Origin: an uncultured Clostridia bacterium
GTDB lineage: Bacteria; Bacillota; Natranaerobiia; Natranaerobiales; Natranaerobiaceae
Length of the DNA stretch: 42,391 nt
Assembly (NCBI GenBank): GCA_964487675.1
Contig: CAZARY010000001.1
Coordinates: forward strand, 1-42,391
Direction: 5' to 3'
Shown: in pieces, positions 1 through 42,391 of the stretch
Position numbering within the stretch: position 1 is the first letter of the stretch
How the letters are laid out: every line of letters starts with the position of its first letter
Notes under the pieces: generated by a model
What the model was told of the DNA's origin: nothing
Databases searched by the model: none
The model's input: the letters and a program-made list of their open reading frames with translations, nothing else
Translations under genes and position numbers: made by a program

Positions 1-1
1 G

Positions 2-676
2 AGCTTAGAAGAGATATTAAAGAGGTATGCCCTTGACCCCGATTACCATCAGAATTTGTTTAAGGAGTTTTCACCCAGCTACAATATTTCGCCAGGACAA
101 GATGTCTTGGCTGTGATAGCAGCAAAGGGGAAAAAACGAGCTGGCCTAATTCATTGGGGGATCAAGCCTTCTTGGATGGTTAAAAAAAAACAAGCAGTTA
201 AGCCTTTTATAAATGCTAGGGTTGAGGGTGTTCGATCTAAACCAAGTTTTGCTCCTTTATTTAAAAGCCGCCGGTGTCTGATTCCGGCGAACGGTTTTTT
301 CGAATGGCAAAGGGGACCTAATGGCGACAAACTACCTTATTATTTTTTCTTAACCGATGGAGCCGATCAAAATAGGAGTTTTTCAATGGCGGGGTTATGG
401 GAAAGATGGGAAGAAAAGGATGGTCGAAAAAGAAGTGGAATGTTGGTGATTACCCAACCTTCTGATGGGAAGGTTTCTAAAGTTCATCATCGGATGCCCC
501 TTATTCTGCCATCAAGTTGGGATGATGCCTGGTTATCCAATGTAGATGTAAATTTGGATGAGCTGACTAGCCAATCTAAAGAGATGGTTCATGATCAAAT
601 TAATTGCTTACAAGTGAACCGCGCCGTAAACAAGACAGGCAACGATTATCCGGAACTGATTGCTCCAGAGGACTAA
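2..676 (+). CDS. SRAP-family protein (SOS response-associated peptidase / YedK-like abasic-site sensor), 5'-truncated by the window edge
   Basis: The frame is open from nt 2, with no stop upstream of the listed TTG at 56. Motifs SPSYNISPGQ, FINARVE, CLIPANGFFEWQ and HHRMPLIL fit the SRAP/DUF159 family. The catalytic N-terminal Met-Cys lies just outside the window. Confidence 0.8.
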   Translation, partial: SLEEILKRYALDPDYHQNLFKEFSPSYNISPGQDVLAVIAAKGKKRAGLIHWGIKPSWMVKKKQAVKPFINARVEGVRSKPSFAPLFKSRRCLIPANGFFEWQRGPNGDKLPYYFFLTDGADQNRSFSMAGLWERWEEKDGRKRSGMLVITQPSDGKVSKVHHRMPLILPSSWDDAWLSNVDVNLDELTSQSKEMVHDQINCLQVNRAVNKTGNDYPELIAPED

Positions 677-840
677 CGCAGAGATGACTGGAAGGCCTAA
701 ATTTACGAAAAAATTAATATTTAAACCGCACTATGCTTTGAATTGTAGTGCCTATATTGCAGCGCCTAGATAATTTGTTTTCTGAGCTGACTTGGTTTAA
801 AGTTATTAATTTAGTAAGCGAGAGGTGGAGGAGGCGCCAA

Positions 841-2025
841 ATGAAAAAAAGTTTATTGTTTAAAGACGAACAAGGAGACTATAACGAAAACCGCAGTGTC
901 AATATTGTTTGTGCACCGGATTCTTTTAAGGGCAGTTTGGAAGCGACTCAAGTGGCTAGTGCCATGGAAGAAGGCGCTTTAACAGCTATCCAAAACGTAA
1001 AAGTTAACAAATTACCCCTTTCAGATGGAGGCGAAGGATTGGCAGCGTCACTGGTAACCTCTACAGGTGGTAAATGGGGCAACGCAGTGGTTTCCGACCC
1101 ATTAGGCAGAAAGGTTTCCGCAGGGTATGGGATCTTAGGAGACGGCCAAACGGGTGTATTGGAAATGGCTGCAGCATCTGGCCTCCCTCTTTTGAGAGCA
1201 GAAGAGTTAAATCCACTTCAAACCTCGACTTATGGTACAGGAGAGTTAATTATTGAATTGCTGAACTTGGGGTGTACAAAGGTCATTATTGGTATTGGCG
1301 GGAGCGCAACGAATGATGGTGGCCTCGGGATGCTTAAAGCTTTGGGGGGGGAAATATTCGACCATCGCGGTAATGCATTGGCTGGCAAGGGAGAAGATAC
1401 ATTAAAGCTCGCAAAGATAGATTTGACTAGATTGGATCCCCGAATAAAAGGCGTAGAGTTTATCTCTGCATGTGATGTAGATAATCCGTTATTAGGTCCC
1501 CAAGGGGCGGCAAGAGTGTATGCGCCACAAAAAGGTGCCGATGCAAAAAAAGTAGAGCTATTAGAAAAAGGGATGGAAAACCTAGCCCAGGTGATATACC
1601 AGAATTTAAATGTAGAAATAGCAGAGAGCCCGGGGGCTGGAGCTGCTGGAGGATTGGGAGCTGGTATTCAGGCCTTTTTAGGTGGAAGACTGGTGTCAGG
1701 GATAGAATTGGTCCTAGATACAATAAACATTGATTTTTATTTACCGGATGCTGACCTGGTTATAACAGGAGAGGGGACGTTAGATGCACAAACCATTTTC
1801 GGCAAAGTCCCTTTTGGTGTAGCAAAGAGGGCAAAGCAGTACCAGGTGCCTGTGGTAGCCCTGGCAGGTCATTGTGATAAAGGAGCTTCCCGTTTACACG
1901 AATTTGGATTGACCGCTTATTTTAGCATATCACCAGGAGCTTGTTCCCAGGCATATTTAATGAATAATGCTTATGAGTTGGTCAAAAACACTTCTTACCA
2001 GGTTGTCCGGCTGATCAGTCTATAA
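841..2025 (+). CDS. Glycerate kinase (GlxK/GarK family)
   Basis: Motifs VCAPDSFKGS, LSDGGEG, IGIGGSATNDGG and ITGEGTLDAQT. ATG 841 follows GGAGGAGG by 6 nt, so the listed start at 748 is probably an upstream extension. Confidence 0.9.
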   Translation: MKKSLLFKDEQGDYNENRSVNIVCAPDSFKGSLEATQVASAMEEGALTAIQNVKVNKLPLSDGGEGLAASLVTSTGGKWGNAVVSDPLGRKVSAGYGILGDGQTGVLEMAAASGLPLLRAEELNPLQTSTYGTGELIIELLNLGCTKVIIGIGGSATNDGGLGMLKALGGEIFDHRGNALAGKGEDTLKLAKIDLTRLDPRIKGVEFISACDVDNPLLGPQGAARVYAPQKGADAKKVELLEKGMENLAQVIYQNLNVEIAESPGAGAAGGLGAGIQAFLGGRLVSGIELVLDTINIDFYLPDADLVITGEGTLDAQTIFGKVPFGVAKRAKQYQVPVVALAGHCDKGASRLHEFGLTAYFSISPGACSQAYLMNNAYELVKNTSYQVVRLISL

Positions 2026-2127
2026 AATAAGCGGAAAAAATAGAAAGACGTAATGTAAATAATGGATTTGTGCGTTTAGAAAAAGATTCTAGAGTTAATT
2101 ATTGCACATTTTTGCGCTTATCCCGCA

Positions 2128-2769
2128 TTACAATCCATGTGAACGTTTGAATGCTTGCCAGTTTTCTTTTAACCACCAAAAATCTTCAAAATTCTCTAAT
2201 CGAAGCAAAAACGGGTTATATGTTTTTTCAATCCCAATAGTAGAAGTTGGTTTGGGACCATTGTTGTGCCCTGGAAGCACTTCTGTGCTGTCGGGTAAAC
2301 TCGTCAGTTTCTTTAAGCTATGGAATTGCTTGAAAGCACTTTCGCGAGTCCGGGTGCCGCCCACTTTACCCACAAATAAAACGTCGCCTGTTAACAGCAT
2401 GTTTTTTACGTAAAAGCATAAATCTCCTTCCGTATGACCGGGCGTATGTATTACCTTTATTTTTAATTGTCCCAAATTTAGTTCTGCCTCGTCTTCAAGA
2501 GTGATTGAACGATCTTGTATTTTGGGATGACATGCGATTTGAGCCCGGTGAAAATTGTTTTTTAGCAAGGTGTTGTCGTGGACGTGATCGTGGTGATCGT
2601 GAGTGTTCAATATATACTGGAGGTCAAAATCATGAGTAGAAATGGTTTCTAACAGCTGTTTCCCACAGAAAGAAGGATCTACGACAGCGCATTTTTTGCT
2701 TTGTTCACATGTCACCAGGTAGCTAAAATTTTTAAGTTTCTGTGGACATTGAAATTGGGTGATGCCCAA
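2128..2769 (-). CDS. MBL-fold metallo-hydrolase (hydroxyacylglutathione-hydrolase-like)
   Basis: HDHHDH metal motif, HTPGHTEGD, and a downstream GD/H pattern. The likely start is TTG 2769, 6 nt after AAAGGAGGG; the listed ATG at 2829 lacks an RBS. Confidence 0.8.
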   Translation of the reverse strand: MGITQFQCPQKLKNFSYLVTCEQSKKCAVVDPSFCGKQLLETISTHDFDLQYILNTHDHHDHVHDNTLLKNNFHRAQIACHPKIQDRSITLEDEAELNLGQLKIKVIHTPGHTEGDLCFYVKNMLLTGDVLFVGKVGGTRTRESAFKQFHSLKKLTSLPDSTEVLPGHNNGPKPTSTIGIEKTYNPFLLRLENFEDFWWLKENWQAFKRSHGL

Positions 2770-3000
2770 AACAATCCCTCCTTTAATATAATCAAAACGA
2801 TTGGTAAAATATACATACCACAAATGCACATCAGACGTTCAAAAGGATGCAGGAATTTAAAACGCAAGTCGGTTCTATTGTGAGCTTAAATTGCTTGTTT
2901 GTCAAATTGATCAATTTTTCTTGATTTAAAACTGGTATAATATAAAAAAAGGGGAGCATCACAACTTTATTTTATAAGTTTATTGTGGGGGTTAGAATAT

Positions 3001-4947
3001 ATGCGCTCTAAAGTGTCAATAATTAAATTGGAAAATCCTGTGTCCGAAAAAAGCATTACCAAAGGCGTTGAGAGAGCGATTGATCAAGCAGGAAGTTTTA
3101 GAGAGCTATTTGCCCCTGGAGATTTAGTGCTTATCACGCCGAATCTTGTGGCTGTTCCACCAAATAAACGTGGCGGCGCAGTCACAAATCTCCAAATGGT
3201 GAAAGCAGTGGCCGATAAGGTTATGGAATTCGGGGGTGAACCCTTAATAGGAGACTCGGCCACAGCTGGTGTGAACACGGAAGCGGTAATCGCTGCTGAA
3301 GGGTATGACAAGCTAAGGGAGAAAGGATATGATGTGAGAGATCTAAAGAAAGGGCAAGAAGCCCATTTGGAAGTGAAGAACGGTAAGAATTTTGATCGTA
3401 TCCCCGTATATAGGCCAGTAAAAGAAGCTGCTGCCATTATTTCGGTCCCGGTCATGAAAACTCACGATCAAGTGGAAGTGAGCCTGGGGATTAAAAACCT
3501 CAAAGGGTTGCTGCCAGATCGGGTTAAAAAATCCCTGCATCATCAATTTGGAGTTGCTTCAGGTATGGCTGATTTTTATAGTGCGCTGCCGCCGGTTTAC
3601 ACTGTGATGGATGCCCTGGTAGCACTTGAAGGTCTTGGGCCGGTGTATGGCACTTCCGTAGAAATGGGATTAATACTGGCAGGCAGGAATGCCCTGGCGG
3701 TAGATACGATAGCTTCGCAGATTATGGAGGTGGAAGAGGAGGATAGGATCATTGAAAACGAAATAAGAGATCGTGAAACAATAAATTATGAAACAAACCC
3801 CATTTATAAGGGGGAAATTGAAGTAGTGGGGGATTATGGAGATCCTCGCCAAGTATCTCGGCGGTTTCGCAGGGTGAAAGATCTGAGCGCTGACTTGATT
3901 GCTGAAATGCACATTCCATTAAAATTTTTTCAGGGTACCTGCACCGGGTGTAAAAACACTATATTGAGTTGTTTGTACGATATTAAAACAGCAGGCTGGG
4001 GCAGCTTATTTCAAAAAGGGAAAAATAAACAAATTTTTGCTGGCGCCATCACCCAGGAGAATGAAAAGAATTTACTGTTTCAATCACGAAAAAATGGAAA
4101 ACTTTTAATGATCGGAGCTTGTTTGGCTGATTACCGAGGGTATGGTGAATTTGTTCCGGGGTGTCCCCCCGATAATTTACCGGTTATTGAGGGTCTCCTT
4201 GGAAAAGGTAAGGTTAAACCGAGGTACCAGGAAACGGAAAAAGAGATAGCCAAGAACGACCCTTTATTATTCCTGAAAACCATTCGGGGAATTATATTTG
4301 ATTTAGACAATACCTTGATTCAGTCCAGAATTGATTTTCAGAAAATGAAAACGGAAGTGTTTAAATTCTTAAAAGAAAAAGATTTGCTGCCTGAAAGGAT
4401 TAAGCAATCAGAACTGGCTCAGCATACTACTTCAACCTTGATTCAGGCGGTTAAAGAAGAAAAGCTATTAAATGAAATTCAAGAATTGGAATTGTGGCAG
4501 CTAGTGAAAACAATAGAGGCTGAAGGCATGAGAAAGTCAGAACTAGAGCCTGGAGCGGAGCAATTGATAAAAACGCTCAAAAACCAGGTTACACTCACAA
4601 TTTTCACAAACAACTCTGTTTTCGCAGCTAAAGAAGCTTTAAAACGGCTAGGGATATTATCTGAATTTGATTTAATTGTGGGAAGAGAACAAATTCAAAC
4701 GCTAAAGCCTTCAGGGGAGGGCATATTTCAAGTCATTCAAGCTTTTCCTGGTATCCATCATGAACAATGGCTGTTCATTGGCGATTCCTGGATTGATGGC
4801 ATGGCAGCGAAAAATGCGAATATTTTATTTACAGCTTATCAATGCTGCAGAAAAGAGCTTGTAGACCGTGAAATCCCAGTTTTATGTCACCTGAATCATT
4901 TAGAGGATTTGCTGCTTTTTTTGCAGTGCAGTGACGGCAAAAAATAG
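3001..4947 (+). CDS. Fusion protein: N-terminal DUF362-like domain plus C-terminal HAD-superfamily phosphatase domain
   Basis: The N-terminal ~400 aa resemble DUF362 (LVLITPNLV, VPVMKTHDQVEVSLGIKNLKG, Cys-containing CTGC and GCPP segments). The C-terminal ~210 aa carry all four HAD motifs (FDLDNT, TIFTNNS, LKPSGEG, GDSWIDG). ATG 3001 is the likely start. Confidence 0.7.
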   Translation: MRSKVSIIKLENPVSEKSITKGVERAIDQAGSFRELFAPGDLVLITPNLVAVPPNKRGGAVTNLQMVKAVADKVMEFGGEPLIGDSATAGVNTEAVIAAEGYDKLREKGYDVRDLKKGQEAHLEVKNGKNFDRIPVYRPVKEAAAIISVPVMKTHDQVEVSLGIKNLKGLLPDRVKKSLHHQFGVASGMADFYSALPPVYTVMDALVALEGLGPVYGTSVEMGLILAGRNALAVDTIASQIMEVEEEDRIIENEIRDRETINYETNPIYKGEIEVVGDYGDPRQVSRRFRRVKDLSADLIAEMHIPLKFFQGTCTGCKNTILSCLYDIKTAGWGSLFQKGKNKQIFAGAITQENEKNLLFQSRKNGKLLMIGACLADYRGYGEFVPGCPPDNLPVIEGLLGKGKVKPRYQETEKEIAKNDPLLFLKTIRGIIFDLDNTLIQSRIDFQKMKTEVFKFLKEKDLLPERIKQSELAQHTTSTLIQAVKEEKLLNEIQELELWQLVKTIEAEGMRKSELEPGAEQLIKTLKNQVTLTIFTNNSVFAAKEALKRLGILSEFDLIVGREQIQTLKPSGEGIFQVIQAFPGIHHEQWLFIGDSWIDGMAAKNANILFTAYQCCRKELVDREIPVLCHLNHLEDLLLFLQCSDGKK

Positions 4948-5145
4948 TTTATATTCAAGTGTTTAATTTGATAACTATTTTAAATATCTTTTTGCAAGAT
5001 AAACGGTGCAATAAATGAGTAGCTAATATGACTGGCTAAAAAATATTTTTGTTCGAAAAGGGTTTAGGTAGGAATTAGACCTTCCCTGTCGAAAATAACA
5101 ATATAACAAAGTATATAATAAAGAAAGTTAGAGAGGTGTGGCGTA

Positions 5146-6627
5146 TTGAAAACATGGGTGTTAATTATTGTTTTAATGGTGGGTATCTTATTCACCGGTT
5201 GTACAGAAGAAGGGCAAGAATCTGAATCAGGGGACAAATCAGGAGCTCAAAATTCCAATGAATACCAAAAAACTTCCTTTGATATGGCTCAAGTTCGTGA
5301 AGAGTTACAAACCCTGGGGAATAAAGAAAGAAAGGATGCTGAAGAGGAGGATAAAGGCCCACATTTTAGCTATCCAGATGCAGTAAGAGGGATTTATGTT
5401 ACTGGGAATACGGCTGGATTATCCAGATTTGATGACTTGATTGAAATGGTGAATCAATCGGATTTAAATTCCATGGTTATCGATATAAAAAACGACCATG
5501 GATATATAACGTATAAGTTGGAAGGCACTGAATACGATGATATGAGCCAAAACTATATTAAAGACCCTGAAGCTATGCTGGAGACTTTATCTGAGCATGA
5601 AATTTATCCCATAGCCAGGATTGTAGTTTTTAAAGATACGGTACTGGCCGAGAAACATCCTGAATATGCTTTTCGCCGCCCTGACGGTTCCGTATGGAAA
5701 AACAGGAAGGGCGAAGCTTTTGTCAATCCATTTATGGAAGAAGTTTGGGAGTACAATATAGAGATTGCTGAGAAAGCTGCAGAGCTCGGGTTTCAAGAAA
5801 TACAGTTTGATTATGTACGATTTCCAGAAGGGTTTGGGGGGATGGATACATCCCTGGAGTATGCATGGGGGAGTTACTCCGAGGAAAAATTAACCCCCAG
5901 GCTGGAAGAAGAATGGGAGGCTATAATCGCGGAGCAGGATGCAGAGGATAGCCCTGACTTGACTGAAGAAGTGATAGGGGAAGAGGATGTAGATTTGGAT
6001 GCCTTAGAGAAAGAAAACAATGAAAACAAAGCAGAAGAAAACGGCAATAATGAAGACAATGGGGATCAAGATAAGCAAGCGGAAACAGGAAAAACATTGG
6101 AAGACCTGGAGCCACCAGAATATGACTATGGATTGGCCAGGGTCATGGCTGTTACTGATTTTGTAGAAAAAGCCTATGCAAGGCTGCAGCCCTATGATGT
6201 AGACGTATCAGTGGATATATTTGGTTATACTGTTACGGTGCCGGAATCCAGGGGCATTGGTCAAAACTTTTTTAAAATTTGCCAGCATGTAGACATCATC
6301 TCCTCCATGATATACCCGAGCCATTGGGGGAGAGGAAACTTTGGCTACACGAACCCTGATAAACATCCCTATGAAATTGTAGACGAATACAGCCAGCTAG
6401 AAAATGAAATCCTTGATAAAATGGAAGATCCACCGCAATCAAGGCCCTGGCTGCAGGATTTTACTGCGACCTGGTTGGGAAGTGGGAATTATATAAACTA
6501 TGGTGTGGCGGAAATAGAAGCCCAGATAAGGGCTTTAAAAGAGAATGGTATTGAAGAATATTTATTGTGGAATGCGGCCAATCAATACACCCAGGGTGTG
6601 GATTATACGCCATGGGAAGAAGATTAA
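5146..6627 (+). CDS. Lipoprotein, putative glycoside-hydrolase-like TIM-barrel protein (DUF4015-like) with an acidic insertion
   Basis: Signal peptide with lipobox LFTGC. GIYVTGNTAG...LNSMVIDIKNDHGYITY and QFDYVRFPE resemble the putative glycosyl hydrolase domain family. TTG start lies after AGAGAGGTG. Confidence 0.55.
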   Translation: MKTWVLIIVLMVGILFTGCTEEGQESESGDKSGAQNSNEYQKTSFDMAQVREELQTLGNKERKDAEEEDKGPHFSYPDAVRGIYVTGNTAGLSRFDDLIEMVNQSDLNSMVIDIKNDHGYITYKLEGTEYDDMSQNYIKDPEAMLETLSEHEIYPIARIVVFKDTVLAEKHPEYAFRRPDGSVWKNRKGEAFVNPFMEEVWEYNIEIAEKAAELGFQEIQFDYVRFPEGFGGMDTSLEYAWGSYSEEKLTPRLEEEWEAIIAEQDAEDSPDLTEEVIGEEDVDLDALEKENNENKAEENGNNEDNGDQDKQAETGKTLEDLEPPEYDYGLARVMAVTDFVEKAYARLQPYDVDVSVDIFGYTVTVPESRGIGQNFFKICQHVDIISSMIYPSHWGRGNFGYTNPDKHPYEIVDEYSQLENEILDKMEDPPQSRPWLQDFTATWLGSGNYINYGVAEIEAQIRALKENGIEEYLLWNAANQYTQGVDYTPWEED

Positions 6628-6678
6628 TTAAAGTCAATTAATTTACTTACGAAGTGCGCTCTACGTGTGTCTTACATC

Positions 6679-6716
6679 AAAGCCTCCCTTTGCTCAAGTC
6701 AAAAAGGGAGGCTTTT
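6679..6716 (+). terminator. Rho-independent terminator candidate after the lipoprotein gene
   Basis: Perfect 13-bp stem AAAGCCTCCCTTT (6679-6691) / AAAGGGAGGCTTT (6703-6715) with an 11-nt loop, running into a T tract. Confidence 0.6.
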
Positions 6717-6846
6717 AAAGTTATTATACTATTTTTGAAAGATTTTATTTGTAAACCAGGTATTTAAAGAGCAATGGGAATGGCCTTATGACTCAGGGCA
6801 TTCGGTTACAAGTAACTGGCCTGCAAATTGATATTCTCACCATTTT

Positions 6847-7854
6847 TTATATGTTTACAAGTCCCATATGCTGCCGTACATTGTCCATGGTTGTAGAAGC
6901 TATTTCTTTTGCCCTGTGGGCGCCTGTTTTATAAACATCTTCTAAATATCCCCGGTTTTCCATGTAATGGTTGTATTTTTCTTTGAAGCTTTTTGTCCTT
7001 TCAATAATTAATTCTGCGACATCTTTTTTAAATTGGCCGTACCCTTTGCCGCTGTATTCTTTTTCTACTTCTTCAATCGCACATGGCTTGAGTTTCGAGT
7101 AGATAGTAATTAAATTCTTAATTCCTAATTGATCTTCACTGTAAACTATCTGGTTTTTATTGTCCGTTACTGCCCGTTTAACTTTTTTCATGGTTTCATC
7201 TTCGGAATCCAACAAAAATATTACGCCTTTTTCGCTTTCTTCGGACTTAGACATTTTTTTGTCAGGTTCTTGCAGATTCATAACTTTAGCGCCTACTTTT
7301 GGGAGATAAATTTCTGGGATTTGAAAAGTATCTCCGTATGCGCTGTTAAATCTTTCCGCTATATCCCGAGAAAGTTCTATATGTTGCCTTTGATCTTCTC
7401 CTACGGGTACCAGGTTTGTTTGGTACAATAATATATCCGCAGCTTGTAGAATTGGGTAAGTATAAAGGCCAGCATTGACATTTTGCGCGTGTTGGGCAGA
7501 CTTCTCCTTAAATTGAGTCATTCGGTTTAATTCGCCCAGGTAAGTGTTGCAGCTTAAGAGCCAGGCCAATTCTGCGTGTTCTTTTACATGGGATTGATAA
7601 AAAATGATATTTTTTTCGGGGTCTAACCCACTGGCAAGATATTGAGCCAGGAAAGACAGGGCAGTTTCTTTAAACGTTTTCGGATCTTGCCTTATTGTCA
7701 TAGAATGTAAATCAACGATTGAAAAAATACAAAAATACTCATCTTCAAGTGCTTTCCAATTCTGAATGGCACCAATGTAATTTCCAAGTGTCAAACTGCC
7801 AGAAGGCTGGGCACCGCTAAAAATAACTTGCTTATTGTCCGTCAATTCTATCAC
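6847..7854 (-). CDS. trpS: Tryptophan--tRNA ligase
   Basis: Class I signatures: FSGAQPSGSLTLGNYIGA (HIGH-like region) and KMSKS, with overall TrpS-like length. The true start may be TTG 7845, preceded by GAGGTGAT. Confidence 0.95.
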   Translation of the reverse strand: MIELTDNKQVIFSGAQPSGSLTLGNYIGAIQNWKALEDEYFCIFSIVDLHSMTIRQDPKTFKETALSFLAQYLASGLDPEKNIIFYQSHVKEHAELAWLLSCNTYLGELNRMTQFKEKSAQHAQNVNAGLYTYPILQAADILLYQTNLVPVGEDQRQHIELSRDIAERFNSAYGDTFQIPEIYLPKVGAKVMNLQEPDKKMSKSEESEKGVIFLLDSEDETMKKVKRAVTDNKNQIVYSEDQLGIKNLITIYSKLKPCAIEEVEKEYSGKGYGQFKKDVAELIIERTKSFKEKYNHYMENRGYLEDVYKTGAHRAKEIASTTMDNVRQHMGLVNI

Positions 7855-8007
7855 CTCTTTATTATTTCGGGATTGAGATAAATATATACAACATACAACC
7901 TAAAGCAAAAAAATGCCTATTCATTTATCTATACAATATTTCTTAAAAATAGGGAAATGACCCGATATAGTTATATTATCATACCACTTTCTAAAATCAT
8001 ATTATGT

Positions 8008-8499
8008 CTAGTCTATATAGCTTACTTTTGATTCATCGAAATGATCTTTTAAGGGTTTGGTTTCGTTTGGATATCCTACTGCACAAATTCCTAGCGGTAG
8101 AAAGGGGTCTTTTAAATTCAATAATTTTTTTATTTGGTGAGTTCTCTCCTCGTCTGGATAAACACCCAGCCAAACTGAACCTAAGTTTAAGCCAACAGCA
8201 GCAAGCAATATATTCTGCATAGCAGCGGAGCAGTCCTGCACCCAATATCTTTCATTTTTGTTCCCACAAACAGCTATTCCTAAAGGAGCTTCAACCAACA
8301 TACTTGAATAAGGATGTATTTTCGTGATACGATTCAAAATATCTTGATTACGTATGACTGCAAAATGCCAAGGCTGCTTGTTCATGGCTGAAGGTGCTGC
8401 CATGCCTGCTTTTAACAGTTCTTTGACTTTTTCATCCTCTACAGGCTTGTTCAGATATTTTCTAATGCTCCTTCTTTGATAAAGAAGTTCAATAGACAA
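8008..8499 (-). CDS. Nitroreductase-family protein
   Basis: RRSIRKY near the N-terminus, PSAMNKQPWHF, and a size of ~160 aa. TTG start is preceded by GGAGGGA. Confidence 0.85.
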   Translation of the reverse strand: MSIELLYQRRSIRKYLNKPVEDEKVKELLKAGMAAPSAMNKQPWHFAVIRNQDILNRITKIHPYSSMLVEAPLGIAVCGNKNERYWVQDCSAAMQNILLAAVGLNLGSVWLGVYPDEERTHQIKKLLNLKDPFLPLGICAVGYPNETKPLKDHFDESKVSYID

Positions 8500-9174
8500 G
8501 TTGACATCCCTCCAATAATAAGATCATTTAATCATAACTTAAAAGTAATTTATAGATGAGATAGAGAAGAAGATAAAGAACATTAAGTAGTAGCTTATAA
8601 ATCGTGATGCTGTATATATAATAGGTATATCAATGCTATTATGTCAGATAAATAGCTAGAATTCAATGTAAAATATTGATGATTGTCTAACATTGAAACA
8701 AAAAAGTATCATTATGATATATAAATTTTTTAAATATAATTCTTATTGCTACTTGAGCAACTGCTTTGAGCTTTTTTCATAGCCACTTGTTTGAATGTAT
8801 TTTAGCTCAATTTCAGATTATTATTTAAAAAATTCGGCAAAATGCTGTGAGATTTTAAGAAATTTAAAAAAAATGATTGTCAATCTATGCTTTGCAAAAG
8901 ATTATAAAAACATAGAGATAAGCCCCAATAAGTTCCGTTCTACCAGCGATTAGTATAAATGCATTTTCAAACACTGGCATGATTATTGCAAATATAACTA
9001 GATGCATTATTAATAAATACTCATTTAATTATAATAATAATGTTAGCAGGATTAATAGAGGTTACTGACGAAATTCATGACATCGAAAAACAAATAGTGT
9101 AAAAGCATAGTGAATAGAAAATTAATTATAAGGTAAATTAGATAAGGAGTATGAATAAATACACCTATAGATGA

Positions 9175-9191
9175 CCTAGATCTGATCTAGG
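9175..9191. promoter_or_regulatory. Perfect 17-bp palindrome, candidate operator upstream of the ABC importer
   Basis: CCTAGATC-T-GATCTAGG read directly from the sequence, about 85 nt upstream of the ATG at 9277. The 1-nt spacer makes an RNA hairpin unlikely and a dimeric DNA-binding site plausible. Confidence 0.35.
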
Positions 9192-9276
9192 AGGTGATGT
9201 GGAAGTATGTAAATCAATTATTAAAAATATTTTCAATGATTAGTCAAACCAAACTACCTAATAAGGGGGAAAATTT

Positions 9277-10869
9277 ATGAAGTGGAATCGTTTATTACTC
9301 ATGGGGCTTTTGGCTGGTATTATTGTCTTCAGCTTTGCATTTATCGGGTGTGCCCCGCCGGAAGAGGAAATTGATGAAGAAGTAGAGGAAGAGGTGGAAG
9401 AAGAGCCTGAAGACCCAGAAGAAAAAGAATTAGTAGTGGCAAATTATGCGGACGTAAGCCATTTAGATCCTCACCAGGCAACTGACACAGCCTCTCACTG
9501 GGTGAACAACCAGATTTATGATGGCTTGGTTCAGAGGACGGAAGACATGGGGGTAGAACCTTCTTTGGCCGAAGACTGGGAATTTGTAGATGACAGGACG
9601 GTAGAATTTTATCTCAGGGAAGGCGTTACCTTTCACAATGGTGAAGAATTTACTGCTCACGATGTAAAATTCACCTATGAAAGACTTTTAGACGAGGATG
9701 AAGCTTTTGCTGGCGCATCCAGATTAGAGATGGTAGATGTTGAAAACATTGAAGTTATAGATGATCACACCATTCAAATCCCTACACATGAGCCATTTGG
9801 TGCTATATTGACGTATCTAGCTCACAGTTCTTCCTTGATCATCAACCAAGAAGCCGTGGAGGAATATGGAGAAGATTATAACCAAAACCCTATAGGCACT
9901 GGGCCATTTGAATTTGAGGAATGGCAGGAAGGTGACCGTGTTGTTTTATCCGCTTATGAAGATTATTGGGGCGGTGCACCCGAAATTGAACGATTGGTTT
10001 TTAGAGCTGTGCCTGAAGGTACAAATAGGACCATTGAATTAGAAACTGGTGGAGCCCATGTTGCAGAGAGCATCGAAAGAATGGATTTAGACCGCATCGA
10101 AGAACATGAAGAGCTTGACCTACACGTTTATGAAATCCTGAGGATTGCTTATATGGGCTACAACTGTGTGCAAGAACCCTTTGACGATCCTAGGGTGAGA
10201 CAAGCGCTCAACTGGGCAATTGATGTGGAGGCTATGGCTGAGACAGTATACGGTGAACTCGGTACGCCTGCCTCCGGTTTTACCAACAGCAATATATGGG
10301 CACACAATCCAGATGTAGAAACTTATACTGAACAAGATATGGAAAAAGCCCAGGAACTGTTGGAAGAAGCGGGATATGAAGACGGCTTTGAAATAACGAT
10401 TACCATCAACGATGACGATGAAAGAAGAGATCTTGCAGAGGTCGCTTCCAGCATGTGGGCAGAATTAGGCGTAGAGACGGAAGTTGAAATATTAGAATGG
10501 GGTACTTTCCTGGATGCCACTGGAGAAGGCGATATTGAATTGTTCTTCCTGGGGTGGTTGGCCAGCACCGGTGACCCTCATCATGCCATGCATCCACTGT
10601 TCCACTCAGACAATCACGGTGGTGGCGGTAACAGAACCTTTTACACCAACGAAGAAGTAGACGCCCTGTTAGATGAAGGTGTGGTTGAACCTGATGAAGA
10701 TGAACGTTTTGCTATTTATCAGGAAACCCAAGAAATAATCGCTGAAGATGCGCCATGGCTGCCGCTTATAGATGTGACGGATGCGGTTGGTGTCCATGAA
10801 GACGTAGTTGGATTTGAACCTTGCCCCTCTGGGTACCATATGTTTGATGAAGTTGATTTGCAGCAGTAA
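9277..10869 (+). CDS. ABC transporter substrate-binding lipoprotein, family 5 (peptide/nickel type)
   Basis: Signal peptide with lipobox FIGC, followed by an acidic linker (EEEIDEEVEEEVEEEPEDPEE). The remainder looks like a DppA/OppA-type solute-binding protein, and permease/ATPase genes follow. Confidence 0.9.
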   Translation: MKWNRLLLMGLLAGIIVFSFAFIGCAPPEEEIDEEVEEEVEEEPEDPEEKELVVANYADVSHLDPHQATDTASHWVNNQIYDGLVQRTEDMGVEPSLAEDWEFVDDRTVEFYLREGVTFHNGEEFTAHDVKFTYERLLDEDEAFAGASRLEMVDVENIEVIDDHTIQIPTHEPFGAILTYLAHSSSLIINQEAVEEYGEDYNQNPIGTGPFEFEEWQEGDRVVLSAYEDYWGGAPEIERLVFRAVPEGTNRTIELETGGAHVAESIERMDLDRIEEHEELDLHVYEILRIAYMGYNCVQEPFDDPRVRQALNWAIDVEAMAETVYGELGTPASGFTNSNIWAHNPDVETYTEQDMEKAQELLEEAGYEDGFEITITINDDDERRDLAEVASSMWAELGVETEVEILEWGTFLDATGEGDIELFFLGWLASTGDPHHAMHPLFHSDNHGGGGNRTFYTNEEVDALLDEGVVEPDEDERFAIYQETQEIIAEDAPWLPLIDVTDAVGVHEDVVGFEPCPSGYHMFDEVDLQQ

Positions 10870-10967
10870 TTTAAAAAAGTGACAATGAAGCTATTGGGAC
10901 AGATTAGATATCAAACCCCTCTTTGATCGATGCTGAATTAGCATTGAACGAAAAAGCAAAATGGGTG

Positions 10968-11025
10968 ATAATCAGTGATTTTGGGCCATTTTCGGCCCAA
11001 AATCACTGATTATTTATAATTTTTT
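10968..11025 (+). terminator. Intra-operon hairpin, candidate partial terminator/attenuator between the binding-protein and permease genes
   Basis: Perfect 20-bp stem (10968-10987 / 10994-11013: ATAATCAGTGATTTTGGGCC ... GGCCCAAAATCACTGATTAT) with a 6-nt loop, followed by the T-rich TTATAATTTTTT. Confidence 0.6.
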
Positions 11026-11108
11026 ATACCATCCAAAAATAGTTACAACTTTCTAATATTGGTTTTTTATAGTTCTCAAATTGCTGCAGTGAGAGGAGGC
11101 TTTATAGA

Positions 11109-12053
11109 ATGGGAATATATATCCTAAAGCGGCTTTTGGGATTGATCCCGGTCCTCATAGGAGTGACTTTATTAGTTTTTACAATAATGCATTTTACTCC
11201 GGGAGACCCAGCCACATTAATGCTTGGAGAAGAAGCACCAGAAGAACAAGTTGAGCGCATGCGGGAACGAATGGGCCTAGATGAGCCATTTATTGTTCAA
11301 TATGGCAATTTTTTGTTTGGTGCTGTACAAGGTGATTTAGGCAGGTCGCTTAGCACTGGCAGACCTGTCATAAGTATGATAGCAAGTCGCTTGCCTGCTA
11401 CTATCTTGCTAGCTACTGCTGCCCTGGTAGTGGCCGTTCTAATCGGTGTAATCGCGGGCATAATTGCTTCTACACGCCAGTATACAATTTACGATGGTGG
11501 TGCCATGGCTTTAGCTCTTTTAGGGGTATCTATGCCAAATTTTTGGCTAGGCCTAATGTTCATACTTTTATTTTCGGTATTTTGGAACAATACTTTTGGG
11601 TACCCGCTGTTTCCTGCATCGGGTTTCGGTACATTGCGACATCTTATTATGCCTGCCGTTGTTTTAGGTACTGCGCATGCCTCATTTATAACCAGGATAA
11701 CGCGGTCTTCCATGTTAGAGGTGCTTAGACAGGATTATATTCGAACCGCCCGGGCAAAGGGGTTGAGTGAAAAAGTAGTTGTTTATGTGCATGCTTTAAG
11801 AAACGCTTTGATGCCCATTGTTACTATAGCCGGTTTAAGGTGGGGCATACTGCTGGGTGGTTCTGTAATCACAGAATCAATTTTTGCCTGGCCCGGGATT
11901 GGGAGGGCTTTAATAGAAGGAGTTAGAACCCAAGACTATCACCTTGTACAAGGGATACTCTTGGTTTATGCGATTTTGTTTAGTCTGGTTAATTTAGGAG
12001 TGGACCTGCTGTATGCTTTTATTGATCCCAGAATTAAAGCGCAGTATAAATAA
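11109..12053 (+). CDS. ABC transporter permease (DppB/OppB type)
   Basis: Multi-pass membrane protein with the conserved YIRTARAKGLSE loop. RBS GAGAGGAGG. Confidence 0.9.
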   Translation: MGIYILKRLLGLIPVLIGVTLLVFTIMHFTPGDPATLMLGEEAPEEQVERMRERMGLDEPFIVQYGNFLFGAVQGDLGRSLSTGRPVISMIASRLPATILLATAALVVAVLIGVIAGIIASTRQYTIYDGGAMALALLGVSMPNFWLGLMFILLFSVFWNNTFGYPLFPASGFGTLRHLIMPAVVLGTAHASFITRITRSSMLEVLRQDYIRTARAKGLSEKVVVYVHALRNALMPIVTIAGLRWGILLGGSVITESIFAWPGIGRALIEGVRTQDYHLVQGILLVYAILFSLVNLGVDLLYAFIDPRIKAQYK

Positions 12054-12100
12054 CACTGGACTAAACAGTTTGGAAAAAGGGAAGGAAAGGAGGAACGGAA

Positions 12101-13018
12101 TTGTCAAATCATACAAAAGCAAGCTCAAATGTGGCACAACCTCAGGCCCAGCAGCAAGTGGAAAAAGGAAGAAAACAAAGAACCCGGTTCCAAGAAACCT
12201 GGCGGCGTTTAAAGAAAAATAAATGGGCAATTGGCGGCCTGATTCTTATAATATTATTAGTTCTGTTAGCTTTATTTGCTGAATATATTGCGCCAGAAGG
12301 GATTGATGATCAAGCTTATGACCGGACACTGGAATCTCCTTCTGTGGAAACCCCTCTCGGAACGGATAATTTAGGGCGCTGTGTGCTGTCAAGAATCATT
12401 CATGGTTCCAGGTTGTCTCTTTCCATTGGCTTTATCACGACGGCTATTGGTTTGACTGTGGGTGGTTTTCTTGGTGCTCTTGCTGCTTATTACGGAGGTC
12501 GCGTGGATAATCTCATCATGAGGTTTATGGATATTATACTAGCCATACCAGGGATTATTTTTGCTATTGCCCTGGTGACTGCTTTAGGCGTAAACTTGAC
12601 GAATTTAATGATTGCGGTTGGAGTTAATTCAGTCCCTTATTTTGCCCGGATAATTCGTTCCACAGTGATGTCCACCAAAGAAAACGAGTTCATTGAAGCT
12701 GCTCGCGCTGTGGGCTCATCAGATATGTGGATAATTTTTAAGCATATTTTGCCTAACTCATTTGCGCCCATAATGGTACAGGCAACTTTGAGAATAGGCA
12801 ATACTATAATAATTGCTTCAGGCCTTAGCTTTTTAGGTTTAGGAGCGCAACCTCCTTTGCCGGAATGGGGTCGTATGCTGTCTGATGGCAGACGGTATTT
12901 AAGGGATTCTTGGTGGATGGCTACGTTCCCAGGCATATCTATAATGATTACTGTGCTTGCTTTTAATTTACTTGGAGATGGCCTAAGGGATGCGCTTGAT
13001 CCGCGTTTAAAAGACTAA
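12101..13018 (+). CDS. ABC transporter permease (DppC/OppC type)
   Basis: Membrane protein with a FIEAARAVGSSD loop. TTG start lies after AAAGGAGGA. Confidence 0.9.
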   Translation: MSNHTKASSNVAQPQAQQQVEKGRKQRTRFQETWRRLKKNKWAIGGLILIILLVLLALFAEYIAPEGIDDQAYDRTLESPSVETPLGTDNLGRCVLSRIIHGSRLSLSIGFITTAIGLTVGGFLGALAAYYGGRVDNLIMRFMDIILAIPGIIFAIALVTALGVNLTNLMIAVGVNSVPYFARIIRSTVMSTKENEFIEAARAVGSSDMWIIFKHILPNSFAPIMVQATLRIGNTIIIASGLSFLGLGAQPPLPEWGRMLSDGRRYLRDSWWMATFPGISIMITVLAFNLLGDGLRDALDPRLKD

Positions 13019-13036
13019 TTGTTTGGAGGGATCGAA

Positions 13037-14002
13037 GTGGATGACAATTTACTGGAAATCAATAATTTGCATATTCATTATGTAACTGATGATGGAACAG
13101 CTTTGGCAGTCAATGGTATTGATATTAGCCTTAAACCGGGAGAAACGATTGGTCTGGTAGGTGAAACAGGTGCTGGGAAAACAACTACGGCTTTGGGTAT
13201 TATGCGCCTGGTACCAGATCCACCGGGTAAAATAATTAATGGAGAAATTCTGTTTCAAAATGAAGATTTGGTAAAGAAACAAGAGCGAGAACTGCGGAAA
13301 ATAAGAGGAAATAAGATATCTATGATTTTTCAAGATCCAATGACTTCATTGAATCCCGTGTTTACTGTGGGAAGGCAAATTGCTGAAAGTGTCAGCCTTC
13401 ATCAGGGAATGAGTTACAACCAGGGCATTAATAGAGCCAAAGAAATGCTTGAGCTTGTGGAAATCCCCCCTGAAAGAGTACATGACTATCCCCATGAATT
13501 TAGCGGTGGCATGAAACAGAGAGTGTTAATTGCAATGGCACTGGCAAGCGACCCCGCATTATTGATCGCCGACGAACCCACAACTGCTTTGGATGTTACC
13601 ATTCAAGCCCAAGTATTGGAAATCATGAAGGAATTGAAGAAAAAAGTTGATACTTCCATGATTATGATTAGCCACGACCTTGGAGTAGTGGCTGAAGTGT
13701 CTGATAAGGTTGGGGTTATGTATGCTGGAAGGATTATTGAATTGGGATCGTTAAAACAAATCTTTCAAAATCCTAAACACCCTTACACCAATGGATTATT
13801 TGGCTCTATTCCTAACATCATAGAAAGGGAAAGCACACGTTTGAATCCCATAAAAGGCCTGATGCCAGATGCTATGGAGCTGCCTGAGGGGTGCGCTTTT
13901 CATCCCAGGTGCCCTGATGTTATGGAGAAATGCAGCCAAGCAGAGCCAGACAATATAGAAATTGAAAACGGGCACTTTGTACAGTGTTATAAATATCTAT
14001 AA
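13037..14002 (+). CDS. ABC transporter ATP-binding protein (DppD/OppD type)
   Basis: Walker [10 protein letters not shown], signature FSGGMKQR, Walker [13 protein letters not shown], and a C-terminal Cys-containing oligopeptide-type extension. GTG 13037 lies 6 nt after GGAGGG; the listed TTG 13019 overlaps the previous stop. Confidence 0.9.
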
Positions 14003-14031
14003 ACTGGTTAAAAGCTAAAGGGGGTAAAGGA

Positions 14032-14985
14032 ATGAACGATAACAAGATTGTAGATGTAAATGACTTAAAAAAATATTTTTCTTCGCAACAAGGTCAACTA
14101 CATGCAGTAGATGGGGTTGACTTTCACATATTTGATGGAGAGACTTTAGGTCTTGTCGGGGAAAGCGGTTGTGGCAAGTCAACGACTGGACGCTTATTGA
14201 TCAGGTTAATTGAAAACACAGGTGGCGAGGTTTTATTTAAAGGAGAAAATGTTTTTGAATTTGGAAAAGTAAAATTAAAAGAATTCCGCAGAGCAGCGCA
14301 AATTGTCTTTCAGGATCCTTTTTCTTCTTTGGACCCGAGAATGAGTGTTTCAGATATAATCTCTGAACCCTTGCAAGTCCATCGCATATTTAATAGCTCC
14401 CAGGAAAGATCAAAAAAAGTGGAAGAACTGATGGAAGTGGTGGGGTTGGCCAAAAGATCAGTCAATTCCTATCCTCATGAATTGGATGGTGGCAGCCGGC
14501 AGAGAGTAGGCATTGCCAGGGCCCTTTCTTTAAACCCGGATTTTTTGGTATTAGACGAGCCGGTATCTGCTTTAGACGTGTCGATTCAGGCTCAAATTAT
14601 CAATCTTTTCGATGATCTGCAACAAGAATTTAACCTCACTTATCTTTTTATCGCACATGACTTGTCCGTTGTGAAGCACGTCAGTGACAGAATAGCTGTG
14701 ATGTATATGGGCGAGATAGTTGAACTAGCAGATTATGATAAAGTGATTTTTGAACCAAAGCACCCGTATACCCAGGCACTGGTTTCTGCCATACCGAAAA
14801 TGGAACTTGAAGCAGAGGACGAAAAAATCATTCTTGAAGGCGACGTACCGAGCCCAGTTAACCCTGCGGATTACTGCAGATTTTACGGAAGATGCAGAAA
14901 AAGAATGGATATGTGCAAAGAAAAATCGGTGTCTTTGCAGGAAATAGAACCGGGAAGATTTGTCAGTTGTTTACTTTATCAATAA
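14032..14985 (+). CDS. ABC transporter ATP-binding protein (DppF/OppF type)
   Basis: Walker A GESGCGKST, signature LDGGSRQRV, Walker B FLVLDEPVSALD. Confidence 0.9.
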   Translation: MNDNKIVDVNDLKKYFSSQQGQLHAVDGVDFHIFDGETLGLVGESGCGKSTTGRLLIRLIENTGGEVLFKGENVFEFGKVKLKEFRRAAQIVFQDPFSSLDPRMSVSDIISEPLQVHRIFNSSQERSKKVEELMEVVGLAKRSVNSYPHELDGGSRQRVGIARALSLNPDFLVLDEPVSALDVSIQAQIINLFDDLQQEFNLTYLFIAHDLSVVKHVSDRIAVMYMGEIVELADYDKVIFEPKHPYTQALVSAIPKMELEAEDEKIILEGDVPSPVNPADYCRFYGRCRKRMDMCKEKSVSLQEIEPGRFVSCLLYQ

Positions 14986-15055
14986 AATACAATAAAATAA
15001 TGGATAGATAAGCAAATTATCAGAAAAAATATTAATCACAAAGTGGGGAGAGCAT

Positions 15056-15778
15056 ATGCAACCGGTCATTGGGATAACAATTACGACTAGAAAAGGGTTT
15101 ACTGAATATTACGTGAATGCAGTAGAAAAAGTAGGCGGGATTCCCATTGTGTTACCCATTCTTGAAGATACCAGTCAGATTCAACCTATCTTGAAAGAGC
15201 TGCATGGCGTTATTTTTACTGGGGGCACAGATATAAACCCTTTTTATTATAATGAGGAACCGAGATACGGATTAGGAGAGGTCAAACCTTACAGAGATGA
15301 GCACGAATTTAAGCTTTTAGAATTATGCTTAGAAAAATTTGAGGGTCCAGTTATGGGGATATGTCGTGGGATGCAGTTGATTAACGTGTTACACGGCGGC
15401 AGTATGTATCAGTGTTTAGAGCAAGATAGATCTGATGGTATTATGCATGCACTCATAGAAAGATATCCTTTGGAGTATCCCTCGCATTTAGTGTATCTAA
15501 AAGAAAATAGCTGGCTTTTTAAAATATGTGCGCAACAAACTCTTTATGTAAATAGCTTGCATCACCAGGGCGTTAAAGAACTGGGTAAATCTTTGAAAGT
15601 GTCAGCAAGAGCCGGAGATGGTTTGATTGAAGGGATAGAAAGAGAAGGCGAACGCCTGGTGTTCGGGTTGCAGTGGCACCCTGAAATGATGATGGAAAAA
15701 TCTTTTGAAGCGCGTAAAATATTCACGGATTTTGTGCAAGAATGTAAGTACTTTCAGAAAAATGAGACAAAATTATAA
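15056..15778 (+). CDS. Class I glutamine amidotransferase-like / peptidase C26 (gamma-glutamyl hydrolase family)
   Basis: Nucleophile motif GICRGMQLIN and a QWHPE histidine motif. Same strand as the ABC importer and directly downstream of it. Confidence 0.85.
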   Translation: MQPVIGITITTRKGFTEYYVNAVEKVGGIPIVLPILEDTSQIQPILKELHGVIFTGGTDINPFYYNEEPRYGLGEVKPYRDEHEFKLLELCLEKFEGPVMGICRGMQLINVLHGGSMYQCLEQDRSDGIMHALIERYPLEYPSHLVYLKENSWLFKICAQQTLYVNSLHHQGVKELGKSLKVSARAGDGLIEGIEREGERLVFGLQWHPEMMMEKSFEARKIFTDFVQECKYFQKNETKL

Positions 15779-15843
15779 AGAACAGAGGTCAGTCATTCAT
15801 GAAGGCAACCGACATTTAATTTACCCACAGGGAGTGGCGAAGC

Positions 15844-16881
15844 TTGAAATCTTTTAGCCGGCGGAGTTTTTTTAAGTGGATTTTGAGTATCGCAGCTGGG
15901 ATCTTGCTGATGGGATGGAATTTTTTGACGAATAAGAAGGATAGAGCATCTATTTCGGCAGATCAAAAAATATCGCTCAGACAAAATGTTAAAGGAATTG
16001 ACAATCGATTGCTCGAAAAAAGAAATTTAACCCATAAGCTTGTCCCCGTTTCCCAGCGAAGATTGGGTAAGACGGGGGTTTTTGTCAGTTTGCTGGGCAT
16101 AGGTGGCAGCGGCATCATTGCCCGAGAAGATGCAAAGGAAGTGGTCCATGAAATTTTTGATCATGCCTTGGCAAACGGTGTTAACTATATTGATACCGCG
16201 CCTACATATGGTGCTAGCGAAAGCAACATCGGAGAGGCAATTAGAGGTAGAAGAGAAAAAGTTTTTTTAGCCACTAAAACTTTAGCTCGGGGATATGACG
16301 AAACCATGCGGTTATTTCATCAGAGTCTTGAACGCCTTCAAACGGAATATATTGATTTGTATCAAATCCACGGCATTAGCAATGAAGCGGACCTGGCTAT
16401 GATTGAAGAGAAACGGGGCGCTGCCAGGGCTGTTTCAGAACTTAAGCAAGAAGGCTTAGTCCGGTTCATTGGTGTGACCGGGCATAATTATCCAGATTTA
16501 CTCCATAGAGCCATTAAATCAATGGCGTTTGATTGTCTTTTGATGCCTTTAAACGTAGGGGATATTCATGACAGACCTTTTCAAACTCAGCTTTTAACAC
16601 GGGCCAGAGAAAAGGACTTGGGCATCATTGTTATGAAAGCGATGGCGTACGGTCGTATTTTTCGGGAAAACGGCATTATTTCTGCCAAGCAAGCCCTTCA
16701 CTACACGTGTTCATTTCCTTGCAGCACGACTGTGGTTGGGGTATCCAGTTTGGAAGAAATGAAGGAAAATATATCCAACATGAAATCTTTCGAGGTGAAG
16801 TCAAAACAAGACTTAAATCGCCTGGAAGCGCTAACTGCTCCTTATAAACGGGATATGAACTTTTTTAAACATGAATGGTAA
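15844..16881 (+). CDS. Aldo/keto reductase with an N-terminal twin-arginine (Tat)-like signal or anchor
   Basis: SRRSFFK followed by the hydrophobic WILSIAAGILLMGW. The AKR core starts near residue 70 (RRLGKTG, GVNYIDTAPTYG, IDLYQIHG). Confidence 0.85.
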   Translation: MKSFSRRSFFKWILSIAAGILLMGWNFLTNKKDRASISADQKISLRQNVKGIDNRLLEKRNLTHKLVPVSQRRLGKTGVFVSLLGIGGSGIIAREDAKEVVHEIFDHALANGVNYIDTAPTYGASESNIGEAIRGRREKVFLATKTLARGYDETMRLFHQSLERLQTEYIDLYQIHGISNEADLAMIEEKRGAARAVSELKQEGLVRFIGVTGHNYPDLLHRAIKSMAFDCLLMPLNVGDIHDRPFQTQLLTRAREKDLGIIVMKAMAYGRIFRENGIISAKQALHYTCSFPCSTTVVGVSSLEEMKENISNMKSFEVKSKQDLNRLEALTAPYKRDMNFFKHEW

Positions 16882-16961
16882 TGGAAGGCTCTAAACATCG
16901 AGGAATTTGCATTGATTGACGGATTATAGATATAAGTTTTTAAAATAAAGAAGGTATTAAA

Positions 16962-17396
16962 TTGAATTTTAATCATTATATTATTATTTTCTACTTGGCT
17001 TATCCTAAAAGAATCAAAATAGGGAAATTAGGGACCTTTAATTTTCCCAGTGGCTATTACGTTTACGTTGGCAAAGATCACCGCAGCGTTCGTTCCCGGG
17101 TGGCTAGACATTTATCTTTAAAAAAAAGAGCCCGATGGCATATCGATTACCTCAGCCGGGAAGCAATTCCGATTTTCACTTTATTTATTCAAGGTAAAGA
17201 AGAAAGCGAATGTGAAATAGGCGCTTTGATTAAAGACATCGGGGGTCAAATTATAGTACCAGGATTTGGGGCTTCTGATTGTCGTTGTTCTACGCACCTG
17301 ATGTATTTTCAATGTATACCTAAAAATTTTTATATGAATTTTAGACCTGGGGGAGATTTAACATGGATCTTGAAAAAAGATTCGCTCAACAGTTAA
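16962..17396 (+). CDS. DUF123-type GIY-YIG superfamily (Uri-like) nuclease-domain protein
   Basis: GYYVYVG...RVARH...RWHIDYL is the hallmark pattern of DUF123 as I recall it. TTG start. Confidence 0.7.
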   Translation: MNFNHYIIIFYLAYPKRIKIGKLGTFNFPSGYYVYVGKDHRSVRSRVARHLSLKKRARWHIDYLSREAIPIFTLFIQGKEESECEIGALIKDIGGQIIVPGFGASDCRCSTHLMYFQCIPKNFYMNFRPGGDLTWILKKDSLNS

Positions 17397-17959
17397 TTTT
17401 TTTTAAAGAAATTGACCGGTTAAAATCGGTGCTTCGAAAAACAAGCTTGATTGATAAGGACAGGGTAGAAAATAGTGCGGAGCACTCGTGGCAGGTAGCT
17501 TTTATGGCGCTCTTTTTACAGGAGTACGCCGAAGGAAACCTGGATATTTGCCGGGTTATGCAGATGCTTTTGGTCCACGATTTGGTGGAGATTGATGCGG
17601 GGGATACCTTTATTTACCATGAGGGCAATCAATCGGAAAAGATGGAACGGGAAATGAAAGCAGCCCAGCGGATCTTTGGCCTGTTACCAGAAGACCAATC
17701 CAACTATTTAATGGAACTGTGGCAGGAATTTGAACGAGAAGACTCGCAAGAAGCAAAATTTGCAGCGGCATTAGATCGGCTGCAGCCTGTACTTCATAAT
17801 TATTTTAACCAGGGCGGAAACTGGCATGATTTTGGCATTTCACGAGAACAAGTGGAAAAAGTGAATCAAAAAATAGAGAATGGATCGCCTAAACTCTGGC
17901 AACAGCTGCAAATTATTCTGGATGAAGCCGAAGTAAGAGGTTATTTTTTCTCCAAGTAA
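17363..17959 (+). CDS. HD-domain phosphohydrolase (YfbR-like 5'-deoxynucleotidase family)
   Basis: ENSAEHSWQVA and HDLVEIDAGD motifs. ATG lies 7 nt after GGGGGAG. Overlaps the upstream gene by 34 nt. Confidence 0.8.
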   Translation: MDLEKRFAQQLIFFKEIDRLKSVLRKTSLIDKDRVENSAEHSWQVAFMALFLQEYAEGNLDICRVMQMLLVHDLVEIDAGDTFIYHEGNQSEKMEREMKAAQRIFGLLPEDQSNYLMELWQEFEREDSQEAKFAAALDRLQPVLHNYFNQGGNWHDFGISREQVEKVNQKIENGSPKLWQQLQIILDEAEVRGYFFSK

Positions 17960-18618
17960 GCTCTTTTAAAAACACTTACAGCTGAATGTATAAGAAACCC
18001 TGCCAACAGTATAGAAGCGCTGGGGTCTATGTATCTTCCTACCGGGTATTCCTGGAAATGCATGGTGCCTAAAAGAGAAGCAACGGTAACAATATCCATG
18101 ACGGTTTTTGAGCGATAAAGACGCCACTGGGCTTCTAAAATGGGCGAAGATTTTTGTTTCACAAGTTTGTTTTTACGGCGCCAAAACCATGCATTCACAA
18201 AAACTCCAATAAATGAAAGCACCAATCCGAGCATAAGATTGTCCAGCACAGGTGGGTTATATAATCTATCTAATGAGGTATAAATGACGCCAATGACAGA
18301 AATGAAAAGAATGATTGAAACCAAAATCCCTGAACGGGGCTCCCATTTTTGAAAGGTGGGATTTAAATGGATGCGCACTGACCGAAAAATCACCCAATTA
18401 AAAATGAGCGTCAAAAGCTCTATGGTCCTGCGAATTAAGTTAATGAGCAAAACAGTGGAGCCGCTAATGAGAAAAGCATAGGCGGTTAAAGCAGGCCCAA
18501 GGAAACTTATGATCCACGCAGCCCGCAGAACTTTTTCTTTTTCTTCATATATTTCTTTATCACTTAATGTGTGCTTAGGTTGGTTTAATTTTTTTTCTTG
18601 TTTGGTGTGAGGACTCAT
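17941..18618 (-). CDS. Integral membrane protein, cation-diffusion-facilitator-like transmembrane domain only
   Basis: About six hydrophobic segments and a CDF-like layout, but no C-terminal cytoplasmic domain. RBS AAGGGAG. The family assignment is tentative. Confidence 0.5.
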   Translation of the reverse strand: MSPHTKQEKKLNQPKHTLSDKEIYEEKEKVLRAAWIISFLGPALTAYAFLISGSTVLLINLIRRTIELLTLIFNWVIFRSVRIHLNPTFQKWEPRSGILVSIILFISVIGVIYTSLDRLYNPPVLDNLMLGLVLSFIGVFVNAWFWRRKNKLVKQKSSPILEAQWRLYRSKTVMDIVTVASLLGTMHFQEYPVGRYIDPSASILLAGFLIHSAVSVFKRAYLEKK

Positions 18619-18634
18619 GAAAAGAAACTCCCTT

Positions 18635-19369
18635 TTAGCTGATTAGGAGGTATGTAAATAGGCTGACGGCTAATGGAAAACTTATTGTGTCGCTGCCATA
18701 CACGGAAACAGTTTCGGTAATCCCGGCGACAATAGCAATCATAAATGCTAATAAAATCAATCCCGGCAAACTGCTCCAAAATCCGGGGAGCTCAAGATAG
18801 TGCGGCAGGGCCAAAAGAGCGGTTACAAATGTACTGATAAATAATCCTAAACAGCCTTGGAAACTTTTATTGGAACTCAATAAAAACAAAAAACGTTTCA
18901 ATCTAATGGTGCCGTAGAGTTTACCGATTATGGCAGCTGCCGCATCACCTACACCCCAGAGCAAAAAGCCAAAAGAGGCAATGCCTTTATAAGTTTCCCC
19001 TAGATACCCCCAGAAAAGGAATACAGATAAGGAAAAGGTAAAAATAAAAAAAATGAGCTGTTTGCTTATTTCTTGAGTCCCCCAATTTCTATCCAAGTAC
19101 AAAGAAGTGATGAATCGAGTTTTCGAGAAAACTTTAAGCAGAATGAAAGCCAGGCCAAAAATAGAAACATGAATGATTAAAGCAGTATGCCATTGATCTG
19201 AAATAGAAATAATAATGACATTGCCCACAGCACACATGACGTGATAGCTTTTGCGAATGAATTCTTTATGTATACCCGGAATTAAATGAAGAAGTCCTAT
19301 GAAGATCAAAAAACCAAGATAGTAACCTGATAAAATTAACAATATAGGATTTAGAGTCAAAGACCTCAC
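18635..19369 (-). CDS. Integral membrane protein of the CTP-dependent polyprenol/dolichol kinase - phosphatidate cytidylyltransferase family
   Basis: Multi-pass membrane protein with a GDAAAAIIGKLYG motif typical of this family. Its stop lies 16 nt upstream of the start of the next gene on the same strand. Confidence 0.55.
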   Translation of the reverse strand: MRSLTLNPILLILSGYYLGFLIFIGLLHLIPGIHKEFIRKSYHVMCAVGNVIIISISDQWHTALIIHVSIFGLAFILLKVFSKTRFITSLYLDRNWGTQEISKQLIFFIFTFSLSVFLFWGYLGETYKGIASFGFLLWGVGDAAAAIIGKLYGTIRLKRFLFLLSSNKSFQGCLGLFISTFVTALLALPHYLELPGFWSSLPGLILLAFMIAIVAGITETVSVYGSDTISFPLAVSLFTYLLIS

Positions 19370-19593
19370 TCTGCTTTCTAATATATATTATAAATATTTA
19401 TGACAGCAATATTATTATAGCATGTTCATTCTTATTTAGAAAAAACAATAAAATCGAAGAGGTTTTGAAAGTACGCTTTACTCTATAAAAAAACTGGATT
19501 TCATGATAAAATATTAATATAAAAGACGAAATACTTGCAAGGATGGCATTTTTAAATTATACTGGAAGAAAATCCCGAAGGAGGGATCTATTG

Positions 19594-20079
19594 ATGAACA
19601 CAGAATTAGAAATTTTGAAGCAGGCCCTACAACTAGAAGAAGAGGGATACGAATTTTACATGATGGCTTCGCAGGACGCAGAAAATGAAGATGCCAAGGA
19701 AGCATTACAGGAATTGGCTGGGGAAGAAGCCAAACACAAACAATGGGTATTAGATATGTACGAGAAAATTGCTCAGGGCGATGGGCGTGAATTTGATTTT
19801 AGTGAAGTGAAGACTCCTTCACCAGGGATTTTTAAATGGAAAAATGTACCTCTAGATAACATTTCTAAAGGGTTATCAGTAATGAGTATTGGGGTAAAGA
19901 TGGAAAACTCAGCTGTTCAATTTTATACTGAAGCCAAAAAGAAAACTGAAGATCCGGATTTGCAAAAACTTTTGGAGATACTGATTGACTGGGAAAGACA
20001 GCATCTAAACGATTTTCAAAGTCGTTATGATGAATTACAGCAGGAATGGTGGGAACAACAGCGATTCAGTCCTTCTTAA
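19594..20079 (+). CDS. Ferritin-like / rubrerythrin-family di-iron four-helix-bundle protein
   Basis: Two E...ExxH half-sites (EEEGYEFY...EAKH and ENSAVQFY...ERQH). ATG 19594 is preceded by GGAGGGA; the listed start at 19543 is an extension. Confidence 0.7.
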   Translation: MNTELEILKQALQLEEEGYEFYMMASQDAENEDAKEALQELAGEEAKHKQWVLDMYEKIAQGDGREFDFSEVKTPSPGIFKWKNVPLDNISKGLSVMSIGVKMENSAVQFYTEAKKKTEDPDLQKLLEILIDWERQHLNDFQSRYDELQQEWWEQQRFSPS

Positions 20080-20111
20080 AAATCGTGTTTAGATTATGAA
20101 TGAGAACACAG

Positions 20112-20147
20112 CCCTCTGCGTCATTCTGCAGGGGGTCTTTAATTTTT
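20112..20147 (+). terminator. Rho-independent terminator candidate
   Basis: 8-bp stem CCCTCTGC / GCAGGGGG (one G-U pair) with an 8-nt loop, followed by TCTTTAATTTTT. Confidence 0.5.
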
Positions 20148-20215
20148 ATGTGCACTCATTGCGTTACTAATTTAGACATGAATCCAAAACTCATCATGGA
20201 TGGAGGAGGATTTTT

Positions 20216-20629
20216 ATGGAACAATTAGAGCTAGCAAAAGAAATACTCACAAAATCTGAAACCATTGCTGTAGTAGGATTATCTCCACGCGAGGACAGCC
20301 CGAGTCATTATGTGGCTAAATATTTAATCAAACAAGGATATCGTGTATTTCCTGTAAATCCAAAATACAGTACAGTTTTAGGTATCCAAGGCTCTGCTAC
20401 GCTAACTTCTCTAGCTAAAAGTGTCAAAGTAGACGTGGTAAATATTTTTCGGCACCCGGCAGATATTCCACCTATTGTTGAAGAAGCCATCAAGATACAA
20501 GCTCCTTACGTTTGGATGCAAGAAGGTATTGTTAACCATCAAGCCAAAGAAATGGCTGAAAGAAACGGGATCCAAGTTGTTATGGATCGGTGCATGATGA
20601 AGAGCCATAAATCATTGATCAAGGAATAA
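20216..20629 (+). CDS. CoA-binding domain protein (YccU/YneT-like)
   Basis: IAVVGLSPREDSPSHYV Rossmann-like start and a size of ~137 aa. RBS GGAGGAGGA. Confidence 0.8.
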   Translation: MEQLELAKEILTKSETIAVVGLSPREDSPSHYVAKYLIKQGYRVFPVNPKYSTVLGIQGSATLTSLAKSVKVDVVNIFRHPADIPPIVEEAIKIQAPYVWMQEGIVNHQAKEMAERNGIQVVMDRCMMKSHKSLIKE

Positions 20630-20671
20630 CCATAAAACAATAAAAGACATAAAACGATAAGAGATGCAAAT

Positions 20672-20709
20672 AGAGAAGAGCCAGGGGCAAAACCCTGGCT
20701 CTTCTTTTT
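20672..20709. terminator. Terminator hairpin between convergent genes
   Basis: 12-bp perfect stem GAAGAGCCAGGG (20675-20686) / CCCTGGCTCTTC (20693-20704), extendable by 3 pairs. TTTTT follows on the + strand. It sits between the CoA-binding gene (+) and grdB (-). Confidence 0.75.
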
Positions 20710-20729
20710 GCAGGTTTTTCAAATATTAT

Positions 20730-22043
20730 TTAGTCTTCAAAAACTGTCTGGAGTTCTATTTCGGTTTCAAGCGCTTTTAGAGCTTTTTCTAGCAGCTGTT
20801 TTCTCAATTTGTATTCATCGTCATCGTCCAGGTTGGGATCGCCCAAAGGATGTGGAATGGCCACAGTTGGGATGATCCTGTTGGCGCCAACCGTTTTGGA
20901 AATGGGTACGATAGAGGCCATGTGAACAGCAGGCAGTCCATTATTTTCATATTCTTTTACCATCGTTGCACCGCAACGCGTACAAGTACCTCAAGTAGAA
21001 GTGTGGATAACGGCATCCACGCCAGCTTCTTTTAAGTCTTGTGCGATTTCATAGGCGAATTGTTTTGCATTTGCTACTGAAGTACCATTGCCTACTGTGG
21101 AATAATAATACTCATGCAGTTCGCCAATTCGCCCTTCTTTTACAAGCTCCCGGGCCGCATCTAAGGGGAGGACCCTGTTGGGATTTTCATTGGCGTAGGT
21201 AGGATCGTATCCACCATGGGCTGTTTCATAATTATCGGCAGTGACACTTTCAATGTCTTTGATTTCATATTTGCCATATTTTGAAGCGCTGGAGGCCTCT
21301 ATTCCATCGGGATTGCCTGTAGGCACAATACCTCCTGAGGTAACCAGGGCGATTTTCGCTTCTGCCATATTTTTAATAGGCGGCAGTATGGGTACTCGAT
21401 CGAACTGGGGCATTGGATATTCTGTTTTGAACGAGTCACCTTTTAATTTTTTAACCAGCATTTCAACACCCCGGGCTGAGCCTCTTGCGTCGTAGAAAAC
21501 ATTTTTGCGAATGCCCCGTGGAATGTAGCCTTCTTCTTCAGGGGTACCTAATTCTTCACCTCGGAGAATTTTCTTAGCCAGTTTGGCCATGGCTGGGACA
21601 GCACTCCGCATTCCAGCTGCAGAATTAGAGGTTTCCACAATGTAGGCAAATTTTCTATACATTTCTACCCCGGGGTTTTCGGTATACATGCCTGAAACGA
21701 CTGGAATCTCATAATTTGCGTTGACCAGCTCGGCCACTCCCCCTGCTGCGGTTCCATACCTCCCAGCGTTAAAAGCAGGCCCTGTAATGACTAGGTCAGG
21801 TTTGTATTTATCAATAGCCTCTCGTACTTTTTCTTCTGCTTGTTCAGTGTTGGATGAATAGTAATCATCACCGCAAATGATTGTGGCAACAATTTGTGCT
21901 TCATCGCCGAGCTCCCCATTCAATGCATTACCAGGTCCTACAGGCCCTTCTTCTATATAAGGTGGGGTCGTGGCTTTTTCTTCGCCGCCTAATCCGGCAA
22001 AATACTGGTTAATATAGTGAACAATTTTTTTGCTCAATTTCAA
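20730..22043 (-). CDS. grdB: Glycine/sarcosine/betaine reductase complex selenoprotein B (GrdB/GrdF/GrdH family), with in-frame UGA selenocysteine at 20991-20993
   Basis: The listed 350-aa and 77-aa ORFs are in the same frame and separated only by TGA. Read-through gives VIHTST-U-GTCTRCGATMVKEYENN, the conserved UxxCxxC centre of selenoprotein B. The N-terminus HYINQYFAGLGGEE is typical. The likely start is TTG 22037, 6 nt after AGGAGGG. Confidence 0.9.
20964..20993 (-). promoter_or_regulatory. UGA(Sec) codon plus candidate bacterial SECIS hairpin
   Basis: 12 nt downstream of the UGA, the mRNA reads CGUUGC-GGU-GCAACG (20978-20964): a 6-bp stem with a G/U-containing apical loop. This is the position expected for a SelB-binding element. 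Confidence 0.55.
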
Positions 22044-22133
22044 CCCTCCTTTCCAGGTTACTTTCTTCGTGAAGATAGAAACTTAATGTTGGTATGCAAT
22101 CAAAAGTATCAGGATAACACTCAATTTTTATAT

Positions 22134-23420
22134 TTACACGTCTTCGGCCGCTAACTTTTCAAAGCCCAATTGGTTGGTAGACCCAATAATTGCTTGCAGC
22201 TCTACCTCTATAGATTTATCGTGACGTAAACTGCCTTCGAAACCACCGGCAATAGTGTCAGCAGTTTCCAGAATGCCGATAACTTTGTCCATGGGCGGGA
22301 TCACTATGGTTTCATTAGCGTTCCCCACGGTGACCACGGCATCAGCTTTAGGATTCGCATCGGCTAACCCCTGGGAAGCTCCATCTCTTCCTGCATACTC
22401 GTCCGTCACAAGCACGGTTTTAATCCCTTTGTCTTCTATTTTGACACAGTTCATAATCAAGTCGGTATCGGGGTTACCAAAGCCTTCTTCAGAGATTATA
22501 ACTCCATCAAAGCCTAGCTGTTCTGCCAAGTTGGCAGCAAAGTTGGAAGATCTTTCTTTATCAGCTAAAGTTACGTTTTCATTGGTGATAATGACGCCAC
22601 AGAAATTCAGATCTTTTCCATGTCTTTCATACAAGTCTTCGATGATGGGGTTGTTTATGTGATGGAATGTAGAATTTTTATCGCAAGCAGAAACACAGTT
22701 TCCACTTACTATTGCACCGTCCATGACTTCAGTGGGATAAATAAATGTGGGTATGATCTGCTTCGCGTCCACCCCGTACACCCAGGTATCGTGCAGCAGG
22801 CCTTGACTTTGCAGCATGTAAACATAACCTACTTTTGGAAGATCAGGGTACTTTTCACGCTGCTCCATAAAAGGTAGGGCTTCGTAATGAATTTTATCGT
22901 CTGCAGTAGCTTCTTTACAAGCATCGCCAATGTGTTTGGCCGCTTTTAAACCAGCAAGTCTCACAGCTTCTTCATGTTCGGAAGCTTTCAGGCCGCTTAC
23001 CGGGGTGCAGTTTACTACTAGGTTGACGGTTTTTGAGAAATGGCAATAATCAGCGCCTGGACCATCCATATCTATAATCCCTTCTTGAAAACCTACCAAT
23101 TTGCCTGTAGTCACTATTGTCATCCCTTTTAAGGCTTTAGTGACGCCACTCCCTACAGTATCCACTTTGTTTAAAATACCAGGAAACAGGCCACCGTTTC
23201 CTTCAACTTTTGTTCTCGGTTCGATGACGTCTTTAACGGGTATGATTCTGACAGATTCTCCCGGTTTCGCTATGTCTAGTTCTACGGAGTCAATGCGATC
23301 ATCTTCTAAAATCGCCTGGGTTAATTCATCTTTATTGACTGTAACGACGTTTCTAGAAAAACCAGTTTGACTGCCAAATTGCACATCTTTTACGTTTACT
23401 TTTTCAAGAGTTAAACTCAT
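22134..23420 (-). CDS. grdE: Glycine/sarcosine reductase component B alpha/beta proprotein (GrdE/GrdG family)
   Basis: 428 aa. Contains DMDGPGADY, and SGN-C-VSACDKN places the Cys at residue 242 by my count, matching the autoprocessing (pyruvoyl-forming) cysteine of GrdE. RBS AAGGAGGTGA. Lies 90 nt upstream of grdB. Confidence 0.9.
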   Translation of the reverse strand: MSLTLEKVNVKDVQFGSQTGFSRNVVTVNKDELTQAILEDDRIDSVELDIAKPGESVRIIPVKDVIEPRTKVEGNGGLFPGILNKVDTVGSGVTKALKGMTIVTTGKLVGFQEGIIDMDGPGADYCHFSKTVNLVVNCTPVSGLKASEHEEAVRLAGLKAAKHIGDACKEATADDKIHYEALPFMEQREKYPDLPKVGYVYMLQSQGLLHDTWVYGVDAKQIIPTFIYPTEVMDGAIVSGNCVSACDKNSTFHHINNPIIEDLYERHGKDLNFCGVIITNENVTLADKERSSNFAANLAEQLGFDGVIISEEGFGNPDTDLIMNCVKIEDKGIKTVLVTDEYAGRDGASQGLADANPKADAVVTVGNANETIVIPPMDKVIGILETADTIAGGFEGSLRHDKSIEVELQAIIGSTNQLGFEKLAAEDV

Positions 23421-23635
23421 CTGAAAATCACCTCCTTGTAAAATGATTGGCAGTGATTGATCCTGTCATTTCACTGCGCACCTATAATATTCAAGAAATT
23501 TAAAAAAATTCCTGCATCATGGTGTTAAATTACTTTAAGAACTTGGGGTTTACATAAAATAGTATGAATTTAAGTCTAGTTTACTCCCTTTTTACATCGT
23601 AAAGATAAAAAATCTGATAAAAAAATTTGATCGGG

Positions 23636-23676
23636 AATAAAAAAGTACTTTCCAAAGCTGAAGTTTTGGAAAGTAC
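23636..23676 (-). terminator. Rho-independent terminator downstream of the isochorismatase-family gene
   Basis: Perfect 12-bp stem GTACTTTCCAAA (23645-23656) / TTTGGAAAGTAC (23665-23676) with an 8-nt loop. The minus strand continues with TTTTTT. Confidence 0.65.
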
Positions 23677-23810
23677 CTTAACATTAAATCACCAGAAATC
23701 ACCGTTTTTTCTAGTTTTTACCTCTCTCTTTTGAGTGGGAAAGTTAAATATAATAAAACTTTTCTCTAGTAAAGTTTACATGTCTCAAACAGATTATTGT
23801 TCAACCTTCT

Positions 23811-24413
23811 TTAGGGTTCTTCGAACTGAGTATGAAAGATTTGTTTAATCTCTTGTGTGTTTTTAACTATGCCTACAATATTTTCTATGCTTTTTAAGAA
23901 AGGTTCTTTGGGGATATCTCTGGTAGGAGCGGTGCAGTCAGAAACGGCAATAATGTTATAATTTAATTGGTGACCGTCTAAAGCCGTAGCATAAAAACAT
24001 ATATTTGTAGGGACTCCCGTTAAAATAATCGTTTTCTTTTTTAATCCTCTGAGCAATATATCTAGATCTGTGGAATAAAATCCACTGTGCCGCCGTTTGA
24101 ATATTACAAAATCATCTTCGTCAGGGTACAATTCAGAGACAAAATCTGCTCCTTCTGTACCTTCGATGCAGTGGACCAGTCCTTCTTTGCTCAATTCCTT
24201 TCCAAAATCAACCATATCGGAGCGGTGAAGTTCTTTCGTATAAATTATTGGAATGTTTAGCCGCTTCATGTCCTTTTTGAATTTTTGCAGTGTTGGGACG
24301 ATATTTCGACATTTTGGGCATTCAAAAGAGGTTATTTTGTACAAGAAATCATTTTGCATATTCAACATGACCATGGCACAATCGCTAACATTTAAATAGC
24401 TGGGGGCACCCAT
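23811..24413 (-). CDS. Isochorismatase-family cysteine hydrolase
   Basis: N-terminal MLNMQNDF (catalytic Asp region) and GVPTNICFYATALDG (nucleophile Cys). ATG 24413 lies 7 nt after AAGGAGGG; the listed TTG 24434 falls before the RBS. Confidence 0.8.
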   Translation of the reverse strand: MGAPSYLNVSDCAMVMLNMQNDFLYKITSFECPKCRNIVPTLQKFKKDMKRLNIPIIYTKELHRSDMVDFGKELSKEGLVHCIEGTEGADFVSELYPDEDDFVIFKRRHSGFYSTDLDILLRGLKKKTIILTGVPTNICFYATALDGHQLNYNIIAVSDCTAPTRDIPKEPFLKSIENIVGIVKNTQEIKQIFHTQFEEP

Positions 24414-24750
24414 TAACAATCCCTCCTTAAACAATTATTACATGGCTCTTGTTGGGAAACTTTTTAAAAGTTTACTTGAATTTCACCTCCTTTTTATGAT
24501 TGAGGAATTTGAGTGGCGTTTCTAATAAAAACCGAAAATTCAATCAATTTGGTAATAATACAGTTCTATACAACAGGGGGGATTCCTGTTAAATAATAGA
24601 TAATTATTTAATTCACAAGCTATACGACAGACTATATAACAGATCGCTGCATGCGCAAAATATGCGCTAAAATTGGAAATTTTGCGTCAAAAATTTTTCG
24701 ACACCCTAAAAATGAGTGCCGAAAAAGTGGAAGCCAAAAAGCAATTGGAA

Positions 24751-24783
24751 AAACAAGGAAAGCCCCCAAATGATTTCCTGTTT
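24751..24783 (-). terminator. Weak terminator candidate downstream of the FAD oxidoreductase gene
   Basis: About 10 bp of stem with one bulge (AAAC-A-AGGAAA / TTTCCTGTTT), with a T run partly inside the stem on the minus strand. Confidence 0.35.
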
Positions 24784-24792
24784 TATAAAACA

Positions 24793-26232
24793 TCAATCTA
24801 ATTGATGCATTACATGTCTGGCGATTGCTATTCCACAGGCACTAGCCTGGGCTAATCCCCGAGTCACGCCTGCTCCGTCACCGCCAGCGTAGAGTCCCTC
24901 TATCTTGGTTTCAAAATTATTGTTTAGATGCGGCTTAGCAGAATAAAATTTAGCTTCCACGCCATACAACAATGTGTGGTCCGAAGCAATCCCCGGGGTA
25001 ACATGGTTTAATGCTTCTATCATCTCAATGATGCTGATCATGGTAACATGCGGGATAACCAATCCCAAGTTTCCAGGAACTGCTTCCTTTAAAGTCGGAT
25101 TTATAAAGCATTCCTTAATTCGTTTTTCAGTAGAGCGTCTTCCTTTCATAATATCACCATAGCTTTGAATTAATACGCTGCCATCGGAAAGGTCGTTTGC
25201 CAATTGACATATCGATTTGGCGTAAGCCGTGGGTTTATTGAAAGGATAAGAAAATTTATGGGATACGAGGAGTGCAAAATTAGTGTTTTCACTCCCGAGA
25301 TTTTTATCTTTATAAGCATGTCCATTTGCCAACATAACTCCGCTGTGATTTTCAATCACCACGTGGCCCGATGGGTTATTGCAGAAACTTCGCACCGTTG
25401 TTCCCACAGAAGTGCGATAAACAAATTTCCCTTCATACAAATTATGATTGATCTCTTCCATGATCATATCCAAAGTTTCTACCCGAACGCCTAAATCCAC
25501 CTGGTTGCTAGAAACTTCCAAACCATTAGACCTTAACAATCGGGTCAGCCATTCCGCCCCATCGCGTCCGGGGACTAAAACAACTTTCTTGGCATGATAT
25601 TCGTTTTTATCACTTGTGATGACCCCTTTAACTGCTTTATTTCCTGTTTTCGAGTCGATTTCGACAATCAAATCTTCTACTTTTGTTTTGAATTTTATAT
25701 CCACTTTTTCTTTTAACCGGTCGTAAATGTTTTTTAATACTTGGGTATTTTGTTCTGTTCCTAAATGTTTTACCTGGGCTTTAAGTAGTTTTAACCCTGA
25801 AGCTAACCCGCGCTTTTCAATATTTTTAACAGTGCTGGTCGTAGGGTCAGATACTTGGGCGCGGGCGCCGTGTTCCATATTTAATTGATCCACATATTTG
25901 ATTAAATCTAAAACTTCTGCAGAAGTGAGATAATCAGTCATCCAACCGCCGAATTCGGTCGTGATGTTGAATTTTCCGTCCGAGTAAGCGCCAGCGCCTC
26001 CAAAACCGTTTGTGATTGAACAGTTAGGATAACATGAAGAAATTTCCTCCATTTGACTAAGAGATGGGCATTTAGAAATTTTGTTTTCTAGGATGGGGCA
26101 GCTGCGTTCATATATGCTTTGACCTTTTTCAAATAATAACACATTTATATTGGGATTATTTTTTACTAATTCATAGCATGTGAAAATGCCCGCGGGTCCA
26201 GCGCCTACTACTATTACATCATATTGTGCCAT
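24793..26232 (-). CDS. FAD-dependent oxidoreductase (uncharacterised FAD-dependent dehydrogenase family, COG2509-like)
   Basis: N-terminal YDVIVVGAGPAGIF dinucleotide-binding motif and C-terminal GLYAGGDGAGVTRG. RBS AGGGAGG. Confidence 0.8.
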   Translation of the reverse strand: MAQYDVIVVGAGPAGIFTCYELVKNNPNINVLLFEKGQSIYERSCPILENKISKCPSLSQMEEISSCYPNCSITNGFGGAGAYSDGKFNITTEFGGWMTDYLTSAEVLDLIKYVDQLNMEHGARAQVSDPTTSTVKNIEKRGLASGLKLLKAQVKHLGTEQNTQVLKNIYDRLKEKVDIKFKTKVEDLIVEIDSKTGNKAVKGVITSDKNEYHAKKVVLVPGRDGAEWLTRLLRSNGLEVSSNQVDLGVRVETLDMIMEEINHNLYEGKFVYRTSVGTTVRSFCNNPSGHVVIENHSGVMLANGHAYKDKNLGSENTNFALLVSHKFSYPFNKPTAYAKSICQLANDLSDGSVLIQSYGDIMKGRRSTEKRIKECFINPTLKEAVPGNLGLVIPHVTMISIIEMIEALNHVTPGIASDHTLLYGVEAKFYSAKPHLNNNFETKIEGLYAGGDGAGVTRGLAQASACGIAIARHVMHQLD

Positions 26233-26313
26233 TTAAAGAACCTCCCTTTGACTGATATAGGTCCTGAACAGTTTTTCTCTTTGCTCTTTATGTTAAAAAG
26301 TACAACACTAATT

Positions 26314-26835
26314 TTAAAGATGATTTCCTTGTATGCTTTGATAAAATCGTCTTTTATCTTCGTAACGCTTCCGTATTTGTTCCATATTTTCAATTTCTTT
26401 GTCGGTTAACGTTCGCACACTTTTAGCTGGAGAGCCCATCGCCAGTGTCCCTTCTGGTATTTTTTTCCCCGGTGGCACCAGGGAACCGGCTGCTATCATA
26501 GCATATTTGCCGACCACCGAATGGTCTAATATGATCGAATTTATACCAATCAAGGCGCCATGGCAAATATAACAAGAGTGAAGAACCGCATTGTGACCAA
26601 TAATCACATCATCTTCTACAACCATGCGGATATCTGGACTTTGATGGAGGGTACAGTTATCTTGAATAATGACCCGCTTACCAATCCTTGTGGGAGACAC
26701 ATCCCCACGAATGGAAGCCCCATACCAAATGCTTGTATAATCGCCGATCTTTACATCTCCCGTTATCACAGCTGTTTGAGCAATAAAAGCCGTTTCAGGT
26801 ATTTCTGGATAAGTATCCTTAAATGGTAAAATCAT
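26314..26835 (-). CDS. Gamma-carbonic-anhydrase-like / hexapeptide-repeat protein (YrdA/PaaY family)
   Basis: Left-handed beta-helix hexapeptide periodicity, SIWYGASIRGD, GHNAVLH, and a size of ~173 aa. RBS AAGGAGGAAAA. Confidence 0.85.
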   Translation of the reverse strand: MILPFKDTYPEIPETAFIAQTAVITGDVKIGDYTSIWYGASIRGDVSPTRIGKRVIIQDNCTLHQSPDIRMVVEDDVIIGHNAVLHSCYICHGALIGINSIILDHSVVGKYAMIAAGSLVPPGKKIPEGTLAMGSPAKSVRTLTDKEIENMEQIRKRYEDKRRFYQSIQGNHL

Positions 26836-27077
26836 AGAGTATTTTTCCTCCTTGGTTTATAAGGGTTCTACAGGGGTTATGTAGCACAATATTATCACAT
26901 ATACCCAGTTTGCTTCCCTCAAATTAAATTCCCTAATAGTATTGTATATGAGAGGCACCATGCTGTAAAACTTTCTTTTTTTTCCGAGAGGTTTTTGATA
27001 AGATAAGATTAAATAGTAAGTGCTTTTTCGTATACTTCACATAGATTTATCAATACGGCTAAAGGAGCGATTAATCC

Positions 27078-27983
27078 ATGGCTTTAAATCGTGAAGATAG
27101 GGCGAGAATTGCCCAAGAAACCCTTGATATTGTAAATCAAGGTTTTTATTATAATCGAAAAGGCGAAAAAATCGATGTTTCCATGGATATTGAAAGCGCA
27201 AAGAAGTATGCTAAGCTTTATTGCGCGGAAAAACTTGAAACAATTGGTAGAAAGGCAAAGGAAAAATTATATGAAAAATCAAGCAATATTGAGCATCATG
27301 ATTCGTTTGAGGCGAGCGGTCAAGATTTTTATCTTGAAGTCACCAATGAAACCACTCTTTCCGCTGCTAAAAGGTTGTATGATCAAGGATATGACGTGGT
27401 ATGCTTAAACTTTGCTTCTGCTCGAAATCCGGGAGGAGGCTTTTTGAAAGGGAGCGATGCTCAAGAAGAAAGCTTGGCGCGTGCTTCTGCTTTGTATTCT
27501 ACATTAAAGACGCAGCCAGAGTATTACCGAATTAATAAAGCCTGTGAATCCGCCCTTTATACAGATAATATGATATATTCTCCTGGTGTCCCGGTGTTTA
27601 GGGATGACAATGGTGCTTTGCAAGATCGACCCTATAAAATATCCTTCATTACAGCTCCGGCAGTAAATGCCGGGGTAGTGGAAAAAAAAGAACCAGAGAA
27701 TATACCTTTCATTGGGGAAATCATGGAAAAAAGAATTCAATTAATATTGGCATTAGCTGCCTATCGGGGCCATAACGCTGTGGTGCTTGGTGCTTTTGGC
27801 TGTGGCGTGTTTAAAAACAATCCGGAAAATGTGGCAGGCTATTTTGCTGATTGCTTTTACGATAAGGCTGGAAACCCTTCCGGGTTTAGTTTTTTATTTT
27901 CTCACGTTACTTTTGCGGTGTTAGACCGCTCAAAGACAAAAAACACATATAGAATTTTTAGTCAAAAACTATCTAGGGGGTAA
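27078..27983 (+). CDS. Bacterial-type poly(ADP-ribose) glycohydrolase-like macrodomain protein (TIGR02452 / DUF2263 family)
   Basis: VVCLNFASARNPGGGFLKGSDAQEESLARASALY contains the GGG-X7-QEE PARG signature. The length of ~300 aa and the C-terminal LGAFGCGVFKN match the family. Confidence 0.8.
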   Translation: MALNREDRARIAQETLDIVNQGFYYNRKGEKIDVSMDIESAKKYAKLYCAEKLETIGRKAKEKLYEKSSNIEHHDSFEASGQDFYLEVTNETTLSAAKRLYDQGYDVVCLNFASARNPGGGFLKGSDAQEESLARASALYSTLKTQPEYYRINKACESALYTDNMIYSPGVPVFRDDNGALQDRPYKISFITAPAVNAGVVEKKEPENIPFIGEIMEKRIQLILALAAYRGHNAVVLGAFGCGVFKNNPENVAGYFADCFYDKAGNPSGFSFLFSHVTFAVLDRSKTKNTYRIFSQKLSRG

Positions 27984-27986
27984 TCC

Positions 27987-28250
27987 ATGTCTCGCCGCAA
28001 ATTAAAGTTAGATTTACACCCCATCTACAACAAAGGGGACCTTATCGATCAGTCACTTCATGAGACTTTTGATGAGGCAGAAGAAAAAAAGGCCAAAGAA
28101 TTAGAAATTATTTGTGGAAAGGGCTCGGGACAATTAAAGAAAAGGGTGCTCAAATTTTTAAATCGCAAAGATATTAAAGAGCGATATCACCGGGTAAAAA
28201 AGGACCCCAAAAATTTTGGCCGGGTTTTTGTGTATTTCCGTTGGAAATAG
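27987..28250 (+). CDS. Stand-alone Smr (small MutS-related) domain protein
   Basis: KLDLHP ... ELEIICGKGSGQLKKRVLKFL ... GRVFVYF follows the Smr pattern (LDLHG ... IIHGKGxGxL). It starts 3 nt after the PARG stop. RBS AGGGGG. Confidence 0.7.
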   Translation: MSRRKLKLDLHPIYNKGDLIDQSLHETFDEAEEKKAKELEIICGKGSGQLKKRVLKFLNRKDIKERYHRVKKDPKNFGRVFVYFRWK

Positions 28251-28321
28251 CTGCAAATTTGAAGAAAGATATCCAAAAATCGGCTTAAAACCAACTTGTT
28301 TCTATTAGAGGTGATGTATCG

Positions 28322-28969
28322 ATGGCAGACCTGTCACAGTTTATCTGTAATATTAAAAAAATATGGAATTACAGTGAAAGGCTTCCAGAAGATGCAGCTT
28401 CCTGGCAAGGAGTAAAAATTCTACATTTGAGCGATACTCCCACTGAAATATACGGCAGTTTGGAAAAAATGCTTCGTTGCTTTAAACCTGATTATGTAAT
28501 TCACACAGGCGACTTGGCAGACGAAATAAAAATGGGCGATGAAATTGAGCAGTGTTGGCGCTACCAAAAACAAGTGAGAGATTTTTTCTTATGGTTAGAT
28601 CAATGTACTGACAAATTATTTATCAGCCCGGGAAATCATGATTCGATAGATATGCTGCAGAGTATTGTAAAAGAAGAAAGGTTGAATGTAGAAATTGTTA
28701 ACTGGGAAACTCCTGTTGAGATTGAAGGGAACGTATTTATTTGCGATCATTACCTGGAAAATGTGATCAAAAAATACCCTGTTGGCGATTGGTATTTGTA
28801 TGGACATAATTACGATTGTCCGGAAAATGAGTACGATATTAATCGTTTTTTAAATGGTGTCGCGGCTGTAAACATACTTTTACTACCAGGGGTTAAGGTT
28901 TACCGATTGCCTTATCCTAGGGGAACAGACTACTATCGTAAATATGATAAGCCTTTTAAACTCTTATGA
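28322..28969 (+). CDS. Calcineurin-like metallophosphoesterase
   Basis: ILHLSDTP (motif I), IHTGDLAD (motif II), SPGNHD (motif III), CDH, and YGHN (motif V). RBS AGAGGTGA. Confidence 0.75.
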   Translation: MADLSQFICNIKKIWNYSERLPEDAASWQGVKILHLSDTPTEIYGSLEKMLRCFKPDYVIHTGDLADEIKMGDEIEQCWRYQKQVRDFFLWLDQCTDKLFISPGNHDSIDMLQSIVKEERLNVEIVNWETPVEIEGNVFICDHYLENVIKKYPVGDWYLYGHNYDCPENEYDINRFLNGVAAVNILLLPGVKVYRLPYPRGTDYYRKYDKPFKLL

Positions 28970-29018
28970 GTCAATCGTAGGTCTGCAGCAGTCAATTGAA
29001 CGATTTGGAGGTTTTTGT

Positions 29019-30092
29019 ATGCTATTTATTCGGCGTGGTCCGCTGATCATTTTTTTTGCTTCCGAGAATCCGAATGCGTTTAATCAAGTTTTACAGGAAA
29101 ATAGCAGCTATCAAGGCTGCACCAGCAGTATTTCGTGTGCTTCAGAAAATTCTTTGAACTTAAAAGCGATCCTATGTGAAGCGATGGAAAAAGCGGGTGA
29201 AGCAGATACGATTGCAATTATTCATTATCCTCGGAAAAAAGATGCGTCGCTCCTATCTTGTGTAGAGCATGTATTAGCCATTTATGATACACCTACTAAT
29301 CTATTGACGTATTTAATTAACCAGGGGCAGACCAAGTCTATTCAGCAGGTAACCCCGGGCCCTTCTATGTTAGTGGTAAGACTGCCCGGGGATGCTCAAA
29401 AGATTATAGACAGAATCCAAGAAATTTACGAAGCCGACAGGACTACCGTAGAAGGTGCGATTGCTGAAGGCACTCAAAAAGCCACCATGATTTTTTTCTC
29501 TGAACAATCTATTGACAGGGTGCTCACAAGAAATGATATTTTGGAAGAGGTTTTAGTCAGTTCGGCTTCTCCTTTGTCTATCTATCGTGATATAAGAAAA
29601 AATGCTATCCGATACTTTGCTGTGGGGCTCGATAAATCCAGTTGGTACGAATTAAAAATTAATATTTATGATGCCAATGAGCAGTATAAACTTCATTTAG
29701 AGCGCTTATACCTAGTTTTGACAGAGCTAGAAGCCGGTTTTGCGTTAGCGGAAGAATGGACTAGTGACCAGGCATTTGTGCTTTTTGCAGTGCCCGTTTA
29801 CCAGGTAAAAGTTGTTTCTCTTATAGCGCCCGAGCAATTCAAGAAGATATTGATTGGGTTGGAATATGGTGACAGGGGTGAAAGGATTGTGGATATGGAT
29901 CTGTATTACAGAAATCGAAAGATTGAGCGGAATCATTTGAAGGAAATGCGGCAATACAAAAAAGAAGAAAGTGGAAAAATTTGCAGGCAGGCACTTTTAG
30001 GTAAATTGTCTGCCAAAACCTCGGAAAGCCTAAAACAATTGGAATCCAATATAGGTCTTGATATTCACAGTAATAGGGAGGGGTCCGAGTAA
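29019..30092 (+). CDS. Hypothetical protein (357 aa), family not recognised; weak CitX-like motif in the C-terminal part
   Basis: Long ORF. ATG 29019 lies 7 nt after GGAGG, and the stop overlaps the next ATG (TAATG). I recognised no confident domain. GERIVDMDLYYRNRKIER loosely recalls the GRLxDIDV...SR segment of holo-ACP synthase CitX. Confidence 0.6.
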   Translation: MLFIRRGPLIIFFASENPNAFNQVLQENSSYQGCTSSISCASENSLNLKAILCEAMEKAGEADTIAIIHYPRKKDASLLSCVEHVLAIYDTPTNLLTYLINQGQTKSIQQVTPGPSMLVVRLPGDAQKIIDRIQEIYEADRTTVEGAIAEGTQKATMIFFSEQSIDRVLTRNDILEEVLVSSASPLSIYRDIRKNAIRYFAVGLDKSSWYELKINIYDANEQYKLHLERLYLVLTELEAGFALAEEWTSDQAFVLFAVPVYQVKVVSLIAPEQFKKILIGLEYGDRGERIVDMDLYYRNRKIERNHLKEMRQYKKEESGKICRQALLGKLSAKTSESLKQLESNIGLDIHSNREGSE

Positions 30093-30556
30093 TGAATGCC
30101 TACGAAAAAAAGTTAGCTGAGTACATGAAAGAAAACAATGTCGGAGCGGAACATTTAATTTTTGAGCAAACCTGTCATTCAGTAAGCGAGGCTGCCAGTG
30201 CGGTTGGGGTTACTGCAGAAGATTTTATTAAAAGTATCTGTATGAACTCCAGTAAAGGAGATTTGATTGTGACGATTGTTAAAGGAGAGGATAGAGCTAG
30301 TCTTTCCAAGGTTAGGAAAGCCTTAAATATTAAACGCCCATGGACTTTATCTCCTGAAGAAATACTTGCCCAAACCGGTTACCCCGTAGGGGGAGTTCCT
30401 CCGTTTGGATATAACGCGACTTTTCTAATCGATGAACGCGTATTGCAGAAGGAAATTGTCTTTGGGGGTGGGGGATCTGAAAAGGCCTTGATTAAAATTT
30501 CTCCAGAAGAATTAAAAAGGGCTAATGAGGGAGCTGTAAAAAATATTAGAAAATGA
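30092..30556 (+). CDS. YbaK/ProX-type aminoacyl-tRNA deacylase (trans-editing domain) protein
   Basis: 154 aa. Contains KSICM, GYPVGGVPPFG and FGGGGS, typical of YbaK/EbsC/ProX. Translationally coupled to the upstream gene. Confidence 0.85.
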   Translation: MNAYEKKLAEYMKENNVGAEHLIFEQTCHSVSEAASAVGVTAEDFIKSICMNSSKGDLIVTIVKGEDRASLSKVRKALNIKRPWTLSPEEILAQTGYPVGGVPPFGYNATFLIDERVLQKEIVFGGGGSEKALIKISPEELKRANEGAVKNIRK

Positions 30557-30657
30557 GGTTTTTTTGAGCTATTACTAACAACACCGATTTAAGCAACACT
30601 TCAAAATGATAAAGAAACAGTGAAAAGATAATATGTTACAAAGATAATATGTTCCTA

Positions 30658-30686
30658 TTGACAAGATACAAATTTAGACATATAAT
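30658..30686 (+). promoter_or_regulatory. Consensus sigma-A promoter for the thr leader
   Basis: TTGACA (30658-30663), a 17-nt spacer, then TATAAT (30681-30686), read directly. Confidence 0.75.
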
Positions 30687-30692
30687 AACAGA

Positions 30693-30962
30693 AAAATATA
30701 GTAACTGGCGATGAAAAGGAAAGTACAGTTGTTCGCATGCCAGTAACAGAGAATACCTGCCCCGGCTGGAAACAGGTAGACTGGTTGACAACTGGAACAC
30801 CCCCTTGGAGCTAAGAGTTGAAAGCAAATTTCTTATTTGCAAGTAAGCTCGCTTGGCCGACCGGCCTTAATGGTGCAAGAGAACCATTTGAAAAATGGTT
30901 AAATTGGGTGGAACCGCGAGATAAGCTCTCGTCCCTTTAGTTGGGGATGAGAGCTTTTTTAA
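30693..30962 (+). promoter_or_regulatory. T-box riboswitch leader (probably threonine-specific) with terminator
   Basis: Stem I elements: GCGAUGA (30708-30714), AGUA, AGAGA (30748-30752), and a CUGGAAA distal loop. The candidate specifier region GACAACUGG (30887-30895) contains the Thr codons ACA and ACU. The T-box sequence is AAAUUGGGUGGAACCGCG (30901-30918). A terminator hairpin at 30924-30955 is followed by TTTTTT. The downstream genes are thrC-thrB. Confidence 0.85.
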
Positions 30963-31004
30963 TTTAATAGATGAATTAAATTCACATGAAAGGGTGAAAA
31001 AAAC

Positions 31005-32066
31005 ATGTGGAAAGGGCTCATCGAGACCTATCAAAAATATTTACCGGTAAAACCGGATTTTTTAGATATCAGTTTACAAGAAGGCAATACGCCTTTAATT
31101 TTCGCACCTTCTCTTTCTGAAATGGTGGGAGCCGAAGTTTATCTTAAATATGAAGGGTTGAACCCTACGGCTTCATTTAAAGACAGGGGCATGGTGGTTG
31201 CTGCGACCCAGGCACTGCATGAAGGGTCGGAAGCTGTGATGTGTGCTTCTACTGGCAATACATCGGCTTCTGCAGCTGCCTATGCTGCTAGAAGCGGCCT
31301 CAGATGTGTTGTCCTTGTCCCTCATGGAAATATCGCTTATGGGAAACTATCTCAGGCTCTGATACATGGAGCTGAATTGGTGGCGATAGATGGGAACTTC
31401 GATTTAGCGCTGAATATTGTCAAGGAAATAACGGATGAATACCCGGTCACCTTAGTGAATTCATTAAATCCTTATCGATTAGAGGGTCAAAAAACAGCAG
31501 CTTTCGAAATTTGTGACCAACTGGAAACAGCTCCGGAATATTTGGCCATTCCTGTTGGCAATGCAGGCAATATCACTGCTTATTGGAAAGGGTTTACCGA
31601 GTACTATGCAGCTGGAGAAATAGATCAAACTCCTAAAATGATGGGTTTTCAGGCAGCAGGGGCTGCTCCCCTTGTCAATGGCGCGCCAGTAGAGGAACCC
31701 GAAACCCTGGCAACTGCCATTAGGATTGGGAATCCTGCCAGTTGGAGCGGTGCTGTGCAAGCCGCTAGCGATTCGGGAGGGAGTATCTCCTCGGTAACAG
31801 ATAAAGAAATTATGGACGCTTATGCTCTAATGGCAAAAAAGGAAGGGGTTTTTGCAGAACCTGCCTCCGCAGCTTCCGTGGCCGGAGTTTTGAAATTAAG
31901 TCAAGCAAAGATTTTTCGATCTACGGATAAGATTGTTTGTGTCAATACTGGACACGGGTTGAAAGATCCAGATCGAGCCATTGAAGCGGTTCAATATCAA
32001 GAAAGAATTGTTTCTGCAGATAAAGAAAAAGTAATCCAGGCGATTTGGGGGGATAAACATGCGTAA
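31005..32066 (+). CDS. thrC: Threonine synthase
   Basis: PLP-lysine motif SFKDRGM, ASTGNTSASAAAYA, and a length of 353 aa. Confidence 0.95.
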   Translation: MWKGLIETYQKYLPVKPDFLDISLQEGNTPLIFAPSLSEMVGAEVYLKYEGLNPTASFKDRGMVVAATQALHEGSEAVMCASTGNTSASAAAYAARSGLRCVVLVPHGNIAYGKLSQALIHGAELVAIDGNFDLALNIVKEITDEYPVTLVNSLNPYRLEGQKTAAFEICDQLETAPEYLAIPVGNAGNITAYWKGFTEYYAAGEIDQTPKMMGFQAAGAAPLVNGAPVEEPETLATAIRIGNPASWSGAVQAASDSGGSISSVTDKEIMDAYALMAKKEGVFAEPASAASVAGVLKLSQAKIFRSTDKIVCVNTGHGLKDPDRAIEAVQYQERIVSADKEKVIQAIWGDKHA

Positions 32067-33015
32067 AAGTACAAATGAAGTTATGGTAAAAATCCCTGCT
32101 ACTTCCGCGAATCTTGGCCCAGGGTTTGATACCCTAGGCTTGGCATTAGATTTGTATAACTATGTAACCATAAGCTGGTCAAATAAATCTGAAATAGAAG
32201 TGAATGTGGAAGGATTCGGCCAGGAGCTTATGGATAACCAAGATGAGAATATGGTTTATCATGCTGCCAGAAAAGTCTTGAACCACTGTGGGGAAAATAA
32301 TAAAGGCTTATACATTCGTCTGGAAAATAATATTCCTTTTTGTAGAGGACTGGGGAGCAGTGCCGCTGCCATTGTAGGAGGAGCCGTGGCGGCCAATCAA
32401 CTGATTGGGGAGCCCATGGATAAAGAACAATTACTCGACCTAGTGTTTGATATTGAAGGACATCCAGACAATATTTTTCCGGCTATGTATGGAGGGCTTG
32501 TCGTCAGCAGCAATTGTGGTGATGAAAAAGCAGGAGAGCATAAATACATGTTCAAAAAAATTAATCTTCCCAGAGAGCTACAATTTTTGGCTGTAATACC
32601 AAAAGACCATCTCGATACTCAAATGGCCAGGCAAGCACTTCCCAAAATGGTTAAACATTCCGAGGCAGTTTATAATTTAGGACGGGTTTCATTATTGATT
32701 TTAGCTTTTCAAACGGCGGATTACAATCTCATGCATCATGCCATGAACGATTGCCTTCACGAGCAATACCGTGCCAAATTACTTCCGGGACTTTCAGAAG
32801 CACTGCATGAGCTCAGGGGATTTAGTATACCATCAGCCATAAGTGGTGCAGGCCCATCAGTTTTGGCCGTGGTTTCAAGTCGTGCCGAAGAGATAAAAAG
32901 GCAAATAGAAGATATTTTTAAACGCAAAGAATTGGAGTGTCATACCATATTTTTGCGTCCTGAAAACCAGGGTGCACAAATAATATACCAACATGAGGAT
33001 AGGAAGCGGGCTTAA
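32059..33015 (+). CDS. thrB: Homoserine kinase
   Basis: PATSANLGPGFD and the GHMP motif GLGSSAAA. Overlaps thrC by 8 nt. Confidence 0.95.
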   Translation: MRKSTNEVMVKIPATSANLGPGFDTLGLALDLYNYVTISWSNKSEIEVNVEGFGQELMDNQDENMVYHAARKVLNHCGENNKGLYIRLENNIPFCRGLGSSAAAIVGGAVAANQLIGEPMDKEQLLDLVFDIEGHPDNIFPAMYGGLVVSSNCGDEKAGEHKYMFKKINLPRELQFLAVIPKDHLDTQMARQALPKMVKHSEAVYNLGRVSLLILAFQTADYNLMHHAMNDCLHEQYRAKLLPGLSEALHELRGFSIPSAISGAGPSVLAVVSSRAEEIKRQIEDIFKRKELECHTIFLRPENQGAQIIYQHEDRKRA

Positions 33016-33058
33016 AAAAAGATATGCCTAGTCAATTACAGAAGACACAAATATACTT

Positions 33059-33087
33059 TTGACATATTATGAGTTTTTATATAAAAT
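33059..33087 (+). promoter_or_regulatory. Sigma-A promoter candidate for the ArsR/P-type ATPase operon
   Basis: TTGACA (33059-33064), a 17-nt spacer, then TAAAAT (33082-33087). Confidence 0.6.
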
Positions 33088-33094
33088 AACAATT

Positions 33095-33126
33095 GAACAA
33101 ATAAACAAATAAACAAATGAACAAAT
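33095..33126 (+). repeat. Four tandem 8-bp repeats (GAACAAAT AAACAAAT AAACAAAT GAACAAAT), candidate operator
   Basis: Read directly. Located between the -10 box and the RBS (33133-33138) of the ArsR-family gene. Confidence 0.8.
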
Positions 33127-33146
33127 ATTAAAAGGAGGCCCCCTAT

Positions 33147-33566
33147 TTGAAAAAAGGAGAGAAAAACCCCTCCGTGGAGAAAAAAACGCTTGATAAAAGT
33201 AAATCTGGCGACGTGCCGCGCACTACCTGTGAAGAGTTTAGCTTTGATCCAGAAGCGGTTGAAAAAGTAAAAAGGCATATGCTAGGCACAAAAGAAATTT
33301 CTGGCATGGCCGAGACTTTTAAAGTTTTAGCTGATCCGACCCGAATTAAGATCTTACATGCGCTAAAATGCAGTGAATTATGTGTATGTGATCTGGCTGT
33401 GGCTCTAAATATGAATACATCAGCTATTTCACATCAACTTAGGGTTTTAAAAGGTGCCAGGTTAGTTAAAAATCGAAGAGAGGGAAAATACATCTATTAT
33501 TCTTTAGATGATCAGCACGTAGAAGTGCTTTTTGCTGAAACAAAAGAACATATACAGCATTTGTAG
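33147..33566 (+). CDS. ArsR/SmtB-family metal-sensing transcriptional repressor (CadC/CzrA-like)
   Basis: ELCVCDLA (alpha3 Cys pair), HQLRVLKGARLV recognition helix, a C-terminal DxHx10HxxH (alpha5-like site), and one N-terminal Cys. TTG start lies 8 nt after AAGGAGG. Confidence 0.9.
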   Translation: MKKGEKNPSVEKKTLDKSKSGDVPRTTCEEFSFDPEAVEKVKRHMLGTKEISGMAETFKVLADPTRIKILHALKCSELCVCDLAVALNMNTSAISHQLRVLKGARLVKNRREGKYIYYSLDDQHVEVLFAETKEHIQHL

Positions 33567-33589
33567 TACGTTATGGAGGAGGGGATGGT

Positions 33590-35752
33590 ATGAAATATCA
33601 CTTACAGGGGCTTGACTGCCAAGCTTGTGCGGCTAAGATAGAACAAAAATTAAAGACACTAGAGCATACGGAAGATATAAATTTTAACTGGGCAAAAATG
33701 ACAGTGGAGATTGCCCCTGAAGATTTCCAAGTAGCGCAAGCAATCATTGATAAAATTGAACCCGGGGTGAAACTTGTTCCTCTAGATAATGATTTTAACG
33801 CAGACAAGAAAGAAAACAAAAAAAAGGATTTATCATATAAAGAATTGCAGCCTTCAATAGTCAGAGTGGTTGCTTCATTAATCATTTTGTTAATAATTTT
33901 GGGTTTTCAAATTATCTTGGATGGCTATGTATATTCGGGCCTCGAAGCTCTATTTTATTTGATTCCCTACTCACTTGCAGGATTTCCGGTGATCTGGGGA
34001 GCCTTTAAAAATTTATATCACGGGCAAGTATTTAATGAGAAATTTCTCATGACAGTGGCCACAGGTGGAGCTTTCGCCATTGGTGAATATCCGGAAGCGG
34101 TGGCTGTTATGTTGTTTTTCGCTGTGGGAGAATTAATGCAGAATATAGCGGTGGCGCGCTCAAAAAACTCAATCAATGCCCTTTTAGATTTGAAACCTGA
34201 GACGGCTACTGTGGTATCTGAGAAGAAAAGATATGTAAAAAATGCCGATGAAGTTGAGCCGGGTGAAGTCATCGAGGTCAAACCCGGAGAAAGGGTTCCA
34301 TTGGATGGCAGTGTGCTTTGGGGTACTTCTTATGTGGATACGTCTGCGCTAACTGGCGAAAACGTGCCCAAAAAAGTTGACCCGGAAGAAGAGATTTTAG
34401 CAGGTTCTATTAACCAAGATGGCTTACTGCGATTGAAAGTGGATAAAAACCTGGAAAATTCAGCAGTGGCTAAAATACTTGACCTGGTTGAAAAAGCTTC
34501 CTCTAGAAAAGCTCCTACTGAAAGATTTATAACGGAATTTGCTGGTTGGTATACTCCGATAGTTGTGGGGCTAGCCGTCATATTGGCAGTTTTCCCCCCC
34601 ATTTTCTTGCCGGGGGCGGACTTCTCTGACTGGGTCTACCGGGCCTTGATTCTCTTAGTGATTTCATGTCCCTGCGCCTTAGTACTGTCCATTCCACTCA
34701 GTTATTTTGGCGGCATAGGTGCAGCGTCAAAAAAAGGTATCCTTATCAAAGGCGCTAATTTTATAGATGCCATGGTAAAACTTCATACAGTGGTTTTAGA
34801 CAAAACAGGCACTTTGACGAAAGGCGTCTTTAAAGTGGATGAAATTTTTCCATATAATGGCTACGACAAAAAACAAATTTTGGAATATGCGCTGGCGGCA
34901 GAAGAAAATTCTAACCATCCTATTGCACGATCGATTCGAGAAAAAGCGGCAGAAGCGCTCGGAAGTTGTATTCACACTTCGAGCGGCGTAGCTGATCACC
35001 AGGAAATAAAAGGACTTGGGACAAAAACGGCATTAAATAATGGGAATAAAGTGCTTATAGGCAACAAAAAACTATTGCACCAGGAGGGGGTAAGACTCCC
35101 CCACTTCGTGGCACAAGAAAAAAACAATGGCAAATCAATGCCTGGCACAAAAATACATTTGGCAGTTAACGGAGAATATGCAGGCAGGATCTCTATAACT
35201 GACGAAATTAAACCGAAAGCTACAACGTTGGTCAAAACATTAAAATTCCTAGGAGTTAAACGAGTGATAATGCTTACTGGAGATGATCAAAAAGCTGCAT
35301 CCGCCCTAGCGGAAGAGTTGAATATTGATGAATATTATGCCAGTTTACTCCCCCAAGACAAGCTGGCGCTTGTAGAAAGATTCCACATGAATTTAAGCGA
35401 TCGGGAGGAAAAGCTTGCTTATGTGGGTGATGGGATTAATGATGCGCCTGTTATTACCAGGGCGGATGTAGGCATGGCAATGGGAGCTTTAGGCTCAGAT
35501 GCTGCAATAGAAGCTGCTGACGTGGTGTTTATGGATGATAATTTAGAAAAAATATCGAATAGCATTCAGTTATCAAAACGAACTCGGAAGATCGTGCTAC
35601 AAAACATTGTTTTTGCCCTGGGCGTAAAAGGGTTATTCATGATCATGGCGGCTATAGGAATGACCAGTATGTGGGCCGCGGTGTTTGCTGATGTGGGTGT
35701 GACATTGATAGCTGTGATCAATGCAACACGAATACTGTATTTTGGCTATTAA
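33590..35752 (+). CDS. Heavy-metal-translocating P1B-type ATPase, Zn/Cd/(Pb/Co) CadA/ZntA type
   Basis: N-terminal HMA domain with GLDCQACAAKIE, plus SCPCAL (TM CPC), DKTGTLT, MLTGDD and GDGINDAP. The final TM segment FADVGVTLIAVINA carries the DxG characteristic of the Zn/Cd subgroup. Confidence 0.95.
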   Translation: MKYHLQGLDCQACAAKIEQKLKTLEHTEDINFNWAKMTVEIAPEDFQVAQAIIDKIEPGVKLVPLDNDFNADKKENKKKDLSYKELQPSIVRVVASLIILLIILGFQIILDGYVYSGLEALFYLIPYSLAGFPVIWGAFKNLYHGQVFNEKFLMTVATGGAFAIGEYPEAVAVMLFFAVGELMQNIAVARSKNSINALLDLKPETATVVSEKKRYVKNADEVEPGEVIEVKPGERVPLDGSVLWGTSYVDTSALTGENVPKKVDPEEEILAGSINQDGLLRLKVDKNLENSAVAKILDLVEKASSRKAPTERFITEFAGWYTPIVVGLAVILAVFPPIFLPGADFSDWVYRALILLVISCPCALVLSIPLSYFGGIGAASKKGILIKGANFIDAMVKLHTVVLDKTGTLTKGVFKVDEIFPYNGYDKKQILEYALAAEENSNHPIARSIREKAAEALGSCIHTSSGVADHQEIKGLGTKTALNNGNKVLIGNKKLLHQEGVRLPHFVAQEKNNGKSMPGTKIHLAVNGEYAGRISITDEIKPKATTLVKTLKFLGVKRVIMLTGDDQKAASALAEELNIDEYYASLLPQDKLALVERFHMNLSDREEKLAYVGDGINDAPVITRADVGMAMGALGSDAAIEAADVVFMDDNLEKISNSIQLSKRTRKIVLQNIVFALGVKGLFMIMAAIGMTSMWAAVFADVGVTLIAVINATRILYFGY

Positions 35753-35831
35753 ATTAAATACAAGGGAAGCAAATTGAATGTGTGTTGAAAACTTGAGCGA
35801 ATATTTCTTTGCGCAAGATCATACCAGCGGA

Positions 35832-35903
35832 CCGATTTTGGAAAAGCTGCGTTCACTGTCTGACCGAACGCAGTGAGGGCGTTTTAACGCAGCCCAAAAT
35901 CGG
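35832..35903 (+). other. GC-enriched structured element (extended hairpin with an alternative pairing); function unknown
   Basis: Helices 35832-35841/35894-35903 (10 bp), 35846-35853/35886-35893 (8 bp) and 35854-35858/35871-35875 (5 bp). The segment GCTGCGTTC can pair instead with GAACGCAG at 35866-35873. Confidence 0.3.
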
Positions 35904-36054
35904 GAGCATGGTTACAGCCAGCTCAGCAAAGCCATGAGCGAAAGTATTGTAAGACCAAATACGGAATTATCCTGATTTAATTTGATAACCATATACTGTA
36001 TTATTCTCCGGAGCAAGGTGATATGAAGGGGAGCAGACAAAAAAGTTAAAGCTA

Positions 36055-36082
36055 TTGTAATACAAAGGAACTTTGTTATAAT
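36055..36082 (+). promoter_or_regulatory. Promoter candidate with an extended -10
   Basis: TTGTAA (36055-36060), a 16-nt spacer ending in TGT, then TATAAT (36077-36082). About 60 nt upstream of the ATG at 36144. Confidence 0.45.
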
Positions 36083-36143
36083 TACAAATATATGTAAACC
36101 AACTCAGGAGAATTATCAATAATGGCAAGAAAGTAGGTTTATC

Positions 36144-37076
36144 ATGCATTTAAATATTAAAAAAGTGGATGTGAGTAAATTTATTGCCATGCTAGCAACA
36201 CTTATTTTATTTTTTTCTATTGTAAGTGCAGCTTTTAGTTATGCTAGCATAAAAGCATTAGATGAAGAGTTTCTACTAGAAACAATGGATGGAACAGACT
36301 TTTATCGTCGGGCCGACGAACTTTTCATCAAAGAACATTTCAATAATTGGGAAAGCATGCCAAGCGGCCAAAGGACAATAAATTTTTTAATATCGGAAAT
36401 CAATCGTGCCAGGATCTTACGAGAAAATGCGGAGAATTTTGTTCCTGAAGTGGTGGAATATGTTTCCGGCGAAGATGAGCGCATCGATATTACTGTGAGC
36501 ATGGAAGCGCTTGAAGAAGAATTAAAAGAAACATTGGGTGAATTTGATACATTTATGAAAATTCTAGATATAGAAATTCCTAGGGAAGCAGAGATCTTAA
36601 GAAATTTACCTCAAAACATGCAGGAAAATTTACATGAAGTGATAAAGCTTAATTTAATCGATCATATTCGCTTACCCGGGAAGATTCCTCTCGATTACTT
36701 GCTGGTGGAAATTGACCTGGAAAAGTATTTGGAGGATGCCCGGAATTATTACCAGCAGGTAGACATCATTTTAATAATTTCTATGGCTTTAAGTGTTTTT
36801 TTATGTATTCTTTTGTTTGTTTGGAGGAGGGATCAGGGACTTATTTGGGCCAGCTTTGCTTTATTGTTAAGTGGGGGCATGGTGGTTAGCTCTGCTGTAC
36901 AAAGAGAAATGACTGCACTGATTTTTCAACGGCTCACCCCCTCAGAACTTGCCTTGGCGGGAGACTTTGTGGTTGCTGCTATGAAGCAGGTGGATTATAT
37001 TGGTTATGCCCTATTAAGTCTAGGTGGCATCGGATTTTTGGGGGGGTTTATTTATCGCTTCTACCGCTCACTATAA
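36144..37076 (+). CDS. Hypothetical membrane protein (N-terminal anchor, ~190-aa extracytoplasmic region, C-terminal TM bundle)
   Basis: Long ORF with hydrophobic segments at the N-terminus and in the last ~100 aa. No family recognised and the RBS is weak. Confidence 0.6.
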   Translation: MHLNIKKVDVSKFIAMLATLILFFSIVSAAFSYASIKALDEEFLLETMDGTDFYRRADELFIKEHFNNWESMPSGQRTINFLISEINRARILRENAENFVPEVVEYVSGEDERIDITVSMEALEEELKETLGEFDTFMKILDIEIPREAEILRNLPQNMQENLHEVIKLNLIDHIRLPGKIPLDYLLVEIDLEKYLEDARNYYQQVDIILIISMALSVFLCILLFVWRRDQGLIWASFALLLSGGMVVSSAVQREMTALIFQRLTPSELALAGDFVVAAMKQVDYIGYALLSLGGIGFLGGFIYRFYRSL

Positions 37077-37256
37077 ATGGCATTTTTTGTAGTACCGTTT
37101 CACAATATTGGCGAAATCACCAACAGCAAGAAGTTCTTTGTAAACCCAGGCCATTAAAGGAAAAAGGATAGGGATTAATAAAAACTTAACCGGAGATGAG
37201 GTATAGGATGGCGCGGCGCTAGCCGGCATGTGTGTTTGTGGAATAGATTCAGATAT

Positions 37257-37631
37257 TTAAGAATAGCACCAACGCCTAAGCTTTTGACGGTATTTTTTCA
37301 CAGTTGGCGAGTTTGCATTACCACGTTTTTCCATCAAGGTGTTGAATCGCAAGGATTTTTCATTTTTTTGCTTTAACATCTTTTGTTTTTCCTCTGGCGA
37401 AGAGCACCTATCAATTAAATCGTCCAGGTGGACGATTTCTTTTTTGAGTTCCATTTCTTCCGGTAGGTAACCTGCATTTTTTAGCATCAAATAGCCTGCC
37501 CTCAATTCTTCGGGGACTTGGGAAAGATCATCTAACTGCAAAGGTTTTCCTTTGCCATCCAGGCAATCAAATTGTCCTTCTTCCTTTGCTTTTTTTATTT
37601 TTTTATCACATAGCTCTTCAATAAATCTCAC
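37257..37631 (-). CDS. DUF1992 (DnaJ-C28-like, YhdN-type) domain protein
   Basis: EEGQFDCLDGKGKPL ... AGYLMLKNAGYLPEEMELKKEI matches the DUF1992 pattern. The likely start is GTG 37631, downstream of GGAGGCGGGAGG; the listed TTG 37655 precedes the RBS. Confidence 0.75.
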   Translation of the reverse strand: MRFIEELCDKKIKKAKEEGQFDCLDGKGKPLQLDDLSQVPEELRAGYLMLKNAGYLPEEMELKKEIVHLDDLIDRCSSPEEKQKMLKQKNEKSLRFNTLMEKRGNANSPTVKKYRQKLRRWCYS

Positions 37632-38200
37632 AGTGCCTCCCGCCTCCTGTTTCAAAAGTAATTAATCATAAGCTCTCAACTTTTTTGACACAGCCCTATC
37701 CCCTAGGAGCCATAAAGATGCAAAATATATAAAATGACTGATATCAGCAAAAAAGCTGGTGGCAAATAGTTGGGCAACACAATTAAAAAGATCGCTCCTG
37801 GAAACGTCCACTAAGGATATTTATAGTGATTATAACATTCTCCAGCAGCAGCATGAAATCCTTATTTTCTTTGTTCTTGGTTTATTTATCCTTAGATTTT
37901 ATCACAGGTCCAAAATCGGTTGGTTAGTTTCACTTTAAAATTAACAGGTGTCTAACATACGAGGAAAAATTCATGTCACAGACTGGGTTTAGAAAGTGTT
38001 TGGATAAATTGACCTATCATAAATATTGAGTAAGGGCACTCGAAGGACTATTTTTGTGCACTAATAGTATTTGTACATTAATAACAACTGTTGAACTAGC
38101 AGGTCTGGATTACTTTGGATTAGAAATGAATTTATTAGATAGAATATTGTATGATATAATTAATAAAATAAAAAGAGATTTTAAGTTGTGCAAGTTAGCG

Positions 38201-38773
38201 TTACTTTAATCCGCTGGAATCTTTTCTTCTTTTAAAATAAGCTTTTTGGAGAAGCTCTTCCCTAGTACACTGATCAAAGATGGATAATTGATGGCGTTCC
38301 GGGAAGTATTTATTTAAAAGCAATTCTTCAAGCTCTAAGTGGCAGAGCAAATTGCTGTTCGGGAGGATATGGACGACCTGAATATTATTATCCATTAAAC
38401 TGGGGGCCACCAGAAAAGCCCGATGGCATTTGGAGGGGTCCCCTTCACTACACAGAATGGTTGTATTATAATCTGAATAATTTGCTTTTTCCAATTGTAT
38501 GTGGTGGATTAGCTCATGAATACCGCTTGTCCACTCGTCTGGAGGAACGCGTTTGAAGCCTCCTAGCTTTTTACCCAAAAAGACATATATTATGCCTTGG
38601 TGATGAAGCATTTTTTGCAAAGACTTTTTTTGATATTGAGGAGCGAAAGAGCTGTAAGGCTTTCTGCGGATATCCACTACTTTTTGAATATTGTGATCTT
38701 TCAAGTGCTTTAAAAATGCATCAATGGGATGGTTTGAATGACCAATGGTGTAACATATCGGTTTTTGCATCAT
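38201..38773 (-). CDS. DUF488 domain protein
   Basis: ICYTIGHSN ... VVDIRRKP ... ILCSEGDPSKCHRAFL follows the DUF488 pattern. ATG 38773 lies 6 nt after GGAGGA. Confidence 0.8.
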   Translation of the reverse strand: MMQKPICYTIGHSNHPIDAFLKHLKDHNIQKVVDIRRKPYSSFAPQYQKKSLQKMLHHQGIIYVFLGKKLGGFKRVPPDEWTSGIHELIHHIQLEKANYSDYNTTILCSEGDPSKCHRAFLVAPSLMDNNIQVVHILPNSNLLCHLELEELLLNKYFPERHQLSIFDQCTREELLQKAYFKRRKDSSGLK

Positions 38774-39104
38774 ATTTATTCCTCCAGGCCAAAATGAATA
38801 AGTCAAGTGGTATTAGCTTTAATATTTTTTGTGTATCATGTTGCTCCGAAAAAGATAGAAATATTCCGTGAACTTTGTGTGATGCCTTTGGCGCTACATT
38901 ACTCTTGAGTTTGTTTTCCTGCTCCAACTTAAAATTCAGGCTAGCAATATTTCACCTTTAAACAATTCATAATAGACAGGCGTTAATAATACGAGATTAT
39001 CACATCCTAACGGGACATGGCAAATCCAGTCGATAGAATTAAAATTCGTTAAGCTCTTGTCTATTTATAATTGCTGTCAAAAATTTTTCTTCCTTGGAGG
39101 CCCG

Positions 39105-39761
39105 ATGATGTCAAAACAGATAACGAGCTTGGCTTTATTTGCGAATGGTTATTATGGTGAGGCAACTTTTTACCGCCAAGAAATTAAAAGAAATGACTAT
39201 ATTATTGCGGTGGATGGAGGCGCTAATTTCTTATTTGAACTAGAGGTTATCCCTGATGAAATTCTTGGTGATTTCGACTCCATCAAACCCGAGGTATACA
39301 AGGACTATGAGAAAAAACCCGTGAAGATTCAGCGCCATCCCAGGGAAAAGGATGAGTCAGATCTAGAACTAGCATTAATCAGAGCTGTGGAACTAAAACC
39401 TGCTGGGATTAACATTTATGGCGCTCTGGGTAAAAGAGTGGATCATTTGATTTCTAATATTATGGTATTAATTATGCCGAGGAAAAAAGGAATACCCGCA
39501 GTACTAAAAGATGAAAATCATGAAATTACCATTATTGACTCCCATTATAAATTTGAAGGGAAGCAGGGGGACTACCTTTCTTTGTTTCCTTTAACCCATG
39601 AAGCCAAAGGGATTGTAACCTCGGGTTTAAAATACCAACTGCAAGGAGAATCTTTATTATTGGGGCCTTCGCGGGGGTTGAGCAATGAATTTACCGGGCG
39701 ATCGGCTGAAATAACCTTGGACCAAGGTTATTTAGTAGCCATTAAAACAAAAAGAAATTAG
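39105..39761 (+). CDS. Thiamine diphosphokinase (thiamine pyrophosphokinase)
   Basis: IIAVDGGAN, the GDFDS motif, ESDLELAL and GALGKRVDH, with a C-terminal thiamine-binding-like domain. ATG 39105 lies after GGAGG. Confidence 0.85.
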   Translation: MMSKQITSLALFANGYYGEATFYRQEIKRNDYIIAVDGGANFLFELEVIPDEILGDFDSIKPEVYKDYEKKPVKIQRHPREKDESDLELALIRAVELKPAGINIYGALGKRVDHLISNIMVLIMPRKKGIPAVLKDENHEITIIDSHYKFEGKQGDYLSLFPLTHEAKGIVTSGLKYQLQGESLLLGPSRGLSNEFTGRSAEITLDQGYLVAIKTKRN

Positions 39762-39773
39762 GAGTTGGGATTA

Positions 39774-40676
39774 ATGGCAAAGAAAATTGAGTTGCTGGGT
39801 CTGGAAAGCATCCCCAACGTGAACCCCGGGGACAGTTTGGTGGACTATATTATCCAAGCTTTACACCGGGAAAATGTAAAATTGGATACGGGGGATATTT
39901 TGGTGATAAGCAGTAAGGTGGTCTCAAAAGCTGAGGGCAGGATTGTAGACTTGGAAGATATAAAACCTGGTAAAGCAGCTAAAGCCATAGCAAAGCTTAC
40001 GGGCAAGGACTCTCGTAGAGTGCAAGTAATTAAGGAAGAGTCGAGTAAAATAGTGGGTTATTTATCTTTAGAAAAATTATCTAAAAACCGGGATTTTATC
40101 AAATCTTATTTTGGCGAAGATGATGTAGAAAAAATATTGGCTTTGAACGAAGCTGTTCTCTTTTCAGTTATGCCAGGTGGACAGATCATGACCGATGCAG
40201 GCACTGATTTCTCTAATGTGGAAGGCAAAAATATGATGTCATTGCTCCCCAAAGACCCGATGCAAAGCGCGGGAAATCTTCGAAAAGAAATAGAAAAGAA
40301 GCAGGAAAATTCAATTGGTGTGGTTATTTCTGATACGGAAATTAGAGCTTTAAGACAAGGAACAACGGACATTGCTTTGGGTTATGATGGCGTGGTACCT
40401 ATGATGAAAGAATTCGGGGAAGAAGACCTTTTTGGCAGTCCAACTTTTGGGGGAATCGACGCCATTGCTGATCAAATGGCCAGCAGTGCATCTTTGCTGA
40501 TGGGGCAGTGCGCAGAAAAGATTCCTGTAGTGATTCTCAAAGGGTTAGATAGGTTTTTTGATCCTGAAAATTTAATGAAAGAGGAAACCGCTTTACCGTT
40601 TCATTTAATGGCAAGTTTTATGAAAGATGTTATTATTTCTCGATTCAAACTGTCTCTGTACACACGCTTCGGTTAA
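39774..40676 (+). CDS. CofE-like (F420-0:gamma-glutamyl ligase family, PF01996-like) protein
   Basis: GDILVISSKVVSKAEGRIV, TDAGTDFSNV, LLPKDP, VVISDTEIRALRQGTTDIALGY and PVVILKG follow the CofE fold pattern. ATG 39774 lies 9 nt after AGGAG. Confidence 0.75.
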   Translation: MAKKIELLGLESIPNVNPGDSLVDYIIQALHRENVKLDTGDILVISSKVVSKAEGRIVDLEDIKPGKAAKAIAKLTGKDSRRVQVIKEESSKIVGYLSLEKLSKNRDFIKSYFGEDDVEKILALNEAVLFSVMPGGQIMTDAGTDFSNVEGKNMMSLLPKDPMQSAGNLRKEIEKKQENSIGVVISDTEIRALRQGTTDIALGYDGVVPMMKEFGEEDLFGSPTFGGIDAIADQMASSASLLMGQCAEKIPVVILKGLDRFFDPENLMKEETALPFHLMASFMKDVIISRFKLSLYTRFG

Positions 40677-40868
40677 CAGCTGGGTTTTAAACCAGGGGCA
40701 CATATAGATAGTTTTAAGAAAAATAAATTTAATGACCATAGATGTGTTGTTGAATGATATAATAAATTAGTATAATAAATTAGTACATTAAATCACACGT
40801 TTCTTTTTGTTAAATTAAGAACAAACTGTTAATTTATTTATATTTAAAACCGATTAGGGGGGTATATT

Positions 40869-42391
40869 ATGACGTTTAAAGTGACCGATACCACATTGAG
40901 AGATGCTCACCAATCGCTGTATGCAACGAGAACAACCACCAAAGATATGATCCCCATTTTAGAAAGCATAGATCAGGTGGGGTATCATTCCCTGGAAATG
41001 TGGGGTGGAGCCACCTTCGATTCGTGCATGCGCTATTTGGATGAAGACCCGTGGGAGAGACTAAAAACCATTAGAAAACATGTTAAAAACACGAAATTGC
41101 AGATGCTTTTAAGAGGTCAAAATATTGTAGGGTATAAAAATTATCCGGATGATGTGCTGGAATTATTTATCAAACGCGCTGTAGTAAATGGTTTGGACAT
41201 AATACGGATATTTGATGCGCTCAATGACATTCGCAATATGGAAAAAGCGATCCAAGTTACGAAGCAGGAAGGGGCGCATGCCCAGGGCACTATATCCTAT
41301 ACCATCAGTCCCGTGCACACAATAGAAACGTTTGTGGATATTGCTCAGGAATTGGAAGAAAGAGGGTGTGATTCGATTTGCATCAAGGATATGGCAGGGC
41401 TTTTGGCGCCGTACAACGGCTATGAGCTGGTCAGGCGGCTTAAAGAAGAAACGAAAGTGCCCATCCAACTGCACAGCCACTGTACAAGTGGTATGGCCAC
41501 CACCACTTATATTAAAGCCATAGAAGCCGGGGTTGATGTGATTGACACCGCAATTTCTCCTTTTGCCTTGGGCACCTCACAGCCACCGATAGAATCTATT
41601 GTGGCCATGCTGCAAGGCACGGAAAATGAAATAAAATTGAATAAAGACGCGATGGACGAACAGACGGAGTATTTCAAGGGGATCAAGGGCAAATATGAGA
41701 AATATTCAAAACTCAAGGTTAGCGTGGATGCCAATGTCTTGAGTTACCAACTGCCTGGGGGGATGATTTCTAACTTGACTTCTCAGCTATCTGAAGCCAA
41801 TGCGCTGGACAAATATGACGAGGTGTTGAAAGAAATCCCCCGTGTTCGAGAAGAGCTGGGCTTTCCACCTTTGGTAACACCCACCAGTCAAATTGTTGGC
41901 ACCCAGGCGGTATTCAACGTGCTGACCGGGGAAAGATATAAAATGATCACTGAAGAGGTGAAAAATTATCTGGCGGGGCAGTACGGCAAACCGATTAAGG
42001 AAGTGGACCCTGATCTAAAAAAGCAAGCATTGAAGGGTAGGGAAGAGATAACCGATCGACCGGCCAATCACCTGGAACCGCAGCTGGAAAAAGCCCGGGA
42101 AGAGATAAAAGATCTGGCTGAAACGGAAGAAGATGTACTTTCTTACTGTCTCTTTCCTTCCGTGGCAAAAGATTTCCTGAAGCGCCGCAAGGCAGGAGAG
42201 TTGAGGGATTTTGAAGAAAAAGAAGCGGAAGCAGAAACTGAGGCGTGTAAAAAGAAAGCCGAAAAATCAGAGGGACAATCTTCGGCTGAAGTGGCGGCGA
42301 CAGATAACAATCAACCTGCGGCCGGAAACAATAGTACTGCTGATATTGGACCCACCACTCGAAAAAGACTTCGGGTGACCGTGGAAGGGAA
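40869..42391 (+). CDS. Oxaloacetate decarboxylase alpha subunit / pyruvate carboxylase subunit B-type carboxyltransferase, 3'-truncated by the window edge
   Basis: Not in the ORF track because no stop is reached. My own translation from ATG 40869 (after AGGGGGG) is stop-free to nt 42391. It gives TLRDAHQS, MWGGATFD, IKDMAG and HSHCTSG, then an acidic/Ala-rich linker leading into the start of a biotinyl domain (RVTVEG). Confidence 0.9.
   Translation, partial: MTFKVTDTTLRDAHQSLYATRTTTKDMIPILESIDQVGYHSLEMWGGATFDSCMRYLDEDPWERLKTIRKHVKNTKLQMLLRGQNIVGYKNYPDDVLELFIKRAVVNGLDIIRIFDALNDIRNMEKAIQVTKQEGAHAQGTISYTISPVHTIETFVDIAQELEERGCDSICIKDMAGLLAPYNGYELVRRLKEETKVPIQLHSHCTSGMATTTYIKAIEAGVDVIDTAISPFALGTSQPPIESIVAMLQGTENEIKLNKDAMDEQTEYFKGIKGKYEKYSKLKVSVDANVLSYQLPGGMISNLTSQLSEANALDKYDEVLKEIPRVREELGFPPLVTPTSQIVGTQAVFNVLTGERYKMITEEVKNYLAGQYGKPIKEVDPDLKKQALKGREEITDRPANHLEPQLEKAREEIKDLAETEEDVLSYCLFPSVAKDFLKRRKAGELRDFEEKEAEAETEACKKKAEKSEGQSSAEVAATDNNQPAAGNNSTADIGPTTRKRLRVTVEG

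Follow-up and report, generated by a model that had tools for sequence, protein, structure and literature searches.

Five genes are closely packed on one strand of the 42,391-nt stretch of DNA analysed here (the window), and the question that they raise is whether such a run represents a single undescribed system. A sequence-only reading of the locus had proposed a module for erasing or repairing ADP-ribosylated (or otherwise ribose-modified) ends of RNA or tRNA, or else a ribosome-rescue or defence-related cassette. We consider it likely that the five genes are a lineage-specific juxtaposition of independent units rather than one system. The first unit would comprise PARG and, adjoining it, a very conserved small Smr nuclease-domain protein, a proximity limited to three Natranaerobiales-like genomes. 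The second would be an MJ0936/Rv0805-like metallophosphoesterase (MPE), translated just before a CitX/HPPK-like protein of ~340 aa (the orphan), and the third a ProX/YbaK-type tRNA deacylase that landed behind the second unit in this genome only.

Anatomy and boundaries of the locus

All five open reading frames of the run (27078-30556) are present on the + strand, with the spacing that had been claimed: gaps of exactly 3, 71 and 49 nt, followed by a 1-nt overlap (TAATG). Both proposed boundaries, a divergent intergenic region upstream and an independent thr promoter downstream, were likewise confirmed (Table 1).

Table 1. Positions of the five genes and their boundaries within the window.
Feature	Position	Strand	Description
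Divergent intergenic region	26836..27077		242 nt; between PARG and minus-strand gamma-carbonic-anhydrase gene; ORF map
PARG	27078..27983	+	301 aa; TIGR02452 / PF10021
Smr protein	27987..28250	+	87 aa, stand-alone; PF01713
Metallophosphoesterase (MPE)	28322..28969	+	215 aa; PF00149
Orphan, CitX/HPPK-like C-terminal domain	29019..30092	+	357 aa; no family above threshold
YbaK/ProX-type deacylase	30092..30556	+	154 aa; PF04073
Downstream boundary: promoter, T-box leader and terminator	30658..30956	+	consensus match; RF00230

The divergent region contains only weak promoter-like matches and is likely to be the promoter region for the + strand run; inspection revealed an RBS, AAAGGAG, before the PARG ATG. 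At the other end, a perfect TTGACA-17-TATAAT promoter (30658-30686, 12/12 matches) precedes a T-box leader (30702-30939; RF00230, 108.9 bits) with its terminator (30923-30956), 3' of which lie thrC- and thrB-like genes (31005-33015) encoding PALP and GHMP-kinase domains. As no convincing intrinsic terminator was found in the gaps between the five genes, a single transcript is plausible and the genes are probably co-transcribed in this genome, where the 1-nt overlap also suggests translational coupling of the orphan and YbaK. Roughly two in three long ORFs of the window lie on the + strand, and GC skew is positive along most of its length, so that five close, co-oriented genes represent ordinary bacterial packing and no statistical anomaly.

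PARG, Smr and YbaK in a wider genomic context

The PARG gene product scores 268 bits against TIGR02452 (cut-off 50) and matches PF10021 with an E-value of 3.9e-50; in the PDB it matches the PARG entries 3sig (E 3e-58) and 5zdb (E 4e-54). Across 20 homologues, neither the GGG-x7-QEE signature nor the GAFGCGVF loop varies. It is thus predicted to be an active bacterial-type PARG with an intact catalytic signature and is an ordinary member of that family. Reversal of RNA ADP-ribosylation by bacterial PARGs has experimental support (PMC11833690), so the suggestion that this type of enzyme erases ADP-ribose from RNA is upheld at the family level and, for the same reason, is known rather than new. 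Known substrates from which the family strips ADP-ribose are poly(ADP-ribose) and the 2'-OH and phosphate ends of RNA.

Some known PARG loci lend support to a single repair cassette. In D. radiodurans, the PARG gene shares its operon with genes for an RNA/DNA ligase and a phosphatase/kinase (ligase-PARG-HD/PNK; PMC11833690), and at 11-13 of 80 PARG loci the neighbours include Tpt1 or the RNA-repair enzyme Pnkp, one of whose domains is an MPE phosphatase. These 80 loci, drawn from genomes of many phyla, have as recurrent neighbours NADAR (30), NrtR-type Nudix (26), Tpt1 (13), the Pnkp kinase-phosphatase-ligase (11), ARH (10) and macro (6) genes. In contrast, the usual partners, including the ligase and Pnkp, are missing from the window, a search of which found no ADP-ribosyltransferase, NADAR, Nudix/NrtR, Tpt1, ARH or additional macrodomain gene.

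Conversely, Smr, this MPE or the orphan was found near PARG at only one of the 80 loci (L077, a relative of the window), and all 79 others are devoid of Smr, this MPE, the orphan and YbaK. About 60 MPE-orphan loci outside the Natranaerobiales-like clade, in turn, contain no PARG, Smr or YbaK. Only three genomes, all related and Natranaerobiales-like, have PARG and Smr near the orphan, namely those of the window, N. thermophilus and L077. Neither relative keeps the block intact, as housekeeping genes and a gene on the opposite strand lie within it: N. thermophilus has Tex-PARG-Smr-M20-[Zn ribbon, minus strand]-MPE-orphan, and L077 has PARG-panC-Smr-[Zn ribbon, minus strand]-MPE-orphan. Gene-neighbourhood comparison, the check that had been suggested, hence shows that conservation of the gene order does not extend beyond a narrow clade. 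Despite the close spacing and the terminator-free internal gaps in this genome, the reading as one ribose/RNA-end cassette is largely refuted and, in our judgement, very improbable. Its defence version fares no better, with no PADLOC model matched other than a generic MPE one and no phage homologues.

A narrower association, in which PARG and Smr were recruited to the MPE-orphan pair within the Natranaerobiales, would account for the persistence of four genes in the same order within 3-5 kb in three genomes, although the orthologues are just 38-65% identical. In one such scheme, the CitX-like enzyme might produce a ribosylated nucleotide adduct that PARG then trims. The unusual conservation of Smr, 80-85% identical in N. 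thermophilus and L077, also favours such an association. However, unrelated flanking genes are shared as well: a membrane protein, a hydrolase and an M20 peptidase occur in two of the three genomes, and hyp317 and DJC28 are common to the window and N. thermophilus. As synteny between these two reaches unrelated genes 6 kb downstream (36156-37631), inherited gene order is indicated, and vertical synteny accounts for the four-gene pattern. Moreover, the panC, M20 peptidase and minus-strand zinc-ribbon insertions break co-transcription, and other members of the order carry PARG elsewhere, the genes of Natranaerofaba carboxydovora and N. trueperi having no partner genes nearby. We therefore regard recruitment as quite unlikely, and favour independent units.

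The Smr protein matches PF01713 over the full domain (E 7e-13) and has no solved-structure relative by sequence. Unlike the ribosome-collision nucleases SmrB and MutS2, it consists of the domain alone, lacking both the ribosome-binding extension at the N-terminus of the former and the body of the latter. Its motifs are LDLHP and CGKGSG, whereas the usual forms are LDLHG and HGxG. The neighbourhood comparison yielded no conserved gene partner for Smr, which is absent from the 79 PARG loci other than L077.

The last gene of the run encodes a YbaK/ProX-family aminoacyl-tRNA trans-editing domain protein (PF04073, E 8e-25), with only 58 bits against TIGR00011 (cut-off 153); among solved structures APE2540 and TTHA1699 are nearest to it, and H. 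influenzae YbaK comes after them. YbaK occurs at none of about 160 comparison loci, so that every other orphan or PARG locus lacks it, and its position behind the orphan is lineage-specific, being confined to this genome.

The conserved metallophosphoesterase-orphan pair

The sole evolutionarily fixed module in the run is formed by the MPE and the orphan. The MPE lies directly upstream of the orphan on the same strand at 61 of the 62 loci with enough sequence, on contigs spanning Natranaerobiales, Peptostreptococcales and Spirochaetia, and distant pairs (a Peptostreptococcaceae genome and another assembly) retain 10-17 nt gaps within unrelated flanks. Each other neighbour family of the orphan occurs in at most 12 of 75 loci, and the flanks of the pair hold neither a riboswitch nor recurring pathway genes. 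We found no published description of the pair, nor any experiment on a family member.

The MPE (PF00149, E 3e-10; AF2 model pLDDT 87.7) has MJ0936 (1s3l) as its best Foldseek match (E 1.3e-6, TM 0.71 on target), followed by LpxH, Mre11/SbcD and inactive polymerase B subunits, while the family profile matches Rv0805/Icc in the PDB at 8e-5. In fold and size it matches the small metallophosphodiesterases MJ0936, YfcE and Rv0805 (Icc, CpdA). The invariant motifs are H35-x-S-D38-T-P40, H61-T-G-D64-x2-D67-x2-K70, G-N105-x-D107, H143 and G-H162, together with N178 and R206. Of the canonical residues, the Asp of motif I, GD, GN(H)D, the His of motif IV and the first of the two His residues of motif V are kept, but the motif-I His (replaced by the invariant Pro of S-D-T-P) and the second His of G-H-x-H (motif V) are not, so that two of the seven canonical metal ligands are missing; H35, H61, D67, K70, N178 and R206 are invariant instead. 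The protein resembles a small MJ0936/Rv0805-like phosphodiesterase type with a predicted altered metal site, differing from these relatives also in its obligate pairing with a CitX-like gene.

The orphan matches nothing in Pfam, NCBIfam or PADLOC above threshold; its family comprises 185 representatives at 50% identity. The true start is the ATG at 29019 rather than the upstream ATG at 28944, as supported by GGAGG 7 nt upstream and by an N-terminus, MLFIRRGP, kept in all homologues. The protein (AF2 model pLDDT 85.4) starts with poorly conserved alpha/beta domains, continues with a conserved CitX/HPPK-like domain at about residues 205-301 and ends in a helical tail. The C-terminal domain is an autonomous unit, as shown by a Thermococcus plasmid on which a homologue of it, 184 aa long, stands alone.

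CitX (PF03802) is the only recurrent Pfam match of the orphan family (22/30 and 43/105 members), all matches being below the gathering score, and profile-profile comparison gave E-values of 6e-4 and 2e-3 with probabilities of 14-28%. K275, E282, R289, D292 and D294, the most conserved residues of the orphan, align one-to-one with K105, E112, R119, D122 and D124 of CitX, whose invariance was judged over eight diverse CitX proteins, and the spacing K-x6-E-x6-R-x2-D-x-D is identical. These data point weakly to a relationship between the C-terminal domain and CitX. The orphan is, however, twice as long, with ~200 additional N-terminal residues and the helical tail, and lacks the conserved C-terminal C-x2-C...C...H cluster; it never adjoins citDEF or citG, citrate-lyase genes are absent nearby, and CitX is not paired with an MPE.

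In structure, the model resembles HPPK (FolK, 6-hydroxymethyl-7,8-dihydropterin pyrophosphokinase). The top 17 Foldseek matches in the PDB are all HPPK (best E 6e-3, probability up to 1.0), with a modest TM-score of 0.44 on the target, the aligned part of the query being unreported by Foldseek. Sequence similarity is not significant (E 0.28-0.45), and the best local profile match with E. coli HPPK is G-P-R-T-L-D-L-D versus G-E-R-I-V-D-M-D; R92, D95 and D97 of HPPK are its phosphate- and Mg-binding residues. The orphan differs from HPPK in architecture and partner gene, and folate genes are absent nearby.

Possible chemistry of the pair

Our best guess is that the pair couples a transferase with a phosphodiesterase, making and cleaving a phosphodiester or pyrophosphate link. 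The CitX/HPPK-like domain would bind an NTP-type or triphosphoribosyl-type donor, for which D292 and D294 would hold Mg2+ while R289 and K275 sit at the phosphates. It would then pass a group (nucleotidyl, phosphoribosyl or pyrophosphoryl) from this donor to an acceptor with a hydroxyl, perhaps selected by the variable N-terminal alpha/beta domains, which might alternatively select a regulatory ligand. The MPE would cleave the resulting phosphoester, either reversing the transfer or processing its product. Whereas the anatomy of the genes, their families, the pattern of conservation and the correspondence of motifs are shown by the data, the chemistry, donor, acceptor and MPE role are inferred. 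As a whole, this sequence of donor binding, transfer and cleavage is put forward tentatively, as a possibility that we hold at well below even.

Instead of modifying a macromolecule, the pair could also serve small-molecule signalling or metabolism, the CitX/HPPK-like domain making a cyclic or pyrophosphorylated nucleotide or a cofactor intermediate by HPPK-like pyrophosphokinase chemistry and the Rv0805-like phosphodiesterase degrading it. This would be consistent with HPPK as the best structural match, with the cyclic-nucleotide phosphodiesterase Rv0805/Icc and the phosphodiesterase MJ0936 as closest solved relatives of the MPE, and with weak matches of the orphan N-terminal domains to small ligand-binding folds (GlnK, NikR C-terminal domain). 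Alternatively, the two missing metal-binding histidines and the likeness to inactive polymerase B subunits mean that the MPE could be a non-catalytic, structural partner. We judge these options together unlikely: in sequence the orphan resembles the protein-modifying transferase CitX and not HPPK; the pair lacks flanking riboswitches or pathway genes; and no effector or receptor gene is conserved nearby.

The likeness of the orphan to CitX also bears on the common ribose theme of the sequence-only reading. CitX is the apo-citrate lyase phosphoribosyl-dephospho-CoA transferase (holo-ACP synthase), and the donor that it uses carries a ribose-ribose linkage of the kind cleaved by PARG. This speaks for the single cassette as far as it goes; a CitX-like orphan is compatible with the theme and is no proof of it.

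Gene layout and conservation of the five-gene order

The sequence-only reading described five packed genes on one strand, and the ORF map agrees: the successive gaps measure 3, 71 and 49 nt, and the last two genes overlap by 1 nt at TAATG. The start of the orphan, a 357-aa protein for which no match above threshold was obtained in Pfam, NCBIfam or PADLOC, is placed at ATG 29019 by a preceding GGAGG and by the first residues MLFIRRGP, which are kept in all homologues, so that a longer ORF from 28944 is an ORF-calling artefact. Downstream, the independent thr promoter proposed as a boundary is present as a perfect promoter, followed by a T-box and terminator before the thrC- and thrB-like genes. 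No convincing terminator was found between the five genes; a hairpin and T-run at 29030-29056 fall within the orphan gene, in the codons of the conserved RRGPLIIFF motif. A single transcript across the five genes is plausible. Nevertheless, the packing is not unusual in statistical terms: of the window's long ORFs, two thirds lie on the plus strand. The ArsR and P-type ATPase genes beyond the thr genes form a CadA/ZntA-like efflux pair.

Features in the window and in comparison loci (L numbers). PARG, PARG-type protein; MPE, metallophosphoesterase.
Feature	Sequence	Position	Strand	Evidence or remark
Glycine/sarcosine/betaine reductase selenoprotein B	window	20729-22043	minus	PF07355, E 6e-166
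SECIS_4 element	window	20953-20990		62.6 bits; directly after in-frame TGA
Component B alpha/beta subunit gene	window	22134-23420		upstream of selenoprotein B gene
PARG	window	27078-27983	plus	TIGR02452, 268.2 bits; PF10021, E 4e-50
Smr	window	27987-28250	plus	87 aa; PF01713, E 7e-13
MPE	window	28322-28969	plus	PF00149, E 3e-10
Orphan	window	29019-30092	plus	no family above threshold
YbaK-type protein	window	30092-30556	plus	PF04073, E 8e-25
Sigma-70-type promoter	window	30658-30686		downstream boundary
T-box leader with own terminator	window	30702-30939 (leader)		ahead of thrC- and thrB-like genes
ArsR-family regulator, then heavy-metal P-type ATPase with HMA domain	window	33147-35752		directly after thr genes
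hyp317 homologue (310-aa uncharacterised protein) and DJC28_CD-domain protein	window	36144-37655	minus (DJC28)	
Smr	L001, Natranaerobius thermophilus	5346-5609		
Group II intron	L001, N. thermophilus	14713-16459		about 6 kb downstream of MPE and orphan
Smr	L077, uncultured Clostridia bacterium	2230-2490		
Gene after PARG	L163, Natranaerofaba carboxydovora	8000-8824	same as PARG	
Gene after PARG	L164, Natranaerobius trueperi	7934-8782	same as PARG	
Orphan homologue	L025	6410-7435		no adjacent MPE
Apparent MPE-orphan fusion	L069	1695-3041		448-aa ORF; unreliable
Orphan C-terminal domain homologue	L161, Thermococcus nautili	4998-5552		NZ_OX281346.1, 50750-51304; 103-kb archaeal plasmid

Conservation of the gene order was examined by neighbourhood searches begun at both ends of the cassette, from the orphan and from PARG. 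The orphan loci (73 from a metagenome scan and five look-ups) were searched by tblastn with all five window proteins, and 80 PARG genome loci from many phyla, the window's own genome not among them, were tested with tblastn and phmmer and with an HMM built for Smr. The conserved operon that had been suggested was not recovered: the full set occurs in none of about 160 comparison loci, and four of the five genes co-occur in just two genomes, N. thermophilus and L077 (a related uncultured Clostridia bacterium), in both with insertions. At the orphan loci, PARG and Smr lie near the orphan in these two genomes only, and YbaK is absent at every locus surveyed. The PARG family is huge, at least 7985 of 8000 scored candidates reaching E<=1e-20, and the co-occurrence of TIGR02452 with Smr, the phosphoesterase and the orphan, on which a shared system was to be judged, was seen at a single PARG locus out of 80 (L077); with YbaK it was seen at none.

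The recurrent neighbours at the 80 PARG loci are instead NADAR (30), NrtR-type Nudix (26) and Tpt1/KptA (13) genes, together with Pnkp kinase-MPE phosphatase-ligase sets (11, in Paenibacillus), ARH (10) and macro (6) genes, a neighbourhood of NAD/ADP-ribose and RNA-repair functions, as expected; the window was found to contain no gene of these types. In the Natranaerobiales N. carboxydovora and N. trueperi, PARG stands in unrelated contexts. There it is followed by a gene of 274-282 aa with no Pfam match or a weak IPT match, which is possibly another conserved partner of PARG within the order.

In N. thermophilus the genes run Tex-PARG-Smr-M20 peptidase-[Zn ribbon, minus strand]-MPE-orphan-membrane protein-hydrolase-[M20, minus strand], and in L077 PARG-panC-Smr-[Zn ribbon, minus strand]-MPE-orphan-membrane protein-hydrolase-[M20, minus strand]. 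The window has PARG-Smr-MPE-orphan-YbaK, then thrCB, the ArsR/P-type ATPase pair, and finally, at 36156-37631, homologues of hyp317 and DJC28, two genes placed further downstream of MPE-orphan in N. thermophilus. This gives synteny at the level of the region, and in the window the YbaK, thrCB and ArsR/P-type ATPase genes fill the interval. Between Smr and the MPE, moreover, the relatives tolerate inserted housekeeping genes and a gene on the opposite strand. Because unrelated genes are included and insertions are tolerated, the nearness of PARG and Smr to the MPE and orphan is part of region-wide inherited synteny; the pattern is that of vertical gene-order conservation and not of selection for a cassette. 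The group II intron of N. thermophilus carries D1-D4 RNA domains and an RVT_1/GIIM reverse transcriptase ORF.

A five-gene system is thus not supported, and the most likely reading is that three functionally independent units simply adjoin in the window. The five-gene cassette exists in one genome, and carrying it forward would misdirect experimenters.

PARG, Smr and YbaK-type proteins

PARG, Smr and the YbaK-type protein each belong to a known family, of which they are unexceptional representatives. The PARG matches TIGR02452 with 268.2 bits (cut-off 50) across positions 2-265 of 266, and PF10021 with 170.5 bits (cut-off 23.5). Its signature, NPGGGFLKGSDAQEE (G119-G121, Q129-E131), of the form GGG-x7-QEE, fits the pattern GGG-x6-8-QEE, the diphosphate-binding loop GAFGCGVF is intact, and loop and signature are both invariant in a 20-sequence alignment. 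Together with a match to the solved PARG structure 3sig (E 3e-58), the window protein is predicted to be a standard bacterial-type enzyme. Hydrolysis of ADP-ribose linkages has been demonstrated for other bacterial members of the family, and a 2025 study found that bacterial PARGs strip ADP-ribose from 2'-OH and 5'-phosphate ends of RNA, that they can protect cells against an RNA-targeting ART toxin, and that Deinococcus radiodurans has a ligase-PARG-phosphatase/kinase operon (PMC11833690). The earlier idea of an eraser of ribose-linked RNA marks is therefore reasonable for PARG alone, where it is already published (PMC11833690), and does not extend to a five-gene system.

Smr scores 48.9 bits against PF01713 (gathering cut-off 25.7), spanning 1-77 of 77. 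Unlike the collision-sensor Smr proteins, it is a bare 87-aa domain without a ribosome-binding extension, and it differs likewise from MutS2, reaching only 21.5 bits on the MutS2 equivalog model (cut-off 400). No solved-structure relative was detectable by sequence. The Smr copies are 80-85% identical over the three genomes, against just 38-65% for the other shared proteins, so the constraint on this bare domain is unusually strong.

The YbaK-type protein had been taken for YbaK, of which the deacylase family stands and the specific identity does not: the general tRNA_edit domain PF04073 alone passes, whereas the YbaK equivalog TIGR00011 fails at 58.3 bits (cut-off 153.25). Among solved structures, its nearest relatives are APE2540 and TTHA1699, trans-editing proteins of the ProX type.

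The MPE-orphan pair and its CitX/HPPK-like domain

In 61 of the 62 loci with room for it, the MPE gene lies directly upstream of the orphan and shares its strand; intergenic gaps are mostly of 10-20 nt, or the genes overlap. The sole exception is L025, where an orphan homologue has ample upstream sequence and no adjacent MPE; a divergent MsrA/MsrB-like gene lies upstream of it. Clustering of all neighbours returned no third conserved partner, each of the other ORF families occurring in at most 12 of 75 loci. Furthermore, distant loci keep the pair alone among unrelated housekeeping genes, as on a Peptostreptococcaceae contig, in assembly GCA_002754915.1 and on a 3-Mb contig of a metagenome assembly in ENA. 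An apparent fusion of the two genes in L069 is unreliable, because the contig has ambiguous bases precisely where the two parts meet and also within the orphan part.

A first homology search with the orphan gave about 30 clusters, with 48% identity in N. thermophilus and about 32% in spirochaete MAGs, and an exhaustive profile search yielded 185 representatives (50% identity), of which almost all measure 325-350 aa. Named family members belong to Tissierellia/Sedimentibacter and Peptostreptococcaceae. P0293 (1976 aa, 16 weak matches) was rejected as probable repeat noise, its Pfam matches being scattered unrelated fragments. Likewise, the DUF4868 (KwaB family) label that UniRef gives to the N. 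thermophilus orthologue was absent in Pfam scans of 30 and of 105 members.

The MPE scores 41.2 bits against PF00149 (gathering cut-off 21.5), and its AF2 model is confident (pLDDT 87.7). By profile it is nearest to the cyclic-nucleotide phosphodiesterase Rv0805/Icc; in Foldseek the nearest structure is the small phosphodiesterase MJ0936, followed by LpxH and Mre11/SbcD (E 1e-6 to 1e-4 for these three) and by inactive polymerase B subunits. Compared with canonical MPEs (D-x-H, G-D, G-N-H-D/E, H, G-H-x-H), it retains five of the seven metal ligands: in motif I of the family the His is replaced by an invariant Pro (H-x-S-D-T-P), and in motif V the second His of G-H-x-H is absent. H35, H61, D67, K70, N178 and R206 are invariant in the family. 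Because two of the seven canonical ligands are gone, catalytic competence is uncertain, and an alternative is that the MPE has turned into a non-catalytic subunit of the pair.

The AF2 model of the orphan, also confident (pLDDT 85.4), contains several alpha/beta units, a C-terminal beta-alpha-beta-beta-alpha-beta domain (about 205-301) and then helices. Conservation across 105 diverse members falls almost entirely within the C-terminal domain. K275 and E282 are invariant among them, and W209, D218, R229, G240, E245, W247, Y261, R289, D292, D294, K301 and R323 are kept in at least 90%. The sole recurrent Pfam match is CitX (22 of 30 and 43 of 105 members), always below threshold; for PF03802, with a gathering cut-off of 25 bits, the window orphan reaches 16 bits (E 0.01) and the best member E 4.2e-5. 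Against a purpose-built CitX alignment from eight annotated citX genes, the orphan profile gave E 6e-4 and 2e-3, and the residues of the catalytic-region pattern K...E...G-R-L-x-D-x-D that are invariant in those eight sequences, K105, E112, R119, D122 and D124, align exactly with orphan K275, E282, R289, D292 and D294. The CitX C-terminal residues C145, C148, C155 and H161, in contrast, have no counterpart in the orphan, which differs further in its 200 extra N-terminal residues and its lack of citrate-lyase context: no citrate-lyase genes (citDEF/citG context) were seen in any orphan neighbourhood looked at.

The top Foldseek matches of the orphan in the PDB are all HPPK (best E 6e-3, TM 0.44, the aligned query region not being reported). 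Sequence homology to E. coli FolK is lacking (hhalign E 0.28-0.45), and hhalign of the orphan against the single E. coli CitX and FolK sequences gave nothing significant. Within E. coli HPPK, the best local match is the segment G-P-R-T-L-D-L-D. This segment carries R92, D95 and D97, which bind phosphate and Mg in HPPK, and may be the counterpart of an R-x-x-D-x-D site in the orphan. A profile search of PDB sequences returned nothing meaningful and no HPPK. A stand-alone homologue of the C-terminal domain is encoded on a T. nautili plasmid (184 aa; hhalign probability 97%, E 1e-11) and retains the E-R-L-A-D-Y-D motif. Its neighbours are hypothetical genes and one resembling MCM, and no MPE gene lies close by.

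The MPE and the CitX/HPPK-like protein are a real, conserved and unannotated unit, a variant of known enzyme kinds. The literature search turned up no paper that connects an MPE with CitX or HPPK, or a bacterial PARG with Smr.

Proposed activity of the pair and other window features

CitX and HPPK, the closest relatives of the orphan family, carry out unusual group transfers from triphosphate donors. The CitX/HPPK-like domain of the orphan might take a nucleotidyl, phosphoribosyl or pyrophosphoryl group off a triphosphate donor and place it on a hydroxyl; the MPE, as a phosphodiesterase-type partner, would cut the resulting bond or process the product, and the variable N-terminal domains of the orphan would supply acceptor or ligand specificity. 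We tentatively put forward an undescribed two-enzyme system in which a nucleotide-derived group is installed and removed, or synthesised and degraded, through a phosphodiester or pyrophosphate bond, a proposal we regard as possible and short of probable. Its targets could be hydroxyls of protein or RNA, or its product could be a new small-molecule signal; that the pair catalyses a new reversible modification or makes a new nucleotide signal seems likewise rather doubtful. Alternatively, the two proteins may form a couple of small-molecule synthase and phosphodiesterase. Riboswitch or pathway context gives no narrowing of function here, and no riboswitch or other Rfam element was found upstream of the pair in eight loci. 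PARG cleaves ribose-ribose bonds of the type present in the natural substrate of CitX, and in Natranaerobiales the neighbouring PARG might have come to serve the chemistry of the pair.

Nothing points to a role in phage defence, which had also been suggested for the cassette. The PADLOC match is a weak generic one of the MPE to the candidate PDC-S10 (E 2e-5, 21.9 bits), and the other four proteins gave nothing at E<=1. No phage homologues of the orphan were found, and there were no significant viral structural matches.

If determined, the activity of the pair could reveal a new prosthetic-group attachment, reversible modification or signalling nucleotide, a discovery that would concern anaerobic Bacillota and spirochaetes, and would assign a role to an MPE subfamily whose metal site is non-canonical. 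The pair is a worthwhile, not an exceptional, lead, since conserved pairs of uncharacterised genes are plentiful.

Elsewhere in the window, the selenoprotein B ORF appears to end at an in-frame TGA, and the frame runs on beyond it to about 20729. This TGA, together with the SECIS element, identifies the organism as a selenocysteine-using anaerobe.
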